A stretch of 64,000 nt of DNA, taken from assembly GCA_965207375.1 (NCBI GenBank), contig OZ242274.1:1344001-1408000 (forward strand), in the 5' to 3' direction. The stretch is from Nitrosopumilaceae archaeon. GTDB lineage: Archaea > Thermoproteota > Nitrososphaeria > Nitrososphaerales > Nitrosopumilaceae. The position numbers were made by a program, and so were the translations under genes. Below are positions 1 through 64,000 of this stretch, piece after piece. The number at the start of each line of letters is the position of its first letter. The stretch's first letter is position 1. The notes under the pieces are model-generated. The model ran no database searches. It was not told where the DNA came from and saw only the letters and a list, made by a program, of their open reading frames with translations.

Positions 1-2
1 AA

Positions 3-518
3 TTTTATCCTACCCCTGCGTTAATAAAATTAGGATATTCCAGTCAGGAAATTGAATCAAAATGGGGCCCACATTATCCCACAGTACGAAAACACATTGC
101 AGACACAATACTTGCAAAATCCGATGGTGTCTTTGCTGGTATTCTCAATAAAACAAACATTCAAAATAATGTTTGGACTGCAGAAGATATTGGAAATGTT
201 CTTTTTAAAAAATCACTATTTGAAAACATTCTACCAAAAATATCTCCTGTAAAACCTCCAATCATAATTTATGATCGTGGAAGATTGAGTAGACCTAGAA
301 CGGAAATATTTAACAAAACCATGTCCGATATGTCAGTACATTATTCTGACAATCAGAAAATTCTTTTTCGTGATGTGGACTCTGTGAAAACACCTGGCAT
401 ATGGGCAAGTGATTTTGTTGCTGGTTCTTTTCACTTTGCGTTAAAACATAATGATTTCACATATGTAGATCTACTTGAACCAAATTTTATAGATGATGGT
501 TCGTTTGAATTGTTTTGA
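3..518 (+). CDS. DUF3800-like protein, 5'-truncated by the window edge
   Basis: Frame 3 is open from base 3 through the 285..518 ORF. C-terminal DS..PGIWASDFVAG resembles the DUF3800 'DS...GIQ.AD' motif. Confidence 0.55.
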   Translation, partial: FYPTPALIKLGYSSQEIESKWGPHYPTVRKHIADTILAKSDGVFAGILNKTNIQNNVWTAEDIGNVLFKKSLFENILPKISPVKPPIIIYDRGRLSRPRTEIFNKTMSDMSVHYSDNQKILFRDVDSVKTPGIWASDFVAGSFHFALKHNDFTYVDLLEPNFIDDGSFELF

Positions 519-879
519 TTATACAGCAATGCCCCTTGCCTTCAGATAAATCCTACGCCTCATGGCACGACAAACGGACTTACTCGCTATACATCATAGG
601 AATCTGTCAAATAAAAAGTAAGTGTTGATCAGATTTTACTAAATTAATAATTTTAGGATGGTATTTTATACACTAGATCTATTACGGTAAGAGTTGATTC
701 GTAATTGATAAATCTTGTCAAAATTTCAATTGCACATACTCAGGTCACCTCTGATTCTATGTAGTTTTTGAACATATGTGAAAATTTTGTGCCTGAAAAA
801 TTTACGGCCAGAGTTTGTACCAAAAAATTAAGGCTAGATGTTAAATTTACTCGATTTTTGGTTATTTTAGAAAATCATT

Positions 880-921
880 GATCAAGGAATTTGTGCGATA
901 TTAGAAAGTGGACCTGACGGG
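880..921 (-). other. Displaced tRNA 3' end / attachment site (att) of the element at 922-11327
   Basis: Minus strand CCCGTCAGGTCCAC (908-921) equals 63426-63439, and ACAAATTCCTTGATC (880-894) equals 63454-63468. Bases 909-921 match 11323-11335 at 11/13 as a direct repeat. Confidence 0.7.
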
Positions 922-1186
922 TACTGTACCTGTAATGTCGCATTTTTACGTTCTGATATTTAAGACATGATGCTGTAATTTAGACCTTGGGATAAAATAC
1001 GTGTAAGACTGGGTCCTGCGTAACTAGTTTGCATGGCCTGTATCTAAAATTGAAATATACAGGAACAGCAAATCTAACCTATTACAAATACGTGAATCTT
1101 CATTTTGTTCAACTCGAAAGGATCGCAGGTATGCTATTTTTGTATCTGAAAAGATCAAGTGATATATCGTGTAATTATGTCAAGAT

Positions 1187-2572
1187 TTGAAAAGTCAAAA
1201 GCCACAAAAATGTATTCAATATATTCTTAAATCATTTTGTTGTATCATTGTTATGTCTACCATCAATAAAATTCCCGATCCGATTCATGGGCATCTTGGC
1301 GTTCCAGACTGGCTACGAGAAATAGAAAACACTCCACCTGTAAGACGAATGTTACGTATCAGACAGTTGGGTCTAAAATCGGTCATAGACTTTCCTGGGG
1401 CAATTCACACAAGATACGGTCATGCATTAGGTGTCATGCACCTGTCCGGATTTTTGGTAGACAAACTATATGAAAAAACCCAACAAGAAGGAAGAAATAC
1501 AATTGCCGAAAATTTGAAAAGCAACAAAAACAACTTGATGGCAGCAGGATTACTTCATGACATTGCACATGGGCCTTTTTCCCATGCAGTGGACTTTGTT
1601 TTAAGGCAGACCTCGCAGATAACCCACGAGCAGTTAGCAGAACAGGTGATATTCAATGATCTTGCCAAATCACTCACAAATCACGGAATCACTCCTGAAG
1701 CCGTAGTCAAAATAATCAACAACACTCATGATTTTAAATTCATTTCTGGAATAATTAACGGTCCAATCGATGTTGACAAGCTGGATTATCTTTTACGTGA
1801 CGCACATCATGTTGGCCTAAAATACGGTTTTGATCTAGAACACTTTGTAAATTCTTATACTGTTTTAGGTGATGATTCATCGTTATCTAGATGCATATTG
1901 GGTTTGGAAAACACACCTGTTGCCCAAGTTACTTCTGAGATCTTTGTATTGATCTGGAAAAGCATGTATGATTTGATCTATCACATACGTGATTCAAGGA
2001 TTGCAGAAAAGATGTTAGAAAAGGCCACATTGTTGGCAATTAGGGCAGATGACAAACTAGAACAATATTTTACAGACACATCTATGCTTTTGACTTTGGA
2101 TGACGATAATCTATTATCTTTGCTAAAAAATTCCAAAGATCCCTATACAAAGGAACTAGAAAAGAGAATACAAAATAGGCAGCTATTCAAATCTATACAC
2201 GACATTAATCTTTATGAAAATCCAGACATAAACCATCAATTTGTAACAAGGGTTACTACTGCAACATCTGGCGAGATAGATAAGATAAGCGATCGACTAA
2301 GCAGTAGACTTTCCGAAGAACTTGACCTAAAAGAATATGGTGCCATCTGCGATATTGTAAAATCAAGATCTCCTTCGAACATATTCATATGCGACAGAAA
2401 TGTTTCTGTTGATCCTAAAAACCTTAACGAGGAATCTGATATTTTAAAGGCAATCAAAGAGAAGATCACCTTGCGAATTTACATAAACCCCCACTCGATC
2501 AATGATCAAACCAAAGATCTTTTAATGAAGAAAATTTTTATTATCATGGATGAAGAGGTAAATGTACAATGA
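1187..2572 (+). CDS. HD-superfamily phosphohydrolase (SAMHD1/YwfO/COG1078-like); likely start at 1253
   Basis: Motifs DPIHG, RIRQLG, HTRYGHALG, LLHDIAHGPFSH and DVDKLDYLLRD. Confidence 0.9.
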   Translation: MKSQKPQKCIQYILKSFCCIIVMSTINKIPDPIHGHLGVPDWLREIENTPPVRRMLRIRQLGLKSVIDFPGAIHTRYGHALGVMHLSGFLVDKLYEKTQQEGRNTIAENLKSNKNNLMAAGLLHDIAHGPFSHAVDFVLRQTSQITHEQLAEQVIFNDLAKSLTNHGITPEAVVKIINNTHDFKFISGIINGPIDVDKLDYLLRDAHHVGLKYGFDLEHFVNSYTVLGDDSSLSRCILGLENTPVAQVTSEIFVLIWKSMYDLIYHIRDSRIAEKMLEKATLLAIRADDKLEQYFTDTSMLLTLDDDNLLSLLKNSKDPYTKELEKRIQNRQLFKSIHDINLYENPDINHQFVTRVTTATSGEIDKISDRLSSRLSEELDLKEYGAICDIVKSRSPSNIFICDRNVSVDPKNLNEESDILKAIKEKITLRIYINPHSINDQTKDLLMKKIFIIMDEEVNVQ

Positions 2573-3000
2573 TTACAACTGACGATTTACATTTTTTGCT
2601 GGAAATTATAAAGCACTCTAGAGTTGTTGAAGGTCGTCAAAAATTTCAACATATTGTCTGTGTTCTAAAGTATCGCGATCACATTCCGCTAGGTTTTGAT
2701 TTTACTTTGTATTATTTTGGACCATATTCAGAAACGCTTGCAGATAAAATCCAATCTCTGGTAGGCATCGGATACGTGCGCGAGGAAACCGTAAAAGTTA
2801 ACACTGATGTTTTTCGATGCGGATATTCTTTAACAGACTTGGGATTAAAGGAAATACAGAGTATTGAGGCAACACACCAAATATGTGGTATTGCAATTTC
2901 TGACCTGCAAAAACATATTGACCAAATCAACATGATGGATCCAAATGATCTGGTAAGATTATCAAAAACCTTAAAGATTGATCAAAAATTGGCAGCCTAG
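2569..3000 (+). CDS. YwgA/DUF4065-like partner of the HD protein
   Basis: Motifs GRQKFQ, F..YYFGPYSE.L and YSLT..G. Start overlaps the HD stop codon. Confidence 0.65.
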   Translation: MITTDDLHFLLEIIKHSRVVEGRQKFQHIVCVLKYRDHIPLGFDFTLYYFGPYSETLADKIQSLVGIGYVREETVKVNTDVFRCGYSLTDLGLKEIQSIEATHQICGIAISDLQKHIDQINMMDPNDLVRLSKTLKIDQKLAA

Positions 3001-3103
3001 TATTTGTATACAGAATTACACAAACCGTGTAATTCAAAACACAATACTTTCACATACTCTAAAGAATATCTAGAGTTGTTTTTGCAAATTCTGTTTGTTA
3101 CTG

Positions 3104-3657
3104 TCAGTAATACTGTTTTATGTATTGATATATCTTGGAGAACAACTCCTTATCCTTGTGAAGCTTGTACTGCAGTAGAACTCTTGTGATCTCTTGTTTT
3201 ATTTCTCTTTTGCCTACCGCTGTGTTTTGCCACCCATCAAAGCGCACATTTTTTACTATCTCATCTATTTTATGAACAATCGTTTTTATCATCTCTGGAG
3301 GTGTGGGTAGATTCTGCTGTTGGAATATTTTGGTCAGTGCTTGCCTGTCGTCTCTAGGATCCTTTGGTACTTGGTTTTTTGTTCTTCTACTACCACATCT
3401 TTTGCAATATCTAAAAGATCCTTTAGATACTGCACACTGTTTGTAATCCTATTTACATATCTCTCACGTGCAGCTTCGAGTCTTTGCCCGAGTTTTATGA
3501 AGGCAGGACGGTTTTGATATTTTTTTATTCGTCTTGTAATGATTATTTCTAACTGCTTTGGTTTCTTGGCAGTTTCGTTGTCATTAGGTTTGAAGATGTT
3601 TTCATCTAGAATCACCTTCTCCAAATTGCCATCATCTAATTTCCTTGATCGGGGCAC
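3104..3657 (-). pseudogene. Fragmented C-terminus of a type I restriction enzyme R subunit (HsdR)
   Basis: Two ORF fragments. VRFDGWQNT..G.REIKQ...LF.KIYQYIKQYY is a typical HsdR C-terminus. Confidence 0.65.
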
Positions 3658-3829
3658 ATATGATTACTCCAATTCTAGGCACTGTCCACGTAAATTCATC
3701 ATGCCGAACCTAGTCTCTTATCTTGAATAGAATACCAAAAAATACCATCTAAATGGTGATCATATTCTCTACAATTGGAACTATCGGACTTGCCAAACTC
3801 TTAATAGCAAATCTCAAAGCTATGGTGCA

Positions 3830-6800
3830 ATGGTACAAAAAACAAAACTGCTCATATTGCCACTTGTCCTGACGCTGATATCAGTACCGTTAGCATTTGG
3901 ACAAGATACATCAGATACCCGGCAAGGTCTTGATGATGTAGAGCCTTATGTGATATCACCATTAAAGCAATACAATGCAGGTGTACTAGCAGAACAAATT
4001 GTCTGTGAAAATAACAAAACATTGATGCTACGTCCCAACTCCGAACCTGCATGTGTCTATGAGACATCTGTAGAAAAGCTAGAGATGCGCAACTGGGTTG
4101 TACTGTACACACAGGACACTGTTTCATTATCTCCGGAACACGATACCTCATATACCGTATCAGAATCATCTGATGTTACTTTTAGTGAACCGTGTCTTTT
4201 CTGTTCCACCCTGGAGCTGTCCAGTTTTCCAAAGATTGGTGAGATAGCTACTGCTACACTTCATGTACCTAGTAGTACGCATATCAATATTCCAGAAGAT
4301 TGGGGTATGAATGTGTATTTTTATTCTACTGATCCTGATGCCGTAGAATTTCTAAATGTGGAACCGATAACAGTCATATCCAAAAACGATGGTTCTGTAC
4401 AGGATATCTATAGAATGCCATTTGTAACAGAAAGCAACAAACCTTCAACATTCTCAATCCAGTTCAAGATTATAAAAACTGGTCAGTTTTCCATAAATGG
4501 TGGAATTACAGACAATGAATCAAATTTTGTTACTCTTTTGGTAACAGAAGATGGCACTGAGGAATTTGTTCCACAGTATGCCCCTCCACCTGTTCTAACC
4601 GAACTGTACGCCAAAGAAATCAAGGAATTGCGTGCCATAATTGACAAGAGGGGAGGTGTTGGACCTGAGATAATAAACGTTGGAGACAGTGAAATTCTGA
4701 TGGATATAATACGATTTGAGGGACTGTTGACTGAACAGGAAGCCGAATATTATTTAACATTGGTGCTGACCAACGCCACACGTCACTATGGAGATGAGGG
4801 ACTTCCATGGAGACAGGTAGAACAAAGAAAAATATCTGACACGTCTCTTGCATTATTCATAAACGGATACAAGTACATTGAAAACCATCCAACACAAGTT
4901 CTTGGTACGTACTATTCTGATTGGGGTGCAGACAGATGGAATGATGGCTATGACAGTACACTTGAGGACATTAGAAGATATCTAGCACAGGGCAACTATA
5001 TGACGCAATCCCAGATAGACCAATACATCAAGGATTACATCGCAGACGATTTCCTTGACACCCAAAATTTTTCTTTTTCATTTTTGCCCAAGGCATATGC
5101 TGCAACTACCATACATCTAAAGGGATGGATATTAGCAGATCCCTCATTTAGTGACAAGACCGATGACCGTATCAGTGGCATTGAAGTATGTGGGCAAAAA
5201 AAGATCCCAAATGGTTACATGACGCTAAAAACCACACGTAATTTACCTGCGTGTGATATTACTGATGAAAATGGTAAATTTGTAATTGCCTCTGCAAGGC
5301 TTGATACCTCCTCAATTACATTATCGTATCTCATTCATACGGATACTGATAATCATGGAAAATCTAAAAGTTCACATGTACGTGTGGTTGATAGATCTAA
5401 TGTTGCATATGAGCATAACACTCAAGATTTTCCAAATATCAGTGCATCTCACAACTTATGGGCCTATAAACTTCCTAGTGATGATGATATCAGAGGTGCC
5501 GCATGGATTACTGATGCAATTGAAACTGGATGGCAATACTTTGATGAGGACGCACCTGACTTTAGAATAATTAAAACCATCACAGTAGAATGGGATCCCG
5601 ACATTAACACAGGTGCCAGTGCCTCAGGACATAAAATTATTTTGGGAGGTGGTGATACTGATACTGACGGCGATGAGCATTACAGATGGGTCATACTTCA
5701 CGAGTACGGACATGTTGTTTTATCTGCTGTATATGACAAAGTACTTGGTGCTTGTCCATCACTACATTCTATAGAGAACTTTACCAATCCTGTTTGTGCT
5801 TGGTATGAGGGCTGGGCTACCTTTGTAGCGCATGCAGTTGATGACGAACCTAATAAAATTTGGACCAAAACTAGTAATGTGGATTTAGAAAAACACGCAA
5901 TTTATTCAAATAATACCAGATCTATTGAATTTCAAAAAACTGATTCTTCATCAGTTGACATAGGACACAAAGTCGAAGGGCGCGTTGCAGCAGCCTTGTG
6001 GGACATTTATGATGATGCAGATGACCGAATATATGACCTAGTAAACGGTCAAAAGTTTGATGGCATATCCCATAGTGACGAGAAAATATTCAAAATATTT
6101 AGCCTTGACAATCCTGTATCTCTTGAAAAATGGAATAGTGAATGGAATGAAAGATATCCATCAAATAGTGTATCTAAAATCTTAAAGCTACATCACATGG
6201 GATTTAACATACCACCTGATGCAGATTCTCTACATGTTACAGTTAGAAGCGATACTACTACCATATTGTATCTTACTGCTAAAGATGTAGATGGAGACAA
6301 GCTACAATATCAAAAGATTACAGATCCAAATCACGGCACCTTGTCTCCAAAACTTGATGTGTTTCCAACAAATACTGTTGGCAAGGCAATAATACGATAC
6401 ACACCAAATGATGGATTTGTAGGTACTGATTCTTTCAAGTTTAAGGCACATGATGGTGACAAGTTTAGCACGGAGGCAACTGTTACCATCACTGTAAAAC
6501 CAAAACCACAACCAATTACCTTTACTGCATCACTTGATTCTGAGCTAGACAGCATTACTCTGAAATTTTCAAAAAAACTAACTCAGAATTTTAACACAAG
6601 TGACTTTACAACAAGTCATGGTACTATAGACCGCATTACAAACTATGACAATTCTAAAACAAGATACTTGCACGTATCAGACATGCCGTATAATACTGCG
6701 GTTACCGTAACTTATTCTGGTGCAGGGTTTACCACACCTGATAACTATGAACTGATATCCAAAAGCTATGCCAAGACCAACGCCGTACCAAAACCAGATA

Positions 6801-9616
6801 CTGCACCTTCAATATCAGACATTTCAGATGTAACACTCAATGCAAGCCAGACAAAGACTGTCAGTATAACTGCAACTGATGCCGAATCTGATCCCATCAC
6901 TCTGACCTTGCAAGCGGCACCATCGTTTGCCAAAATAACACATAACGGTAACGGCAAGGCTACGGTAACGCTGAATCCTGATTCCTCGAATATCGGCACC
7001 CATACAGTAACGGTAAAAGCTACAGCTAACGGCAAGTCTGATACAGAGTTCTTTACGGTTACAGTGACTATGAACACTGTATCTAGTGACACTCCGCCTG
7101 TAATCACGCCTATTTCAAACATCTCACTGACCGATTCTCAAACACTTTCATTTTCAGTTACAGCAACTGACAAGGAAGGTGATATCATAACACTATCACT
7201 TTCATCATCACCAGGATTTGTCACATTAACTGGCAACACGATATATGTCAATCCTACAAGCTCCGATGTCGGTACACATACGGTAACGATACAAGCTACA
7301 GCCAATGGCAAATCAGATACAGAATCATTTGAAATCACTGTAATCAAAACAGCAATTGATGCGGCACCCATAATATCTGAAATTGTAGATATATCAATGA
7401 CGGACTCTCAAACTAGAACTATAACAATTACTGCAACTGATGCAGACGGGGATACAATATCACTATCGCTACAGTCATCACCTAACTTTGTCAGCATAGC
7501 CGGAGACACCATTACAGTAAAGCCTAACATGTCAGATATCGGTACCCATACAGTAACGGTACAAGCTACAGCCAACGGAAAAACAGACACCGAATCCTTT
7601 ACGGTTACTGTATCTCAAACGATAATTGATAGCCCACCGGTTCTAACACCACAACCAGACATTACACTAAACCACACAGAAACAAAAACACTTGCAGTTA
7701 CAGCAACTGACCCTGATGGCGATGCCATAACTGTGAGCCTTGCAAGATACACACCTGACTTTGTAACGATACAATCTGTACCAGGAAACTCTACACTCCT
7801 GATAAAACCTGCACTGTCTGATGTAGGTACACATGATATAGGGATATATGCAGATGCAAACGGAAAACGAGCAGTTGATGTATTTAAAATTACAATACTA
7901 GAGGAAATCATAGATGCAGCACCTGTAATATCTGCAATACCTAATGTCTCTATGTTTGATTCACATACTAGAGCAGTTACAGTTACTGCAAGTGACAGGG
8001 AGGGTGATACCATAACACTGTCACTACAGTCAGCACCTGACTTTGTTACTTTATCAGGCAATATAATAGCAATAAAGCCTGCTAAAACCGATATCGGCAC
8101 ATATACAGTAACTGTACAAGCTGTAGCCAACGGTAAATCAGATACCCAATCTTTCAAGGTGATAGTGGCCAAGAGAGTCACCTTTGACACAGGACCAGTA
8201 ATGCAAACGATTCCTGACATTACAATGATTCATACTCAGACAGAAACGCTTAATGTTACTGTAACTGATAAAGAAAATGACATCATAACTATGAGCCTTG
8301 CAAGATACGCCCCTGACTTTGTTACTTTATTAGACAAGGGTGGCGGCAAGGGAACCATTACAATAAATCCAGATTCTTCTGATGTGGGAGTTCATTATGT
8401 TGGAGTATTTGCATATGCCAACGGCTTGTTTGCAGGTAATACGGTACGTGTGGCAGTTACCAATGTACCGGCAGATACTGTATCCCCTGTCTTTTCTAAT
8501 ATACCTGCAGACATTATACAATCAACTAGTTCCAATAAAACTTTAGTAACATTTGTGCCACCCACTGCAACTGATGACACAGACGGCACAATACAGGTCA
8601 TATCATCACACAAGTCAGGCATATTGTTTCCCATAGGAAACACAACTGTAACATTTACTGCAACAGATTCAGCAGGAAACAAATCAATACACAACATGAT
8701 AATCACAATTACCAAAACACCTCCTGCCACACCTCCTGCTATCTTGCTCAATGACACCTTTGATGGTACACTAAACAGCTGGACATACAAGGAAATACCT
8801 TATACACCGTGGATAAAAACAGATTGTGATACACAAAACAATAACGCATACACGTTATTGTACAGTACCGAACATAACGGCTCAGCACATCTAAACTATA
8901 CAGCACAGTGCTGGTTTGGAATGGCAGGTGCAAACAAGACCATCACCATACCAGAATCCCAAAAAGACTATTATCTACAAATCAGTCTAGATCACAGGAG
9001 CCTTGCAGACATGCGCCACTATGCAAATGTCGGAAATGTAAACAATCACTTTATGTCAATTACTGATTCTGATGGTCTAATTATACAATATGTGACGCTG
9101 TTTCAGGGAGAGTCACATGGTACCATACAGGATACTGCCTGGAGACAAAAATCAATTATGTTGTCTTCTACAGATATAGCAAGGTGTCCATGTGACGTAT
9201 TTGTCTATGTATCTGACTATTGGCGTATACCATGGAAGCAGCAAGGGTACATTGACAATGTAGAAATGAAATTTGTGCATGGTGTGACAGGTGCTGTACC
9301 AGAGATACAAAACAGTTTGACTATAGACGAATATGCACAAGCAGTATTTGCAAATGGCACTAAAATTGCAATTACAGGAAAATATGTAACAGATGATACG
9401 GTTCTAGTATCTTGGGAGGCATTTGCAGATGCGACCCAATACAAGGCAGTAATTGTACCTGCAGATACACAAGCAAAGACTGTACACAAGAAAATCACAA
9501 ATACTCTATACGAGTTTACTGAACTAGAACCTGACACTGCATATATTATCAAAGTCATGGTGGCTGATGACCCTTCAACTAAGAGTGTCATTACAGCAAC
9601 CACTTTGGGCAGATAG
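3830..9616 (+). CDS. Large secreted/surface protein with zinc metalloprotease motif, tandem Ig/cadherin-like repeats, HYR-like and FN3-like domains
   Basis: Signal peptide, LHEYGH zincin motif, ~6 repeats of P.I..I.D...TATD.EGD.ITLSL...P.FV...GTHTVTV.ATANGK.D, HYR-like FPIGNTTVTFTATDSAGN, and FN3-like LEPDTAY. Confidence 0.8.
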   Translation: MVQKTKLLILPLVLTLISVPLAFGQDTSDTRQGLDDVEPYVISPLKQYNAGVLAEQIVCENNKTLMLRPNSEPACVYETSVEKLEMRNWVVLYTQDTVSLSPEHDTSYTVSESSDVTFSEPCLFCSTLELSSFPKIGEIATATLHVPSSTHINIPEDWGMNVYFYSTDPDAVEFLNVEPITVISKNDGSVQDIYRMPFVTESNKPSTFSIQFKIIKTGQFSINGGITDNESNFVTLLVTEDGTEEFVPQYAPPPVLTELYAKEIKELRAIIDKRGGVGPEIINVGDSEILMDIIRFEGLLTEQEAEYYLTLVLTNATRHYGDEGLPWRQVEQRKISDTSLALFINGYKYIENHPTQVLGTYYSDWGADRWNDGYDSTLEDIRRYLAQGNYMTQSQIDQYIKDYIADDFLDTQNFSFSFLPKAYAATTIHLKGWILADPSFSDKTDDRISGIEVCGQKKIPNGYMTLKTTRNLPACDITDENGKFVIASARLDTSSITLSYLIHTDTDNHGKSKSSHVRVVDRSNVAYEHNTQDFPNISASHNLWAYKLPSDDDIRGAAWITDAIETGWQYFDEDAPDFRIIKTITVEWDPDINTGASASGHKIILGGGDTDTDGDEHYRWVILHEYGHVVLSAVYDKVLGACPSLHSIENFTNPVCAWYEGWATFVAHAVDDEPNKIWTKTSNVDLEKHAIYSNNTRSIEFQKTDSSSVDIGHKVEGRVAAALWDIYDDADDRIYDLVNGQKFDGISHSDEKIFKIFSLDNPVSLEKWNSEWNERYPSNSVSKILKLHHMGFNIPPDADSLHVTVRSDTTTILYLTAKDVDGDKLQYQKITDPNHGTLSPKLDVFPTNTVGKAIIRYTPNDGFVGTDSFKFKAHDGDKFSTEATVTITVKPKPQPITFTASLDSELDSITLKFSKKLTQNFNTSDFTTSHGTIDRITNYDNSKTRYLHVSDMPYNTAVTVTYSGAGFTTPDNYELISKSYAKTNAVPKPDTAPSISDISDVTLNASQTKTVSITATDAESDPITLTLQAAPSFAKITHNGNGKATVTLNPDSSNIGTHTVTVKATANGKSDTEFFTVTVTMNTVSSDTPPVITPISNISLTDSQTLSFSVTATDKEGDIITLSLSSSPGFVTLTGNTIYVNPTSSDVGTHTVTIQATANGKSDTESFEITVIKTAIDAAPIISEIVDISMTDSQTRTITITATDADGDTISLSLQSSPNFVSIAGDTITVKPNMSDIGTHTVTVQATANGKTDTESFTVTVSQTIIDSPPVLTPQPDITLNHTETKTLAVTATDPDGDAITVSLARYTPDFVTIQSVPGNSTLLIKPALSDVGTHDIGIYADANGKRAVDVFKITILEEIIDAAPVISAIPNVSMFDSHTRAVTVTASDREGDTITLSLQSAPDFVTLSGNIIAIKPAKTDIGTYTVTVQAVANGKSDTQSFKVIVAKRVTFDTGPVMQTIPDITMIHTQTETLNVTVTDKENDIITMSLARYAPDFVTLLDKGGGKGTITINPDSSDVGVHYVGVFAYANGLFAGNTVRVAVTNVPADTVSPVFSNIPADIIQSTSSNKTLVTFVPPTATDDTDGTIQVISSHKSGILFPIGNTTVTFTATDSAGNKSIHNMIITITKTPPATPPAILLNDTFDGTLNSWTYKEIPYTPWIKTDCDTQNNNAYTLLYSTEHNGSAHLNYTAQCWFGMAGANKTITIPESQKDYYLQISLDHRSLADMRHYANVGNVNNHFMSITDSDGLIIQYVTLFQGESHGTIQDTAWRQKSIMLSSTDIARCPCDVFVYVSDYWRIPWKQQGYIDNVEMKFVHGVTGAVPEIQNSLTIDEYAQAVFANGTKIAITGKYVTDDTVLVSWEAFADATQYKAVIVPADTQAKTVHKKITNTLYEFTELEPDTAYIIKVMVADDPSTKSVITATTLGR

Positions 9617-9919
9617 GCACATCCGTACCGCACTAGCTGAAATAGATTCGTACCTGATTCGGCATGCCACATCATGCGCAAAATCTGAAATTTATAACAA
9701 CGCGTAGTAATTTTAAAAAAGAATGTAACCCAGACTTGCGCAATCAGGCCATGGCAACGCCATAATAACATCTATAATTTCAATCTTTTTTGTGATTACT
9801 AGACCTATGCAACGTCCCCTGCACGTGCAACAGTTGCATGTAATGGGGCAGAATTTTTGGATTTTTACAATGTTTTACTGCGGCAATTTAGACATAATCC
9901 ATCTTCAGATTTGAAAACA

Positions 9920-11277
9920 CTATGTGTCTGTGATCAGACTTCTAGCACATGATACTAGTGCCTTGTCTGTATGTTCAGATATTGTTCTGCTACAGTATGG
10001 ACATGTGTGCGTATTGTCAGTCATGTGACAATACCAATACTGATTTGCATAAAAGACTAATTTTTTTTCATCAATCCTGCGTGCTAGGGATTCTACCATG
10101 CTACGCAGATTTTGTATCTGTCTGTCCTTGTCAGCCTCTAACTCTGCTATTTTTTTATTTTTGAGACGGTTTGATTCGGCAAGATGTACAGAATCATCTA
10201 TAGTGAGATTTGGAACAGCACAAATGTATTCTTCGGCAAGCTCCATGTTGTGCGTCTTAAAGTAATTTTTGTCAAGACTTACTAGTCCGGCATGGCCCAT
10301 CATGTATTCCTTTTTGATCAACGATGCAAGCGGTGAATCATTGGAGAGGGATTCTTTGCACGCTTTGTTCCAGAACCTTCTAAAACTGTTCATCATGGGA
10401 ACCTCGAATCTGCGCTGAATCTTGTGTTCTGGGTAGCGCAACCCCACATTGCCGATGGTTCTCTCTACTCTCTTTTTTATTCCCTTGATACTTGCCTTTG
10501 CAGGTTCTGTTCCGTCTTTTTTGAACACTGGATCTTCTGGAAGAGGCATTCTTCCCACCTCGCGGGTCCAAGCATCACGATAATTGCATACTGCCTCATA
10601 TGCTTCTGGGGTGATAAAAGCAGGATATCTTGCACTTGTCCCCTGATATATGGTCAACATGGCACATGTAACTATGGACTCTTTTGTACTATCAAAGCTT
10701 TGCGTGCTGCCGTTTTTGTATATTGGGCGTATGTCTCCCCAGTTTAGATCAAATCCACCTATGAGGATTCCAGAACTTGCCGCAATCAATATTATGGTCC
10801 GCTCTATGGGACCTCTTGCAAACTTTAACATCTTTTGAATTTCGTCTTTATTCCATCCGCGTGAATATAGGGTGTTGTCAATCTCTGGAAATGTAGCATA
10901 GATGCGCTTCCAAGATATTGTAATGTCATTCATATCCAATAATTTTTTTATCGGTTTGAAATAGTTGGAAAAAGAAGAAGGATTGTAATAGTTTGGATCA
11001 TCCTGTGGTAATTGGGTACACACTGTCGCATCTTTTTTGATATTCCTAAAAGCAGATCACGAATCCAGTCTGGATTCTCTTTGCCGTATTTTACAAACTG
11101 CTCTACTCGCTGCTCAAATGTACCATCAAGTATCTCATCTAGCACACCACACAATATGTATCGCAGACTGTGCGTGTATTTTTCACGGGTCTGCTCTGCC
11201 TTTATTCCCTGCAAGAACAACTCCATAGTCGATGCTGTATCTGTCCTTTCAAATCCTTCCTTTGTCAGTTTCATCAT
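9920..11277 (-). pseudogene. Tyrosine recombinase/integrase, frameshifted near 11030
   Basis: Two overlapping ORFs (10948-11277 and 9920-11023). Motifs NSFRRFWNK, EYMMGH and LDKNY are present. The first catalytic Arg appears replaced (SSGILIG). Confidence 0.8.
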
Positions 11278-11322
11278 CTCACATCTTAAATCTTAGAACG
11301 TATAAAAACGACCATATGGAAA

Positions 11323-11396
11323 TAGAACTGACGGGATTTGAACCCGTGACCCGTTATGTTTCAAGTAACGATTCAGCCAGCCTAAACTACAGGCCC
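11323..11396 (-). tRNA. Atypical tRNA copy 1: Ala-type acceptor (G3:U70) with GAA anticodon; acceptor 3' strand degraded by integration
   Basis: GGGCCTG TA GTTT AGGCTGGCT GAAT C GTTAC TTGAAAC ATAAC GGGTC ACGGG TTCAAAT CCCGT CAGTTCT A. 74-nt cloverleaf with mismatches at 4:69 and 31:39. Confidence 0.75.
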
Positions 11397-11430
11397 ACAA
11401 GTATTTTATAGTAATGATACAATATAAAAT

Positions 11431-11478
11431 CATGTTTCAAGTAACAAAGGCTACATACTGAACTAGCCTGTTTTTTTT
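11431..11478 (+). ncRNA. Putative antisense small RNA against the anticodon arm of tRNA copy 1
   Basis: 11432-11445 is identical to 11356-11369 (14 bp), followed by an AGGCTA-N10-TAGCCT hairpin and T8. TATA-like TTTTATA at 11404-11410. Confidence 0.6.
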
Positions 11479-12039
11479 ATTTCCGCCTATAATTCTAAGA
11501 TCATTTCATTTCAATACCTGTATAATCCCATAAATCCTCACCATTGATAATTAGGATAATTTCACCGATCTCACTTGGTTTTAATTTCTCAAAGTTTATT
11601 GTGTGATGTATAGGCAGGTCATAGATTAATTGTACATTCTGTATTACCCTTTTGTCATCTTCGCTCCTTGCCTCAATGATAACCTAAGGTCTACATGTCA
11701 TGAATGTCTAGCCTAAGTTCATCTAACGGTTTACCACCTATCTAGAGGGTCAAGGCCTTTGATTTGACATCTAGTTTTTCATCTGATTGTCCTATGTGAC
11801 CGGATTGATTTTAGCACTTTTCATTTGATCTTCTGTACTGCATGTACTGGTTTGTTTTGACTTTACAAACACTGTCTTATGTTGTTGGGTTTTCTCCTTG
11901 CATGTGCGGTTTGTATTAGGATTTTATTGCAAGTGTGCCTTGCATGTGTATCTCCTAATGCAGGCTGTGCTTGCAGTTCCTAGAGATATTGCCTTACGAT
12001 ACATTGACTTTGATTAGACTTTGTATATTAAAAAATTTG

Positions 12040-14088
12040 TCAATTTCTTAGTAACTGTGTCAAGGCATCTGCTATTTGTTGCCATAGTGGATTAGAATAT
12101 TTTTGGGTATTGTTTTGTGCTTCTGCTGCAGTCATAGGATTGTCATGTTCTGTAATGTTAAATGCTGCAAGTGTTCTATTCCATAAATCAGCTTGTTCTT
12201 TTACAGCTTCAATCAGAGTTGCATTTATCGTGTATGTTGGTTCAGGTACTGGTTCTACTGTAGGTATTGGTTCTATTGGTTCAACCTGTGGTGAATCTTG
12301 AGCAACGGCTGATGTTTGGTTAACCTGTGGTACGTGTATTTCCTGTGGTACGTGTATTTCCTGTGGCTCTTGCTGTGGTGTATTTTGTGTTGCATTTTGT
12401 TGCTGTTGCTGTTGCTGTTGTTCAATTGCAGCCTCACGCTCTTGTAAGATATTTGCAATTTTGACCCATAATGGACTAGAGTATTTCTTTGTATTTGCCA
12501 GAGCCTCTGCTGTAGTAAGTGGATTATCATGTTGTATCACTCCAAATGCTGCCAATGCTCTATTCCATCTGTCAACGTGATCATGACCGTGATGTGTCAT
12601 GGATGCAAGGTACTTTATGTCCTCAATTAGTTCTGGGTCAGCTGTAGGTATTGGTATAGATTCTGGTACAATGTATGGTGTATCTTGAGCAATATTTGAT
12701 GTATGATTAATTTGTGGTACGTGTATTTCCTGTGGTTGCTGTGGTGAATCTTGAGGTTGCTGTGCGGCCGCATCCCTTGCAGCCTCTAATTTAGCCAGTT
12801 CTTGAGCAACTAAACCCCAAAATGCATTATTGTATTTTTTTACATTGGCCAGAGCCTCTGCTGCAGTCATAGGATTGTCATGTTGTATTTCTCCAAATGC
12901 TGCCAAGACCCTATTCCATCTGTCAACGTGATCTGCACCAAGCTGCGTTTGTTCTGCCATTAACTTTGCACCGTCTATTACTGATGGATCAATTTCATCA
13001 TACGGATTTTCTGGTATTGGAACACCGGTTGTGAGTCTGGGTGGCCCGTCACCGCCACTCTCTGAATCAGATATTGTAAAAGTCTGGCTAGTGGTTCCGG
13101 TTAGGCTATATCCTGTACCAGGAAGTAACGTAACTGTGACAGTGCCACCGCCCTGATCACCCGTTGTTACGAGCGTTTGAATCACAATAATTGGAGTTTG
13201 TGATGTCACACTGGTTGTAAAAGTACCTACAGGTGATAAACTGCTTAGATAGTTTGCTCCTGTGGTGGTGACAGAATATCTTACTTGTATCGTGTCTCCG
13301 TCTGTGCTCGGGTTAGGACTCAGAATAAAAATTGTTGATATTGGCAGACCCTCCAGAATATTTAATATAGCATTACTGAATTGTACTGAATACTTTGATC
13401 CAATCTGTGTCTCCCAATAATGTTGACTGCTTTGTATTAGATATGATGGAGTGTTTGGATGTATCCACTCATGGAGGTATGGGTTATCTACAGTGCGTTT
13501 TACTATTGGTGAAACATGAACTAGGATTGATTCTGCACTACCTCCAGTAGTTGGACTTGTTGTCCATGAGGCAGTACCTGATGTTTGTCCTTCATTGATG
13601 GTTATCTTTTTGTAGAGGAAAGGAAGGTAAGTAGGGTTGGTTCCCGAGTCCCTGTCGGCCGTGCTGCCGTAGGTTGGAAATGTTTCAGTGTCGCTGCTAG
13701 TGCCGCCTAATGTGGCCGTATTGGAAGTACTACATCTATTTGCTGTACCGTGTGGCTTGGAACTGTGAGATAAATAACAGTCATCAACTTGGGCCCAAAA
13801 TTCTATTGTTCCATTTGCAGCCTCATCTAGAGTTACAGTTACTGTGAGAGGATCGCCGTGAGCTGGATTGTTTAGTGTAACTTGAGCCCTGTTTATCTCC
13901 TTAGCATCTGTATAAAATTGAGGGGACATTGTAACGGATGGCTCAATTGGGTGACAGGCAGAGTGGAAATTCGTTTCGCCGTTTATGCGGCAAAGCACAT
14001 GATCAGAAAATGCCTCTGGTGTTTGAACACCAAGCAATAATGATATAGAAACTGCCGTAATAACTGCAAAGTATAATGTTTTCAACAA
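12040..14088 (-). CDS. Secreted protein with a Calx-beta/Ig-like region, Q/P-rich linkers and three WNR.LAAF...HDNPMTAAEA repeats
   Basis: Signal-peptide-like N-terminus, VTVTLLPGTGYSL beta-sandwich segment and visible internal repeats. Confidence 0.7.
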   Translation of the reverse strand: MLKTLYFAVITAVSISLLLGVQTPEAFSDHVLCRINGETNFHSACHPIEPSVTMSPQFYTDAKEINRAQVTLNNPAHGDPLTVTVTLDEAANGTIEFWAQVDDCYLSHSSKPHGTANRCSTSNTATLGGTSSDTETFPTYGSTADRDSGTNPTYLPFLYKKITINEGQTSGTASWTTSPTTGGSAESILVHVSPIVKRTVDNPYLHEWIHPNTPSYLIQSSQHYWETQIGSKYSVQFSNAILNILEGLPISTIFILSPNPSTDGDTIQVRYSVTTTGANYLSSLSPVGTFTTSVTSQTPIIVIQTLVTTGDQGGGTVTVTLLPGTGYSLTGTTSQTFTISDSESGGDGPPRLTTGVPIPENPYDEIDPSVIDGAKLMAEQTQLGADHVDRWNRVLAAFGEIQHDNPMTAAEALANVKKYNNAFWGLVAQELAKLEAARDAAAQQPQDSPQQPQEIHVPQINHTSNIAQDTPYIVPESIPIPTADPELIEDIKYLASMTHHGHDHVDRWNRALAAFGVIQHDNPLTTAEALANTKKYSSPLWVKIANILQEREAAIEQQQQQQQQNATQNTPQQEPQEIHVPQEIHVPQVNQTSAVAQDSPQVEPIEPIPTVEPVPEPTYTINATLIEAVKEQADLWNRTLAAFNITEHDNPMTAAEAQNNTQKYSNPLWQQIADALTQLLRN

Positions 14089-14214
14089 AATTAACGGGGG
14101 GGGGGTTCTAAAAATGTTGCGATTTGGATGCTGTCATCCACATTTTTTCAAATCACCATCAGCCATATTTTCGAGAGCCTTGCAATGTAAACAACATATA
14201 TCAATTAATGTATA

Positions 14215-15299
14215 AGAGATGTGATTCGTAATTAGCCAATTTCCCTAAATTTCACGCCTAGCAATACCAAAAAGATCCAAATATCACCCGAATCTACCAC
14301 AACTCATGATGTCCTATGAAAAACTGGTAAAAAATCCCAAAAGATTTCGTGCCATAACAGGCATGTCTGCCAAAGAATTTGATTTGTTAGTATCTAAGGT
14401 GGAAAAAAAGTATCCAAGAGCAGAAAAAAAGAGACTCTCTAGAGAAAACAGAGTGCGCGCAATAGGTGCAGGCCGCAGATTCGCATTAAATGTACGAGAC
14501 CAGGTGATGCTACTTTTGTTTTACTATCGTACATACTGCACACAAGATGTAGCAGCAGTCATGTTTGAAATAGGACAAGCATCAGTATCGCGCTCTATTA
14601 CTCATATAGAGCCCATCCTCAAACTATGCATTCCTATACCTTCCAAAATACATGACAAGATGCAAAGAATTTCCTCCATAGAGGAATTAGAAGAGATTCT
14701 TCCAGGTCTTAGATGTCTTGTTGATGCCTCAGAACAGAAAATACAAAGACCAGGACGCAAGGACATGGAAAAGTCTCACTATTCGGGCAAAGCAGGAGCG
14801 CACACCTCTAAGATACAATATACGACTAACACGCATGGACTAATCGTGCACAAGACACGTCATTCGCCAGGAAAAATACATGACGTTACAGTATACAAGA
14901 AAAAACCTCCAACATTTCCAGAGAAAATACCTGATGAAATACAGGTCACCATATGTACCAGACAGGAGATACCAAGGGGCACCTGAGGTTCCTGGAGGGA
15001 TACTGTGCACTCCAATCAAAAAGAAAAAGGGTGCAAAGCTCACAGAGGAGCAAAAGGAATACAACAAAATCCACTCAAAGATTCGCGTATACGTAGAACA
15101 TGCAATACGCAGGGTCAAGACCTGGCGTATTATGGGAAACGTATACAGGAATCCACTCATAAAATACGACCGGATCAACGATATTGTGTGCGGTTTGGTA
15201 AACCGTAGCATATTGTGGCGGTTGAATCAGATGGCCTGACTGAAACAGGGCATCTGGATGGCAGTAGGCACGCATAAAAAATAATTACGGATCACCTCT
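14215..15299 (+). mobile_element. IS5-like (HTH_Tnp_4/DDE_Tnp_4) insertion sequence
   Basis: Imperfect terminal inverted repeats AGAG(AT)GTGAT(T/C)CGTAATTA flank the transposase. Confidence 0.7.
14306..15239 (+). pseudogene. IS5-like transposase, frameshifted near 14950
   Basis: FRAITG, VDASEQ.IQRP, YSGK and HD in ORF1; D.RYQG and RVYVEHAIRRVK in ORF2. Confidence 0.85.
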
Positions 15300-16062
15300 A
15301 AGGTATACATGAACAAGAGAGAATACAAATGGGAAGAACACCACTATAAGATGGTAGACGAATGTGAAAAAATGTTCAAAGATGGTACCCAAGGTAAAAA
15401 AATAGATATTTAGTTTAATGTATTTTTAGTTATTTTATGATATTCTGGAAATGTATAACTACATTTAACACTAATTTTAACAAAAAATATGACTACCTTT
15501 CAGATCCATCAATAGACCTTATACAACACTTAAGAGAAAATTATAACATATGATGTTCCGACAAACCATGAGGATTATGTTCCATGTGAACATATTGAGA
15601 AGAGGTACTTGTTCACGTAATAGAGTTTATTTGTGCCCAGATGATATCATGTTACGAAAAATTAGGTACGAGGTGTACACGTACACATTATGTGCGAATA
15701 CAAGTATTCCTATTCTAAATGGGTCCTACCAATTGCATTAGGGTTAAAATTATTGTTACCACACTCATAACATACAAAGAATATTGATACAATGGTTCTT
15801 TTTTTGACAAATCATCTGATGAAATATCCATTTTAGGATGTTTTTTTGATATGTAGAAAGTGCTCGTTTAAACTGTTTTTGTTGTCTTACTTTGATATCC
15901 CATTTATAACGATGAAATCTTCCTGTTATTTCGACTTTTGAATCTTTAAGTTCCTGTTCTAATTTCAGGATCTTTTGCAGATCTTCACATTGATTTTGGG
16001 TCAAACGCTGATCTTTTAATGTTAACCGTAATCTTATGTTTGGAATGCTTGGAAAAGCCTGC

Positions 16063-16323
16063 TTAATTTTTTGTAATGATTTGTATAGTTTGGATTTTTT
16101 CCGGGCATTTTTCAAAGATTTTTTCGGCGATCTCTTCTTTTTGCTCTTCATTTTCTAACTCAAATTTTGCAGATATATCAAATGATGGTGAATTGTCTAA
16201 ATCTTTGAGATGTGTAAATCCAATTTCTTCTAGAATTTTTTTAACATCTGGACATGCTTGATGTGTACTGCAAAGAATTTTAAATTCAAATTCCAAATCA
16301 ATAATCCCTATGTAAGTTGTCAT
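16063..16323 (-). CDS. Small hypothetical protein, paralog of 35637-35870
   Basis: Near-identical EFKILCST...CPDVKK...GFTHLKDL..SP.FDISA.FEL in both copies. Confidence 0.6.
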   Translation of the reverse strand: MTTYIGIIDLEFEFKILCSTHQACPDVKKILEEIGFTHLKDLDNSPSFDISAKFELENEEQKEEIAEKIFEKCPEKIQTIQIITKN

Positions 16324-16489
16324 TTTTCCACAATATATGTTTAGAAGAACATTCCAAAATTATAGAATAAATCATATCTAATAATTATAAAAATGGGTAA
16401 TATTTAATCTTCTTTGGTCTAAAATTTTACATTTGTTGCTTTATTTAGTGATATTTTGTAACTGATCGATTTTATAAAGCATGATGCCT

Positions 16490-16567
16490 GAGACATGATT
16501 CATAATTAGATCTAGGCACGGATTTTTGCCCTTGTTAGAAGCGGTTTTCTAATTACGAATCACCTTA
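16490..16567. mobile_element. MITE family A (~77 bp) with ends like the IS5-like element
   Basis: Inverted ends ...TAATTAG/CTAATTA... Homologous to 47406-47482, ~55135-55200 and the partial copy at 63147-63195. Confidence 0.6.
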
Positions 16568-16734
16568 TGAAACATACGGTAGAGATGGAAACCCTAAAGC
16601 ATTACTATTTGGGTATTCATATTTTGTCGTAAAATAGTTTATTCAGTAATGTTTTCTGACAGGGACATATTGTCATAATTTTGCAGACATCATTATACCA
16701 TGATACCAAAGACGGCTAATATGCTGTTATACAT

Positions 16735-19056
16735 ATGGTGTGTATGCGTGCGTACCTGATTCTGGCTGCAATTACTCTCATATTTGCAGGCTCTCAGGCG
16801 TACGCGAGTGATTTTTTCGTAATTACGGATTTAGGCAATACGTTCTCTGTGGGTATAACACCAAATGATGGAGAGGCAGCAGACGCCCAAACTGCAGAAA
16901 TTGCGGGGACTTTGAGCGAGGGTGCAAGGATAATACGAATGGATTATTACGATACTAAAATAATCCAGCGTGGGCCAGGTTGGGAGAAAACTAGTGACCT
17001 AAAACCCTACAATAAGATGGAGCCGGGAGTAGTATCTGCTGAAATTCCGGGTATCAGAACAACCTATACCGGTTTTAATTATCGCCTTGATTATAATTTG
17101 ATAAATGACAAACTAGTTTGGAACAGAGGCAATTTCACATTTGACACAGAACCTTTTCCAACTTCAAGAATCACCATACATGAAAACGGTACCAAAAGTG
17201 TTATTGATTTTGGTCAAGGTTTAGAAAGGATTCATTATCTAAAAGAACTTGGATATTACATATACGACTTTGAGGTACCACCGCCCAAAGAAATTATTAT
17301 TGAGGCCTATACTGAGGGCAAGAATATTTTACAAACTGATGTGGATTTAATCAATGCACCATATCGTCCTGAATACGGATTTCTATTTTATACTAAAGCC
17401 GCCCATAATCTGGGTAAAAATGAATTAAGTGGTCCTATCGGAGGTACGTCTGGAAATATAACGGGATTGATAAAGTACAATTACACCTATGCTGTGGATT
17501 TTTTAAATCACGGCTCTTCAGTGCGTGAAACAGCTTATAATATTGTAGAATTAGAAGCTGAAAAACTGTTTAATTTAAATCTACAACAACAATCTGATGG
17601 ACGTTACAAGGTAACTGGTAATGCGCCATGTTGTCAGTTTACAAACCCTCCTGATGATTTCTTGTTAAATGAATTGAAAAAACATCATCCAAATGCTAAG
17701 GAAATATTAAAGATATATGCACCAAGTGTTGGACATGGTGATTACCAAGTACGACTATATGACCCATTACCTGCATTAAAGATTAAAACCCTTGGTACCA
17801 TAGATATTGTTGATTGGAACAACGACAGTTATTATCTAGAAATTGACAAGACACGTACAACTGATTTCATTAATATGAAAAGAGGATACATGAAAGATAA
17901 CCATTACCTCCAGTTCTTTATCATTGATGGACTACCACCCAACAAGTATTACGCATTGATTGGTTACGAAGGCTCTGTAATTCACAATGCAAGAACAGAT
18001 AATTCTGGTAAAATAGAGATCGATATAAGAGACATTCCAACACAATACAGAGAACAAACAGGTAGACTAGTAATATACGATAAATTTACCGAATGGACAT
18101 CGAGTGACCCTATACGCTCATCTACACACGTACCATTTTTTGACATATACAATGAGAATGCATTTCCACTAGCCAAATCTGCAAGCTTTCTACCAACTGA
18201 TTCAATTTATACCCCATCTGCATACGTAAAGTTCCCAGTACCTACAGAAATTGTAATCACAAACATGACCATGGGAGAGGTACGACTCCCATACATTGAT
18301 GGTACATACAGAGCAGGTGACTCTATGTATGTACCTATCATACCTGGCAAAAATATAATATCATTTGAGATAAACGGCTTGTCTGTTTTAATACAGGTAA
18401 GCAATGTGCGTGGACATACGGGTACAGTAATTTTAGATCCTATACAGCGAGAATTTCAATATAGCAAGTTTAGTCCAAATAATTTTAGAGATGGGCAATT
18501 TGATAAATTTAGCGGACAAATCGGACAGTCGACATTTTTTATTGCACCAAATGACGGCAGGGTAAAGGTAGGTGTACTTGCAAGTCTGGCAGGAGAGGTA
18601 TACATCAAAAATACGGTAAAGTATGAAAAAATCCCAGATCCTCCACCACCTCCACCACGACCAAGAGACCCATTAACAATGTGGACTGATATCTACAAGA
18701 ACGGAAAATTCCTCTCATCAGAACAGCTGTATTTTTCTGCAAAACCATTTGCGTCATTAGATAATACCAAAAGTTTCAATGTACCACTAACAAACAACAG
18801 AATGCAAAGCTGGGCAACAGCAGAATTTACATATCCAAACAAAGACTTTACTACAAACCCATATGAAAATATCTACGAAACCTTTACAATTACAGGTGTA
18901 GAGGCAGGTGACTTTATCGAGGTCTATTTCTATTTGAAGATAGAGGCAGATGGCCGAATAGTTGACCAACCAAACAAGGCAAGAAACATAACATCTGAAG
19001 GCCTAGCTACGGGCTCACTTGAAATCAAAAACGGTAGAATCGACATTTCAATGTGA
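16735..19056 (+). CDS. Hypothetical secreted protein (773 aa)
   Basis: Signal peptide ending AYA, long ORF and proline-rich linker. Confidence 0.7.
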   Translation: MVCMRAYLILAAITLIFAGSQAYASDFFVITDLGNTFSVGITPNDGEAADAQTAEIAGTLSEGARIIRMDYYDTKIIQRGPGWEKTSDLKPYNKMEPGVVSAEIPGIRTTYTGFNYRLDYNLINDKLVWNRGNFTFDTEPFPTSRITIHENGTKSVIDFGQGLERIHYLKELGYYIYDFEVPPPKEIIIEAYTEGKNILQTDVDLINAPYRPEYGFLFYTKAAHNLGKNELSGPIGGTSGNITGLIKYNYTYAVDFLNHGSSVRETAYNIVELEAEKLFNLNLQQQSDGRYKVTGNAPCCQFTNPPDDFLLNELKKHHPNAKEILKIYAPSVGHGDYQVRLYDPLPALKIKTLGTIDIVDWNNDSYYLEIDKTRTTDFINMKRGYMKDNHYLQFFIIDGLPPNKYYALIGYEGSVIHNARTDNSGKIEIDIRDIPTQYREQTGRLVIYDKFTEWTSSDPIRSSTHVPFFDIYNENAFPLAKSASFLPTDSIYTPSAYVKFPVPTEIVITNMTMGEVRLPYIDGTYRAGDSMYVPIIPGKNIISFEINGLSVLIQVSNVRGHTGTVILDPIQREFQYSKFSPNNFRDGQFDKFSGQIGQSTFFIAPNDGRVKVGVLASLAGEVYIKNTVKYEKIPDPPPPPPRPRDPLTMWTDIYKNGKFLSSEQLYFSAKPFASLDNTKSFNVPLTNNRMQSWATAEFTYPNKDFTTNPYENIYETFTITGVEAGDFIEVYFYLKIEADGRIVDQPNKARNITSEGLATGSLEIKNGRIDISM

Positions 19057-19196
19057 TTTTGACTAGCCAAAACCTCAAAAGCATCTACATCTAAGGTATA
19101 GTGACAGGATAGATAGGGAAATAACCAATACCCTCAAACTTCAAAGTTATTTGATTCCTGTCACTTTTTTTGTAAAAATGGTTTTTGATCGAGAGG

Positions 19197-19406
19197 CTAT
19201 TTTTGTACGGGATCGGTCATTTTAACAAGTACCTTTTCATTTTCTGCAAGTATCTCAATGTGAATCTCGATAAATTCACAAAAATCAGATAGGTATTTTA
19301 CATCACGTTTTTTGTTTTCTGCTACTGCATGATTGAACAATTTCTGAACCTCTTCTAGTAATGCGTCATTTGCATTTTGGCAGTCCTTTATCTTTTCAGC
19401 CATCAT
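19197..19406 (-). CDS. Hypothetical protein
   Basis: Short ORF with plausible amphipathic composition. Confidence 0.4.
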   Translation of the reverse strand: MMAEKIKDCQNANDALLEEVQKLFNHAVAENKKRDVKYLSDFCEFIEIHIEILAENEKVLVKMTDPVQK

Positions 19407-19702
19407 ATCAAGGGCATGTCACTCCTTTCATTTAATCTAATTCATTTAAAATGATATTGGACAATCTTTTGATTTCAAGAGGGTTGGAAATACATTTCTG
19501 ATTAAGGATTAATTTTTTCCTTGAAACTATGATTTTTGTCAAAAATCCTTTAATCTAATTTGAAATCTACTTTCTAACATCGTTTTGAAAAACAGAACTT
19601 GTAAAATCTATTGGCTACACTTTATAATATTATAATTATACAGATCAAATTTCATCTAGGCTACAAATTTTGATTAAGAATGTTACATTCTTACTCTATC
19701 TG

Positions 19703-19858
19703 TCATTCTTTTTTAATCTCTTTTAGAACCCAATCAATACCACCGTTGTCATCATGCATTGGTATCTCTTCAAACACTGCATCACTTTTGTCATCTACTT
19801 CATGCATGTCTTTGTCGTAGAATCGTTTTAAAATATCAGGATCGATTATATCTGTCAT
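19703..19858 (-). CDS. 51-aa protein homologous to the C-terminal module of 20604-21257 (absent from the ORF track)
   Basis: MTDIIDPDILKRFYDKDMHEVDDKSDAVFEEIPMHDDNGGIDWVLKEIKKE aligns with KKFYDKNMNLVDSESEATFEKVPTQTGNGEFKWVQREIKKE. Confidence 0.6.
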   Translation of the reverse strand: MTDIIDPDILKRFYDKDMHEVDDKSDAVFEEIPMHDDNGGIDWVLKEIKKE

Positions 19859-19891
19859 GTTGATTTTATCCCTCTTCTGCTATTTTAATTT

Positions 19892-20113
19892 CTATATAAC
19901 AACGCCTTTTACTTTCTTTTCTCTTTCGTATTCTTCATGCCAGATCCAATAGTGTTCATCTAGTGCTTTGACCAAGCCTTCTTTGATTGCTTCATCCCAT
20001 GTTTCTGGCATAGGAAACCAACCCCAATTACCCATACTATCACATATTTCTTCCTTGGTTAGTCTTGTGTCTGACGTTAGGTGCTTTATGTATTTTTTAA
20101 TTTCTTGTTCCAT
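19892..20113 (-). CDS. Trp-rich repeat-family protein (WGW..ETWDEA.KEGL)
   Basis: Shares the motif with two neighbouring ORFs. Confidence 0.7.
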   Translation of the reverse strand: MEQEIKKYIKHLTSDTRLTKEEICDSMGNWGWFPMPETWDEAIKEGLVKALDEHYWIWHEEYEREKKVKGVVI

Positions 20114-20151
20114 TATGTAAACTCCAACTTAAATCCTCTCTCTTCTGTTAT

Positions 20152-20475
20152 TTATTGTGTCCATCTGTAATAATTGGCTTCTGCTGCTATTCGGCTGTAT
20201 CCGTACTCTTTCATTTGCCATTGAATCCATCTTTCTATTTCATAGTTTTCATACCAGATCCAATAATGTTCATTCAGTTGTTTGATCAAGCCTTCCTTTA
20301 CTGCTTCATCCCATGTTTCTTGTACATCAAACCAACCCCAACTGTTAAAATCAGATAATATTTCACCTTTCATTGCACCCTGTTCTGTTCTATGTTTGAT
20401 AAATTTTTTTATATTTTCATTCATGTGAATATCACTGCATATCCTCGTTCTTCTGCTATTTATCGTCTTGTCCAT
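20152..20475 (-). CDS. Trp-rich repeat-family protein
   Basis: WGWFDVQETWDEAVKEGLIKQLNEHYWIW. Confidence 0.7.
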   Translation of the reverse strand: MDKTINSRRTRICSDIHMNENIKKFIKHRTEQGAMKGEILSDFNSWGWFDVQETWDEAVKEGLIKQLNEHYWIWYENYEIERWIQWQMKEYGYSRIAAEANYYRWTQ

Positions 20476-20603
20476 TTTTCATAATTCATTTCTGCTGATA
20501 TTCTGTGGATTCCTAACCCTTTCATTTGGTTTTGAATCTATTGTTCTTTTCTGGCTTCTTTAGTAGATTCTTCATTGGATTCTTCTTGCTTTTTGTTCAT
20601 GAT

Positions 20604-21257
20604 TTACTCTTTTTTAATCTCTCTCTGAACCCATTTAAATTCACCATTACCTGTCTGCGTTGGAACTTTTTCAAATGTTGCTTCACTTTCACTGTCTACA
20701 AGGTTCATATTTTTGTCGTAGAATTTTTTCTTCTTGTTTCCTTTTTCATCATACATATCAAAATACTCATGCCAGACCCAGATATTCTGGTTTGGATATT
20801 TATCCACCCCTGGCTTGTCTAGTCGTTTTACCAATCCCTCTTCTAGTGCCTCGGTCCATGTATCTTGTTTGGGCCAATGTCCCCAACATCCTATATCGTC
20901 TATTATCTCTAGTTTTGATCTTGGAATTTGTGTAGCTATTTTTATGAACATTCGTACATCTGGGTCTATTATCCAAAGTCCGGTTTTTATCCATTTTTCT
21001 AACCGCTCATGCCAAACCCACCGGCCATCATACACTTGTCTTATCAATCCTTCCTTCACTGCTGTATCCCATAGTTGTACTGGATTTTTTGATGGTCTTG
21101 TCATTCCTTTCTTTTCTGCTTTATCCCATGTTGGGTCTTCAATACTTTTTTTACTACTTTCTTCAAGAAAGGACATTGCCCGATCCTTGTGTATGGGAAA
21201 GTCTAGAGTCAACTTTAGTGTATTTTCGTCCCATACGTTAATCATGTAACCACCCAT
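20604..21257 (-). CDS. Protein with two Trp-rich repeat modules plus a C-terminal module
   Basis: LWDTAVKEGLIRQ...WVWHE and WGHWPKQDTWTEALEEGLVKRL...WVWHE. Confidence 0.7.
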   Translation of the reverse strand: MGGYMINVWDENTLKLTLDFPIHKDRAMSFLEESSKKSIEDPTWDKAEKKGMTRPSKNPVQLWDTAVKEGLIRQVYDGRWVWHERLEKWIKTGLWIIDPDVRMFIKIATQIPRSKLEIIDDIGCWGHWPKQDTWTEALEEGLVKRLDKPGVDKYPNQNIWVWHEYFDMYDEKGNKKKKFYDKNMNLVDSESEATFEKVPTQTGNGEFKWVQREIKKE

Positions 21258-21299
21258 CTATTGAGTTCATCTGTAATTCATCTCACTTGTTCTATAAAA

Positions 21300-21659
21300 T
21301 CAGCATAGTAGATTAGGGTTTTCAATTATCTCTTTTAATAAATGACGATGACAGGGGGTGTCATCTGGTTCATAACAAAGTAATGTTACGTGTGAACGTT
21401 TAGTTTTTGAACTTAATTCCCTAATAATTTGTAAACTGTTGTCGTTTTCTTGTAGTTCTTGTTTGAAAGACATACTGAAATCTTCCCAGATTATGTCATG
21501 ATTTTTGTATTTTCGTAGTAATGATACACTTGGTGCAAGTTCTCTTGTCCATCTATCAAAATGAGTTTTTTTAACACCTCTGGGATAAAATCTAGTAATT
21601 AGAATCTTGGTCCCATCTCCATCTTCTTTAGGCTTGTAGATGCTCTTGGTCTTTATCAT
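21300..21659 (-). CDS. DUF488/YeaO-family protein
   Basis: MIKTKSIY..DG.KILITRFYPRGVKK, LAPS and VTLLCYE...CHR. The true start lies downstream of the repeat array. Confidence 0.85.
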   Translation of the reverse strand: MIKTKSIYKPKEDGDGTKILITRFYPRGVKKTHFDRWTRELAPSVSLLRKYKNHDIIWEDFSMSFKQELQENDNSLQIIRELSSKTKRSHVTLLCYEPDDTPCHRHLLKEIIENPNLLC

Positions 21660-21677
21660 TCCTTTTGTTTTGTTTTC

Positions 21678-22090
21678 ATTCCTAAAATTCCTAAAATTGC
21701 TGGCTCTCCTGCCCAAGATTCCTAAAATTCCTAAAATTGCCCACGTCTCAGGCATACCAATTCCTAAAATTCCTAAAATTGCTGGCTCTCCTGCCCAAGA
21801 TTCCTAAAATTCCTAAAATTGCCCACGTCTCAGGCATACCAAGATTCCTAAAATTCCTAAAATTGCTGGCTCTCCTGCCCAAGATTCCTAAAATTCCTAA
21901 AATTGCATACCAATTCCTAAAATTCCTAAAATTGCTGGCTCTCCTGCCCAAGATTCCTAAAATTCCTAAAATTGCTGGCTCTACCAATTCCTAAAATTCC
22001 TAAAATTGCCCACGTCTCAGGCATACCAATTCCTAAAATTCCTAAAATTGCTGGCTCTCCTGCCCAAGATTCCTAAAATTCCTAAAATTG
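21678..22090. repeat. Array of 11 copies of ATTCCTAAAATTCCTAAAATTG separated by two recurring GC-rich linkers (~40-42 bp period)
   Basis: Linkers CTGGCTCTCCTGCCCAAG and CCCACGTCTCAGGCATACCA recur, with truncated variants. Confidence 0.95.
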
Positions 22091-22651
22091 TCGTTGACAG
22101 CACCGAAATACGCGTTACATGCCTGTACTTTATGTCTGCATGTAAACTAAATACTAATTATTGGTGTAAATTGAGGCCGTTTATTAACATCTATCTGTTT
22201 AATCGCATTATCGGATTTATCTGATGTTTATTCTGATTCGTAATTTTCATGCCTGATGATGGCTAGAGCATATTAAAACTTAATATAACTTCAAATGCAT
22301 TACTATGTAGGTCGTGTATGACTCTTTGGGGCGATCTGTGATCGCGCCCAAGGCAGATGGATGCACGTCTATCTTTTAATCATCTTTTCTTGGATGTTTT
22401 TTCTACAGTCTATCTCAATCGTGCCATTGGGTTTTAGGCCTCGATTATTAGCCCATGCAACAACATCTGATAAAATATGTAAATGTCCCTTATCGGTATG
22501 TGCAATTCCGTTATCCTTTAGAAAATCTACACAATCAGAGTCACATTCAAAGACAATATCTGATATGGAGTTATTGTGCAAATAAATAAAAGATTCAATA
22601 CTTTCCCGTATTTCTTTGAATAATGTATAATTGTATATTTGAAAAATTTTT

Positions 22652-24386
22652 GTAACATTCCGACTCTCTGAAGTTCCTTATATAGTCAGGCAGTAAAGCA
22701 TAAGGATCACTATCATCAGCATAAAATTATGATGCCGGGATTTGATCTTGAAGAAATAGACTGGAAGAATCCCGATGTCAACAAGCTTTTCGAGGTTCTT
22801 ACTGAAAAATTTGATCAAATGGATAAACAAATGAAAGATCTGCAAAAAGACAATCAGCTAAAAGATGTAGAAAGCAAACAAGTGATTGCAGAAAATAAAC
22901 AAGTGATTGCAGAAAACAAACAAGTAATCACAGAAAACAAACAGCTAAAAGAAGAAATCGTTCAACTAAAAAAACTCATAGCAAAACTGCAAAAGAAAAA
23001 AACAAGATCCAGTCATGTCAGTAGCTATAACACCAGAGAGTACAAGGGATACCCAGAGATCAAAAAACAAAAGACGCAGCCAAAATATACGCAACAAGAC
23101 CATGAGACCACAGATGTAATTGTAGATCACAAGTTTTGTCCATCATGTGGTAATCCGCTTGCAGATTCGTCAAGCAAATACACTAGAAACGGTGAATCGA
23201 TAATAGACGGCAAATGGTCTGGTGTCAACATGACTATTGTGGGTAGATACTGCAAAAAATGTGCACGCATGCAATATGCAAAACCTATTGACTTTATGCC
23301 AGAAGAGCATTTTAGCATCACAATAATGGCAAGAATTTCTGCAATGAGAAACCTGACTATATCGTATGGCAAAATACAAAAACTCTTGCAGATGTTTTAC
23401 GGCAAAAATATTGCCATATCCACACTTGAAAAACTTGATGCACGTGTCTCAAAATGCCTAGAACCTGTATATTATTCGCTTCTTGATGAGATTGTCAAGG
23501 CAAAAATCCTAGGAGGTGACGAAACAGGATGGTATCTAAACGGCAAACTGTGCTGGGCATGGGTGTTTCATTCTGTATATACGGTAGTATATCACATCGC
23601 ACAATCTAGAAGCAAAATGGTATCTGAGACGTTTCTAAAGGATTTTGAGGGCATACTAATGGGTGACTCTCATCCTGGATGGAGTGTTGCAGACATACTT
23701 CAAAAATGCCTGCTACACTATTTCAGGGACATGTACAGAACGCTTGAAAAAAATGACAAAAAAGAATTTCAGAGCTTCTTTGATGAACTATACAAGATAC
23801 TAAAATCTGCAATAAAGCTTGGCAAAAAACATGACACAGTACAGGACATTGCAAAGGGCAGTATAACCAAACTGCAAAAAAGAATCAATGCACTTGCTAC
23901 AGGAACATATGAGGATGAAGATTGTCTCAGATATGTAAAGCGACTAAAGCGTGAGGGTAACTCTTTGCTGACATTTCTAAAATATGATGGCGTGCCGTAC
24001 CACAACAACGCAAGCGAGCAGGCAATGCGCATATTTGCCATAATGCGAAAAGTATTCTACGGTAGTCGCTCAGAGAAAGGCCTCAAAACCACAGAGATAC
24101 GTCAAAGCATATTTGCCACATGTGAAAGGCGCGATGTAAATCCGTATCCGTTTGTCAAGGAATATCTGCGTGGCAATATCAAAGAAATCCCCATGCCAAA
24201 AGTCACAGTTGCTGCATGATATAATCAAATGTACAGTGTATAATACACAAAATTTGATGCTGTATGATCATTTCTATAGTCTGGATATGTTGTGCCGGTT
24301 CATTGTCGTAAACTGCACTAGGGTTTTGCATGCAGTTTCATGGATCATCTAAAAACCAGAGTAACTTCAGAAGGTCGATCTGTTAC
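22652..24386 (+). mobile_element. IS66-family element
   Basis: Terminal inverted repeats GTAACA..CGAC..TCTGAAGTT / AACTTCAGA..GTCG..TGTTAC. No target duplication seen. Confidence 0.8.
22729..24219 (+). CDS. IS66-family transposase
   Basis: Coiled coil, CPSCG..CKKC zinc finger, GDETGW, GD, QKCLLHY.R and NNASEQAMR. Confidence 0.9.
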   Translation: MMPGFDLEEIDWKNPDVNKLFEVLTEKFDQMDKQMKDLQKDNQLKDVESKQVIAENKQVIAENKQVITENKQLKEEIVQLKKLIAKLQKKKTRSSHVSSYNTREYKGYPEIKKQKTQPKYTQQDHETTDVIVDHKFCPSCGNPLADSSSKYTRNGESIIDGKWSGVNMTIVGRYCKKCARMQYAKPIDFMPEEHFSITIMARISAMRNLTISYGKIQKLLQMFYGKNIAISTLEKLDARVSKCLEPVYYSLLDEIVKAKILGGDETGWYLNGKLCWAWVFHSVYTVVYHIAQSRSKMVSETFLKDFEGILMGDSHPGWSVADILQKCLLHYFRDMYRTLEKNDKKEFQSFFDELYKILKSAIKLGKKHDTVQDIAKGSITKLQKRINALATGTYEDEDCLRYVKRLKREGNSLLTFLKYDGVPYHNNASEQAMRIFAIMRKVFYGSRSEKGLKTTEIRQSIFATCERRDVNPYPFVKEYLRGNIKEIPMPKVTVAA

Positions 24387-24464
24387 CTATATTTTTCGTT
24401 AAATAATACTTTGGTTATAAAAACACCGCTTGGTTGGTACCCAACACTTGGAAGATACTATGAT

Positions 24465-24692
24465 TCACAGCTGTAAAATCATCTCATGTACCTGTCCTGC
24501 AGGGGCTGATAACACCTTTAGAATTACTTCCTTTCTTATACCATCACTTTGGTATATTATTTTGATTCGTTCAGTACCTAAAATACTCACACTATACAGT
24601 TCAGATATTACCACACCGTCTATCCTGATGGTACCATCAATGTGCAGTACCGTATGTGTCCCATCTATACTACAATCAAACTCGCCTTTCAT
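24465..24692 (-). CDS. Hypothetical protein co-transcribed with the VirB11-like ATPase
   Basis: Overlaps the 3' end of the ATPase gene. Confidence 0.45.
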   Translation of the reverse strand: MKGEFDCSIDGTHTVLHIDGTIRIDGVVISELYSVSILGTERIKIIYQSDGIRKEVILKVLSAPAGQVHEMILQL

Positions 24693-26136
24693 AGTATCTC
24701 CTCAAAATGTCAAATACAGCCTTTGGATTTTTAGCTTCCTGTTTAACACATTCGTTTAGCAATCCCATTCTTTTTTTCATATCCTCTGGCCCGTCTCGTA
24801 TTCCGCATACGGTACAGGCCTCGATATATCTTGCACATTCATCAAGTGGTTTCTTGTTCAGCAATTTATCTACAAACACATCATACTCGTATACCGCCTC
24901 TATCTTGATTTTGCCTGTTTCATCAGGTACGATTTCTGAAATATTATTTACCCGTCTCACATTTTTACCGTGTAAATCAACTAGTCTTGTATTCATACAA
25001 AACCATGTTAGTGCAATCTCACCATCAGAAATTTTATTTCCACGCATTCGTGTTATTGCGCCTTCTGCCGTACTTGCATGAAAGCTTGTCAGTCCGCCGT
25101 GGCCGGTACCCACACTCTGAAACAACATCTCCATATCATTGAGTCTTATTTCACCTATTACCTCAAAGTCTGGACGCTGTGTCAGACTAGAATCTATCAG
25201 ATCCTTTATTTTGATGTCATATTTTGATGCAAGCATTCCGTAACTTTTACGAGTGTTGTATCTTACCCAGTCTGAATGTGGTACCTGTAATTCCAAAGTA
25301 TCCTCGATAGTAACAATGCGCCATCTGGGATTCATCATCGTCATCAGACTAGATAGTAACGTGGTTTTTCCAGAACCTGTAACTCCGATTACTAAACCTA
25401 CTGCCTTTGCGTCAAGTAGGGTCCAAAGGTAAGCTGCGGCCTCTTCACTTATTCCGCCTCCAGAAATTATATGAGTTATAGTTAAAGGAGATTCTGGAAA
25501 TTTCCTGATAGCAATTATGGGCCCAGGCTTTGATACCTGACTGCCAAAGGTACATGAAATTCTAGAGCCATCTGGCATGTATGTAACTGAAATAGGTGAG
25601 CTTTCTGTGGGTTCAGTACCTGTCCTGCCATAAATTCTTTGAATGAACTTTTCCATTTCGATACTATCTGGAAATTTGATGTTAGATTCTAGTGACTGGA
25701 ACTGTCCAGAATATTTCTTGTGTACAATGTGTATGTTTCTGTCATATGCAGAACACAAAATATCTTCTATACCAGGATCTCGCATGGGTACATCAAGCAA
25801 TCCATTTCCCAACATGTCGCGCCGGATATAATATCGAATGTTTGAGAATTTCTTTACAACACTTTCGTATATTTCCAGTCTTTTGGCAGTATCCCAAAAT
25901 GTCTTTTCAAACTTTTGTGTCACTTCCTCATCTGTCTCATCTGTGAGTTCTGTAGTCATTTCCATCTTTTTTATGATTTTATCATACATTTCATCTGTAT
26001 CTGATGGAATTTGTGGTTCATCTACCATGTATCTACCAGTATCAGTTATGGTGACTTTGACATCTCCTATATCGTATTGTTCTAGTATACCGGCCTCTGT
26101 TGTTTTCATATCTGCACGCAAGAGTCTGTAATCCAA
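24676..26136 (-). CDS. VirB11/TadA-like type II/IV secretion ATPase
   Basis: DPGIEDI, IAIRKF, Walker A GVTGSGKTT, TIEDTLEL, RPD..VIGEIR and TGHGGLTSFHA. Confidence 0.9.
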   Translation of the reverse strand: MDYRLLRADMKTTEAGILEQYDIGDVKVTITDTGRYMVDEPQIPSDTDEMYDKIIKKMEMTTELTDETDEEVTQKFEKTFWDTAKRLEIYESVVKKFSNIRYYIRRDMLGNGLLDVPMRDPGIEDILCSAYDRNIHIVHKKYSGQFQSLESNIKFPDSIEMEKFIQRIYGRTGTEPTESSPISVTYMPDGSRISCTFGSQVSKPGPIIAIRKFPESPLTITHIISGGGISEEAAAYLWTLLDAKAVGLVIGVTGSGKTTLLSSLMTMMNPRWRIVTIEDTLELQVPHSDWVRYNTRKSYGMLASKYDIKIKDLIDSSLTQRPDFEVIGEIRLNDMEMLFQSVGTGHGGLTSFHASTAEGAITRMRGNKISDGEIALTWFCMNTRLVDLHGKNVRRVNNISEIVPDETGKIKIEAVYEYDVFVDKLLNKKPLDECARYIEACTVCGIRDGPEDMKKRMGLLNECVKQEAKNPKAVFDILRRYYERRV

Positions 26137-26273
26137 TGATACTACAAAGTCATTTTGTATAAAAGGGACTAGGTTTTTGAAAATGTCAGCCTGTCTGGTT
26201 TACAATACACATTGACCTGCCAACAGATACAGCAGATTTTGTAATCCACAATTATTTCAAAGATTAAATCATA

Positions 26274-26297
26274 ACCGTGTGTAATATTACACACGGT
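26274..26297. repeat. Perfect 24-bp palindrome ACCGTGTGTAATATTACACACGGT
   Basis: Read directly; lies between the divergent virB11-like and virB4-like genes. Confidence 0.95.
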
Positions 26298-26345
26298 AGG
26301 TTTACCTAGTTGGTAAGGTGTCGCCCTGAAGCGATTGTTCAGTAA
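26295..26345 (+). pseudogene. tRNA 5' half (D arm, anticodon stem 5' strand, GAA) plus a BHB-type intron remnant
   Basis: ACCT AGTTGGTA AGGT G TCGCC CT GAA G | CGATTGTTCAGTA | A. CTGA pairs with TCAG as in archaeal 37/38 introns. Confidence 0.5.
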
Positions 26346-26511
26346 ACTATAGGGCTTTTAACTATATTAATTTTCAAGGAAATTCACGCCTGAAATCATA
26401 CGATTTTCTTGTATTTTTTGCCTACAAATCCATTTTTTCTCAAAATGACAGTATCAGAGGCAAAATCACCCACATTTTGCCCGTTAAATACTAAACATAA
26501 TACTGTACACG

Positions 26512-28416
26512 TTGTTTGGAAAAAAGAAGAACACATCAAAAAAGGATACGCCAAAAAAGACACCAAAGAAAAAGATGCCAAAAATAAGCTACAAGCTACG
26601 TCCCACAAATTATGCCATTTTATCTGAACAAGAAAAAATGGATGTTTTAAGAAATTTCATCAGGATATTTCGAGGCTCATCAGAAAAACCGGTCCGCATG
26701 ACTATAATGAACAAATCATCCATAGTATCAATACCAGGTGACACTGAACCCAGAAACTATACAGAACGTGCAGTATACATCACATCCAAATACGACATGG
26801 GGCCAGAAATTATGGGAAGCGGATTTCCCAGTACCAGATTAGATGAACCACTTGATTTTGCCATTGAAAAAGAGAATCTAAATTCTATGAAAATAAAACC
26901 ATCAGGTTGTTTTCGTGCATATGTTGTTTATGATTTCTCTCATAGTATTAGACCCGCTTGGCTCTCAAAACTTGCTGATTTGTGTAGTATAGTAAATGTT
27001 GATGTAAAGTTTATCCGTCCGGATAAGGCAGGCAAGATGCTACTTGTTCATGCAAATACTGTAGGTAGCCGTATTGGTAAAAGATATCAAGAAGAAGCAG
27101 AAACTGCACGAGCATTAAACGATATGCTAACAGACAATGATACTGTAATTTACGAGTGTACAATTTCTACTATCGTTACATCAGAAGATGAAAAATCTTT
27201 GAAAAAAGCATGTGCTGAATTTGAACGCCAAGCAAGAAGACAGCAGATTAAAGTAATGTCAGTACAGGGCAAACAAGCTGAAATACTATCTGGCTGGGGT
27301 CATCCATTTATCTTTCCAGAACAATCCACTGCTGCATTTTATCCGTTCATGTCTGGCGACCTAATGGAGGCTTCAGAATCAGGCGGTGTATACTTGGGTA
27401 CAAATGAGCTCACAGGTGTCCCCGTAGTATATGATTATCTAAACCGTACCAACTACAACATGACTATACTGGGCTCTTCCGGATTTGGTAAATCAATGAC
27501 TGCAAAAACATACATTGATAATTTCTTTTCCATGATATACTCAAAGTACGGCAAGGATCACCGAATCATGGCATACATCTTTGATCTGCACGGAGAATAT
27601 GCAAAATTAGCAGATCATATGGGAATGGAAACAGTAGATTTACTATCTACAAACCAGATGGGCCTAGACCCGTTTGTGTTATTTGAGTCAAAAAATGCAG
27701 CAGTGGATATAATTACTGATGTTGTAGATATGCCTGCAAATCTAAAATCTTTGACTGTATCAAAAGCACAAAATGTAGGTACCACACGGGAATTGGTAGA
27801 AAAGTTACGTGCAGATACTTCTGCGGATTCTGGTGACTGTAGAGCTGCTGCCACATATTTGGCACAGTTTGCAGAAGGTGATCTAGCAAAGGTCTTTTCT
27901 GGTGACGTAAAATTAGGCGATAAAACCGTAATTGCCATGCGTGGTGCAAGTGAGACAAAAATCAACGCCATGCTGATATCTTTGGCACTACAAAAGGCAT
28001 GGCAGGATATGAGGGCAGCACCCACTCATGTGCCAAAGTTTCTGGTACTAGAGGAGGCATGGTTCACTTTAAGGATGCCCTCTACTGCTAAAATAATATC
28101 AAATATTGCCCGCTCTGGACGAAAGGAAAATGTCCACATGATTGTCATGACACAGGATATCAACGAGGTACTATCTAACGAGCACGGCGCTGCAGTAATT
28201 CAAAATTCTGCCACTGTAATTTTGATGAGATTGCAGCATGACTCTGCTGAATTATTACAAAAGGTGATAAATATTTCAGCAAATGAATGTGATGATATCA
28301 CTACAATGGATAAGGGTCAGGCAATAATTCGTGCAGATTCGAATCGAATTAAAATGAAGGTTCGTCCCACACCAGAACAGATGAAACTCTTTGATACTTC
28401 AGCTGGTGCAGAATAA
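26512..28416 (+). CDS. VirB4-like conjugative ATPase
   Basis: VYLG..G.PV, N.NMTILGSSGFGKS, FDLHGEY, VLEEAW, RSGRKE..TQD and GQA. Confidence 0.85.
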   Translation: MFGKKKNTSKKDTPKKTPKKKMPKISYKLRPTNYAILSEQEKMDVLRNFIRIFRGSSEKPVRMTIMNKSSIVSIPGDTEPRNYTERAVYITSKYDMGPEIMGSGFPSTRLDEPLDFAIEKENLNSMKIKPSGCFRAYVVYDFSHSIRPAWLSKLADLCSIVNVDVKFIRPDKAGKMLLVHANTVGSRIGKRYQEEAETARALNDMLTDNDTVIYECTISTIVTSEDEKSLKKACAEFERQARRQQIKVMSVQGKQAEILSGWGHPFIFPEQSTAAFYPFMSGDLMEASESGGVYLGTNELTGVPVVYDYLNRTNYNMTILGSSGFGKSMTAKTYIDNFFSMIYSKYGKDHRIMAYIFDLHGEYAKLADHMGMETVDLLSTNQMGLDPFVLFESKNAAVDIITDVVDMPANLKSLTVSKAQNVGTTRELVEKLRADTSADSGDCRAAATYLAQFAEGDLAKVFSGDVKLGDKTVIAMRGASETKINAMLISLALQKAWQDMRAAPTHVPKFLVLEEAWFTLRMPSTAKIISNIARSGRKENVHMIVMTQDINEVLSNEHGAAVIQNSATVILMRLQHDSAELLQKVINISANECDDITTMDKGQAIIRADSNRIKMKVRPTPEQMKLFDTSAGAE

Positions 28417-28437
28417 TTTAAAATAATAAAGTTCTAT

Positions 28438-28514
28438 TGGTTACTGTGGGATTTGAACCCGCGATGTACGCTTAGACACAATCGCCTTTCTGAGGATGTC
28501 GCCTCAGGGCGACA
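28438..28514 (-). pseudogene. tRNA fragment lacking the D arm: anticodon arm (GAG), 14-nt BHB intron, long variable arm, T arm and acceptor 3' strand
   Basis: TCGCC CT GAG G | CGACATCCTCAGAA | A GGCGA ... GCGGG TTCAAAT CCCAC AGTAACC A. Confidence 0.6.
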
Positions 28515-28585
28515 TTTTGTAATTCAATGGTATCTCAACTTGAGATCATCTAACACTTAAAAGAACAAAAAATGAAATAAAATCA

Positions 28586-29431
28586 TTGTCAAAGCAGATA
28601 TTCAATACACAACACAAAAATAATTTAGATACTATCGAGCAAAAGTTAGGTAAACCATACTATAGAGATGATACAGTGTTGTTGTACAACATGGATTGTA
28701 TAGATCTTTTAAGCAAGATTAATTCTAAATGTTTTGATTTAACTATAACTTCACCACCATACAATATTGGAAAAGAATACGAAATAATTCAAAAACATGA
28801 TGATTACTTGCAATGGTGCACAAAATGGCTTGATCTGATTTTTAATGTAACTAATGATAACGGTGCGTTTTGGCTCAACCTTGGATATTTTGAATTGCCA
28901 TCTAAAGGTAAGGCGGTCCCAATAAATTATCTATTATGGGATAAAACAAAATTTTATTTTATGCAAGAAATTGTATGGTATTATAAAGCAGGCGTGGCTA
29001 CAAAAAAATATTTTTCACCAAGAAATGAAAAATATTTGTGGTATGTTAAAAATTCCCAGAAATACATATTTAATTTAGATGATGTGCGTGATCCAAATGT
29101 AAAATATCCCAACCAGAAAAAAAATGGAAGGTTAAAGTGTAATCCAAATGGAAAAAACCCTACAAACGTTTGGGAAATACCCAAAGTCACATCTGGTAAA
29201 AACCGGTCTTCAAAAGAACGAATTAATCACCCTGCTCAATTTCCACTAGATGTGATAGACAGAATAGTAAAATCATGCAGTAATGCCAACGATTTGATAT
29301 TTGATCCTTTTATTGGCTCTGGAAGTACAGCCGTATCTGCATTAATGAATAATCGATTAGCATTGGGTTGTGACATAAATACAGAGTATTTAGATATAAC
29401 AATTAATAGAATAAAATCAATTAATTGTTAA
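28586..29431 (+). CDS. DNA methyltransferase, N4-C/N6-A beta class (ScaI-like system)
   Basis: TSPPYN, HPAQFP and DPFIGSGST. Confidence 0.9.
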   Translation: MSKQIFNTQHKNNLDTIEQKLGKPYYRDDTVLLYNMDCIDLLSKINSKCFDLTITSPPYNIGKEYEIIQKHDDYLQWCTKWLDLIFNVTNDNGAFWLNLGYFELPSKGKAVPINYLLWDKTKFYFMQEIVWYYKAGVATKKYFSPRNEKYLWYVKNSQKYIFNLDDVRDPNVKYPNQKKNGRLKCNPNGKNPTNVWEIPKVTSGKNRSSKERINHPAQFPLDVIDRIVKSCSNANDLIFDPFIGSGSTAVSALMNNRLALGCDINTEYLDITINRIKSINC

Positions 29432-30100
29432 CATCTTGTATTTTGCAGCATTTGGAGCCAATCTTGACTGTTGACCTGATTGTGCTTTTTGTCCTATCCA
29501 ATCATTATGGTCCAACCAACCTAATCATATCAGTTTAATTTTTGGGTGTGTATTATTTACACTAAACTTTTCAAAATTAATTGCAAGATAATAGCCTGAT
29601 TTTGATTTTTTGGGTGTTTGTATAGTTTGTGTATAGCTTCTATTTCCAAAAATTTTTGATGGGTTTGAGGAGGTCTTTACTTCGATTGAAAAACGTTTGT
29701 TTTCCATATTGACTATATCCTTATCTTGTGCTTCTTTTTCACACCTCCATATTTTTGGATTTGAATTTGATATTTCAAGACAAATAAGTTCATGTAAGAA
29801 AAAACCCATAATTTGTGGTTTTGGAAAAATATCTACACCGATTTTATATCTTCCAATAGTTGTATTCATAATACAATCCCAAGAATCCGATACAGTTTTT
29901 TTAATGTAATCTGTAGTTAATGGATGTTCTTTTATCAGCAATTTGGTTTTTGATTTCCATTGTGATTCATCTAAATTTAGGTATGGTGAACTCAATAATT
30001 CTGTTGGATTTTTAGAGTATATTTGTGATCTGTGAAAATAGTGGCTTGTAGTACCGTTCAAATGTATAATTTGCTTTTTTGTCCTGATAAATAGACCCAA
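29417..30100 (-). pseudogene. ScaI-family restriction endonuclease with an in-frame TGA at 29525-29527
   Basis: PQIMGFFLHELI, SIEVKTSS, GNRSY and KSGYYLAINF. The frame continues LGWLDHNDWIGQ...GQQSRL to 29417. Confidence 0.75.
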
Positions 30101-30721
30101 ATAATTGACAAAATATTAGCAATATTTTCATTTTTCTTTTTTGGTTCTCCAAACACAATTTTTGTACCAATGATTAAGCCCTTTACAGGATACTCATCAT
30201 CTTCATTCATGATTATACATGATTTGTTTTAGTATTTATGATTCCATCAAAGGATTTCCAACTGTTATCGTACCAAAACCCTCAATTATTGTATTTAAAT
30301 ATCCCAATAACATACGATACATTGAAGAAATCATTCTTTGCGGGTTTTTGAAAAAACTCGTTTTTAGAAAAACAAAATTCGGCTAATCATTTGACTACTC
30401 TAGACCAAAGTAACCTAATGATTAATTTTGAACCTAATTTGCAGTTACGCCTCGCTTGCTGTATCTTCACGAACACAATTTACAAGATGCCGATTTTAAT
30501 GAACATAAATACAAAAATCAACGATAAAGCCTAATTCCGTGCATGCAATGTATGATTTTATGATACTGTATTTAAAGAGCATATAAAGAGTGTATAAAGA
30601 AAGACTAGAATTTACAGAAAATACTTTGGATTTTATGTTAACGGCATTTAACATGTTTATTTTATTTTCTGCAAAACCAGCACAAATACAGTCCTTAAAT
30701 ACGAAATACTATTGTGGTATC

Positions 30722-31048
30722 ATGCTCGAACAGAAAAAAGACGACAGCGACAATCTACAAAAATACAAGGCTATGTTGATTTCAACATTATTTGCAGCTA
30801 TCATTGTGTTTTTGGCACCATCACTAATTCTAATAATGACTGGTAGTGATAGTACTGATGAGGCCTCATTGATTACTCCACCTGCTGGTACGCTTCCAGA
30901 AGAAATAGAGAAAGGCATCAAAGAGATGTATGATTTAATCATATGGGCTGTCAGACTCGTACTAGTAGTCATGGTTATAGTGTCAGTCATGATGATGTGT
31001 GTAAATCCGGTCAGGATAACACATGTAAAGCGATGTAGTGTATGTTGA
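30722..31048 (+). CDS. Small two-TM protein, VirB2/conjugative pilin-like
   Basis: Two hydrophobic helices; element-type promoter 27 nt upstream of the ATG at 30722. Confidence 0.5.
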   Translation: MLEQKKDDSDNLQKYKAMLISTLFAAIIVFLAPSLILIMTGSDSTDEASLITPPAGTLPEEIEKGIKEMYDLIIWAVRLVLVVMVIVSVMMMCVNPVRITHVKRCSVC

Positions 31049-31464
31049 GTCCATTTTTTTTATTTTTTATTTCCTGTGTACTGGTCATACCCATGATACT
31101 ATCTGGTGTATTGTCTGTACAGCAGGCTTTGATGTGTGTGGTGCCAGGTGTTGCGATATACTGTACTGGTCTATATCGTGATGTTACAAGTACGGTATCG
31201 TTTGGTTCAGCTGATATGGTACGACACATCGAGTTGTCACCTGTTTTTTCCTACATGTGTAGATACGGATACGGTACTGCAATATCGGTACATATAGCAA
31301 TTGAAATGATACTGGTATTTGTTATATTGCCTGTACTGTTGATGTCATTTCATGACGTGGTGTATATTGTAGTTAGTATCATGTCACTTTATGCACTTGG
31401 TGGCATACACTGGATAGGTGGCATACATAATGACAGACTTGCCCTTAATAGCAAATTAGTTTAG
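31042..31464 (+). CDS. Membrane protein
   Basis: About four hydrophobic segments; overlaps the upstream gene. Confidence 0.6.
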   Translation: MLSPFFLFFISCVLVIPMILSGVLSVQQALMCVVPGVAIYCTGLYRDVTSTVSFGSADMVRHIELSPVFSYMCRYGYGTAISVHIAIEMILVFVILPVLLMSFHDVVYIVVSIMSLYALGGIHWIGGIHNDRLALNSKLV

Positions 31465-31472
31465 GGGATACA

Positions 31473-31991
31473 ATGAATCTTGATACCGAAAATGTCATTG
31501 TTCGGACCAACTGTGGCAGGAAATTCAATCTAGATGATCTCATACGGTATGGTTCTGCATTAAAGGACAAGATGTCGGGTGCCGCATACAGGTTTACAAT
31601 ACCTTCTGTAACCGGAGATAGGGAGGCAGTAGTTCGGGTTTATTCTAATGGTACTATTGTGGCATCAGGATCAAATACGGTACATCGTGGCGTCATGGTG
31701 ACAAAAAGAGTCATGGACTTGCTTGGATGTAAGGGTGCAGTATCTATATGTCAGGTGATAATGTCAGGGACTATCTCTGTGCCTGGGAGTATATCTGGAA
31801 TAATTTCCAAACTAGACATGGATGTAAAGTTTGTACAAGAAATTATGGGCGGTATGATTATAGTACGGGATAGTGATGTACTTTGTCAGATATTTCCTAA
31901 AATTGATTTGCACAGTGTAAGGGCTTCTGGTCCAGACGAGAAAACAATCTGGAATTCGGTAAAACGCATTGAAGGGCAGTTTTTGTCTTGA
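31473..31991 (+). CDS. Highly divergent TATA-binding-protein (TBP) homolog
   Basis: 172 aa with two TBP-like half repeats: ENVIV...GRKFNLDDL...YR..P...VRVYSNGTIVASGS and ICQVIMSG...KFVQEIMGGMII...CQIF...VRASG. Confidence 0.65.
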   Translation: MNLDTENVIVRTNCGRKFNLDDLIRYGSALKDKMSGAAYRFTIPSVTGDREAVVRVYSNGTIVASGSNTVHRGVMVTKRVMDLLGCKGAVSICQVIMSGTISVPGSISGIISKLDMDVKFVQEIMGGMIIVRDSDVLCQIFPKIDLHSVRASGPDEKTIWNSVKRIEGQFLS

Positions 31992-32369
31992 AACTTGTTT
32001 TATTGAAATAAGGTGGCAAAAATGATTGAGGAAAACTCTCAGCTACTTTAGGGCGATAATCGTAAAGTCGGCAAAATGGCCCTAGATGATCAAGTCATGT
32101 TCTATATCGACAGTTTTCAGAGAGAACTATCTACCGATAACTTACCAGTTCCCAAAACAGTATAATTTATCTATATGTGTAGTTTATTTCTTTTGTTGAT
32201 GGGTGTTTGTGAATATAATGAATGTTATATGTCACTTGACAATTTCTTGTACTTTTATTATAAACATTATATCTGGGTAAAGATTTGTGACTGATATGTT
32301 GATAAACATAAATTATTTAACAGTATTTGATTCAAGTAATCAAACCATAATCATAGGAGACGATATACA

Positions 32370-32648
32370 ATGAGTGCAAAAGAGAGACTAGTTGATGCTA
32401 CAATTCTTTTGCGTTGTGTTAATAACAAACACATTTGCAAGAACTTACGTGATGCATTATCTAATGTTGATGGTGTTACAGAAGCATTCTGTACTGGAGA
32501 ACAGATAAGCGGAATTGAATTCTGTGTAGGTGGAACCATTGTTGCTACTTCGAGACGACTTGAACAAATTAAACGGGAAGTACACCAATTGAAAAACAAA
32601 AACAAAATTATCGGAGTAGAAAAAACCGCAATGGTTATTGCGGTCTAA
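32370..32648 (+). CDS. Lrp/AsnC ligand-binding-domain-like small protein
   Basis: L..VDGVTEAF and GVEKT.MVIAV pattern. Confidence 0.55.
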   Translation: MSAKERLVDATILLRCVNNKHICKNLRDALSNVDGVTEAFCTGEQISGIEFCVGGTIVATSRRLEQIKREVHQLKNKNKIIGVEKTAMVIAV

Positions 32649-32662
32649 CCAATTACATTAAA

Positions 32663-33568
32663 TTGTCATTACCAAAATCTCTATCGGACATTTTAACATC
32701 TCAATATTTGAAGAAATATGTTATAGAAAAAGATAACATCATTCTTGAAATCGATAAAAGTATTTACAATAAATCAGAAATTATTAAAAAAACAAAAATT
32801 GTCCAAAGTAAAAATAAATTTAAAAAAGCAAAATATTATTGTTTTTTAGATATCGACAGTACTATAACAGACGAACATTCTGATTTACCAGATCCTAGAT
32901 GTGAAGTAATTTTCAAAGAAATGAAAAGATTTGGTCATAAAATCTATCTTATTTCTGGCAGACCAAAGGATGAGGTTGCAACGGTAATTAAACAATGTAA
33001 AACACAGCAACATGCAATTGCGGAAAATGGTGGTTTGATAATCAAAAATAAAAAAATAATTGATGTTTTAGGTTCTAAAGATGTTTGTACTGCTGCATAT
33101 AAAAAAATTCGACAAAAATTACCTAAATCATACAAACAAAAAATTAAGCAAGTTAGAATCAATAACACTACAGAAATTATCCTGAATTTAGTATCTCAAA
33201 AGATTATAGATAAAATACAAAGTATTATAGATAATGAAAACTTGTGTGTTGAAATACAAACAAGCAAACGCTTTCTACATCTACATCAAATAGGCATAAA
33301 CAAAGGGTATGCATTAACATCATTTTTCTATAAACATGGTATAAAATACTCTAATACCATGGCCATAGGAGATAGTGCAATTGATCGTTCAATGTTAAAG
33401 AAAGTTAAATATGGTTATGTTGTACATAATGCTCCCAAATGGTTACAAAATAGTGTTTCACCGGCATTTGTTACAAAACGGGATAATTTTGAAGGTGTGG
33501 TAGAAGCTTTTTTGAACATTGAGCCTAGATTGAAGAAAATCATTGAATCAGAAAATATCTTCTGCTAA
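32663..33568 (+). CDS. HAD-superfamily (Cof/phosphoglycolate-type) phosphatase
   Basis: DIDST, ISGR, AENGG, NKG and AIGDS.ID. Confidence 0.85.
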   Translation: MSLPKSLSDILTSQYLKKYVIEKDNIILEIDKSIYNKSEIIKKTKIVQSKNKFKKAKYYCFLDIDSTITDEHSDLPDPRCEVIFKEMKRFGHKIYLISGRPKDEVATVIKQCKTQQHAIAENGGLIIKNKKIIDVLGSKDVCTAAYKKIRQKLPKSYKQKIKQVRINNTTEIILNLVSQKIIDKIQSIIDNENLCVEIQTSKRFLHLHQIGINKGYALTSFFYKHGIKYSNTMAIGDSAIDRSMLKKVKYGYVVHNAPKWLQNSVSPAFVTKRDNFEGVVEAFLNIEPRLKKIIESENIFC

Positions 33569-33585
33569 ATTCTTTATTGTTACAG

Positions 33586-33686
33586 CAGATAAACGAAATG
33601 TGGGTAAAATAGGCCAAAATCTGACCCAAAATGCAAAGAGAACAACAGGCACAGGTTAAGAATTTGGACCACATTTAGATTAGCTG
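33586..33686. mobile_element. MITE family C (~100 bp)
   Basis: Inverted homolog of 57111-57209. Ends CAG(A/C)TAA.CGAAATG / ..TTAGCTG. Confidence 0.55.
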
Positions 33687-33819
33687 ATTGTTGGTCAAAG
33701 TCAATATGCAGATTTTCTCTGGATTGATGTCTGAATCATGATTCAAAAATTTAACCGTTTTTTGAAAATATCCCAAAATACAAGACAAATTAAAAATAAC
33801 ACACACCAAAGTAAATGAC

Positions 33820-34032
33820 ATGGAAAAAGACAGATACAAGGTAATAACCGGTGGTAATTTCAAGCCTGGTTCCTTGAAACACAAGATCTTTGAAGCACAA
33901 AAACGAATGTATCTGTATAAATTTGCTGGTCATGATGTTGAAAAACTGATTGATCATTTGGAAAGAAACTATGGTAAAAATGACGATTACAAAACACTGC
34001 ACATAATGTTTCCTTCCGGTAAGGTTGAATAG
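33820..34032 (+). CDS. Hypothetical protein
   Basis: Short ORF. Confidence 0.4.
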   Translation: MEKDRYKVITGGNFKPGSLKHKIFEAQKRMYLYKFAGHDVEKLIDHLERNYGKNDDYKTLHIMFPSGKVE

Positions 34033-34095
34033 GTAAATTTTTCCCCTAAATTTGGGCATTTTGGGGCTTAAATACTAAACATAATGGTGGTACTA

Positions 34096-34683
34096 ATGAC
34101 ACATAGAAACAAATCTGTGGCCCTTTCAGCCATTCTTGGCATGGTCATAGGTCTTGGACTTACCGGCGCTGCTGGAGGTGGACTATACTATGTCTTCCAA
34201 GAGCAGTCAGACCTGTTTGCGACTTCAAGCAATGTTGAGATAAAAAATCTTAATGCAATAAAGCGTGGCGATGAACTAACCATAACTGCCAACCTGAAAA
34301 ATGTAGGATCGACATCAATTACTGACGTTCATCTGTCTGAATTGACTAGTGGTGATAAGTACAAGGTAGCATACACAGAAGGTTCTGCTCCTGCTTGTAT
34401 CTTTAAAGTCAACGGGGCCCTGTTTAATATAAGCGGCAACGTTACTACTAATGCTCCTAGAATAGAAATCGCAGATGGAATATCGGGTTGTACATCTCCT
34501 TCTGCATTTAGTGAAGCGGTTCCACTTCAAGGTGGGCAGACTAAAGCATTAAAGTTCACAATAACAAGTGCAGAAAACGACAACGTGCTCATCTCTGACA
34601 GACTGACCATACAACTTAGTTATAGTTCAGGTCAAGACACACTCCAATCTGACATCTACAACACCCGCGTTAGACCGGGTTAA
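34096..34683 (+). CDS. Archaeal type IV pilin-like protein
   Basis: Class III-like signal RNKSVA/LSAILG, then a hydrophobic helix (GGGLYYVF) and ..KNVGST.I motif. Promoter 28 nt upstream. Confidence 0.7.
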   Translation: MTHRNKSVALSAILGMVIGLGLTGAAGGGLYYVFQEQSDLFATSSNVEIKNLNAIKRGDELTITANLKNVGSTSITDVHLSELTSGDKYKVAYTEGSAPACIFKVNGALFNISGNVTTNAPRIEIADGISGCTSPSAFSEAVPLQGGQTKALKFTITSAENDNVLISDRLTIQLSYSSGQDTLQSDIYNTRVRPG

Positions 34684-34905
34684 TCCAATTTTTTATCATG
34701 ACTTTTTTTGCAGTATCACTTGTTATTGCTCTGGTTCTAGTCAGTAGTATCTTTGGAAAACACAAGGTGGGCAGACTATGTTAGAAAAAGAGGTTGTAGA
34801 GATCCTTTTAGAAGACAAGGAAATATTATTAATTACAGGACCAAAATTCCACGGATTATTTTATCGTCCTCTACTACATTTACGTAAATCCAAAGGTGAC
34901 GAATC

Positions 34906-35277
34906 ATGAATGAGACAGAAAGAATTTCTGAATATGTCGATACGGGTGAGAAAATTATCATATCAACAAGGCAGAAAAGATGGGTGCCGGGCGGCTCACC
35001 TGTAACTCCAGACACTATCTTTGTCACAGACAAGAAAATCATTATAAGAAATCCAATGATGCTTGGTCTGCGGGAGACAGTCCAGTATTATAATATTCAA
35101 GACATCATAAATATTTCACACAGAAAGGGGTACTTTTCATCGGCACTACATGTAACAGCACCCGGAATGGGCACTGCTGCACAGAGACCTGAAAATCGTG
35201 ACGGTATAATTTCAGGCATTGATAGTGTAGATGCCATACGGATTGTTCAATTGGTACGGGAGAGACAAAATGAGTGA
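34906..35277 (+). CDS. PH-domain (bPH-like) protein
   Basis: GEKII..RQ.R..PGGS..TP.TIFVTDKKIIIRNP. Confidence 0.7.
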   Translation: MNETERISEYVDTGEKIIISTRQKRWVPGGSPVTPDTIFVTDKKIIIRNPMMLGLRETVQYYNIQDIINISHRKGYFSSALHVTAPGMGTAAQRPENRDGIISGIDSVDAIRIVQLVRERQNE

Positions 35278-35605
35278 AACTTGTGGAAGATGTGGTGCTA
35301 GTACCTCCGTAAATAAGATAAAATCCATCGGAAGCTACAAGCATACACCAATAGTATTTTATGCCAATATCTGTGCTAAGTGTCTTGTTGATTTATCATC
35401 ACTAGATCTTAACATTGATAATTACTTTAACTTTGACCACACATTTGAAATAATAGAACAAGACATAAGCAACTATTCGGAAGAGGATATCGAAATTATT
35501 GCAAGGCATGTAGCACATCACAAAATGGAATATGAGTATCAACAGAAATTATTTTTGGGTTTCAAAGATACGCTATATGACTTGCTAGAAAAAATAGAGG
35601 AATAG
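35270..35605 (+). CDS. Hypothetical protein with CxxC..CxxC
   Basis: MSETCGRCG...CAKC; start overlaps the upstream stop. Confidence 0.5.
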   Translation: MSETCGRCGASTSVNKIKSIGSYKHTPIVFYANICAKCLVDLSSLDLNIDNYFNFDHTFEIIEQDISNYSEEDIEIIARHVAHHKMEYEYQQKLFLGFKDTLYDLLEKIEE

Positions 35606-35636
35606 GTGATATCATGAGTGAATTGTGTGAAGGCTT

Positions 35637-35870
35637 TTGAAATCTGAATTTAAAATCCTTTGTAGTACACAAGAAGATTGTCCTGATGTAAAAAAAGTTC
35701 TATACAGTATGGGATTTACACATCTCAAAGATTTGAACAAATCTCCCGCATTTGATATATCTGCACGATTTGAATTAAAAGATGCATGGCAAAAAGAAGA
35801 GATCGCCGAAAAAATATTTGAAAAGTGTCAGGAAAAAGTTCAAAGCATTCAAATCAATCTAAAAAATTAG
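35637..35870 (+). CDS. Paralog of 16063-16323 (5' end uncertain)
   Basis: Sequence similarity to the 16063-16323 protein. Confidence 0.55.
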   Translation: MKSEFKILCSTQEDCPDVKKVLYSMGFTHLKDLNKSPAFDISARFELKDAWQKEEIAEKIFEKCQEKVQSIQINLKN

Positions 35871-35977
35871 AAAGTCTTTTGAAATATTTGAAAAACACGA
35901 TCAACTGAATTTACAAGAATTTTATCTAACAAGTTGCGTGGGAAACTATATTTAGCAATTTTAAACAATTAGGTAAT

Positions 35978-36742
35978 ATGTTGAAAAACCCCATTAAACT
36001 AAACACCATACATTGTGGGGATGTACTTGATATACTGAAAACATTTCCATCTAATTCCATTGATTTAGTTGTTACTTCTCCTCCATACAATCTTAAAAAT
36101 TCAACTGGAAATGGCCTTAAATGTGGAAATGGTGGTAAATGGCCTCAAGCTGCATTAATTGAGGGGTATGACAAGTATGATGATGCAATGCCATATGACA
36201 AGTATGTGGAATGGCAACGAAAATGTCTCAAATCCTTGATGCGTGTAATTAGTGATAACGGTGCCATATTCTACAATCACAAATGGCGAGTACAAAAGGG
36301 AATAATACAAGACAGGCATGAAATAATAGAAGAGTTTCCTGTACGACAAATCATAATCTGGGAACGTAATGGGGGAATAAACTTCAACCCTGGCTATTTT
36401 CTGCCTACATATGAAGTCATATACCTCATAGCCAAGCCTGGTTTTAAGTTGAAAAAGGATGCATCCAAAATTGGAGATGTCTGGAAAATAGGACAGGAAC
36501 AAAAGAATTGGCATCCGGCACCGTTTCCGGTAGAATTGGCATCAAGATGTATAGGTTCTACTGGTGCAGATATAGTGCTGGATCCATTTATGGGTTCAGG
36601 CAGTACAGCGATAGCTGCAGAGCAGAATGGACGTAAATGGGTCGGAATTGACATTTCAAAAGAATACTGTACTAAAGCCAAGACTAGGATCAAAACTGCT
36701 AGAAAACATGAACGTTCTCAGGATATTACTGCTTGGCGATGA
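35978..36742 (+). CDS. DNA methyltransferase, N4-C/N6-A beta class
   Basis: TSPPYN, HPAPFP and DPFMGSGST. Confidence 0.9.
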   Translation: MLKNPIKLNTIHCGDVLDILKTFPSNSIDLVVTSPPYNLKNSTGNGLKCGNGGKWPQAALIEGYDKYDDAMPYDKYVEWQRKCLKSLMRVISDNGAIFYNHKWRVQKGIIQDRHEIIEEFPVRQIIIWERNGGINFNPGYFLPTYEVIYLIAKPGFKLKKDASKIGDVWKIGQEQKNWHPAPFPVELASRCIGSTGADIVLDPFMGSGSTAIAAEQNGRKWVGIDISKEYCTKAKTRIKTARKHERSQDITAWR

Positions 36743-37496
36743 TCATATTTACCAAGGAATCACTAAAGGAAAATCTATGTGATATTCATGATCGTGGATG
36801 GATAGTTAATACTCGTAGCAACAATGATGGTGGGGCGGGCAACATGTTGGAAGATTTGCTAGGTATTGAAGAAAACAAACTACCGCTTCCAAACGCCGGT
36901 GAATGGGAACTGAAAACTCAGAGGGCCAATACTACATCATTAGTTACCCTATTTCATTTAGAACCATCTCCAACTGCCTGCAAATTTATATCTAAAATAC
37001 TGCTTCCAAAATACGGTTGGCCACATAAGGAGGCTGGCAAGAAATACGGTTATGATGAAAAAAGTTTTCGGCAGACTATAACATCTGGACAATACACAGA
37101 TCGTGATTTCACAACCATGTCAACCATAAGCTAGAACGCGTGGAAGTGTCATTTGATCATGCATCTATAGATACATCCAGACATGATAGGTGGAAAAATA
37201 CTGTTCGGGATTTGGGAGAATTGAACCCTGTACCATATTGGGGATTTGATGATTTATTCCACAAGGCAGGTACCAAATTACACAAAACAATACACGTCAC
37301 AGCAGAACTGAAATGTGAAGGAGATGTTGCATACGTTAGATATGTTAAATTTACGATGTTGGAGGGATTTACACGTGAGTTGTGGATAAAAGCAATTGAG
37401 AAAGGTATGGTTTTAGTAGATTTTGATGCACGGACAGGACACAATCATGGGACAAAGTTTAGACTACGACAAAACGCATATCCAAAATTATTTTAA
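36733..37496 (+). pseudogene. MvaI/BcnI-family restriction endonuclease, frameshifted near 37120
   Basis: G.GN.LEDLLGIEEN, ELKT, TLF..EP and HNHGTKFR, split over two frames. Confidence 0.8.
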
Positions 37497-37611
37497 TCAA
37501 TCAAAGACATTTCACGGTGACAAATTTTGGAAAACTAGTCCCTAAAAAATTATGTATCTGTTAACATTGTTTTGAAAGTATGGTAATTTTAGGCACGAAA
37601 TTGCTTTGCTG

Positions 37612-37914
37612 TCAAAAGATAGAATAAAAAAATTCAGGCGTAACGTTAACACTTACAAAATGACATAATTTGAGAACAGTATGTCCGCAACTTTTTTTTT
37701 CCAATTCTTCTAGAGATGCATAAAGTCTACTATTCCATCCAAAAGAGCATTGGTTACAAAACCATTTGGTTGGAAATTCCGGTATACAGCAACCGCCCAT
37801 AATAATTCTCCCCTCCTCTAACTCTTTTTCTAGTTCCTCTGAGGGAATTGGGTAACCGTAGAGAATCCTTGCAACGGAATTGCTGCCACATTTGGGACAC
37901 TTTCGTCTGGCCAT
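37612..37914 (-). CDS. Small zinc-finger protein, copy 1
   Basis: MARRKCPKCGS...ILYG.P...GGCC...WFCNQC; duplicated at 40168-40392. Confidence 0.6.
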   Translation of the reverse strand: MARRKCPKCGSNSVARILYGYPIPSEELEKELEEGRIIMGGCCIPEFPTKWFCNQCSFGWNSRLYASLEELEKKSCGHTVLKLCHFVSVNVTPEFFYSIF

Positions 37915-37964
37915 GTGTAGTTTCAATATTTTATAAAATATAATGTTTAAGAGAACAAAATACG
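37734..37964. repeat. ~230-bp direct repeat, copy 1 (copy 2 at 40212-40442)
   Basis: Near-identical sequence covering the zinc-finger gene and its upstream region. Confidence 0.9.
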
Positions 37965-38048
37965 ACACATTGAAAGAATTTCAGGGGTGGACCGGAGAAT
38001 TTTATCAACACTTAATTCGGAATAATCATTTCATAAGATGGGGTAATA

Positions 38049-38741
38049 ATGCAGTGTGAAACAAGGTATCTGTCAATAAATACAGAAAGACTTTTGGGTC
38101 GTAAACTTAATGATATAGAGTTAAAGGCCGATCCAGGAACAGTTTTTGTAAAAGGTTCTTTAGAAATTCCACTACCGTCCCCAAAAGTATCAATCATTGG
38201 TTCTAGAAAAGCGTCCCCCGAAGGAATTGCAAATGCCCAAAAGATTGCAAAAACGTTGATTGAAAATCAAGTAATCATTGTTAGTGGACTTGCTGAAGGG
38301 ATAGATACTGCTGCACATGTCACAGCATTAAACATGAATGGAAAAACTATTGCGGTGATAGGCACCCCATTAGACAAAACATATCCGAAAATAAACTATA
38401 CACTTCAACAAGAATTGATGAAAAATCATCTTGTAGTTTCACAATTTCCGATAGGTTATCCAATCACCGGAAAAAATTTCGTAATACGAAACAGAACAAT
38501 GGCACTTATTTCTGATGCCTCAGTAATTGTAGAAGCTGGAGAAACAAGCGGTTCAAAACATCAAGGATGGGAAACACTTAGAATGGGAAGACCGTTATTC
38601 ATTTGGGAATCCGTTGTAAATAATAAAGAGTTAGATTGGCCCACAGAAATGATGGATCACGGTGCCGTAGAATTATCTAAACCATCAGACATACTTGAAG
38701 TACTACCAACACGTTTTAAAATAATTGATGTGTTTCAATAG
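38049..38741 (+). CDS. dprA: DprA/Smf-family protein
   Basis: IIGSRKAS, VSGLAEGIDTAAH, F..RNR.MA and IVEAGE.SGS. Confidence 0.9.
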   Translation: MQCETRYLSINTERLLGRKLNDIELKADPGTVFVKGSLEIPLPSPKVSIIGSRKASPEGIANAQKIAKTLIENQVIIVSGLAEGIDTAAHVTALNMNGKTIAVIGTPLDKTYPKINYTLQQELMKNHLVVSQFPIGYPITGKNFVIRNRTMALISDASVIVEAGETSGSKHQGWETLRMGRPLFIWESVVNNKELDWPTEMMDHGAVELSKPSDILEVLPTRFKIIDVFQ

Positions 38742-39399
38742 CACTTTGAAAATTACTAGTCTTGATTGTGGTTCTCTTCTCACATATTCTCCGTATGGAA
38801 GTACAAAAGAAGAAACACGTTCAAAAACTTTCAAGGCAAAATTAAAGAGTGATGGATACTTGGAAGAAGAAAAAATTTTGATGACAGAGTACATAGCACG
38901 AGGAATTAAAAATAATTTGGAAAAACTCCCATTTGCTGATTTCTTTAAAAGAAATCCAATTTTAATTCCCACACCAAGTAGTTCTCTTACTAAAACCGAT
39001 ACACTTTGGGTTCCACAACGGTTAGCAATTGCTTTAGTAAATAATGGACTTGGAGAAAAAGTCAGTTCATGTCTTCAACGTACAAATCCTTTACGAAAAT
39101 CCCACACAAGTACCAGTGCTAACAGGCCTAAAGCTCAAGAACATTATAACACAATTGCAGTTCAAAAAGAACTTTCTGAACCCGATGAGATTTTATTGAT
39201 AGATGATTTTATAACTAGAGGAGCCACATTTATTGGAGCTGCAAATAAACTAAAAGATGCTTTCCCTGATTCCAATATTCGTGCATTTGCAGGAATTAAA
39301 ACAATTAGTAATCCAGAAAAATTTAAAAAAATTTTCGACCCTTGTATTGGAAAAATTACATTTGACGGTGAAGAGTCATATAATGATTGTAATGATTAG
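38725..39399 (+). CDS. ComF-like phosphoribosyltransferase
   Basis: LIPTPSS and LLIDDFITRGAT (PRPP-binding motif). Confidence 0.85.
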   Translation: MMCFNSTLKITSLDCGSLLTYSPYGSTKEETRSKTFKAKLKSDGYLEEEKILMTEYIARGIKNNLEKLPFADFFKRNPILIPTPSSSLTKTDTLWVPQRLAIALVNNGLGEKVSSCLQRTNPLRKSHTSTSANRPKAQEHYNTIAVQKELSEPDEILLIDDFITRGATFIGAANKLKDAFPDSNIRAFAGIKTISNPEKFKKIFDPCIGKITFDGEESYNDCND

Positions 39400-39540
39400 G
39401 AACTAGTAATTTTATGATATATGATCTGCATATCTATGATTCTATGCCTAATTTTTGAACATACCTGAAAAATTTACTAATAGAGTTTGTATGAACATCT
39501 TGCCATATACTTTTAATAATCTGTAGAATAATCTTGTATT

Positions 39541-39762
39541 ATGAGTTCTACAATACAGAAAAAAACATATGGAGTAATGATAACCCGCGACAAAACAGAC
39601 GGGGGATTTGTTGGTGTATGTGATGAGTTAAACGCGTTTTCACAAGGAGAAACATATGGAGAAATAATGGAAAACATCAAAGAGGCAGTAGAGCTTGCAG
39701 CAGAAGATGCTGGCAACACGGATGGTTTTAACATGTTAATCATCCAAAATGACAATGACTAA
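39541..39762 (+). CDS. hicB: HicB-family antitoxin
   Basis: GGFVG.C.EL.AFSQGET..E...NIKEAVEL. Confidence 0.85.
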   Translation: MSSTIQKKTYGVMITRDKTDGGFVGVCDELNAFSQGETYGEIMENIKEAVELAAEDAGNTDGFNMLIIQNDND

Positions 39763-39991
39763 AATTCCTAGAATTTCTGGCAATGTTATGATAAAATATC
39801 TGATCAAACAAAATTTTACAATTGCAACTAGAAAAGGCAGTCATGTCACATTGAGGCGAGATTACATATCTGTGACTGTTCCTGCTAGAAACAGTAGATT
39901 AAAGATAGGATTGCTTTTAGGAGTGTTAAACAAGGTCGGTATTAACAAAGAGAAATTTATCGATGATTGGAATCATGGCATTGTAAAATAA
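39755..39991 (+). CDS. hicA: HicA-family toxin
   Basis: P.ISG...L...F..RKGSHV.L..VTVP...L..G.L. Confidence 0.85.
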   Translation: MTKIPRISGNVMIKYLIKQNFTIATRKGSHVTLRRDYISVTVPARNSRLKIGLLLGVLNKVGINKEKFIDDWNHGIVK

Positions 39992-40167
39992 TTTTACAAA
40001 TTCATGAATTAATCAACACCTCATGTAATTCCTCAAAGATTTCACCATGTTCATCTCCAAATATCTCATAGAACTTTATCCGTCTGCCCTTTTGGTTAAA
40101 CGAAAACATCATCTAGTGTATAATGATTTTAAAATGATATGATTTGAAAACAATATACCTGTAAGAC

Positions 40168-40392
40168 TTATTTTTCCAATTCCTGTAGTATGGGTTTATC
40201 AAGTGTGCACCTCCATCCAAAAGAGCATTGGTTACAAAACCATTTGGTTGGAAATTCCGGTATACAGCAACCGCCCATAATAATTCTCCCCTCCTCTAAC
40301 TCTTTTTCTAGTTCCTCTGAGGGAATTGGGTAACCGTAGAGAATCCTTGCAACGGAATTGCTGCCACATTTGGGACACTTGCGTCTGGCCAT
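40168..40392 (-). CDS. Small zinc-finger protein, copy 2
   Basis: N-terminal ~60 aa identical to copy 1. Confidence 0.65.
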   Translation of the reverse strand: MARRKCPKCGSNSVARILYGYPIPSEELEKELEEGRIIMGGCCIPEFPTKWFCNQCSFGWRCTLDKPILQELEK

Positions 40393-40782
40393 GTGGATAG
40401 TTTCAATATTTTATAAAATATAATGCTTGAGAACAAAATACGGTACATGAAAGGTTTGTAATTGTCAGAACTGCCAACTTTACGGTAGTGATTTGTTCTT
40501 GCGTTCATACGTAAGATCTTTCAAAAATTAAAATAGAACCAAGTAGGAAGAAAGGTGATTGGCTCGGTACTCTAGGAAATGGAGCTAAAATCAACATCAT
40601 CTCTGCTTCCACAGATATGGTTGTCACGGCTTATTGTCAATCCTTTTACTTGATTCATAGTAGATTCTTCAGCATTAATTGTTGATAAAACACAATATGT
40701 AAATTTTCTCCGGATTGTCCGTGGCCTAAAATTTCTCCAATTGCAGCATAATTTGCTCTTATGGGTAAAAGAGTTCAAAAAT

Positions 40783-41290
40783 TTAACCATTTTTTTTGAA
40801 ATCGAGAGTTTCTTGTTTATCATTAAATGTTATTTGGTATTTGGTGAATAGTCCGCTGCGGCCAACTAGAATGTTTCTTTTAAGTTCAACTCCCGATGGA
40901 TCGCTTTCTGGAAATGCAACATCTACGGTGTCTATGCCAATGCGTTGGCCCTTGTATACTATTTCTAAATACATTTTTGATCTGTACGTAGTAAATTCAC
41001 CTCCGGCACCAACAGTGCTTTTTTTAGATGTCTCATCAATGTCAAGATGTAAAATATTTGCTATTGCCCTGGGAATAAAACATATGTCTGCCCCCGAATC
41101 TACCAACGCATGGGTTCTAAACTCAGGGTTTTTTCCCCACAACTGTATGTTCTGAGAATTTTCTGAATACCACCTCTATTCTGGGCCTTTTGACTAGAAC
41201 TGTTTTTCCGTCATCATGTTTGAGTCGATCTGCCCTGTATTTGAAGTGAAGTTTGGCTGCAAATCTACTGTCTCTTTGCATGTAAGACAT
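40783..41290 (-). pseudogene. Retropepsin-like aspartyl protease, frameshifted near 41140
   Basis: ALVDSGAD, ILVGR..LF..Y.I.F. The N-terminal part (..RPRIEV) is in another frame. Confidence 0.65.
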
Positions 41291-41297
41291 TAACGTG

Positions 41298-41504
41298 TTA
41301 GAGAATTAAGGTTTCTTCTTGCTTTAGAGGCACTTGTTCAAACAGCGGGGTTCTTCCCTTAGATGCCTCTAAGGCATCTTTATAGACTTTTTCAACGTTT
41401 TCCCCTTTTGCGATAATTTTTGAATCTAAAACTGCAATCCATTTACCAGCATAATGCTCTCTGTCAGTTAAACTCAGTACAAATTCTGATTCCACACTAC
41501 TCAT
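41298..41504 (-). CDS. DUF5678-like small protein
   Basis: YAGKWIAV....IIA.G, upstream of the aspartyl protease. Confidence 0.7.
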   Translation of the reverse strand: MSSVESEFVLSLTDREHYAGKWIAVLDSKIIAKGENVEKVYKDALEASKGRTPLFEQVPLKQEETLIL

Positions 41505-41564
41505 ATCGCAATCTCTCCATATTACTATATCACCTTTTGTGATTTAAAGATGTATGCAGTCATA

Positions 41565-43310
41565 GATTCTCCAGCGTTATCTGTTGGTAAAAGTCAATAT
41601 ACAAATTTTCTCCGAATTGCCCGTGCCTAGATTTCTGCCTGTGTCCGCAGAACCATCACAAATTAGCAGAGCAATCACATACCAGCAAAACATAATCTTC
41701 TCCGAGTTGTCACTGTTTCATCACACATGTAACTTTGACATTAGAGTTTATTGTACGTACAGTGCAGCGTTTGATATTACGGTCCTCCATTTTTGTCCGT
41801 GTATAGTTATACCTGCAGCCTCTGCAGGCGTCTTGCCTCCAAGACTCGAGTGAGGTCGCATGAAATTGTAATAAATATCACATCCTGCAAATATTGGCGA
41901 GTTTTTACTTTTAATGCCGCGTCTGGGTCGTTGTATAGCACGTAATGTCCCGTTGAATCTTTCTCAGACATTGTTGTTGTTCTTTTTGGAAATTCCTGCA
42001 TTTGATATGTGTGTGCAATGTTGATGTAGTGCATTTGGTGCAGCATACACTGATTCAAATGCTTGTGCATATGAGGGCAGGCCATCGCTTACAAATTCTG
42101 TAGGTTTCTTTCCGGCACGGGCTGCTGCAGCTTTGAGTAGGTTTTCTGCATTGTGTCCGTCCTTACAGTCTGCAACCTCCCATGCTAGTAAAAATCGGGT
42201 ATCATAATCAGTCTCTGCAAAAAGATAATTTTGTTTACCTCTTATGGAAACGTATTCTTCGTCTGCACAGAATCGATTGCCTGTATTAATTGAAAGTGAC
42301 ATCAGGTATACATACACCATTGTTACAAATTTGATTATCCATCTGTATATCGTAGATACACACACATACACTCCCTTTTGTGCTAGCGTGTCTTGTATTG
42401 CACTAGGTGTATGTCCCTTATAGTAGGCATCAAGTGCATCTAGAATCGCCCATGATTCTATTCGTGCGTGTTCCATGCCGCCTCTGTACGCAAAGACACG
42501 CTTGCAATTTTTGCATTGGTATCGTTGCGTAGTGCCATGTCTACGCTGTATGTGACCATATTTTATGATGTGTTCGTCACCGCAATGCATACAGTGTGAT
42601 GGAATCTCTATTAGAACTATTTCTGTGGTTTTTTTCTCAGTATTGTCATCTGCATCTTTGGGCTGTTTGTCCTGGCAAGGCAGCTTAGCTGCATCTTTGG
42701 ATTGTTCATCAATTATTGTCTCTGCATCTCTGTCTACAGTATCTGCAATTACTGCTAGGATATGCTTGCATTGAGCCTGTCTGTATTTGTGATCTGGACA
42801 GTCACAGGACCAAGAATTTTTTTTCTGTATCACGGTATATCTGATGTTGTCCTTAGATTGGGACTGTACTGTGTAATGGTTATGCCTGATTTTTTTTATT
42901 GTATTTTGTGTATCTAGTATTTTCAAGGCACGATTTCCACGCCCTTGTGCACCCTTGCTCCAAGATACACGTGTACTCATCCATCTAGTAACTCTTGCCA
43001 TTTTGTCAGTACTGCGCGTAAGCAGTGTAGATGTCTTGTTTCGTATAGTCTCAAATTTTTCGTGTAGTTTAAATTTTGATCCTGTATATGATTTTTGATG
43101 TGTTAGTCCCATCATTGCGAAATTCGATGGGACTACATGTCGTGATACATTTGGATCATGTGGGTTAACAAATTTTGAAAAAATGGTTAAATTTTTGATC
43201 TCTTTTACCTGTACAAAAGCAAATTATGCTGCAATTGAAGAAATTTTAGGCACGGGCAATTCGGAGAAAATTTGCATATTGACTTTGACCAACAGTTAAC
43301 GCTGGAGAAT
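41565..43310 (-). mobile_element. IS6-like element with ~70-bp terminal inverted repeats
   Basis: GATTCTCCAGCGTTA.CTGTTGGT.AAAGTCAATAT.CAAATTTTCTCCGAATTGCCCGTGCCTA at both ends. Solo copies (MITE family B) near 33690, 40662, 49489 and 62233. Confidence 0.75.
41748..43115 (-). pseudogene. IS6-like DDE transposase with SWIM and zinc-ribbon domains; in-frame TGA at 41964-41966
   Basis: CDCPD..CKH, CMHC..CKNC, ADE and SDG. The frame continues ERFNGT...YYNFMRPH..L.GKTPAEAAG. Confidence 0.8.
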
Positions 43311-43830
43311 CGAAAAATCAAAATCAGGAATTTGTTTTAAAATAAATCCAAGCTCAACGGTTGCACGATTCATGACACATTACAGTTTTTACCATGTGAT
43401 ATCTTTTGATATGATCCCAGGTAGACACTAGGGTTGTTTTCATTACTGTTTAATTTTTCAAATGATGATATAAGTCAAATTTTAGGTATTGAAGTTTTGA
43501 TACTAGGGCACTGTATCATTTTATCTTATTTCGTCTTGTTTTATTCCAGTAAGGTGACTTGCATCCGGGACACACTAGAGGCAAAATCAATTCTTCTGTA
43601 TAGGTTCGTGAAGCCCATCTGTAACCGCATCTGTTGCACTCAAAGCCTTTGATGTTAATTATTGGCAATATATTACTTTAAATCATATAATACTTAAGGA
43701 TTATTACAAATAGCAATCCTTTTAAACTATTATATCTCTATATGTCCGTGTTGGAAACATACAAGGTCCACCCAGTACAGTTGTGCCTTTCGCACCAAAA
43801 CGTTCACGGAGTGGAAATGTATGATAACAA

Positions 43831-45297
43831 TTGTATACGGACTGGTACAGAGGAGGAAAAAATCTGTATCTGCCTCCACGGAGGCAAATCATGATTATTT
43901 TAAGACGCGGTGAAAAGATAAAGAGACGATACCCTGCTAAAACCAAAAAAGATGGTGCAGGCAAGGGTACGTTACACTTTACGAATTTGCGTGTGGTTTT
44001 TGAATCTGATAAACATGGTTTTTGTTTTGAGTGTGGGTACCAGTATCTGTACAATTGGACTAGAAAGAAAAAAAGTATCATAATCAGATGGCATGAGCCT
44101 ATGAAAAAGGGTGAAGAATGGGACTGGGGTTGTCCACAATATTCTGCTGAATTTGAAATTGCTGATACGAAATTCAATGGTGGCAAGTTGCTAGTCTGGG
44201 AGGTTTCAAAATCATTATTTTATAGGATGGTGTTTTTCCACAAGGCAAGTGAGGGTCCGGCATGGGCTAGTGGATTTTACTTTGACAAAAACAAATCATT
44301 GTACAGCTGGTGGCAGGATACAGAAAAGGAGCAGAAAAAACCGATTTGGGAGGCTGGCAAAAAAAATGTCTTTGTAGATGATGCCAGCGGTGGTACACAT
44401 AATCTAAAGCATGTGGCTATATTAGATGAAATACATGCAGAAGAAGCATTGTATGTGTACAATTCAATACATAAACGGTATAGTGAGGATGTCAAGTGCC
44501 AATATAATGAAAATGTTCGTAATTGTCCTGCTGAACTGTTAGAAGCAATGATGAAAAGTAACAACAAGCCACCACGTTCTGCCTTTGTAATATCTGAAAT
44601 AGGCAAATTATTTGCAGACCGCATTATATCATCAGATCGACTGCGAAATACAAACAATCTTGAGAAAATTGTAAATTTTCAGCCCCAGGTTGATTCTTTG
44701 ACGGGTAAAGAAATTCCATATACAGAATATGGTCTTTTGGAGCATGATGTGATGGCACATGGCTTGTACATGGACTGGATTTTTAGATTTGATTATCTGG
44801 ATAGGTATGGTTTTATCAATACTAGGGAGATTAAAGGCGAATCTGAGGTTAAAGAGCCAGAGTATTTCTTGGAGCAAGTCAAACGACATGAAAAACATCA
44901 TGGGTTAGAACTATTGGATGAAGAATTACAAGACTACAATAAGGGTGTTGATTATGCTTTAGAATGGCAAGCACCACCGGTGCAGATCGAAGGAAAAACA
45001 GTTTTCAAAGGAGGAAAAATGCCAGAGCACGTAAAATTTCAAAAGGAAAAGTTCCCTGCAACAAAAAGAGAGTGTGAATTAACAAAAGAGTGGATAAAAA
45101 AAGGTTTGATAAAGACACAATTTGAATATCTTAAATTTATTCGAACAATTCGTTCACAACTATTACACCGATTTTTCATTGAAGGAAAAGATGTGGTAAA
45201 CTATACTCCACCTATCCCAGATAAAATAGTAACAGAACCTCAACAAATTGTATATACAATAAAAGCACATGAAGACAGGATTACAGAAACTGCATAA
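43831..45297 (+). CDS. Hypothetical protein, possible PH/GRAM-like N-terminus
   Basis: Long ORF with G.GTLHFTNLRVVFE motif. Confidence 0.6.
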   Translation: MYTDWYRGGKNLYLPPRRQIMIILRRGEKIKRRYPAKTKKDGAGKGTLHFTNLRVVFESDKHGFCFECGYQYLYNWTRKKKSIIIRWHEPMKKGEEWDWGCPQYSAEFEIADTKFNGGKLLVWEVSKSLFYRMVFFHKASEGPAWASGFYFDKNKSLYSWWQDTEKEQKKPIWEAGKKNVFVDDASGGTHNLKHVAILDEIHAEEALYVYNSIHKRYSEDVKCQYNENVRNCPAELLEAMMKSNNKPPRSAFVISEIGKLFADRIISSDRLRNTNNLEKIVNFQPQVDSLTGKEIPYTEYGLLEHDVMAHGLYMDWIFRFDYLDRYGFINTREIKGESEVKEPEYFLEQVKRHEKHHGLELLDEELQDYNKGVDYALEWQAPPVQIEGKTVFKGGKMPEHVKFQKEKFPATKRECELTKEWIKKGLIKTQFEYLKFIRTIRSQLLHRFFIEGKDVVNYTPPIPDKIVTEPQQIVYTIKAHEDRITETA

Positions 45298-45341
45298 TCA
45301 ATGCTGACACATCTTGAGAGGATATAGTCAGAAATAAAAAA

Positions 45342-47324
45342 TTATTCCTTCCTTCCATCAAATTCATCAAAGTATTCTTTTGTCATTTTTCTAGATCTTG
45401 CTTTTGATACTCTGATTTGATCCCTTTCTGGTATCTTATCATGTACCATTCTTCCTGCAATGTCGTCTGTCCCTAACTCATGTGCAACTCTCGGGGTTCC
45501 CTTCCAGAAGTCTATTTCCATTTGTTTTTTAGGCTCAATGTCGAGATTACCTTTTTCATTTGTGTTATTTTTGACAAACTTTTCCAACTCTGTTTCAACA
45601 ATCTCTCTATTTCCAACATCTGATTTTGTACTATCCCAACCATGAGTTATTACACCTTGATTAAGCAGACCTGTAGCATGAGCCTTGTTTCTAGACTCAT
45701 CGGCTATCTTTTCCAAAGTTGTGCCAATTATTTTCTCTTGCTCACCTACCGGCTTTAAATTTGCAGCATCAGGATCTACAGAATGGCCCATCTGCACTCC
45801 CTGACCTATTGCACTTTGCATCTGGCCAGTCGGTATTCCTACAGAGCCTGGACCAAGATTTCCAGGAGCGCCGACACTTGCATGACTTGCAAGGGCGCCA
45901 CCGGCCATTCCAGAACCAAACGCGCCCATTATTCCCTTGATTCCCTTACCTGCCTTGTTTGCATCCATTGCAGCAGTAGCTCCAGAGGTAGCTGCCATGC
46001 CGGTAACCATGGTAGATGTATTGACTGCACTAGAGACAATCTGTGTGGCCATTTGAGTTACTGAACCCAATAATGGCACCATGATAACAGGTAGTGTAAT
46101 AGCAAAAAACACAACTCCAATAGACGTGATCCATGTATACAAATGACTGCTTACTTTGGACTCTACACCATCTTCCAAACCTCCGGCTTCAGCTACAGCC
46201 CCTGCACCTACCACAATTATAACAGCAGACATTAACGGCAACAAAAGCAACGCGGGTAGTGCCTCCAACATTTGATTTGCGAGTTTATCTACTTTGGGTA
46301 TTAGACTTAGCATCAAAAATATCGGCAAGCCTGCTGCCACCATTGCAACTAGCATGTCAGCCATGATGCCAATTAAGAGTGCCATTATCAGAATTTGTAG
46401 TGCAACTAGTGCCTTTGTTAATCCCAAAAATACATTGGTAAAGGTACCCTCTATCCCCTTTTGTACGTCGTGTTGTAAATTGCCTAGCCATGCGTTGTTG
46501 GTGATGTAATTGGTAATGGTACCTACCTGTGTTGTGGCGTTAACTGCAGTATCTGGATTTTTTCTGCGTGGCTCTTTGAGAGCATCTGCATCTGATATGA
46601 CAGTCATGTTTGTTACACCTAAAATTTCATTTCGTATGTGTTGGTCCATTCTAGTTTCAGTATCTTCGGTATTTCGTAGCATCTGTGAAAACACATATGA
46701 CACCTTTAGTTCAGGTTTGCATACATCTTGTGGGTCACCTATGCCAACTGCCTTTTCTACACTCTTGATATATGGTGACCTTTCATATTCTCCACGAATC
46801 TTGTCTGCTGACCAGTCATCAGGACAGGGCGAATCTGGATTAAATGAATATGCCGGATTTAACACCCAGTATGAAATATTTTCCATGGTATCTGATCCTA
46901 TATCCCAAATGGGTGGAAAAATTACAATCACCAACATAAACATCATCGACTTTGAAATCATTTTGTTTGCAGTACCGGGTGCCATGATTCCAGTTTCAGA
47001 TGCCTCCATAACTTTGGAGATACCGGCAACAATTAGCACTGCACCAAACACACCTACTGCTAGATATCGTATGAGGGCAAATGCCTCAAACATTTCATTT
47101 CCTATCTCTCCAGATTCAGACGTGTCAGGGTCCACATCAACATCATAATGAAATTTCGGAGTCTCAAATGCAAGACTCATGTATGTAGATTCTATTGCAC
47201 CAGAAAATGAAACTATAACACCAATTAATGCAACAATCATCATCATTAAACCGCCTATCAAAATGATAGAACCAATACCTGCAGAGCGCCCTCTCGGTGT
47301 AGATGTATTGTGGGATTTTCTCAT
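45342..47324 (-). CDS. VirB6/TrbL-like polytopic membrane protein
   Basis: Multiple TM helices, P.FL.L..IP motif, G/A-rich C-terminal tail and element-type promoter. Confidence 0.65.
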   Translation of the reverse strand: MRKSHNTSTPRGRSAGIGSIILIGGLMMMIVALIGVIVSFSGAIESTYMSLAFETPKFHYDVDVDPDTSESGEIGNEMFEAFALIRYLAVGVFGAVLIVAGISKVMEASETGIMAPGTANKMISKSMMFMLVIVIFPPIWDIGSDTMENISYWVLNPAYSFNPDSPCPDDWSADKIRGEYERSPYIKSVEKAVGIGDPQDVCKPELKVSYVFSQMLRNTEDTETRMDQHIRNEILGVTNMTVISDADALKEPRRKNPDTAVNATTQVGTITNYITNNAWLGNLQHDVQKGIEGTFTNVFLGLTKALVALQILIMALLIGIMADMLVAMVAAGLPIFLMLSLIPKVDKLANQMLEALPALLLLPLMSAVIIVVGAGAVAEAGGLEDGVESKVSSHLYTWITSIGVVFFAITLPVIMVPLLGSVTQMATQIVSSAVNTSTMVTGMAATSGATAAMDANKAGKGIKGIMGAFGSGMAGGALASHASVGAPGNLGPGSVGIPTGQMQSAIGQGVQMGHSVDPDAANLKPVGEQEKIIGTTLEKIADESRNKAHATGLLNQGVITHGWDSTKSDVGNREIVETELEKFVKNNTNEKGNLDIEPKKQMEIDFWKGTPRVAHELGTDDIAGRMVHDKIPERDQIRVSKARSRKMTKEYFDEFDGRKE

Positions 47325-47405
47325 TATATCACAATATACTTTAGTATTTAACGGACAAAATTCAGGTCAAAATCCACCCCAAAATGGAGAGAACAACAAT
47401 AGCAG

Positions 47406-47482
47406 AGAGATGTTTTGTAATTAGAAAACCATGCCTAACAAGAGTAAAAATACGTGCCCAGATCTAATTACGGTTCCCCTCT
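47406..47482. mobile_element. MITE family A copy
   Basis: AGAGATGTTTTGTAATTAG ... CTAATTACGGTTCCCCTCT. Confidence 0.65.
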
Positions 47483-47501
47483 CATCTTTGCTTAAATGTA
47501 T

Positions 47502-47706
47502 ACTTTGTCGACTTTGCAAGGCTCAGGCGTGGATTTTGTCGACTTTGTCGACTTTGCAAGGCTCAGGCGTGGATTTTGTCGACTTTGTCGACTTTGCAAG
47601 GCTCAGGCGTGGATTTTGTCGACTTTGTCGACTTTGCAAGGCTCAGGCGTGGATTTTGTCGACTTTGTCGACTTTGCAAGGCTCAGGCGTGGATTTTGTC
47701 GACTTT
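47502..47706. repeat. Perfect 40-bp tandem repeat, ~5 copies
   Basis: Unit GCTCAGGCGTGGATTTTGTCGACTTTGTCGACTTTGCAAG. Confidence 0.95.
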
Positions 47707-48984
47707 TCATAATTTCCCTGTAAGATACTTTTTGAATAGAGGTATGGAAAATTGATATGTGCCGCGTTGGGATTTGTGTACTAGTTCTTTTTCTTCTAGT
47801 CGTTTGAGGTGATTGTAAACTGTTCCTTTCCCCATGCCTGTTGTTGTACAAATGGAAGAAAAATCTACAACATTATCCGGAAGTGATGCCATAGAATTCA
47901 ATACGCTATTCTGGGCGGTACTCAGAGCAGACATACGTTGTATAAAGAAACTATGTTCAAGTTTTTTCAATATGGGCGAGCGTACTGTCCTATAATAATC
48001 AAGATCAATGTGCTGTTTTCCACCAGCTCTTTCTATGATCTCGCTACAGAAAAATTGAATAAAATATGGATATCTATCCGTATCTAGTATGAGAGTGGAA
48101 GTTAATTCATCAGAAAAATTCCAATGGGATGACTTGAGTGGTTCTAAAATGGCTCTTTTAGCGTCATAATCTTCCAAGTTGGAGATGGGCATTGATTCAA
48201 ACATTCTTTCAGAATATGAGCGGGATATTTTGACATTGGAGATCATTGGAGGTAGACCACACAAAACAAGCGAAAACTTGTAGCCTTCTATCTGTAAAAG
48301 ATTTATTGCACCTATAAAATCTGCAAGGGTATACCAACCCTTCTTCTTGACATCGTTAATGACATGAAATTCATCTAGTAGGAACACTAGACCTTCAATG
48401 CCTTTTGGTTCCAATACATTCCATGCATTTTTCAAATAATCATATATTCTGTTATCTAAAGGTGCATATGCATCTAGATCATATGCGGGTTGATACGAAA
48501 TCAATCCCGGAATCTCTATCTTCATAGGTTTGAGATATCTTGCGGTGGCCATGATCCTTTTCTTTGCTTTATTGGTCTTAGAACATGCCTTTATTGCCCT
48601 ATCTAAGTCGTACTGGAGACATTTTACAAATATATTGGGATCTGCATGTTGTGTAGTGTATTGTGACCTTGAAATTGGGAGAAATTTTTTATCAATACAG
48701 ATTTCAGCAAATCTATTCAAAAGAACAGTCTTTCCTACACCTCGAAGACCATACAGCAATTTATTTTCAACCTTGCCTGCCTTGATGCGTTGCAACATGT
48801 GTGAGAATGTATCTAGCTCCGAGTTCCTGCCTGCAAGGTATGGTGGTTTCAAACCTGAACCTGGTGTGAATGGATTGTTGTAATCAGACACACATATGTC
48901 ACAATATGATTCGCTATAAACATAATCGAAAACATGTAGATAGAATTGTTTGTCTGATTTTTTGATATTTTTGCGGCTAGTCAC
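47707..48984 (-). CDS. AAA+ ATPase with C-terminal winged HTH
   Basis: NPFTPG, LAGR..E, GLRGVGKT, LLDEF, YPYFIQ and HLKRLEEKELV...RGTY.F. Confidence 0.85.
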   Translation of the reverse strand: MTSRKNIKKSDKQFYLHVFDYVYSESYCDICVSDYNNPFTPGSGLKPPYLAGRNSELDTFSHMLQRIKAGKVENKLLYGLRGVGKTVLLNRFAEICIDKKFLPISRSQYTTQHADPNIFVKCLQYDLDRAIKACSKTNKAKKRIMATARYLKPMKIEIPGLISYQPAYDLDAYAPLDNRIYDYLKNAWNVLEPKGIEGLVFLLDEFHVINDVKKKGWYTLADFIGAINLLQIEGYKFSLVLCGLPPMISNVKISRSYSERMFESMPISNLEDYDAKRAILEPLKSSHWNFSDELTSTLILDTDRYPYFIQFFCSEIIERAGGKQHIDLDYYRTVRSPILKKLEHSFFIQRMSALSTAQNSVLNSMASLPDNVVDFSSICTTTGMGKGTVYNHLKRLEEKELVHKSQRGTYQFSIPLFKKYLTGKL

Positions 48985-49238
48985 AGTAGATATTACCCTT
49001 ACAAAATTCCTAAAATCAATCCACTCGATCTTTTCATGCTAAATGCACTCGAATTTAGCAATTAATATTTCTGCTTCAATGGGGCCGTAACGTTTTCGTT
49101 ACAGAAATATGATCGTGGACTGCCAAAGTGCACAGAATAATACATTCTCAACCACTTTAAACCTCATATCAACAACAGTAGACATCGTGGAAAATCCTGC
49201 AAATTTCATCCTTAAATACAAAATACAATTGTGGTACC

Positions 49239-49451
49239 ATGGAAAAATCACCTTCCAAAATCTGGTATATTGCTCATGCATTTTTGTGGGTAGTTTCAGG
49301 ATTTGTATGCTATATTGTCTGGCGGGATCAAAACAAACAAGCAGCAAAGATGCACCTTGTTCATTCATTGTGGCTCCCAATAATACCAACCGTACTGTTA
49401 TGGGGCCTCATATTTGCAATTGCGCCAGAAGAAATGTCTATGCTCCCGTGA
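49239..49451 (+). CDS. Small membrane protein
   Basis: Two hydrophobic segments; element-type promoter 27 nt upstream. Confidence 0.65.
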   Translation: MEKSPSKIWYIAHAFLWVVSGFVCYIVWRDQNKQAAKMHLVHSLWLPIIPTVLLWGLIFAIAPEEMSMLP

Positions 49452-49652
49452 TGATGTTTACTAAATGTAGTAACTTTGAAAAATTCTAGATTCTTCAGCG
49501 TTAATTGTTGGTAAATACATTAGTTAACCAAACTACAAAGCATTCTGACTTTTAATTTCCTCTTTGAGTTATATGAGAATTGATTTTGATTTATGACATG
49601 TTTCTCAAAATAATAATGCTTATATTCCATTTTTCTAACATGGGATGTTGTT

Positions 49653-50381
49653 ATGACTGGTAAAACAAAATACACAGTACCATTTTTGGCACTAACACTA
49701 CTAGTTCCAGTCATGGTATTTGCACAAAATTCAACAGATGTGATTTATGATCCGGTAGTAACGCAGTATGTAGAAAAAATCATATCACAGGAAGGTAAAA
49801 GCACAGAAAAAAAAATAATTGATGGTCAAAAAGTTTCAATTACAACAAAAACAAAAGAGCTTCAAGATAACAAATACAAAGTAAAATCTGTAACACATGT
49901 AAACGGTGAGAAAATATCTTCCGAGATATTTCATATTACAATAAATAATGACACATTCAGATTAGAAAATAAAAAACATGGGATTGACCAAACATTCTTC
50001 AATTCTACGAATGTAATTTCTGGTCAGGGTTCTGGTAGTTCATCCACATCTGGAGCAAGAATAGGTTTACATGATCGAGAGTACGGAACTCCTACATTGA
50101 CATTGGACGATAACTATTCTGCATGTTCCACATTGAACCAAGCTGTATTTCAGGCGCCGATTAGACCAAATACCGTAGATGTGACATGGGATGCTAGTCC
50201 ATATTATCTGCATTGGTGTTTTGTACCTCATGAATTTGATCACGGTCAAATAAAATATGGTACAAACAAAGTATCTTTGGAGGGTCACGGAGATAGACGA
50301 GGCAGTCACGTCTTTACAAACTATGACGTTGGTACTACGTGGTATGATGTCAGGATTACATTTGTGTACGGTGATTGGTAA
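49653..50381 (+). CDS. Hypothetical secreted protein
   Basis: Signal peptide ending VFA. Confidence 0.65.
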   Translation: MTGKTKYTVPFLALTLLVPVMVFAQNSTDVIYDPVVTQYVEKIISQEGKSTEKKIIDGQKVSITTKTKELQDNKYKVKSVTHVNGEKISSEIFHITINNDTFRLENKKHGIDQTFFNSTNVISGQGSGSSSTSGARIGLHDREYGTPTLTLDDNYSACSTLNQAVFQAPIRPNTVDVTWDASPYYLHWCFVPHEFDHGQIKYGTNKVSLEGHGDRRGSHVFTNYDVGTTWYDVRITFVYGDW

Positions 50382-50660
50382 ATTACAAATATTTGTTTTG
50401 TTACTTAGAATATTTTTAGGAAGCGTTGGAATTACCCTGATTGTAATCAGTTGTTTTTCACTTTGGTTTGAAATATATTTTGATGTGTCAGCTATTGGAA
50501 CAAGTGCCTTTAATTTAGAATATTCTGACACATTATATTTGGCGATTTTACTGTCTTGCAATATTGGTGTACTAGTAGTAATTTTGAAGTTGACTATTGA
50601 TTCTATACGTAAACGAAAAAAATCAATAAAGTGGTAGAACTATAGCACGTATAGTTTTTT

Positions 50661-52155
50661 GTACTTGTTCACGTGGTGTCTACAATTTCACCATTTGTTC
50701 AAATTTTGATCACCATCAGATCTAAATCATTCTGACTCACAAGTTGTATAATGAGTACCATCAACTGGAAAAGTGCATACAAAAAGGAACACCGAAAAGT
50801 CCTTCTTCTTGAATCTCTAGTATCAAGTTTACAAAAAATCATATTACAAAAAGATGACCTCCTACTACAAAAAGATAAAAAAATTCAAGAGCTTACCAAA
50901 CGTGACAACTATCATGACAATTCCAATACTCCTCCATCTAAGGATTCCATTACACGCAAGCAGGACCGCAAAATACGTGCAGAGAACAAAAAATCTACTG
51001 GAAAAAAACAGGGAGGACAACCTGGTCGCACAGGTGTAGCCCGCAAGGTCAAAGTAGATGAAGAAAAAGAGCACAAATTAGACACGTGTACCAAGTGTGG
51101 TTCTCAAGACATACACCATACAGACACCAAAATCAGGATAATAACTGATATTGTAAAAACTCCTCCTCCACATACTTGCAAGCACAAGATTCATGGGTAT
51201 CATTGCAACTGCTGTGGAGCTACTGACATTACACCCGAGGTTGACATTCCAAAAAAAGGTCAGTTTGGAAATGAAGTGATAAAGGAGATAATGGATAACC
51301 ACATACATCGCATGCCGGTACGTATGAACAAGGAGGCCATGAAAAGACGTGGAATCGAAATATCTGAAGGAGGTATTCAAAACATCATAGATACAGTCTC
51401 TGATGCGTTATTTGTGCCTGCAAATGAGATAAAAGAAAAGATACAGGAAGCCGAGATTCTGATAGCAGATGAGACATCAGAGCGACTGCATGGAAAGACT
51501 ATATGGTTGTGGACGTTTCATAATCCAATTACAAGTGAGAATTTCTATATAATTAATCCCAGCAGGGGAGCAAACGTACTCAAGGAAATAATAGGTGACT
51601 CACAAGATATAATCATTACCTGTGACGGATGGCCTCCATACCGCAGATATATCATCCAGAGATGTAACGCGCACCTAATACGTGAAATCAAAACAATATC
51701 ACAAAAGAATCCAGATTCTAAAATTGCAAAAAATACACTGCAATGCCTACAAAAGATATACCATGACGGCAAACATGTCCTAGACAAACCACCTGATTAC
51801 AGAGAATCATATGCTGTACAATTGGAAAAAAGAACACGTAACCTTGTCAAAAGGTATGCCAATGATGAAATTGTGGGTAAATTTGTAGCAAAACTGTCAC
51901 GGGCCATACCTGACATGTTCCGGTTTGTCATAGACCCTCGTATACCATCTACAAGCAATCTTGCAGAGCAGAGCCTGCGTGAGTATGTTGTGTGCAGGAG
52001 AATACGTGGATGTCTCAGATCTGAAAAAAGTATGGAGCGTAGAGGCAATCTGTATACGTGTGTTACTACCTGGAAGAATCTGGGACAGGATTATCTAGCA
52101 GAGCTGGTTCGGTACATTTAGGGCCAAAAATGCTCAAAAATAGGTGAACAAGTAC
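50661..52155 (+). mobile_element. IS66-family element with 8-bp target duplication
   Basis: TIR GTACTTGTTCAC/GTGAACAAGTAC; AGTTTTTT at 50653-50660 and 52156-52163. Confidence 0.9.
50751..52121 (+). CDS. IS66-family transposase
   Basis: NSNTPPSKD, GGQPG..G, ADET, CDGW, QRCNAHLIRE and TSN.AEQ.LR. Confidence 0.9.
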   Translation: MSTINWKSAYKKEHRKVLLLESLVSSLQKIILQKDDLLLQKDKKIQELTKRDNYHDNSNTPPSKDSITRKQDRKIRAENKKSTGKKQGGQPGRTGVARKVKVDEEKEHKLDTCTKCGSQDIHHTDTKIRIITDIVKTPPPHTCKHKIHGYHCNCCGATDITPEVDIPKKGQFGNEVIKEIMDNHIHRMPVRMNKEAMKRRGIEISEGGIQNIIDTVSDALFVPANEIKEKIQEAEILIADETSERLHGKTIWLWTFHNPITSENFYIINPSRGANVLKEIIGDSQDIIITCDGWPPYRRYIIQRCNAHLIREIKTISQKNPDSKIAKNTLQCLQKIYHDGKHVLDKPPDYRESYAVQLEKRTRNLVKRYANDEIVGKFVAKLSRAIPDMFRFVIDPRIPSTSNLAEQSLREYVVCRRIRGCLRSEKSMERRGNLYTCVTTWKNLGQDYLAELVRYI

Positions 52156-52433
52156 AGTTTTTTTAAAAATCAGTTATTTTGGTTTTTCATAAACATTTAC
52201 AGAATATTACCCACAATACAAATACTGTGGATCATATTTTGATAAGCACAGGCCGGTTCTCTTAACCTATTTGTTGATTCAACCCCCCAATACATTTTTG
52301 TGTTATTTCCATCAGGGAATCCAATGATGTCTTGTCTGAAAGATAGTCTTGTATTGATTTTTCATACCTGATATCCACACACAAATACTAAGACAGGATT
52401 TGTCCCTTAAATACAAAACATCATTGTGGTACC

Positions 52434-53114
52434 ATGGCAAGACAAAAACACTCTGAGGCCAAAATGCCATGGCTTTCCAAAATGACCTCAATGTCGCAGC
52501 CTATTTTTGCAGTCCCACTGCTTGGTCTAGTATCTACGTACCAAGCCTTGATAATTTTTGCCCTAGGTATTCCGTCTCTGTTTATTACAATGCATATAAC
52601 CGGTGAGATACACTTGGGTTTAGCACCGTTTTTGATTTTCACAATATTTGCAATGATCAGGCCTCCACTGATAAGCTATGAAGGCAGGATGATTGCTATA
52701 CTGTCATTTCATCTTTTCAAGGGTTCGTCAAAAAAATCAAAGAAAAAGTCTAAACAGAAAACAAAGGGTTCAGGATTTTTTGGAAAGGCAGGTGCCACAC
52801 CAGACATAACAGAACCAGCACCCGTACAAACCAAACCAGAAATCATGACAGTACAGGTACATGGAGACAATCTACAAGAAATATCCATGATGCTTTCACA
52901 TCGGGGCACACCGATACGACGTCGCAAGGTATGCATACTGCTTGACGGGGACCCGATTAAAACTGTAATATCCTCGGTATCAGGCGAGGTCCTAACAATT
53001 TTATCCAACGATCTATGTGTTGGAAATCGTACAATATCCATTGCAGAAATCTCCGGCGATACCATAGGGGAGACATTGATGTCTAGGGAGATAAAATTTG
53101 TACGTATATCTTAG
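52434..53114 (+). CDS. PrgI/VirB3-like membrane protein of the transfer region
   Basis: Two N-terminal TM segments followed by a basic linker; element-type promoter. Confidence 0.45.
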   Translation: MARQKHSEAKMPWLSKMTSMSQPIFAVPLLGLVSTYQALIIFALGIPSLFITMHITGEIHLGLAPFLIFTIFAMIRPPLISYEGRMIAILSFHLFKGSSKKSKKKSKQKTKGSGFFGKAGATPDITEPAPVQTKPEIMTVQVHGDNLQEISMMLSHRGTPIRRRKVCILLDGDPIKTVISSVSGEVLTILSNDLCVGNRTISIAEISGDTIGETLMSREIKFVRIS

Positions 53115-55131
53115 TGTGCTTTTGCTTTGTGTAGCATTTACAGGTGGTTTAGTGCCAGTATTTGCATCCTCTGAACAGAACATGGCATCAGATGCATTGG
53201 CACAACAATCAAGATGGGACATATCTCCTGAAATACACGACACATACACATACAGAATATGTGAATCAGCCAAGACTTGTTATGATGCTGCATTTACTGT
53301 GATACACAGCACAAAACATACAGTTACCATGTCTGTGTCAATATCAGAAATACTTGGGGTATACCTTACAGGTACAGATGGCCCTTACAGATTATACGTA
53401 CCAACAGGATACGAATCACAGGATTCACCTACCATACACTATGCTGATTATACTGGAGAGCCGATACAGTTTGAAATTACATTTGATCCACAAGCCCATA
53501 AAATAATCTCTCATACTGCCCCCTACTCACATACGTATTTTCATTCAATCAAAAACACATTGTTTCTTTTGGGTGAGGGCATACGCATAGGGGACGGTAC
53601 CCTTCTAGAACATCCGCCTATACTTGCAGTAGGTGAAAGATGGAGCCGTGATAATGACGTAAATGTATACGTAATAGATACCGAGGGACACTATTTCTTT
53701 GAAGGGTTGCAATATGCTGGTTTGTTGTATATGGTACAATATTCCGACAGAACCGTACTTGCTGACTTTATAATATCTCCTGATACTCCACTCCCAATTG
53801 CAGCAGAGGTCACAGCAGATTATACTGAAATAAGTGAGGAAAAATACATTGACACACGATTCTGGTACAGACTGATAGATTCATCGATTATACCTAACCA
53901 ATCAAAAATGGTTTCTGATGTTACGCCAGATACAATCTTACCCGAACCGCTGTGCCTGTACAACAACATCCCAGTCAGTTGTCATGATCCTGGTACACCT
54001 GAAATAGTCCTGCCTGACCCGCCGATGGTACCTCATACACCAGAGGTTACCACAAACAAAACAGTCGATTTTACCGTATTGCCTCCGGAGATAATTACAA
54101 AAATCCTAAACAGTACAGAGTCAGAACTAGAGGAATTATTTGAATTGTTCCTGAAATATATTGGACAAAAGCCATCCTTTGAGATAACTCTGAATACAGA
54201 TTCAGACACATACACACATGGTGACGAAATCATATTCAGCGGTACAAGCTCTAGTGTAGTATCTGATACAGCCCAGATAATGATATACGATGTACACAAT
54301 GCAACTATTGCCTCTGTACCAGTTACAGGTATAGACGGTACATATTCTACCAGTATAGACACTAATGGTTGGGATGTACATGGTGTATTTGGCGCTACTA
54401 TATCACATGATACTCTAAAAAGTCAGGTATTCTTTGAAATAAAACCAGACGACAGGCGTGTAACAGTTGATGGCAGGTTGACAGATGGAATTGATACAGG
54501 AGATGGATATGTAGTAATACATCTAAAGGCGGGCTCTGCCACTGAGATACTAGTTACATTTTCACGCACCGTACTAGATTCTGTATCTGACGGCAAAACT
54601 GCACCGTTTGAGATACTAGTTGACAGTCAATCCGTACCGTATGATGATTTTAGTACGTCTGCTCACCGCATCATTGCAATTCCAAACATACCCACATTTG
54701 CACATATAGTGGAAATGTTTCCATTAGGTGTTGAAAAACAAGCATGTACAGGTAAAGCAGCATGCATATCAGGTGTACTAGCTGAGGTTATAGATGGGGA
54801 CACTATCCGGTTACAGGACGGCTCACGCATACGATTCACGCTCTCCTCAGCTCCAGAATTGACACAGTCTAGTGGTATACAGGCAAAGCAAGAGATTGCA
54901 AGTGTCTGTCCTGCAGATTCGGAGGTAACCATAGACGAGGATGACGGACAAAAATATGATAGTTTCGGTAGAACGATAGGTATAGTGTATTGTAACGGAA
55001 TCAATCTAAATTCACATCTGCTAGAATCAGGCTATGGTACAATATCTAAAGAATTTTGCAAAACAAGCGAGTTTGGTCTGCATGACTGGGCGATACAACA
55101 TGGCTGTCCCGGCCTGTCAGATGTACCTTGA
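53098..55131 (+). CDS. Secreted protein with C-terminal thermonuclease (SNase) domain
   Basis: Signal peptide, VIDGDTI, IR....APE, D.FGR.IG.VYC and LN..LLE.G. Confidence 0.8.
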   Translation: MYVYLSVLLLCVAFTGGLVPVFASSEQNMASDALAQQSRWDISPEIHDTYTYRICESAKTCYDAAFTVIHSTKHTVTMSVSISEILGVYLTGTDGPYRLYVPTGYESQDSPTIHYADYTGEPIQFEITFDPQAHKIISHTAPYSHTYFHSIKNTLFLLGEGIRIGDGTLLEHPPILAVGERWSRDNDVNVYVIDTEGHYFFEGLQYAGLLYMVQYSDRTVLADFIISPDTPLPIAAEVTADYTEISEEKYIDTRFWYRLIDSSIIPNQSKMVSDVTPDTILPEPLCLYNNIPVSCHDPGTPEIVLPDPPMVPHTPEVTTNKTVDFTVLPPEIITKILNSTESELEELFELFLKYIGQKPSFEITLNTDSDTYTHGDEIIFSGTSSSVVSDTAQIMIYDVHNATIASVPVTGIDGTYSTSIDTNGWDVHGVFGATISHDTLKSQVFFEIKPDDRRVTVDGRLTDGIDTGDGYVVIHLKAGSATEILVTFSRTVLDSVSDGKTAPFEILVDSQSVPYDDFSTSAHRIIAIPNIPTFAHIVEMFPLGVEKQACTGKAACISGVLAEVIDGDTIRLQDGSRIRFTLSSAPELTQSSGIQAKQEIASVCPADSEVTIDEDDGQKYDSFGRTIGIVYCNGINLNSHLLESGYGTISKEFCKTSEFGLHDWAIQHGCPGLSDVP

Positions 55132-55347
55132 TGATACCAGAAAACCCCACCTCTCAGGAGCAAAAATCCCTGTCTAGATCTAATTATGAATTATTTCTCA
55201 TGATAACTACAAAATGTAATGCTTTCACAAATGTTATGAAACAGTATAGACAATTAAATTATTTTTGAAAAATAATGTAAGATTGTATAATTAATACCTT
55301 AGAATTTATCTAAAGGTTTTTAGATGATTGTATGTTATATTATAATA

Positions 55348-55415
55348 TCCGTCTCCAAGGAATCGAACCTTGGCAACTGCAACTTCTAAGGGTCCGTTGG
55401 GAACCATCCAGACGG
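55348..55415 (-). ncRNA. 68-nt tRNA-like element with intact T arm/acceptor and reduced D and anticodon arms
   Basis: CCGTCT...CCAAGG TTCGATT CCTTGG AGACGG A; GC-rich island in AT-rich intergenic DNA. Confidence 0.45.
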
Positions 55416-55641
55416 TGATTTTATAATGACATAAACATCATTTTAATTTAAATTATAACGAATAATACTAAAAATCCATTTTATGGAAAAATTCTAGTAT
55501 GTCTAATATCTGAGTCATGTTTTGGTGTCAGATATTACAAATTATGTTTAGAGATTTAGGTGTGGTCTATTAGTTTTGTCATACTTGTTGAGACAATTTT
55601 GGGCATTTTGGGGCTTAAATATTAAATGATATTGTGGTATC

Positions 55642-56766
55642 ATGGCAAAACCTGTATGGTACGAATTAAGACCGTACAGAACCGATACTGATGTCGGTGA
55701 AGACAGCATGTTGAAACTATTAGATCATCTAGATAAATTTCTAATTGTCATATATCGTGACGAGTCATCAAAGATACGAATTTACGTTAGGACTTTGACA
55801 CAACACCTGTCTACCATATCCACACTAAAAGGCATGGAGGCAATATACTGCAACGAGTACCCGCCTGACTTGAACGGTATGACAGTATACAAAAAATACG
55901 GTATGCGCCGACACTGTGCATATAGCATAATTCCTAAAAACATGATTGTCACCTCAATATATCGTGCCATGGGAAACATGTCTGGATGTGCATTTTTGAC
56001 ACTAAACCTGAGAAAGGTAGATGCTGCACCTCCGATAAACGACTTTATTGCTACTTGTAATCGTGGACAGAATCCAGAAAGCAAACTAACAAACGCGCTT
56101 TCAACAGGTAAATCTGAAAAAAAGGCATCACATGTATCAAAGATGACACTTGCTAGAGAAAAACTAGCAAGTAGAAATCTGTTTTTGTGCAGGATGTTTA
56201 GTGGGGTCAAAGTATCTGGGGATGATAAAATAATTGAAGCCGTGTTTCCTTCAAGGGCGTTTATTTCAAAGAAAATTGATCAAAAACAACTCAAAAAAGA
56301 TATTGTCAGAAACATTGGATTTCCACTGTTTGGAGGGGATAAAAATTTAGTTCTTTCTGATTCTGAGATCTTTGGGTTTTTATCGCTTCCAAACAATGAT
56401 GATATCTCAAATGTAGAGTTTGATATTGGTAGGCTATCTTCTACTGCATCCGGACTTGCAGAGGGCTCATTTGGTACAGAATCTGAAAAGATACAGGAAG
56501 GTACCATACAGCAAGAAGATTTCTCAGAGTCTGAGGATTCGCAGGTGCCTGTAGAGGACTCTGGTGTACTGCGGAGGTGCAATAACAGGTTACGTCCAAT
56601 ATTGATAAAATGTGGCAAAATTATTCACAAAGTTGGACAAAATCTAAACTTGTACTTGAGGAGGTGCAATAACAGGTTACGTCCAATATTGATAAAATGT
56701 GGCAAAATTATTCACAAAGTTGGACAAAATCTAAACTTGTACTTGAGGAGGAAAAACAATGTTTAA
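55642..56766 (+). CDS. Hypothetical transfer-region protein with an 87-bp tandem duplication at its 3' end
   Basis: Element-type promoter; 29-aa repeat at 56573-56751. Confidence 0.6.
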   Translation: MAKPVWYELRPYRTDTDVGEDSMLKLLDHLDKFLIVIYRDESSKIRIYVRTLTQHLSTISTLKGMEAIYCNEYPPDLNGMTVYKKYGMRRHCAYSIIPKNMIVTSIYRAMGNMSGCAFLTLNLRKVDAAPPINDFIATCNRGQNPESKLTNALSTGKSEKKASHVSKMTLAREKLASRNLFLCRMFSGVKVSGDDKIIEAVFPSRAFISKKIDQKQLKKDIVRNIGFPLFGGDKNLVLSDSEIFGFLSLPNNDDISNVEFDIGRLSSTASGLAEGSFGTESEKIQEGTIQQEDFSESEDSQVPVEDSGVLRRCNNRLRPILIKCGKIIHKVGQNLNLYLRRCNNRLRPILIKCGKIIHKVGQNLNLYLRRKNNV

Positions 56767-57067
56767 GGAATGCCGTATATGTGGATGGCAAATGCATCTC
56801 ATACATTTTGTTAGGATGGGGGATACTAAAGATGGTTTTTCAGACAATTGTCTTGCTTGTGATATTTTATCCCTTAAACAATATTATAAACAGAACCGTA
56901 AAATATTGAAAAAAGAAAATCCAGAATTTATGACAAAATATCAAAAGTTGATAAAAACTATAAAGAAAATGCAAGAGTTTGAAGTAAAATATCCGGGAAA
57001 ATTAGAAGAGATAAAGGGAGAAGCATTAAAGTGTTGTAAGTGGGACCCACACAATGAATTAACATAG
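56759..57067 (+). CDS. Hypothetical CxxC protein
   Basis: CRICG...CLAC; overlaps the upstream stop. Confidence 0.5.
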   Translation: MFKECRICGWQMHLIHFVRMGDTKDGFSDNCLACDILSLKQYYKQNRKILKKENPEFMTKYQKLIKTIKKMQEFEVKYPGKLEEIKGEALKCCKWDPHNELT

Positions 57068-57110
57068 TTTTGAGCATTAACCTCAAAGACTTTACATATT
57101 TTGGTAATCT

Positions 57111-57209
57111 CAGCTAAGCGAAATGTGATCCAAATTCTTAACCTGTCCCTGTTGTTTTCTTTGCATTTTGAAATAGATTTTGGCCTATTTTACCGCATTC
57201 GTTTAGCTG
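57111..57209. mobile_element. MITE family C copy
   Basis: CAGCTAAGCGAAATG ... CATTCGTTTAGCTG inverted ends. Confidence 0.6.
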
Positions 57210-57256
57210 AATTGTCCATGAGTTATATAGTTAGGTTTTAGAAAAAAACCGACACC

Positions 57257-60200
57257 ATGTTTTACATACAAAAACAACAACAAATACAGCGTAAAATTAC
57301 TAGTTTAACATTAATGGCAATCATGGTTGCTGGTGGTATGACCTTTGCAGTACCAGGAATGACACCGGAGGCTTATGCTGCCAATGCAAACCTGTTTGTC
57401 TCCGCAGAAAACTCACTATTTGACAATTACATGGCAGGACCTCAAGTAATTGAGGTGGTAATAATTGATTCATCTATTTCTGATACTGATGAAAGCAAGG
57501 GAGAACCTGACGTTACAGTTAATGGCAACAACCTGAGAATGGTTCAAGCCACTGACGGTAACTGGTATGGTTACTTTGCTGATTATGCAATGGCAAAGTT
57601 AGCTGCTTCTGAACCTAATGGATTGAACTTTGGTGCAGGAGATGCAGAAGCTTCTGCTGATTCTATAGGTCTTGACACAATTGAAGCTGATGGACTCTTT
57701 TACAACGATAACAATAATGTCAACGTTATAAGAGAAGAAAAGGACGTAAACCAGAATAGAGTTGGTGTTGGTAATGGAACTAACGCAAATCCATATGGTG
57801 GTCAAATAGGCATCGATGAAGGTGCATGGCCATTCATCCAACTGTACAAACTAAGTCAAGGTGGCAATGTTGTGGTACAGTACAACAAGGGTGGTGACAC
57901 ACAAAGCACAATCCTAACCTTTGATACTGTTGATGACTATGCAGGTATAGAACTGGACAGAACTTCTTATCCACAAGGAGCACAAGTTCATGCAACTGTT
58001 ATTGATGTGTGGTTAAACATTGACCCAACTGACGAAGATTCATGGACGTTTAATACTGTAAATGGTACAGCATACTATCATGTCTATAATGACGATGATG
58101 GTGGAAGAGGTGATAACGATTCATTGAAACCCATTATCTTACTCGACTACACTAGCAATCATACAGTTAATTCTGTAGATGTTGGAAACTTGATGTGTTC
58201 AGATTGTGCCTTGAAATTAAATCCTAATGTTCAAGGTGATGATAAACACGTCATTACAATTCAGGACAATGCAGATTCTATAATTGTTAACAAAGGCGAT
58301 ACTGCCGATAAAGCAGATGCTTGGGTACGTGACGGTGTAGCAATTATAACGTTAGGTCAAGGCACTCAACCAGTTACTATCACAGAACAAGGACCTAACA
58401 GTGGAATCTTTGGTACTTATGACGAGTATGACCTATCTGTACTCAAAATCATCGATGATGCAGATAGAGACACGTTAGCTACTATCGATTACAATGATAG
58501 TCTAGTATCTGTCCTAGTCACTCACGCATTTGCTACAATTGACATTCAACCAGCATCTGACGTTTGGTACAGCGGTGAACTAATACCAGTCGTTCTTGTC
58601 GATGCTGATAATAACAAAAATAGTAGAGCAGACGAGGACATTAGATTAAGTGATCCTAGCTACAAAATAATTCCTAGTCTTAGGACTGGAGACCCAATTA
58701 CATTGGGTAGTGGAGTAGATAGTAACGGACAAATCACAGTGTACTATGACGGTATAGAAAAGAAAACAGATGTGAATGCATTCAGCGACAGGGCAATTCT
58801 AAATGATACTGTCCCTGACGGCACAGTAAGTTCAATACTAATCGATCTTGGTATTACCGGTGATGAATTAAAAGCCTCTTTGGTTGATACAACTGCTGAC
58901 AAAAACTACGGATACAACCTATTCAATTATGACATTAGTTCATTGCCTGAAGGCACTGTAAACATATCATTGGTTAACACCACAAACGGTGTATCAATCG
59001 ATGTTGATTTAGTTTGTGAAACATCAAGAAGTGGTCTAGAATTATTGAATGGTATTACTTGTGACCCACTAACAGAACCAACATCAATAGTAATTCCATC
59101 ACTACACTCCGATAGTGCTTACGAATCACAACACTTTGGAACAGCATTTGATACAATAGTTTCAGACTATAGCGTCACTTTTCCCAAAGTATTTAGCTCA
59201 CAAAAGCTAGACTTGGGAACTAATCCTATACAATCTGTACTAGATACAGGATCTATAGTCGATACTTTTGAACAGTTGAGAATTCTTAACGAAACCAGCA
59301 AGATCGGTACAGACGTTGGGGACATTTCCTTGTTAAGTTACTCTTCAACAGCACAATCATTTGCAAAACCAGGCGATGGTATATTTAGATTGACTATAGA
59401 TACCTCCCGTCAGGTGGAATTGAATAGCCCACAGACAGTATCATGTATTGACTGTGCGCTTAATTCATTTGGTGAAATCTTTGGACAAACAGTTCAGGTA
59501 CAATCAACACAATTATCTGATGCAGGTACAATCACAGATCTATTGCAAGTTCCAAACAATGACACCAAAGTAGGAATACTAATTGAATACCATAAAGACA
59601 ACGTTCGAACGTATCATGCAACCGATGCCGAGGCAGATCCAATCGTATTGGACTTTTTCGCATTTGGATTTGGTGATGACGGAAGAACAGCTAACCAAAT
59701 AGTCAGACTTGAATTGGAAGAATCTGGCGATAACACTGACACCTTTGAAGGCGGTCTTGAATACACCATGCTTAACCAACTCAATATTCTGGACGCATAT
59801 ACATACACCGGACTTGACCCTATATCTGATGAGCCAACATTTATCGTAATGGAGGATCTAACAGATGAGGATTCTCCTCGAGTCAATTATCTTGACCTGG
59901 GGGCAGACGGTGTATCAATACAGATTGCTGACCAACAAGAGGCACCATCACACTCTGGTGTGGTAGCACTTGATTCAGACAACTACAAGGTTGCTGATAC
60001 GGTGATTGTCACATTGACTGATGCTGACCTAAACGTGGACAGTGACTTGATTGATATATTCACTACAGTTGCACATGGACACGGTGGCATGTCTGATACG
60101 GTAGGTGAAGATGTAGAGTTTAATGGTGAATCCGTCAATATTGGTGGTTCTCCATTAGGACGATTACTTGACATTACCTTTGATGACCAGATATGGACTG

Positions 60201-62248
60201 TAAACGAATGTACTCCAATAGACGGATTTGATGACGGCTTGCACGATACAGGTTTCACACTAATTGAAACCGAGACTGCAAGTGGTGTCTTTACTGGTGC
60301 ATTTCAGATTCCAACAGAATATTGCCGAAACGATGCAAAATTCGTTGACGGTAAATATGTACGAGAATCTGTTATTGGTACTGACATTGAGGTAAACTAT
60401 GTCGACTTTAGAGACGCATCTGGCGAAACCATCGAAGTAGGTGATTCAGCAGGTGTACGACACAGCACCGGTTCAGTATCTCTTGACAGAACTGTTTATC
60501 CAGTTCCATTTGCTGAAAACACATTCAATTTGCATGCTTCAGCAGGCGATGACCAATACCTGCCAACAGGTGATGTAACAATTCACATTAGGGTTTCAGA
60601 TTCTGACTATAACATATCAGCCTCCGACGAAGATAAAATTGCAAGCGGTACAACGGGACCTGTAGAGGTTACTGTTTCAAGAGGACAAGCATCTAAAATT
60701 GTTGCAACAGCAGGCGCAGCAACTGCAAATGCTATTGCAAATGAGTATGGACCAATCACAGAGATTGCACCTGACGAGGGAATATTTGAAGCGGCTATTT
60801 CAATTAGTTACAAGGACGGTCCCACAAACGGTTGTCCAGAATACAACCCAGATGACGGACCTAACATATTCGCAGATGGATGTGTTCTACAGGGAGACAT
60901 TGTCACCGTAGAATATACAGATCCAACTGACGCATCGGGTGAACCAAACACTGTAACTGATTCAGCTACATTTGACTTGAGAAACTCCGTACTGCAATCT
61001 GACAAGCCAGTTTACATCATTGGAAGCGATATGATCTTGACTCTAATCGAGCCAGACTTTGATCTTGACAATGATGCAGCCGAGTCATATTCACTTGATC
61101 TAATCGAGTGGGATTCAGATGCTGCAATGGTTTCAATGGGCACATTGGGCGGTGCAAAATCCAATAATGGAAACGACTTTGATCCAGAACCATCTGATTT
61201 TAGAGAAACAGGCGACAGCACTGGAGTCTTCCAGGTTGTAATCGAAATTCCTGAAGAACTTGATGGTAACAAATTCAAAAGAGGTGAAGAAATTGAACTA
61301 GAGTATACTGATTGGGGCCCATCTGGTTCTAACTATGTTGGTGAAGCATATGACGACATTAATCTTACAATTTTCACATCAAACTTTGGTAGTACGGTGG
61401 AGCTAGACCAAAATGCCTACACTTGGACTGATAAGGTCTACATTACTATAGTGGCACCTGATCACAACTTTGATTCTGACTTGATAGATGAAATAGGTAA
61501 TACTGATGACGACCCAATAAGGATTGCAACTAAAAGTGCGGTTCTTGACAACTACAAGTTGGAAGAGACAGGCACTGACACTGGAATCTTTACTGGTGAA
61601 GTAATCCTTACAGGATTTGCACATGATGCTAATGGTGACGGCGAAACTGACGACTCAAACCCACGTACAGGTTACGGTAATGGTAACATTAAGGGCTTGG
61701 GTCCAACCAACGGATTCCTAGAAACTAAAGATAATGACGATCTCAGTGTATCCTTTGAATTTTCAGAGGATGAAATGGTAGTAGGATCAGCACTAATCAG
61801 ATGGAATATCGGTGAGGTTCAATGGCTTGAAGCAAGCTATGCATCTAGCGGTACAGGTGTAGTCAGAGTAATAGACCCAGACATGAATTTAAATCCAGAA
61901 TCAGTCGATAACTTTGAGATTGATGTCTGGTTAGATACACCTACCAGAGGTATTAACTTGACTGTAACTGAGACAAACCAGGCAACGGGAATCTTTGAGG
62001 GAACAGTATTCTTTACTGTGACTGACGAGTCTTCCGGACACAGACTGCAAGTCTCAGAAGGTGACACTGTCACTGCGGAATATACAGACCGCACACTACC
62101 TGAACCACACAATACATTAGATAAGCTTGACATTTTTGCAACAACACAGATTGACTCAATCATGCCTCCATTTGAGAGAGTACCAGATATCAACTTGAGA
62201 ATGGGTGATGCATTTAGCCACATGCTAGATAAGATTCTTCATCGTTAA
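57257..62248 (+). CDS. slaA: Nitrosopumilus-type S-layer protein, C-terminally truncated by an IS6-end insertion
   Basis: RKITSLTLMAIMVAGGMTFA.PG..P.A.AANANLFVSAENS N-terminus, repeated ETG.DTG.F.G motifs and acidic composition. Confidence 0.85.
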   Translation: MFYIQKQQQIQRKITSLTLMAIMVAGGMTFAVPGMTPEAYAANANLFVSAENSLFDNYMAGPQVIEVVIIDSSISDTDESKGEPDVTVNGNNLRMVQATDGNWYGYFADYAMAKLAASEPNGLNFGAGDAEASADSIGLDTIEADGLFYNDNNNVNVIREEKDVNQNRVGVGNGTNANPYGGQIGIDEGAWPFIQLYKLSQGGNVVVQYNKGGDTQSTILTFDTVDDYAGIELDRTSYPQGAQVHATVIDVWLNIDPTDEDSWTFNTVNGTAYYHVYNDDDGGRGDNDSLKPIILLDYTSNHTVNSVDVGNLMCSDCALKLNPNVQGDDKHVITIQDNADSIIVNKGDTADKADAWVRDGVAIITLGQGTQPVTITEQGPNSGIFGTYDEYDLSVLKIIDDADRDTLATIDYNDSLVSVLVTHAFATIDIQPASDVWYSGELIPVVLVDADNNKNSRADEDIRLSDPSYKIIPSLRTGDPITLGSGVDSNGQITVYYDGIEKKTDVNAFSDRAILNDTVPDGTVSSILIDLGITGDELKASLVDTTADKNYGYNLFNYDISSLPEGTVNISLVNTTNGVSIDVDLVCETSRSGLELLNGITCDPLTEPTSIVIPSLHSDSAYESQHFGTAFDTIVSDYSVTFPKVFSSQKLDLGTNPIQSVLDTGSIVDTFEQLRILNETSKIGTDVGDISLLSYSSTAQSFAKPGDGIFRLTIDTSRQVELNSPQTVSCIDCALNSFGEIFGQTVQVQSTQLSDAGTITDLLQVPNNDTKVGILIEYHKDNVRTYHATDAEADPIVLDFFAFGFGDDGRTANQIVRLELEESGDNTDTFEGGLEYTMLNQLNILDAYTYTGLDPISDEPTFIVMEDLTDEDSPRVNYLDLGADGVSIQIADQQEAPSHSGVVALDSDNYKVADTVIVTLTDADLNVDSDLIDIFTTVAHGHGGMSDTVGEDVEFNGESVNIGGSPLGRLLDITFDDQIWTVNECTPIDGFDDGLHDTGFTLIETETASGVFTGAFQIPTEYCRNDAKFVDGKYVRESVIGTDIEVNYVDFRDASGETIEVGDSAGVRHSTGSVSLDRTVYPVPFAENTFNLHASAGDDQYLPTGDVTIHIRVSDSDYNISASDEDKIASGTTGPVEVTVSRGQASKIVATAGAATANAIANEYGPITEIAPDEGIFEAAISISYKDGPTNGCPEYNPDDGPNIFADGCVLQGDIVTVEYTDPTDASGEPNTVTDSATFDLRNSVLQSDKPVYIIGSDMILTLIEPDFDLDNDAAESYSLDLIEWDSDAAMVSMGTLGGAKSNNGNDFDPEPSDFRETGDSTGVFQVVIEIPEELDGNKFKRGEEIELEYTDWGPSGSNYVGEAYDDINLTIFTSNFGSTVELDQNAYTWTDKVYITIVAPDHNFDSDLIDEIGNTDDDPIRIATKSAVLDNYKLEETGTDTGIFTGEVILTGFAHDANGDGETDDSNPRTGYGNGNIKGLGPTNGFLETKDNDDLSVSFEFSEDEMVVGSALIRWNIGEVQWLEASYASSGTGVVRVIDPDMNLNPESVDNFEIDVWLDTPTRGINLTVTETNQATGIFEGTVFFTVTDESSGHRLQVSEGDTVTAEYTDRTLPEPHNTLDKLDIFATTQIDSIMPPFERVPDINLRMGDAFSHMLDKILHR

Positions 62249-62519
62249 CTGTTTGTAAAAAGTCAATATACAAATTTTCTCCGGATTACCAGTGACCTAA
62301 AATCTCTTTAATTGCCATATAGTTTGTTCTTGTGCCAGTAAAAAAGATCAAAACCTAGTCACGACGTTAACACTTACACTATATTTGATGTTATAGTGTG
62401 ATGATACCGTTTTGTATTTTGAAGATATGACTATCCCGTGATGGGTAAGAATTTGATTCACATTTTGCTTAGCTGACAATGCAGACAATCTTTATAATGT
62501 TAATAGGAGAAACAGTATC

Positions 62520-62732
62520 ATGAGCACAGTAGTACAAAAAAAGACATATTCCGTTTTAATAACTCCTGATCTTGAAGAGGGAGGATTTGTCGGTACCTGT
62601 GACGAGCTTCATGCAGTGTCAGAAGGAGATACATTTGGAGAAATAATGGAGAACATGAAAGAGGCAATGGAACTTGCTGCCGAAGAAGCAGGGTACACAA
62701 CGGATTTCAACATGCTTATCATAAAACAATAA
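62520..62732 (+). CDS. hicB: HicB-family antitoxin (paralog of 39541)
   Basis: GGFVG.CDEL.A.SEG.T.GEIMEN.KEA.EL. Confidence 0.85.
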   Translation: MSTVVQKKTYSVLITPDLEEGGFVGTCDELHAVSEGDTFGEIMENMKEAMELAAEEAGYTTDFNMLIIKQ

Positions 62733-62968
62733 TGACAAGATTTCCACGTGTATCTGGCAACTGGATGGTAAGATATCTATAGAGAAAGGGATATGTCATA
62801 ACCCAGAGAAAAGGAAGCCATATGACGTTACGTAATGAAGATCGAGTTACGGTCGTGCCAGCAGGAAACAAAAAATTGAGAATTAGAACTCAGTTTTCTA
62901 TACTGCTGTATGCAGGTATAGATAAGGAAGAATTTATCGATGATTACGAGCATGATCTGGTGAAATAA
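62732..62968 (+). pseudogene. hicA: HicA toxin with a premature TAG
   Basis: MTRFPRVSGNWMVRYL*RKGYVITQRKGSHMTL...VVP. Confidence 0.75.
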
Positions 62969-63037
62969 GCCTACAAATACACCGACAAATAAAAATACAA
63001 ACTTTTCAGGCATACAATACTTGTCGAATCAGCACAC

Positions 63038-63146
63038 CAAAGAAACATGATCTTGTTTGAAGAATCAATAAAATCGAAATACACTAAAAGAAACTACATA
63101 TCACAAATAAACCGATTCAAAACATTCAAGGGTGTATCTAGTACAA
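63038..63146 (+). pseudogene. Integrase N-terminal remnant interrupted by a MITE A end
   Basis: QRNMILFEESIKSKYTKRNY resembles thaumarchaeal integrase N-termini (compare LFLQGIKAEQTREKY in the 11277 ORF). Confidence 0.45.
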
Positions 63147-63282
63147 AGAGATGTTTCGTAATTAGAAAATCACACCTAACAAGAGCAAAAATTTCAGATA
63201 TTACATTTAGACGATAGGATTCCATACCTTGAACATCATTATAAAAACACATTTAGAAAGATTTGAATCATAAACAGAAATT

Positions 63283-63331
63283 AAAAAAAACAGGCTAGTT
63301 CAGTAGGTAGCCTTTGTTGCCTGAAAGTCAA
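63283..63331 (-). ncRNA. Putative antisense small RNA against the anticodon arm of tRNA copy 2
   Basis: 63317-63331 matches 63393-63407 at 14/15. AGGCTA-N10-TAGCCT hairpin and T8 on the minus strand; TATA-like box at 63351-63357. Confidence 0.6.
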
Positions 63332-63364
63332 ATTTATTACGTATAATAAGTATAAAATCCTTGT

Positions 63365-63438
63365 GGGCCTGTGGTTCAGCTTGGTAGAACGATTGCCTGA
63401 AAGCCAATAGGTCACGGGTTCAAATCCCGTCAGGTCCA
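63365..63438 (+). tRNA. Atypical tRNA copy 2: Ala-type acceptor (G3:U70, A73) with GAA anticodon
   Basis: GGGCCTG TG GTTC AGCTTGGTA GAAC G ATTGC CTGAAAG CCAAT AGGTC ACGGG TTCAAAT CCCGT CAGGTCC A. The only mismatch is C31:C39. Confidence 0.85.
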
Positions 63439-63540
63439 CATTTTACTTTCCGTACAAATTCCTTGATCGACTTGAGATAGAGTTTGTACCTGATTTTGTA
63501 CTGATTTGCCCCCTTTTATACAAAATAATTCTATGTCACC

Positions 63541-63876
63541 ATGATATTAATCGCAATTGTAGCCGTTGTCATAATCTTTCTTGCCATTGGTACTGCCATG
63601 AACTATTACTCACACAGAGATGATGTTTCACAAAAACAAGAGGTCTCAAATATTATCCAAAACGACCGAATAAAGGAACAACTTACTGTATCTAGAAACG
63701 ACTCACATCTGTTTGTTGCAAACCAGTGGGGTGGAGAGTCGTCCACACTACAGGCAATAGGTATCACATGTGATGATGGGCGTGTCTTTACAACACAGCT
63801 AAAGATAAACATAACATCACTACACATCGCCAACCAGTCAAAGGTATTTGAGGAACTGAACGCCAAATGTGGCTAG
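63541..63876 (+). CDS. Membrane-anchored hypothetical protein (pilin-associated-like)
   Basis: N-terminal hydrophobic helix; element-type promoter 27 nt upstream. Confidence 0.6.
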   Translation: MILIAIVAVVIIFLAIGTAMNYYSHRDDVSQKQEVSNIIQNDRIKEQLTVSRNDSHLFVANQWGGESSTLQAIGITCDDGRVFTTQLKINITSLHIANQSKVFEELNAKCG

Positions 63877-64000
63877 TGATTTTACTGCTTTGTGTACTAT
63901 GTGTGCCAGCAGCATGGGCCCAGTCAGAGGAAATAATACGTCACGGTGACCAAACTGCATTTACACTACACATACCAGATATCATGATTGCAGGTGACAT
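63876..64000 (+). CDS. Secreted protein, partial (runs off the window)
   Basis: GTG start overlapping the previous stop; MILLLCVLCVPAAWA signal-like peptide. Confidence 0.45.
   Translation, partial: MILLLCVLCVPAAWAQSEEIIRHGDQTAFTLHIPDIMIAGD

Follow-up and report, generated by a model that had tools for sequence, protein, structure and literature searches.

The window, by which is meant the whole stretch of 64,000 nucleotides (nt) of DNA that was analysed (G000:C1:1344001-1408000), carries a gene for a protein resembling the TATA-binding protein (TBP) amid the genes of a transfer module. This TBP-like gene (31473..31991, +) is an open reading frame (ORF) that begins with ATG 31473 and ends with the stop codon at 31991, and its product of 172 amino acids (aa) falls into two halves, repeat 1 (approximately residues 1-86; 31473-31730) and repeat 2 (approximately residues 87-172; 31731-31988). 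It is the last of three genes in tandem, situated 8 nt downstream of a gene for a 140-aa hydrophobic or membrane protein (31042..31464, +), itself the partner of a pilin-like gene (30722..31048, +). The pilin-like product gave a weak match to Pfam T4SS_pilin (E 0.014), and no Pfam family was found for the 140-aa protein. For comparison, the proteins of the window were searched by tblastn against ~12-20 kb around the TBP-like gene in five relatives (loci L020-L024), in all of which the 140-aa protein was matched. The pilin-like gene probably begins at ATG 30722, in the reading frame of the GTG start listed at 30590; a promoter motif (described below) stops 2 nt before this ATG, and the tblastn matches of the protein in the five relatives begin at query residue 30-71, mostly 44-45.

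Upstream, a VirB11/FlaI-type secretion ATPase (24676..26136, -; Pfam T2SSE, E 3.4e-31) and a VirB4/TraG-like ATPase (26512..28416, +; Pfam AAA_10, P-loop_TraG and DUF87) are encoded, with 57-65% and 53% identity, respectively, to counterparts in L020, L023 and L024. Downstream lie genes for a 199-aa protein with a hydrophobic N-terminus (34084..34683, +; matched in 5/5 relatives), the true start of which is probably ATG 34096, behind a motif copy at 34067-34092, and for a bPH-domain protein (34906..35277, +; Pfam bPH_3; matched in L021, L023 and L024). The module continues with a 660-aa protein (45342..47324, -; L023 and L024), with three genes for proteins of 226, 677 and 374 aa (starts 52434, 53098 and 55642; 52434..56766, +; L021-L024), the second of which has a weak Pfam SNase domain, and with a further conserved gene at 63541. 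Within the window, restriction-modification systems, IS66 and other transposases are interspersed among these genes. Traits of archaeal integrative and conjugative elements (ICEs) are thus present, namely a VirB4-type ATPase, a second secretion ATPase and pilin and membrane parts, and the set is kept in L020-L024. An integrase of family PF00589 was not found in the 64-kb window.

Several features of the surrounding DNA were recorded. Two tRNA-Phe(GAA) genes in inverted orientation (11322-11397, -, and 63365-63439, +), with 158-nt arms that are 79% alike, bracket ~52 kb holding most of the module. Beside the first, ORF 9920-11023 (-) has a paralogue elsewhere in the genome that overlaps a weak integrase match; the ORF itself gave no integrase call with Pfam at E <=1. 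A 682-aa ORF without a Pfam family (12040-14088, -) has at least 8 full-length paralogues, 62-71% identical, and many fragments on C1. A ScaI-type restriction-modification pair (28586-30100) is inserted between the VirB4 and pilin genes; a second, fragmentary copy (G000:C1:1575218-1576561), with its methylase (96-98% identical) in two pieces, adjoins a C-terminal VirB4 fragment 167 kb away. Other decayed copies of the module were seen near C1:1995000 and C1:2016400. An MvaI/BcnI-type restriction endonuclease is split into ORFs 36733-37134 and 37140-37496, while the adjoining methylase (35978-36742) is whole. Tandem 40-nt repeats (47457-47746; four near-identical registers and two degenerate flanking ones) overlap the 5' end of ORF 47707-48984 (-) and extend upstream of it. 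The 425-aa product combines AAA_16 with a winged helix and has a 64% identical paralogue at C1:1825201-1826058; protein and repeats could be an Orc1/Cdc6-like initiator with its iterons, and hence the replication origin of the element.

A divergent branch of the TBP family

Pfam TBP (PF00352) matches the TBP-like protein at residues 5-83, that is, in repeat 1 only (E 6.7e-4), with 19.9 bits against a gathering cut-off of 22.9 bits; its relatives in L020, L021, L022 and L024 reach 26.8-39.9 bits, above the cut-off and again in repeat 1 only. At E <=10, Pfam listed nothing but TBP for it, with no match to PF02486 or DUF7845. BLASTP against one host TBP was weak (E 0.007), identity to the two host TBPs is 20-21% (MAFFT), and a word-indexed protein search with the single sequence matched itself only. 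HMMER, run in full over 1.84 billion representatives, returned 20 proteins at E <=0.001, from which a 1472-aa leucine-rich-repeat protein (P0014) was dropped, leaving a family of 19 (query included) whose members are 24-46% identical to the TBP-like protein. Pfam TBP matches all 19 (best E 9.6e-12; DUF3378 is also touched in five). When the family profile was aligned with 16 canonical TBPs, hhalign returned a probability of 99.4% (E 9.9e-22) over 167 columns in both repeats, spanning template positions 4-178 of 186, and the PDB sequences matched by the profile, 35 distinct ones, were all TBPs (best 1.6e-16). On these alignments, the likeness of the family to TBP is well above chance. A neighbouring 92-aa ORF (32370-32648), considered as a TBP half, was ruled out by an hhalign probability of 0.08%.

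Within its own genome, the family profile gave 197.5 bits for the TBP-like gene versus 45.8 bits for the two host TBPs, and by such scores the family is distinct from ordinary TBPs. TBPs from other classes of the phylum score 58-67 bits with the profile, across both repeats, and those of the host's own family ~46 bits, over repeat 1 and the first part of repeat 2. Since the former outscore the latter, a recent origin of the family from the hosts' TBP need not be assumed.

The predicted structure agrees with the profiles. An AlphaFold2 model built from the 19 family sequences, with neither templates nor canonical TBPs, reached a pLDDT of 91.6 and a pTM of 0.82, and the order S1-H1-S2-S3-S4/5-H2 occurs in it twice; single-sequence prediction gave a pLDDT of 33 only. 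Foldseek comparison of the model with the PDB returned TBPs in all rows printed to rank 44 (TMq 0.68-0.81; 175-186 columns aligned), the first other fold being a Rep_trans initiator at rank 45 (TMq 0.36). Among the Atlas neighbours, 28/30 are TBP clusters, with a TBPL1 cluster at rank 27. Viral TBP-like proteins are the best matches in BFVD, yet with TMq only to 0.74 they are weaker than cellular TBPs. From sequence and model together, the TBP-like gene is a full-length, two-repeat member of a small and very divergent family derived from archaeal TBP. The preliminary description, made from the letters and their translation, had proposed a divergent TBP homologue with the two-repeat pattern, and on ORF, profiles and fold this has been borne out.

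In canonical TBP, two pairs of Phe residues kink the TATA box, an Asn in S1 and a Thr in S5 of each repeat lie in the minor groove, and the acidic C-terminal stirrup docks TFB. The corresponding positions of repeat 2 were taken from a MAFFT alignment of the 19 family members with 12 canonical TBPs, because hmmalign to the canonical TBP model left repeat 2 unaligned; the register agrees with that of hhalign. As hmmalign also placed the first stirrup inconsistently, the positions there were read from PDB TBPs aligned by HMMER. The four kinking positions are occupied by M34, Y57, M125 and F141, such that three of the four Phe are replaced, both of those in the stirrups by Met. It had been noted from the sequence that a single Phe is kept and that the stirrup segments are replaced, and both observations hold: F141 is the Phe in question, its repeat 1 counterpart being Y57, while KDKMSG (residues 31-36) and VQEIMGG (residues 121-127) align with the canonical P-E-Q-F-P-G stirrups, FVQEIMGG standing in the C-terminal one for YEPEQFPG. 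Both stirrup loops are rebuilt, and the first hairpin is longer than in canonical TBP. Across the family (n=19), the first kinking position is F in 9 (the hmmalign column being read by the HMMER/PDB alignment), the second is always aromatic (F10, Y9), the third is M9 F5 L4 A1 and the fourth F10 H5 Y2 T1 Q1.

The two repeats differ in what they have kept. In repeat 1, the S1 Asn is N7 (present in 18/19), the Thr position is S65 (T in eight family members), and the G-K-I-x-C-x-G-A core is retained. At the Asn position of repeat 2 stands Q94, and the family is never Asn there (Q5 R4 H3 Y3 M2 G1 L1); the Thr position is S152, with Arg in 11/19. S1' of repeat 2 reads 'V-M-S-G' (M14, S14, G19), and 'RGPDE' takes the place of 'TGAKK' (G19, P16, D13, E14). 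The two acidic positions of the C-terminal stirrup, which we take to be TFB contacts in canonical TBP, are V121 and E123, and are acidic in 12/19 and 13/19 of the family. Columns N7, A29, V54, V56, G60, G66, A73 and G99 are conserved, and no near-invariant Tyr, Asp or Glu is among them. As only one kinking Phe is left and the Asn of repeat 2 is replaced, a canonical TATA complex is doubtful. The concave face is polar or basic, which would suit altered DNA binding better than its loss.

Distribution of the gene and of element-borne TFIIB

At E <=1e-15, the family profile matched 7/401 genomes of the class, all in the host's family (f1) and in 4/81 genera. One match (G291) was dropped, having 70 bits, an internal TGA and no module genes in its locus (L025), and six genomes were kept: G000, G109, G070, G147, G148 and G304. 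In a sample of the phylum, f1 genomes alone scored as family members; each further genome that matched did so once, at 58-67 bits, apparently through the ordinary TBP of another lineage. A further search, from which 80 loci were kept of 133, added no members (0/80): all of these ORFs score higher with the canonical TBP model (~210-228 bits for the 15 ranking highest with the family model) than with the family model (<=70 bits). Searches with single proteins gave one spurious bacterial match in genome contigs (P0001) and none in metagenome contigs (P0002).

The gene is found in constant company. The pilin-like, membrane and 199-aa genes adjoin it in 5/5 relatives (the pilin/membrane pair in 6/6 with the window), the 226-aa, 677-aa and 374-aa genes were found in 4/5, and VirB4 with VirB11 in 3/5; in G109, VirB4 is on another contig. 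In G304, the TBP-like gene is intact in a decayed module, the pilin gene being split by an IS/transposase, and neither VirB4 nor VirB11 was found in the 20 kb around it. In all five relatives the TBP-like and pilin genes are divergent; the tandem order of the window results from an inversion of the pilin-membrane pair relative to these. The loci range from 38 to 68% G+C, and an actin-like (ParM-type) gene occurs in two of them. In L024, a partial AmoC homologue (6860-7423, -) was observed inside the G148 transfer module, between VirB4 and the pilin gene. The preliminary view of the gene as element-encoded is upheld by its place beside VirB4, VirB11 and pilin-like genes in the window and in five other genomes of the same archaeal family.

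VirB4-like genes were counted in 104/401 genomes, a figure that takes in three unpublished genomes (G326, G230 and G282). Seven genomes, that of the window included, have a close VirB4 (48-54% identity in the other six), and five of the seven have the TBP-like gene; of the two without it, G344 holds a remnant with a truncated VirB11 and G206 is represented by a 5-kb contig. A sister clade has VirB4 at 42-43% identity. Its locus L031 (G270) is compact, with the pilin-like and 199-aa genes directly divergent, and the TBP-like gene is absent from between them. The host genome carries an archaeal amoA gene (E 8.9e-115), two canonical TBP genes and three TFB genes, all far from the window. A single clade of VirB4/VirB11/pilin transfer modules, integrated in genomes of ammonia-oxidising archaea, carries the family.

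The thaumarchaeal ICEs described previously were reported, in the part of the paper available, to encode TFIIB homologues in every case (Krupovic et al. 2019; PMC6563490), and an element-borne factor of TFIIB type was proposed, in the accessible part of another, to alter the promoter specificity of RNA polymerase (Abby et al. 2018; PMC5797428). The TBP-like loci have no such neighbour: in the window no match to Pfam TFIIB (PF00382) was found, the nearest being ~145 kb away; in G147, G148 and G304 the nearest is >100 kb from the TBP-like gene; and in G070 and G109 there is none on the same contig. No TFIIB homologue is thus near the gene in 6/6 loci. In the sister clade, a short divergent TFIIB match lies 15-28 kb from VirB4 in 3/5 genomes (G270, G316 and G152), and none was found near VirB4 in G116 and G335. 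The pattern of either TBP or TFIIB is suggestive, though it comes from few and related genomes.

Other basal factors were noticed on what may be mobile DNA. Locus L030 (G316:C1:2430000-2449900), in another genome of the host's archaeal family, has a divergently oriented pair of extra TBP paralogues (13154-13705, -, and 13852-14373, +), 39-41% identical to the G000 host TBPs, and the surrounding 110 kb (G316:C1 2.33-2.44 Mb) also contain a second VirB4 and a number of divergent TFIIB matches. Mobile DNA of this archaeal group may often carry copies of basal factors. The words 'TBP' and 'TATA' are absent from the main text of PMC6563490, and its supplementary gene table mentions TBP, TATA or TFIID in a single row, which concerns a class IE element and not an ICE. 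No published description of the TBP-like family was found in the literature outside subscription journals, this supplementary table included. What is new is the divergent, mobile-element-borne branch; the kind of protein, TBP, is itself already known.

Promoters of the transfer module

A 26-nt promoter motif, CTTAAATACNAAAYANNATTGTGGTA, was recognized through repeat families D8 and D10, with its reference copy at 30694..30719 (+) before the pilin-like gene. A motif scan located other copies at 34067-34092, 49211-49236, 52406-52431 and 55614-55639 (all +), and two more are on the minus strand (47327-47352, with 4 mismatches, before the 660-aa gene, and 26140-26165), with a looser one at 26483-26508 (+). 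The motif ends 2-3 nt before the ATG of five window ORFs, and looser copies precede VirB11 and VirB4; the position of the copy at 49211-49236 points to a 70-aa membrane ORF at 49239-49451. At <=3 mismatches the window has 5 matches versus 0 in 100 shuffles, and at <=4 mismatches the whole 4.3-Mb genome has 8 sites, of which 6 are in the window, one is at C1:2016419, within the remnant of a related element, and one is elsewhere. The TTAAATA box ~24 nt before the ATG would be an archaeal TATA box (~-26), and the mRNAs would be leaderless.

The sequence directly before the TBP-like ATG, CTTAATAGCAAATTAGTTTAGGGGATACA (31442..31472, +), is located within the 3' end of the preceding gene; compared by eye, it appears to be a degenerate copy of the element's promoter motif. 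A purine-rich GGGGAT 7-12 nt before the same ATG could be a ribosome-binding site, with co-transcription from the pilin operon.

The motif as such is not shared. At <=6 mismatches, none was found in the relatives' loci except one 6-mismatch match in L024. What recurs there, even at 67% G+C, is C-TTAAA-W-R, a box situated 24-30 nt upstream of the start codon in most module operons, and all five relatives have a TTAAA-type box of their own before the TBP-like start codon. The preliminary description had named co-occurrence with VirB4 and with the promoter motif as a check on the gene's role; the association with a VirB4-type module was recovered (VirB4 being near the gene in 3/5 relatives), and that with the 26-nt motif was not, this motif being peculiar to the window's element.

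The same build, with a TTAAA-type box ~24-30 nt before leaderless start codons, is found in L031, which lacks the TBP-like gene. In G147, the box-to-ATG pattern occurs 21 times (6 in the reversed control), 3 of them in the element and 18 outside it. With 18/21 occurrences outside the element, the TTAAA-type box is an ordinary host-type promoter element, and, given L031 and the host genes of G147, the element promoters look host-type and recognisable without the TBP-like protein. Together with the restriction of the 26-nt motif to one element, these observations speak against any strict need for the protein; the earlier suggestion of an alternative specificity, by which it would switch on transfer genes in the manner of a sigma factor, is to be read as a hypothesis.

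In relatives, the divergent VirB11 and VirB4 starts are ~60 nt apart around a single near-palindromic box (e.g., GCTTAAAAGC; L023 ~15620-15730, L020 ~1990-2120, and also L031 ~8210-8280), as though two oppositely directed leaderless genes shared one TATA box. The window differs in having 375 nt between the two starts and a box for each.

Proposed function and relation to known systems

The reading we prefer, held tentatively and with somewhat less than even confidence, is that the protein is an element-encoded TBP paralogue acting on transcription initiation at the element's promoters. It would serve as the element's own initiation factor: the N-terminal repeat, which keeps the DNA-reading set of Asn 7, hydrophobic 9, aromatic 57 and Ser/Thr 65, would place it on AT-rich boxes of the TTAAA type ~24-30 nt before the leaderless module starts, and the remodelled C-terminal repeat would change the contact with DNA and with host TFB/RNA polymerase. 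Through this altered contact the element would gain private control of its transfer genes. We infer the DNA binding, the partner and the direction of effect of the protein. A bolder version, possible but doubtful, holds that one clade swapped the element-borne TFIIB for an asymmetric TBP that forms an element-private initiation complex with host TFB and polymerase. If true, an asymmetric TBP with one half reading AT-rich DNA and the other presenting a new surface would be an archaeal counterpart, built from TBP, of the sigma factors of phages or plasmids.

The same rebuilt half also bears on a contrary effect, in which the protein is a repressor or decoy that occupies TATA-type boxes or binds TFB without productive initiation, keeping the transfer genes silent until induction or damping host transcription. 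The repeat that has been remodelled is the one holding the TFB-binding stirrup of canonical TBP, with Val 121 at its first acidic position and 'RGPDE' in place of 'TGAKK'; in five relatives the gene points away from the adjoining pilin promoter, an arrangement often seen with repressor genes, and a sister module with the same promoters and no such gene fits a dispensable negative regulator. Yet roughly two thirds of the family retain the acidic stirrup residues, and the concave face is not acidic like that of DNA mimics, the isoelectric point of the protein being 8.96; we regard this role as less likely than not, though not far behind the preferred reading. Less probable again is an architectural one, in which the protein would bend DNA for transfer or replication of the element, as IHF or a relaxosome accessory protein does. 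The TBP fold bends DNA and the gene lies inside a transfer module, but no candidate origin-like repeat was found beside it in the window or the relatives, and a position abutting a divergent promoter is more in keeping with a regulator. In favour of an architectural part may also be counted that, in the available portion of the survey, no relaxase candidate was detected in thaumarchaeal ICEs (PMC6563490).

The protein could in principle also be a TBP-fold nicking enzyme akin to Rep_trans, Rep-Arvir or MOB_T relaxases: Rep_trans initiators have a TBP-like fold, with an archaeal branch, Rep-Arvir, described in 2026 (PMC13107129, as far as available), and RepD and RepDE appear as weak Foldseek matches (ranks 45 and 50; TMq 0.36-0.45). 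A nickase of this kind is very improbable, however, because no Tyr is invariant; neither is any Tyr, Asp or Glu column nearly so, the 172-aa protein has no wHTH or extra domain, only TBP was listed for it by Pfam, and the sequence homology is to TBP proper. Equally slight is the chance that the gene is a decaying, functionless copy of a captured TBP. Its Pfam score is below cut-off and the genome is rich in IS elements and gene fragments, but the ORFs are intact and full-length at 24-46% identity, in loci from 38 to 68% G+C, family-specific motifs are shared, and the AlphaFold2 model is confident; a C-terminal half that is remodelled yet conserved argues against decay.

Whichever way it acts, this is a natural TBP with one canonical and one rebuilt half, linked to a transfer module in uncultivated ammonia oxidisers. 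Archaeal elements are known to carry TFIIB, and their takeover of eukaryote-like initiation machinery is largely unstudied. The compact, expressible protein could be used to probe what changes the TBP saddle tolerates before it ceases to work at promoters, and TBP-type could be compared with TFIIB-type factors as alternative means by which elements control transfer genes.

Compared with archaeal TBP (PF00352; PDB 1ais, 1mp9 and 2z8u), the protein has the same two tandem repeats and fold, profile homology over both repeats, the G-K-I-x-C-x-G-A core and the S1 Asn of repeat 1. It differs in being only 20-21% identical to host TBPs and in lacking all but one of the kinking Phe as well as the Asn and Thr of repeat 2; its gene, moreover, is on a mobile element, whereas canonical TBP is at a housekeeping locus. 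Among eukaryotes, metazoan TLF/TRF2 (TBPL1) is a saddle-fold TBP paralogue in which kinking Phe are likewise replaced, and its cluster appears at Atlas rank 27; it is eukaryotic and chromosomal, and the likeness is a general one. Rep_trans and Rep-Arvir initiators, as described in the available part of PMC13107129, also place a TBP-like fold on mobile elements, but the TBP-like protein is half their size and lacks their invariant catalytic Tyr and acidic residues.

In the TBP-like factors of large eukaryotic DNA viruses (poxvirus VITF-3; PMC12917281, in the part accessible), a mobile or viral genome again encodes a TBP fold with an aliphatic residue in place of Phe, one such factor intercalating Ile. 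They differ in working alongside a viral polymerase and with a TFIIB-like partner that is fused to them or paired with them. Similar in setting are the TFIIB homologues of thaumarchaeal ICEs (PMC6563490 and PMC5797428, as far as available), in which a mobile element of ammonia oxidisers likewise carries a divergent basal initiation factor; there the factor has a cyclin fold, here it has the fold of TBP, and the six TBP-like loci are without a nearby TFIIB match.

Follow-up and report, generated by a model that had tools for sequence, protein, structure and literature searches.

Type VIII toxin-antitoxin systems, such as SdsR/RyeA and CreTA, are pairs of two RNAs, and the CreT toxins act through tRNAs. 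In such systems the antitoxin RNA is complementary to the toxin RNA or represses it, and the toxin halts growth once its antitoxin is gone; in CreTA the antitoxin bears an element resembling a CRISPR repeat and acts through Cascade. Antisense RNA control is also well known from plasmids and phages, as in RNAI/RNAII, CopA/CopT and hok/sok. Integrative elements leave displaced fragments of tRNA genes behind them, as Williams is said to have described in 2002. Such integrative elements are on record for thaumarchaea (PMC6563490). Another related group consists of the allo-tRNAs and the anticodon variants of tRNA-Ala, which, according to the reports, carry a non-cognate anticodon on a tRNA whose identity lies elsewhere, in G3.U70 or in a long variable arm (PMC5389517; PMC10543346; PMC12084884). 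Transposons and toxin-antitoxin systems are frequent neighbors of allo-tRNA genes (Mukai et al., 2017, PMC5389517). In full-text searching, with subscription journals outside its range, we found no described tRNA gene that is paired with a cognate antisense RNA gene.

Here we analysed a window of 64,000 nucleotides (C1:1344001-1408000) in the 4.3-Mb genome of a Nitrosopumilaceae archaeon, which contains two cassettes, each with a tRNA gene and a predicted gene for an antisense small RNA able to pair with the anticodon arm of that tRNA. The pair works most like RNA-RNA toxin-antitoxin systems and plasmid antisense control, and of the features that define membership in those groups only complementarity is found here: it is cognate in 20 of the 23 loci compared below, with cognate-specific predicted binding. 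The likeness to types VIII and I is that an adjacent small antisense RNA would neutralise a harmful RNA by pairing and that the specificity groups resemble incompatibility groups. The pair differs from type VIII in that the presumed toxin is itself a tRNA, which would mistranslate, and from type I in that the complementary target is a tRNA and there is no ORF for a small-protein toxin. In fact, only frames of 35-52 aa occur across the cassette, on the opposite strand and overlapping the tRNA, and none is conserved as a gene. As in RNAI/RNAII, CopA/CopT and hok/sok, the predicted antisense RNA is short and probably unstable, with a target-complementary stem-loop at the 5' end and a terminator hairpin at the 3' end, and loop-loop kissing with the exposed 7-nt loop is likely, as for the plasmid RNAs. 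On the other hand, its target would be the anticodon arm of a mature tRNA and not an mRNA or a primer. It would moreover act in trans, being encoded by a separate, non-overlapping gene in three layouts.

The original prediction had reported the cassette from two places in the window, and both copies lie where it put them (63279-63436 and 11325-11482), forming a 158-nt inverted repeat with 79% complementarity (Table 1). ARAGORN and Rfam recognised one tRNA per copy, with the anticodon GAA in both. Both also have the run of eight A, the hairpin (6-bp stem, 10-nt loop) and a repeat of the anticodon arm, the last at an offset of exactly 76 nt (63317 against 63393; 11432 against 11356) and with the reported match of 14/14 in copy 1 and 14/15 in copy 2. 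The second block, proposed to pair with the D arm, agrees with tRNA positions 8-15 at 7/8. On the strand of the tRNA, tRNA positions from about 8 to 42 reappear in the upstream unit as a direct, incomplete copy. The opposite strand would give an RNA that opens with a sequence complementary to the anticodon arm and closes with the hairpin and U8. The complementarity and the direct partial copy are one fact seen from two strands, and the original wording is corrected in this respect. The 3' hairpin of the copy 2 antisense RNA appears in the predicted fold, and no family in Rfam matches the antisense unit. The TATA-like box of this RNA is on the strand opposite to the tRNA, 7-14 nt before the tRNA 5' end.

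Table 1. Features of the two cassettes and of the integrated element, in positions of the window
Feature	Position	Strand	Basis
Copy 2: predicted antisense small RNA gene, ~50 nt	63283..63334	-	sequence; putative transcript ends
Copy 2: anti-anticodon-arm segment of the antisense RNA	63317-63331	-	
Copy 2: hairpin of the antisense RNA	63292-63313	-	
Copy 2: T8 run of the antisense RNA	63283-63290	-	
Copy 2: TATA-like box of the antisense RNA	63351..63358	-	putative promoter
Copy 2: TATA-like box of the tRNA gene, at -32 to -26	63333..63339	+	putative; box position of canonical tRNA genes
Copy 2: supernumerary tRNA, anticodon GAA	63365..63438	+	ARAGORN; Rfam RF00005, 63.1 bits
Copy 2: tRNA-Ala type acceptor stem, G3.U70 and A73			acceptor analysis; comparison with host tRNA-Ala
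Copy 2: anticodon arm, target of the antisense RNA	63393-63407	+	predicted
Copy 1: predicted antisense small RNA gene	11429..11478	+	
Copy 1: anti-anticodon-arm segment of the antisense RNA	11432-11445	+	
Copy 1: hairpin of the antisense RNA	11448-11469	+	
Copy 1: T8 run of the antisense RNA	11471-11478	+	
Copy 1: supernumerary tRNA(GAA)	11323..11396	-	ARAGORN; Rfam, 39.5 bits
Integrated element, ~10.4 kb, inside tRNA copy 1	922..11327	-	core repeats
Displaced original 3' end of tRNA copy 1 (attR-like)	897..921	-	

The count of two stands for the window, but blastn and inspection brought the total in the genome to seven. Five of the cassettes carry GAA, and two carry AAG together with a different hairpin, one of the AAG copies being degenerate. 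They have five distinct anticodon-arm sequences (specificity groups), each mirrored by its own upstream unit with a match of 14/14, 16/16, 15/16, 14/15 or 19/20. A 72-nt tRNA(GAA) at C1:823190 is an eighth locus of the same kind, and the seven cassettes and this tRNA are hereafter the 8 loci of this genome. We scanned all 60 tRNAs called by ARAGORN in the genome, comparing the anticodon region with the 250-nt flanks in both orientations. Matches of at least 11 nt were found for seven tRNAs of the cassette type and for one tRNA-Thr, which adjoins pseudo-tRNA fragments, while the other 52 tRNAs gave only 5-10 nt and none of the canonical tRNAs has such a partner. Because matches of this length are almost confined to cassette-type tRNAs among the 60, the match between anticodon arm and flank exceeds chance. 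The canonical tRNA genes have a TATA-like box at about -33 to -25, which the cassette tRNAs share, and a second box at -15 to -8 is conserved in all seven cassettes. Judging from its sequence and place, this second box fits a putative antisense promoter. Among public sequencing runs, three DNA runs of a single study were listed for this organism and none of RNA.

Related pairs were found in at least 11 other genomes, all belonging to the family of the window's genome. A first pattern, consisting of the Ala-type acceptor and the GAA loop, was searched in 401 genomes of the class including the window's. It matched in 35 of them and was tRNA-shaped in 10 (nine others and the window's), all of this family; the remaining matches were chance, like those of the reversed-pattern controls, as was seen by reading the matched strings. 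A second, relaxed pattern left positions 3 and 70 free and gave, in 151 genomes of one genus, 12 tRNA-shaped places in 10 genomes, with three loci newly added. Since the patterns demanded the GAA loop, the prevalence of GAA outside this genome follows from the search itself. Among 20 related loci, 18 exceeded the threshold of 29 bits with the Rfam tRNA model, 16 of them with 46-63 bits; Phe72 and G450 were recognised as tRNAs by ARAGORN or by eye only. The exact cassette was not found by blastn over 150 genomes of the family, in one of which the tRNA part alone was matched. Similarly, a hairpin-to-T-arm pattern had exact matches only in the window's genome among 400 genomes of the class and no match in viral contigs, and the two matches of a promoter-plus-tRNA-start pattern in metagenome contigs were both non-tRNA chance. 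Blastn of the cassette showed generic tRNA similarity only in a phage collection and no match in a plasmid collection.

The central claim of the original prediction, that the small RNA follows the anticodon arm of its own tRNA, is borne out by the five groups of this genome and by 13 further cognate pairs in other genomes. For the check with homologues we used 23 loci, 8 in this genome and 15 elsewhere, leaving out a 24th (G510). A flank segment matched the own anticodon arm in 20 of them, over 11-18 nt exactly or over 15 nt with one G.U pair, and non-cognate matches in a 16-by-16 cross-table were typically 6-8 nt and 11 nt at most. The three exceptions are K6, a degenerate cassette whose unit is present with a decayed match, G450, whose unit is present with a match of only 9 nt, and G265a, which has no partner within 600 nt and has the end of a transposase-like ORF directly upstream. 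Predicted binding (ddG) was -12.6 to -21.8 kcal/mol for cognate and 0 to -8.7 kcal/mol for non-cognate combinations, a specificity that is no independent evidence because it follows from the sequence identity. The internal imperfections of the duplexes (seven G.U, two A.C and one other) are suggestive of a constraint on RNA pairing, in small counts and in a comparison made post hoc.

The partner was found in three layouts, namely divergent and upstream of the tRNA in 14 loci, downstream in tandem (an inverted copy on the tRNA strand) in four, and downstream and convergent in two. In all of them the order on the antisense strand is the same: TATA-like box, anti-anticodon-arm segment, hairpin and T run. 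In 14 of the 15 partner-bearing loci scanned, a box of A and T only precedes the antisense segment, with its start 27-34 nt before it. The hairpin occurs in at least five versions of the stem sequence between lineages with its position unchanged, and the T run is T5-T9 in 18 tabulated partner-bearing loci, that of G503 having been read by eye. The RNAs of the tandem downstream layout have a block of 11-12 nt antisense to tRNA positions 5-16, which matches the second block of the original prediction. In the predicted fold of the small RNA, the 5' part forms a stem-loop mirroring the anticodon arm and the 3' part forms the terminator hairpin.

The partial copying of positions about 8-42 on the tRNA strand could also be explained by neutral relics, in which the partner is a dead copy of part of the tRNA 5' half, produced by duplication or integration and homogenised by gene conversion. 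The tRNA genes of this island-rich genome are targets of integration and displaced fragments do occur in it, so that a partial tRNA copy beside a tRNA gene resembles them. An integration scar should consist of the tRNA end that was replaced, sit at the opposite end of an island with an integrase, and have the crossover core in common with the tRNA. Judged so, however, the separate fragment at 897-921 qualifies as a true example and the partner unit does not. The unit spans the internal positions 5-42 only, is located 35 nt from the tRNA or downstream of it in either orientation, and tracks the anticodon arm with a TATA box, hairpin and T run of its own. Moreover, the hairpin and T run are conserved at 33/34 between the two window copies against 79% over the entire cassette, and the TATA-like box is at the correct distance. 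The match is restricted to the anticodon arm with sharp ends, without flanking homology that could drive conversion, and a single RNA design with varying hairpin stems at a fixed place is retained in three layouts. We therefore disfavor neutral relics as very improbable. The single design despite the three layouts favors a transcribed antisense RNA of ~45 nt over an integration scar.

A still more remote explanation lies at the DNA level, where two identical sites of 14-16 bp would bind one protein, a recombinase or a repressor, and loop the tRNA promoter. The constant 76-bp spacing in the divergent layout and the fact that integrases act on these tRNAs would agree with this. The crossover core of the element integrated in copy 1, however, is in the T-stem/acceptor region, outside the anticodon arm, and the second site is inverted and downstream in four loci and direct and downstream in two. 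On the antisense strand the oligo-T without exception comes after the hairpin, which is a signal of RNA and not of a protein site, and we regard this explanation as scarcely credible. An oligo-T after a hairpin is meaningful only as the end of a transcript, and its constancy on the antisense strand was the main ground on which we accepted an antisense RNA gene and rejected scars, same-strand mimics and protein sites. Thus, the partner unit is, as far as sequence comparison can tell, very probably a real antisense RNA gene that targets the tRNA.

Guide RNAs were another candidate. Archaeal C/D box guide RNAs carry a C box (RUGAUGA) and a D box (CUGA) around a guide of 10-12 nt. The antisense RNAs have no C box, and CUGA occurs in some of them only, as the D-arm complement. 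The C/D-box guide, a T-box-like leader, split or permuted tRNA halves and a target-site duplication were all dropped on the sequence, the grounds being that there is no C box, that the upstream unit is without an acceptor strand and that all copies have one architecture.

With regard to the tRNA, comparison revealed that it shares its acceptor stem and T arm with the tRNA-Ala(TGC) gene of the host. The tRNA-Ala identity set of G3.U70 and A73 is present, by sequence, in 8 of the 8 loci of this genome; for the degenerate seventh cassette ARAGORN makes no call, and G3.U70 was read there from the sequence. When one-base offsets of ARAGORN are allowed for, G3.U70 is limited in this genome to the three true tRNA-Ala genes and the 8 loci. 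The anticodon in the cassettes is GAA (Phe) or AAG (Leu, CUU) instead of the NGC of alanine, so that these tRNAs are no normal tRNA-Ala isoacceptors. A canonical tRNA-Phe, GC-rich and with CCA encoded, exists at C1:1921024, and the cassette tRNAs are therefore extra. Canonical tRNA-Phe, 91% identical to that of this genome, was also present in 5 of 5 other carriers tested. The GAA anticodon, U33 and A37 are constant while the neighboring bases vary, and the anticodon stems mostly have four pairs with a 31.39 mismatch.

According to the reports, G3.U70 is sufficient for AlaRS (PMC11415595), and recognition by AlaRS is independent of the anticodon (PMC11415595; PMC10543346). Since AlaRS is blind to the anticodon and the acceptor is of the Ala type, charging with alanine would be expected. 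In yeast, a tRNA-Ala with the GAA anticodon slowed growth when carried on a single-copy plasmid, and no transformants were obtained when the plasmid was multicopy (PMC10543346). Having an Ala identity set and a Phe or Leu anticodon, the cassette tRNA could be harmful, which strengthens the original reading of a harmful tRNA. The cassette tRNAs look like potentially harmful Phe-to-Ala (or Leu-to-Ala) mistranslators. PheRS might nevertheless compete by charging the GAA tRNA with A73, the weak anticodon stems could equally signal poor decoding, and the retention of G3.U70 could reflect descent alone. In addition, G503 has A3-U70 instead of G3.U70 and yet keeps a 15-nt cognate partner, so Ala identity may not be required. 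In contrast to the allo-tRNAs, these tRNAs occur in an archaeal host and have an ordinary 7/5 cloverleaf, with the standard 7-bp acceptor stem and 5-bp T stem in the Rfam alignment, and not an 8/4 or 9/3 one. They also differ in having a cognate antisense RNA gene, which the main text of the allo-tRNA report does not describe; the word 'antisense' does not occur in that main text (PMC5389517).

Ser-type tRNA bodies with GAA or TAT as anticodon also occur in this genome. The one with GAA is antisense to a transposase ORF, with which it shares a 13-mer and a 6-mer, and TAT is present on another Ser-type body. The Ser-type body with GAA has a partner similar to that of the cassettes, which hints at independent inventions of one idea.

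The tRNA may instead be a benign accessory, Phe-charged or harmless, that aids the decoding of AT-rich island or viral genes, with the antisense RNA tuning only its level or activity. The anticodons GAA and AAG, and TAT on the Ser-type body, suit AT-rich codon use; the TATA box is at the normal position and the cloverleaf is good at the Rfam scores of 16/20 loci given above; and G503 retains its partner without G3.U70. However, a Phe carrier should lose G3.U70, which is kept in 8/8 loci here and in 11/12 places of the second pattern, where it was left free. Furthermore, the partner is absent from the canonical tRNAs, and the fast, matched divergence of arm and partner resembles a race for specificity rather than control of dosage. 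We consider a benign tRNA unlikely.

Even less likely, in our estimation, is a role outside translation, in which the tRNA-shaped RNA is a sponge or decoy for the small RNA, itself directed at other targets, or in which an anticodon nuclease or some other tRNA-binding protein is lured away by either RNA. The weak anticodon stems are in line with such a role, and so is the sharing of sequence between the Ser-type tRNA(GAA) and the transposase ORF. However, the anticodon-arm words of the five groups (11-16 nt) are unique in the 4.3-Mb genome, save for three extra matches of one 11-mer, and GAA, U33 and A37 are fixed amid varying neighbors, as in a decoder.

Returning to a mistranslating tRNA and its antidote, we take as established the anatomy of the pairs, their covariation, the independence of layout and the Ala-type identity of the tRNA, and from there we infer transcription, alanine charging, toxicity, neutralisation and a biological role. 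A supernumerary tRNA derived from tRNA-Ala would be transcribed under a promoter of its own and, once mature, receive alanine from AlaRS, and would then place alanine at Phe codons (GAA) or at the Leu codon CUU (AAG). A small RNA of ~45-50 nt would be produced from its own TATA box, with 14-18 nt at the 5' end complementary to the anticodon arm, often a further complement of part of the D-arm 5' strand, and a 3' hairpin with an oligo-U terminator. Pairing may start from loop to loop by kissing and then open the weak anticodon stem, and the paired tRNA would be kept from decoding, or be marked for or exposed to decay. When production of the labile small RNA stops, by loss of the locus or by viral shut-off of transcription, the stable tRNA would be freed and damage the proteome. 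Divergent arms with matching antisense RNAs would form private specificity groups that do not cross-react, and the module may be an RNA-RNA toxin-antitoxin or an abortive infection system. To us this whole reading, an Ala-type mistranslator tRNA with an antisense RNA antidote, could as easily prove right as wrong. More tentatively, and with somewhat more doubt than belief, we suggest a new class of toxin-antitoxin or abortive infection module made of two small RNAs, in which a tRNA toxin would recode Phe (or Leu) as Ala and an antisense antidote would mask its anticodon arm, the two co-diversifying in islands of ammonia-oxidising archaea.

If this is true, a tRNA can act as a genetic weapon, and deliberate mistranslation can be leashed by RNA pairing with the mature tRNA. 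The anticodon arm could then evolve as a recognition tag beyond its role in decoding. To the biology of toxin-antitoxin systems and antisense RNAs it would add a new toxin mechanism, proteome-wide missense, and a new class of target, the tRNA. Regardless of toxicity, the literature covered by our search yielded no dedicated antisense RNA gene whose sequence covaries with the anticodon arm of its partner tRNA. Archaea of the Nitrosopumilus type are globally important for nitrification, and their RNA regulation is poorly explored. The pairs should also be ready-made orthogonal switches of tRNA and anti-tRNA for synthetic biology.

Finally, the cassettes had been assigned to a mobile element by the original prediction. 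Their surroundings are indeed variable and rich in transposases, but the defined element touches copy 1 only, where the tRNA is the integration target. The other loci either are placed where variable DNA borders housekeeping genes or have transposases, numerous orphan ORFs, a BrxC/D-like ATPase and a TnpB-like gene for neighbors. No integrase homologue was found in the flanking sequences examined for these loci, and the assignment to a mobile element is therefore not generalised. No conserved protein gene or clear boundary of a mobile element was found alongside the pairs, and 'island-associated' is a fair description of the cassettes. At copy 1, an 8-bp core at 914-921 is repeated at 11328-11335, and the last bases of the tRNA have been replaced by the integrating element, which resulted in one acceptor-stem mismatch and two G.U pairs. 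A near-identical twin of this tRNA, 2.6 kb left of the window, has an intact 3' end. An integrase-like gene split into two ORFs (9920-11277) adjoins tRNA copy 1; it had no sequence match in Pfam, PHROG or PDB, and its putative identity comes from relatives of 400-470 aa that are named 'integrase' by their sources. The same integrase family is also found beside tRNA-Met and tRNA-Lys in this genome. As cargo, the element carries an HD-domain gene and a gene for a surface protein of 1928 aa, according to Pfam.

Besides the Ala-type cassettes, the window's own genome (G000) carries a Ser-type tRNA with a switched anticodon, GAA, which has a D arm like that of the host tRNA-Ser, a long variable arm and G73. 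This tRNA is preceded by an A-run and by a 9-bp hairpin, whose loop holds copies of a 13-mer of the variable arm and a 10-mer of the anticodon arm of the same tRNA in swapped order. This arrangement is possibly a second, independent tRNA-plus-partner design. Moreover, an ISH3-like transposase ORF includes the reverse complement of the 13-mer and an adjacent 6-mer, so that this tRNA runs antisense to the mRNA of the transposase along roughly 20 nt, interrupted by a bulge of 3 nt. The complementarity may be a matter of chance or may reflect a regulatory link. A second Ser-type body, with the anticodon TAT, showed no partner in its 250-nt flanks.

Odd tRNAs such as those of G313, another genome, occur clustered, and there the 89-nt tRNA(GAA) and an Ala-type tRNA(GAA) are 0.9 kb apart. 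In the tRNA-Thr/tRNA-Gln cluster of G000, a 13-22-nt inverted match is located upstream of one tRNA-Thr, and pseudo-tRNA copies lie between the genes. These copies are truncated and inverted, and they resemble debris of tRNA fragments more than the antisense-partner design.

Features in and outside the window (G000, window's own genome, contigs C1 and C3; G313, another genome; L270, L315 and L316, DNA pieces with their own coordinates)
Feature	Position	Remarks
Ser-type tRNA(GAA) with upstream unit	G000:C1:1677112-1677326	outside window
ISH3-like transposase ORF	L270 3566-4723 (G000:C1:1678565-1679722)	plus 3 other copies
Ser-type tRNA(TAT) (Ile AUA)	G000:C1:349757-349842	long variable arm, G73
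Ala-type tRNA(AAG)	L316 13748-13819 (G313)	14-nt cognate partner upstream
tRNA(GAA), 89 nt	L315 9355-9443 (G313)	long extra arm
tRNA-Thr + tRNA-Gln cluster	G000:C3:493247-494328	
Integrated element, ~10.4 kb	window 922-11327	inserted in cassette tRNA copy 1 at its 3' end
Its core repeats	window 914-921 and 11328-11335	
Its integrase-like gene	window 9920-11277	minus strand; split, two overlapping ORFs
Its HD-domain gene	window 1187-2572	
Its surface protein	window 3830-9616	1928 aa, Ig/HYR-domain
Small HicB-like ORF	window 62520-62732	PHROG 497, E = 2.8e-07
48-aa ORF	window 62822-62968	downstream of HicB-like ORF
56-aa ORF	window 63047-63217	resembles integrase N-terminal remnant
MITE-like repeat, examples	window ~726-820; C1:823309-823399	
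Conserved tail, examples	window 63439-63560; window 730-896 (minus strand)	non-coding
Tandem array	window 47457-47746	six 40-nt units
Tandem array	window 21636-22095	about twelve ~40-nt units built on short repeated word

With regard to the element integrated in cassette tRNA copy 1, sequence searches of Pfam, PHROG and PDB gave no match for its integrase family, and relatives of the integrase-like protein bear the name 'integrase'. Just upstream of cassette copy 2, the HicB-like and 48-aa ORFs may be a HicAB-type pair or a remnant. Other repeats of the 56-aa ORF occur elsewhere in the window.

A MITE-like repeat of ~95 nt with terminal inverted repeats is found at more than 40 places on C1. 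One copy stands between the tRNA(GAA) at C1:823190 and its partner unit, which accounts for their 215-nt spacing. In addition, most cassettes share a conserved non-coding tail, ~110 nt downstream on the 3' side of the tRNA, which contains a perfect 14-nt palindrome and is also kept beside displaced tRNA 3' ends.

What the first reader, a model, noticed from the sequence alone, without database searches (positions are those of the whole stretch)
63365..63438. tRNA with alanine identity but phenylalanine anticodon (predicted Phe-to-Ala mistranslator)
Seen: acceptor GGGCCUG/CAGGUCC-A gives G3:U70 and A73, the anticodon is GAA, and both copies carry a 31:39 mismatch. Established: AlaRS recognises G3:U70 and ignores the anticodon, and archaeal tRNA-Phe normally begins GCC. 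Inference: this RNA would be alanylated and read UUU/UUC, causing proteome-wide mistranslation. Retention of GAA and G3:U70 in two otherwise diverged copies argues against random decay.
Basis: partly seen in the sequence, partly recalled or inferred. Interest (0 to 1): 0.85.

Follow-up and report, generated by a model that had tools for sequence, protein, structure and literature searches.

The report
Alanine-type tRNA carrying a phenylalanine anticodon
A well-formed extra tRNA gene in an ammonia-oxidising archaeon combines the mark that tells the cell to load alanine with an anticodon that reads phenylalanine codons, and it belongs to a conserved gene family in which each member sits beside a short matching copy of its own anticodon arm.

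Summary
Window 63365-63438 (+) is a strong tRNA (Rfam 63.1 bits) with G3:U70, A73, anticodon GAA and a C31-C39 mismatch. A canonical tRNA-Phe, three tRNA-Ala genes and one AlaRS lie elsewhere in the genome.

It is not a lone oddity or a decayed gene. I found 28 related genes in 9 Nitrosopumilaceae genomes:
- Anticodons are GAA 15, AAG 5, CAG 3, GAG 1, GAU 2, GUC 2, never an alanine anticodon.
- All intact members keep G3:U70 and A73, while neighbouring stem pairs change in a compensating way.
- The 31:39 pair is mismatched in 23 of 27.

Each gene has, about 49 nt upstream, a 10-20 nt copy of its own anticodon arm. The arm and its copy are the fastest-changing parts, yet they stay matched. Read on the opposite strand, this element is a single-stranded anti-anticodon stretch, then a hairpin, then a U-run. 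That suggests a small antisense RNA.

The genes lie in mobile-element and defence islands. The window's second copy was damaged by an integrating element.

The Phe-to-Ala mistranslator reading is plausible but unproven. The tRNA also carries the PheRS identity set, and no RNA or charging data exist. The antisense-regulated, toxin-like module is my inference.

The parts
63365..63438 (+). tRNA gene of the finding ('F'): alanine-type acceptor (G3:U70, A73), anticodon GAA, C31.C39 mismatch
   Evidence: ARAGORN; Rfam 63.1 bits; parsed arms; sequence identical in two independent runs
63316..63332 (+). Upstream copy of the tRNA's own anticodon arm (5' strand plus loop), 49 nt before the tRNA start
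   Evidence: 11 of 12 identical to tRNA positions 27-38. The longest exact shared string is 11 nt, against 5-7 nt for housekeeping tRNAs
63283..63329 (-). Putative small antisense RNA: 5' stretch complementary to the anticodon loop and 5' stem strand, then a hairpin, then U8
   Evidence: Sequence and fold. The same layout is found in 13 of 13 units examined. The transcript itself is inferred, not observed
63330..63364 (.). AT-rich spacer with two conserved boxes: box 1 at 63330-63340 (at the distance where this genome's tRNA genes have their TATA-like box) and box 2 at 63351-63358 (TATAAAAT, too close to the tRNA but at the right distance for a leftward start near -36)
   Evidence: Comparison with the upstream regions of all C1 tRNA genes. 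Conservation across units. The promoter roles are inferred
63439..63468 (+). 3' trailer shared by family members and resembling the trailer of the genuine tRNA-Ala(UGC) gene
   Evidence: BLAST of the unit within the genome; alignments
11323..11396 (-). Second family member in the window ('c1355'): GAA anticodon, C31.A39 mismatch, and a 3' acceptor strand replaced on integration of a mobile element
   Evidence: Rfam 39.5 bits. Identity with the paralogue c1341 ends at CCCGTCAG
11432..11478 (+). Antisense-strand element of the second unit (anti-anticodon stretch, hairpin, U8)
   Evidence: The copy is 12 of 12 identical to the arm
9920..11277 (-). Two overlapping ORFs (109 and 367 aa) of a split integrase-like gene directly downstream of the second tRNA
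   Evidence: tblastn finds paralogues beside tRNA-Lys and tRNA-Met in the same genome, and a fragment beside the genuine tRNA-Ala(UGC) of relative G004. The tRNA-Met paralogue overlaps a weak PF00589 match. Pfam gave no match for the 367-aa ORF itself
824..921 (-). Displaced 3' end of the tRNA (CCCGTCAGGTCCAC) plus its original flank: the far attachment site of a roughly 10.4 kb integrated element (window about 921-11335)
   Evidence: 96% identical over 98 nt to the 3' end and flank of paralogue c1341; alignment

Best explanation
The feature is a genuine, selectively maintained tRNA gene of an accessory family found in some Nitrosopumilaceae.

Origin and make-up. The family descends from tRNA-Ala. 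It keeps the alanine acceptor marks, a T-arm and acceptor strand found elsewhere only in tRNA-Ala, and flanks like the genome's tRNA-Ala(UGC) gene. Its anticodon arm has been replaced by a fast-changing arm carrying a non-alanine anticodon, here GAA.

Predicted action (inferred). AlaRS should load it with alanine, and PheRS may compete because GAA and A73 are also present. It could therefore insert alanine at UUU/UUC codons.

The two-part module. The gene is one half of a unit of about 230 bp. The other half, read on the opposite strand, would give a roughly 50-nt RNA whose 5' end is exactly complementary to this tRNA's anticodon loop and 5' stem strand. I infer that this antisense RNA masks or otherwise controls the tRNA. 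The pair would then behave like a regulated, toxin-antitoxin-like module carried in mobile-element and defence islands.

Shown: the gene, its identity marks, selection on its fold, the matched upstream copy and its co-variation, and the genomic context.
Inferred: charging, decoding, the antisense transcript and its effect.
For: Real tRNA
- Rfam score is 63.1 bits against a gathering score of 29.

Alanine-type body
- The exact 29-nt T-arm plus acceptor strand occurs in 54 loci of other genomes. ARAGORN of them, all tRNA-Ala.
- The leader (aatccttgt) and trailer resemble the tRNA-Ala(UGC) gene.

Family
- 28 members in 9 genomes.

Selection on the cloverleaf
- In 13 aligned members, 94.4% of cells are paired and 13 of 21 pairs show changes on both sides.
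- The covariation score is 0.606 against 0.227 in shuffles, with 0 of 500 shuffles as high.
- Pair 3:70 is G.U in 13 of 13, while pairs 4-6 vary.

Matched upstream copy
- Identity to the arm's 5' strand plus loop is at least 10 of 12, at -49/-50, in 13 of 15 units, and 10-12 of 12 in 12 further units.
- The longest exact shared strings are 11-16 nt, against 5-7 nt for housekeeping tRNAs.
- Among within-genome paralogues (14 pairs), the arm and the copy are each 0.75 identical, against 0.86-0.96 for the other segments.

Opposite-strand layout
- A seed, a hairpin and a U-rich tail are present in all 13 units examined. The tail is a run of 5 or more U's in 12 and only U-rich in G387.
- G.U pairs make the hairpin more stable on that strand in 5 of 5 G019 units: -13.6/-10.1, -12.5/-4.0, -9.4/-1.6, -9.9/-0.6 and -5.4/-1.6 kcal/mol.

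Specificity
- Each seed's best target among the 13 arms is its own tRNA. The cognate mean is -23.3 kcal/mol and the non-cognate mean is -7.6.

Context
- The window between the two copies carries VirB4-like and VirB11-like ATPases, IS66 transposases, restriction-modification genes, DprA and a BrxC/D-like ATPase.

Precedent
- Engineered yeast tRNA-Ala(GAA) slows growth in single copy and gives no transformants on a multicopy plasmid (PMC10543346, passages).
Against: - No RNA data. No RNA run was listed, so neither the tRNA nor the antisense RNA is shown to be made.
- Charging is untested. The identity review's table lists no experimentally characterised alanine determinants for Archaea (PMC9976931).
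- The tRNA also carries the PheRS set G34, A35, A36 and A73.
- From general knowledge, not tested here, the 31:39 mismatch should weaken decoding.
- A crude whole-body comparison does not single out tRNA-Ala. The best match is tRNA-Val(CAC) at 0.83, then Ala(GGC) 0.79, Ala(UGC) 0.76 and canonical Phe 0.69.
- The window's own antisense hairpins are no more stable than shuffles. Z-scores are -0.62 and -0.64, and 51 and 44 of 200 shuffles fold at least as well.
- In several G000 units and in G004_L105 the sense strand folds slightly better.
- The G019 units that show the strand asymmetry are paralogues, not independent cases.
- The simple terminator scan found 0 sites. Its loop limit of 8 nt excludes this 10-nt loop.
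- Six GAA members in one genome would be costly if all were active.
Confidence: 0.45

Rival explanations
1. It is an extra tRNA-Phe brought by a mobile element. PheRS charges it through GAA and A73, and it simply supplements decoding of UUU/UUC in an AT-rich genome. G3:U70 is an inherited but harmless feature.
For: The four conserved phenylalanine determinants are present (PMC9976931). It sits in a mobile-element island. 15 of 28 family members carry GAA.
Against: G3:U70 stays a wobble pair in every member while neighbouring pairs change. Nine of 28 members carry leucine anticodons on a short-variable-arm body, which, from general knowledge, LeuRS should not accept. The 31:39 mismatch and the A37 in place of the canonical gene's G37 are odd for a working tRNA-Phe. 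This reading does not explain the matched upstream copy.
Confidence: 0.12
2. The unit is mainly a DNA-level feature. It would be a tRNA-Ala-like attachment site for integrases, with a partial tandem duplication of its 5' part. The copy and the arm would be kept alike by gene conversion, with no role for the RNA.
For: One member (c1355) was used as an integration site, with a short core CCCGTCAG and an adjacent integrase-like gene. Isolated 3' fragments of the family occur in the region. The upstream element resembles tRNA positions of about 5-40, as a partial duplication would.
Against: Identity is concentrated on the 11-20 nt of the arm. The D-arm part of the same element differs from the tRNA, and tracts this short are poor substrates for conversion (inference). 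The arm and copy diverge faster between paralogues than the rest of the unit. Cloverleaf pairing and loop features are under selection: U33 in 26 of 27 intact members and A37 in 27 of 27. No integrase match lies near the finding's own copy. A serine-type tRNA in the same genome has rearranged copies that a simple duplication cannot give.
Confidence: 0.15
3. The tRNA is charged with alanine but works outside the ribosome. It could be a dedicated donor for an aminoacyl-tRNA-dependent transferase, or a decoy for an anticodon-cutting nuclease in virus-host conflict.
For: The alanine marks are conserved and the anticodon is free to vary. The 31:39 mismatch in 23 of 27 members would suit a tRNA kept away from decoding. 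It sits in a defence-island setting.
Against: The canonical loop features U33 and A37 are kept. Anticodons are restricted to Phe, Leu, Ile and Asp rather than drifting freely. No transferase gene is consistently adjacent: the neighbours are mostly proteins without family matches and transposases.
Confidence: 0.13
4. It is a decaying pseudogene copy of tRNA-Ala with no function.
For: Some members are damaged: c1355, c823 and c1233 score 39.5, 38.9 and 31.8 bits. The anticodon stem is AT-rich.
Against: F, c1444 and c1974 score 63 bits, as high as housekeeping tRNAs. There are compensatory changes in all four stems. The family is kept in 9 genomes of 3 genera.
Confidence: 0.05

Closest known systems
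Canonical archaeal tRNA-Ala
   Same: G1-C72, G2-C71, G3.U70 and A73. The T-arm plus acceptor strand is identical to tRNA-Ala genes of many organisms. The gene flanks resemble this genome's tRNA-Ala(UGC) gene.
   Different: The anticodon is GAA, not NGC. The anticodon stem is AT-rich with a 31:39 mismatch. There are several copies in variable islands. There is an upstream copy of the anticodon arm.
tRNA-Ala anticodon variants that mistranslate (engineered in yeast, PMC10543346, passages read; natural human variants, PMC12084884, abstract seen in a search listing)
   Same: Alanine identity combined with a non-alanine anticodon. The GAA variant is harmful in yeast.
   Different: Those are single mutations of housekeeping genes. 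Here a whole arm is replaced, the genes form a conserved multi-genome family, and each has a matched upstream element.
Bacterial mistranslating tRNA families with mismatched identity and anticodon, such as the Streptomyces proline-type tRNAs with other anticodons (recalled from memory, not read here)
   Same: A naturally maintained tRNA gene family whose identity and anticodon disagree.
   Different: As I recall, those come with a dedicated synthetase paralogue. Here only one AlaRS is found and the partner is a short RNA-like element. The hosts are archaea.
Antisense-RNA-controlled (type I) and RNA-toxin (type VIII, such as CreTA) toxin-antitoxin systems (recalled from memory)
   Same: A compact two-gene unit with divergent orientation, exact complementarity between the partners, location on mobile elements and islands, and paralogues that differ just where the partners pair.
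   Different: In known systems the toxin is an mRNA-encoded peptide or a small RNA. I know of no system in which a tRNA is the harmful partner. Neither toxicity nor the antisense RNA is shown here.
tRNA genes as integration sites of thaumarchaeal mobile elements (PMC6563490, passages read)
   Same: The second window copy carries an element integrated into its 3' part, with a short attachment core and a neighbouring integrase-like gene. Short attachment sites and 3'-end targeting are described as typical.
   Different: That paper's passages describe ordinary tRNA genes as targets. In the passages I read, it does not mention alanine-type tRNAs with other anticodons or upstream arm copies.

Membership tests
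tRNA (Rfam RF00005) | Cloverleaf and sequence score above the curated threshold | tested here: met
   63.1 bits against 29. Housekeeping tRNAs of the genome score 43-70 bits
tRNA (Rfam RF00005) | Base pairs maintained by compensatory change across relatives | tested here: met
   13 of 21 pairs change on both sides. 94.4% of cells are paired. 0 of 500 shuffles reach the covariation score
tRNA-Ala | G3.U70 wobble pair with A73 | tested here: met
   Read in the sequence. 15 of 15 parsed members have it, and 13 of 13 in the alignment
tRNA-Ala | Alanine anticodon (NGC) | tested here: not met
   The anticodon is GAA. 0 of 28 family members carry NGC
tRNA-Ala | Aminoacylation by AlaRS | not testable with these tools
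   One AlaRS gene is present. No charging data exist
tRNA-Phe | G34, A35, A36 and A73 (the common phenylalanine identity set) | tested here: met
   Present in the sequence. The identity set is as given in PMC9976931
tRNA-Phe | Descent from, or likeness to, the lineage's tRNA-Phe gene | tested here: not met
   The canonical gene begins GCCAGGG, has loop CUGAAGA and encodes CCA. Body identity to it is 0.69, below 10 other tRNAs
Antisense-RNA toxin-antitoxin module | Partner RNA complementary to the harmful RNA, encoded next to it | tested here: inconclusive
   Complementarity and layout are present in 13 of 13 units. The transcript is not observed and no RNA run was available
Antisense-RNA toxin-antitoxin module | Toxicity of one partner, relieved by the other | not testable with these tools
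   The only precedent is yeast tRNA-Ala(GAA)
tRNA attachment site of an integrated element | Direct repeat of the tRNA 3' end bounding an element that carries an integrase | tested here: not met
   Not met for the finding's copy: no integrase match or repeat is paired with it. Met for the other window copy, c1355

The most novel reading that the evidence does not exclude
These units are an all-RNA toxin-antitoxin-like or addiction/defence module. The harmful partner would be a stable, alanine-charged tRNA that misreads Phe, Leu, Ile or Asp codons. The protective partner would be a short, divergently transcribed antisense RNA that pairs with that tRNA's anticodon loop and 5' stem strand. Rapid, coupled change of the arm and its copy would keep paralogous modules from cross-protecting each other.
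Probability: 0.25. Interest if true: 0.95.

Novelty: new variant of a known kind. Interest (0 to 1): 0.8.

Why it matters
Natural tRNAs whose loading identity and anticodon disagree are rare, and they bear directly on how the genetic code is kept accurate or bent.

Here a whole family of such genes is maintained by selection in ammonia-oxidising archaea, which are major players in the nitrogen cycle. The family comes with a built-in, sequence-matched partner element.

If the tRNAs are charged with alanine and held in check by an antisense RNA, this would be the first case I know of in which mistranslation itself is packaged as a regulated, mobile genetic weapon or addiction device. It would also supply natural, orthogonal tRNA/anti-tRNA pairs.

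Even if that reading fails, the family shows that tRNA-Ala-like genes serve as secondary landing sites for integrases, and that ordinary tRNA finders will mislabel them as tRNA-Phe, -Leu, -Ile or -Asp in genome annotations.

Tried and rejected
Searches and checks that led nowhere, or that weakened an idea:
- Exact-pattern scans of viral contigs found 0 hits with two patterns.
- The one metagenome hit is an ordinary tRNA-Ala(GGC).
- A BLAST of the 212-nt unit found only tRNA-length, roughly 76% matches outside G000. This covered 41 relatives and 401 family genomes, 15 of which matched at E<=1e-7.
- A leader-anchored pattern hit 79 of 401 genomes, but nearly all hits were ordinary tRNAs (Trp, Ala, Pro, Arg) that share the YTTGT leader. 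Only G000, G004, G019, G384 and G387 held family members.
- No RNA holder was listed among the public runs. The runs laid were contigs, so they say nothing about expression.
- An integrase beside the finding's own copy: none by PF00589.
- A link to the 682-aa secreted repeat protein: rejected. That gene family has at least 12 full copies across the genome, most without a nearby tRNA.
- C/D-box guide RNA: rejected by eye, because no C box is present.
- A change of genetic code: rejected. In the AlaRS gene, UUU/UUC codons align with Phe in 143 of 185 cells and with Ala in 4 of 185, across 5 relatives. This is one gene only.
- The thermodynamic support for the window's antisense hairpins is not significant.
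- The simple terminator scan found nothing.
- Whole-body identity did not single out tRNA-Ala.
- Of the 54 exact T-arm matches, 11 were not called in my script. On rechecking, 10 had no tRNA call at the match, and one carried a 92-nt 'tRNA-Gln' call overlapping it.
- Literature searches for a described archaeal family of this kind found nothing relevant. The library is partial, and supplements could not be read; Table S2 of PMC6563490 may list tRNA targets that bear on this.
Full report
**The observation**

ARAGORN finds two tRNA-Phe(gaa) genes in the window, at 63365-63439 (+) and 11322-11397 (-). Rfam's tRNA model scores them 63.1 and 39.5 bits against a gathering score of 29.

Reading the sequence, the finding's tRNA has:
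- acceptor GGGCCUG/CAGGUCC, giving G1-C72, G2-C71 and G3.U70, with discriminator A73;
- D stem GUUC/GAAC;
- anticodon stem AUUGC/CCAAU with C31 opposite C39;
- loop CUGAAAG;
- T arm ACGGG-UUCAAAU-CCCGU.

U8, A14, G18-G19, U33, A37 and the T-loop residues are all in place.

The same sequence, with 0 differences over 63163-64000, stands in contigs of two runs from two samples of one study. An assembly error is therefore unlikely.

**The organism and its normal tRNA set**

The window is C1:1344001-1408000 of a four-contig assembly. C1 is 2.16 Mb with 38% G+C. Its kin are small-genome archaea in the same order as a 2.8 Mb single-contig genome. From this and the tRNA features I take it to be a member of the Nitrosopumilaceae; the name is my inference.

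C1 holds:
- a canonical tRNA-Phe (GCCAGGG..., loop CUGAAGA, CCA encoded) at 1921027-1921100;
- tRNA-Ala genes with CGC, GGC and UGC anticodons;
- one AlaRS gene.

In the AlaRS gene, UUU/UUC codons align with Phe in five relatives in 143 of 185 cells and with Ala in 4 of 185. So there is no sign of a changed code, although this is one gene only.

**Why the body is of alanine type**

- The exact 29-nt T-arm plus 3' acceptor strand occurs in 54 loci of other genomes. ARAGORN calls a tRNA at 43 of them, and all 43 are tRNA-Ala: 32 GGC, 10 UGC and 1 CGC.
- Of the other 11 loci, 10 have no call at the match and one has a 92-nt call labelled Gln.
- The nine bases before the gene (aatccttgt) and the trailer resemble those of the genome's tRNA-Ala(UGC) gene.
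- A crude identity count over the body, with the anticodon arm masked, is not decisive. It gives tRNA-Val(CAC) 0.83, Ala(GGC) 0.79, Ala(UGC) 0.76 and canonical Phe 0.69.

**A gene family, not a single oddity**

The genome has six alanine-type genes with GAA:
- the finding's gene, which I call F;
- window 11323-11396;
- C1:1341226, 1444064, 1974999 and 823191.

It also has one gene with AAG at 234287 and a degenerate relative at 1233030.

Relatives hold more. I found them first by chance in a locus of genome G019. I then searched with that unit, with a pattern, and with a covariance model built from 13 units. The model scores members at 100-157 bits and ordinary tRNAs at 90 bits or less.

| Genome | Members | Anticodons |
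|---|---|---|
| G000 | 8 | GAA x6, AAG x2 |
| G004 | 5 | GUC, GAA, AAG, GAG, AAG |
| G019 | 5 | GAU, GAA x3, CAG |
| G387 | 2 | CAG, GAU |
| G384 | 1 | GUC (read by eye; ARAGORN did not call it) |
| G368 | 2 | GAA x2 |
| G466 | 2 | AAG and GAA, in tandem |
| G017 | 1 | GAA |
| G400 | 2 | GAA, CAG |

That is 28 genes in 9 genomes of 3 genera: GAA 15, AAG 5, CAG 3, GAG 1, GAU 2 and GUC 2.

The family is sparse:
- 5 of 401 family genomes by the leader-anchored pattern;
- 5 of 151 genomes of one genus by the model at E<=1e-13 with strict filters.

These are lower bounds for the genomes searched, not statements of absence.

**Selection on the tRNA**

On the 13-unit alignment:
- the cloverleaf is paired in 94.4% of cells;
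- 13 of 21 pairs show changes on both sides;
- the covariation score is 0.606 against 0.227 in shuffles (0 of 500 as high), and at most 0.114 when partners are slid.

Pair 3:70 is G.U in 13 of 13. Pairs 4:69, 5:68 and 6:67 switch among C-G, G-C, U-A, A-U and G.U. A73 is present in 15 of 15 parsed members. In the 12 later members I read G3.U70 and A73 by eye.

A wobble pair that is never 'repaired' while its neighbours turn over suggests that the alanine mark is under selection.

The anticodon loop keeps U33 in 26 of 27 intact members (one has C33) and A37 in all 27.

Pair 31:39 is mismatched in 12 of 15 parsed members and in 11 of the 12 later ones (arms listed). That is 23 of 27, with varied letters (C.C, U.U, C.A, A.C, A.A, C.U). 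The mismatch is therefore a recurrent trait of the family.

**The upstream copy**

Each unit carries, 49 or 50 nt before the tRNA, a copy of that tRNA's own anticodon arm, covering the 5' strand and the loop and often more.
- Identity is at least 10 of 12 in 13 of 15 units. The two exceptions are c823 and the G384 gene.
- Identity is 10-12 of 12 in the 12 further units.
- The longest exact shared strings are 11-16 nt for six G000 members, against 5-7 nt for the genome's housekeeping tRNAs. They are 8-20 nt in the later members.

The copies differ between units in step with the arms. Across 14 within-genome paralogue pairs, the arm and the copy are each 0.75 identical. The hairpin and spacer are 0.88, tRNA positions 1-26 are 0.86 and positions 44-73 are 0.96.

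So the two matched stretches are the fastest-changing parts of the unit and yet stay alike within each unit. The D-arm-like part of the same upstream element is not kept identical to the tRNA. This makes blanket gene conversion a poor explanation.

**Reading the upstream element on the opposite strand**

In all 13 units examined, the opposite strand gives, in order:
- a roughly 14-nt single-stranded 5' stretch complementary to the anticodon loop and 5' stem strand;
- a hairpin of 5-10 pairs;
- a U-rich tail, which is a run of 5-9 U's in 12 units and only U-rich in G387.

The hairpin sequences differ between genera, but the layout is kept.

In the five G019 units the hairpin contains 1-3 G.U pairs on this strand and is much weaker on the sense strand: -13.6/-10.1, -12.5/-4.0, -9.4/-1.6, -9.9/-0.6 and -5.4/-1.6 kcal/mol. 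This points to the opposite strand as the one that is read. These five are paralogues, however. In G000 and G004_L105 the test is neutral or slightly favours the sense strand.

A conserved AT box at -14 to -7 (TATAAAAT in the window) is too close to serve the tRNA. It lies at the usual archaeal distance for a leftward start near -36. A second AT box, at -36 to -28 across the family, lies where this genome's tRNA genes have their TATA-like box. These promoter roles are inferred.

Each predicted seed pairs best with its own tRNA. The cognate mean is -23.3 kcal/mol and the non-cognate mean is -7.6. This restates the identity, but it shows that paralogues would be insulated from one another.

Against this reading:
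- the window's two hairpins are no more stable than shuffled sequence (z -0.62 and -0.64);
- the simple terminator scan found none;
- there are no RNA data.

**Context**

The 52 kb between the window's two units carries:
- a VirB4/HerA-like ATPase and a VirB11-like ATPase;
- two IS66 transposases and other transposases;
- two DNA methylases and a ScaI-like endonuclease;
- DprA, a DUF488 protein and a BrxC/D-like ATPase.

This is the make-up of an integrative-conjugative and defence island, of the kind described for this group (PMC6563490, passages).

Directly downstream of the second unit lie two overlapping ORFs of a split integrase-like gene. Their paralogues sit beside tRNA-Lys and tRNA-Met in the same genome. 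A fragment sits beside the genuine tRNA-Ala(UGC) of relative G004.

The second tRNA is identical to its paralogue c1341 up to CCCGTCAG and then diverges. The displaced end (CCCGTCAGGTCCAC plus the original flank) lies at window 824-921. So an element of about 10.4 kb integrated into that tRNA and left it with a faulty acceptor stem. This explains its low score.

Elsewhere the neighbours are mostly proteins without family matches, transposases, an actin-like segregation protein and a TFIIB-like protein. One unit, in G387, sits between housekeeping genes.

**What it most likely does**

Shown:
- it is a structurally sound tRNA gene family with alanine acceptor marks and non-alanine anticodons;
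- it is under selection;
- each member is paired with a co-varying copy of its anticodon arm;
- it lies in variable, mobile regions.

Inferred from established knowledge:
- AlaRS reads G3:U70 and not the anticodon, so these tRNAs should accept alanine.
- Members with Leu anticodons lack the long variable arm that LeuRS needs.
- GAA members also carry the conserved phenylalanine set G34, A35, A36 and A73 (PMC9976931), so they may be charged by both enzymes.
- In yeast, tRNA-Ala(GAA) slows growth in single copy and gives no transformants on a multicopy plasmid (PMC10543346).

My proposal is that the opposite-strand RNA pairs with the anticodon loop and invades the stem, which the 31:39 mismatch already weakens. 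It would thereby hold the tRNA in check. The unit would then act like a toxin-antitoxin or addiction module of mobile elements, and diversification of the arm would keep paralogues from cross-talk. I put this at about one in four. The more modest statement, a maintained and regulated alanine-type tRNA that can misread Phe codons, I put at a little under one in two.

**Comparison with what is known**

Natural and engineered tRNA-Ala anticodon variants are known in yeast and humans. From memory, a bacterial family of proline-type tRNAs with other anticodons is also known.

Four full-text searches found no archaeal family of this kind and no tRNA paired with an anti-anticodon element. The passages I read of the survey of thaumarchaeal mobile elements do not mention one either. 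The library is partial and supplements were closed.

I therefore file this as a new variant of a known kind (identity/anticodon-mismatched tRNAs), with a possible categorically new mechanism attached.

Noticed in passing
G000 contig C1:1677242-1677325 (+), outside the window: A serine-type tRNA (long variable arm, G73) with anticodon GAA. Its upstream region holds a 13-nt copy of its variable-arm region at -71 and a 10-nt copy of its anticodon 5' strand plus loop at about -52. These sit inside a hairpin preceded by an A-run. No counterpart was found in 4 relatives at E<=1e-5, and the canonical tRNA-Ser(GGA) exists elsewhere with an intron (C1:44747). It looks like a serine analogue of the alanine-type module.
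   Followed up: partly
G000 contig C1:1996875-1996975 (+) and C1:349758-349841 (-): Two more serine-type bodies with unexpected anticodon loops. One reads GAA with an apparent 14-nt insert after position 37. The other reads UAU. Neither has a clear upstream copy (longest shared strings 5 and 8 nt).
   Followed up: partly
G000 contigs C2, C3, C4: These three contigs (0.43-0.93 Mb, 36.7-36.9% G+C) carry only 14 tRNA genes. By my recollection, their sequences look eukaryotic (for example Asn-GTT, Arg-TCT and Ser-TGA types). They may be host or other non-archaeal DNA in the assembly.
   Followed up: no
window 63144-63192: A repeat of about 50 nt has more than 20 copies on C1 at 82-94% identity, and much higher summed contig depth than its surroundings in all four runs laid.
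   Followed up: no
window 12040-14088 (-) and at least 12 other places on C1: A large paralogous family of proteins of about 680 aa, with an N-terminal hydrophobic segment that looks like a signal peptide by eye and three C-terminal repeats. There is no Pfam match. Copies lie beside several but not most of the tRNA units.
   Followed up: partly
window 20000-56000: An island with a VirB4/HerA-like ATPase (26512-28416), a VirB11-like ATPase (24676-26136), two DNA methylases (28586-29431, 35978-36742), a ScaI-like endonuclease (29525-30100), DprA (38049-38741), a BrxC/D-like ATPase (47707-48984) and IS66 transposases (22729-24219, 50751-52121).
   Followed up: partly
window 3830-9616 (+) and 57257-62248 (+): Two giant ORFs (1928 and 1663 aa). 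The first has bacterial Ig, HYR, cadherin-like and fibronectin domains. The second has no Pfam match.
   Followed up: no
locus L173 (G466:C4), 1377-1657: Two family units stand in tandem 209 nt apart, one with AAG and one with GAA. Their bodies are nearly identical and each has its own matched upstream copy.
   Followed up: partly
G000 contig C1:242223-242312 (-): ARAGORN calls a 90-nt tRNA with a four-base anticodon (aggt). Rfam scores 62 nt of the locus (242223-242284) at 29.2 bits, right at the threshold.
   Followed up: no
upstream of many tRNA genes in 79 of 401 family genomes: The pentamer YTTGT directly precedes the first base of many ordinary tRNA genes (Trp, Ala-GGC, Pro, Arg) across the family. 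It may be a conserved leader or start-site feature.
   Followed up: no
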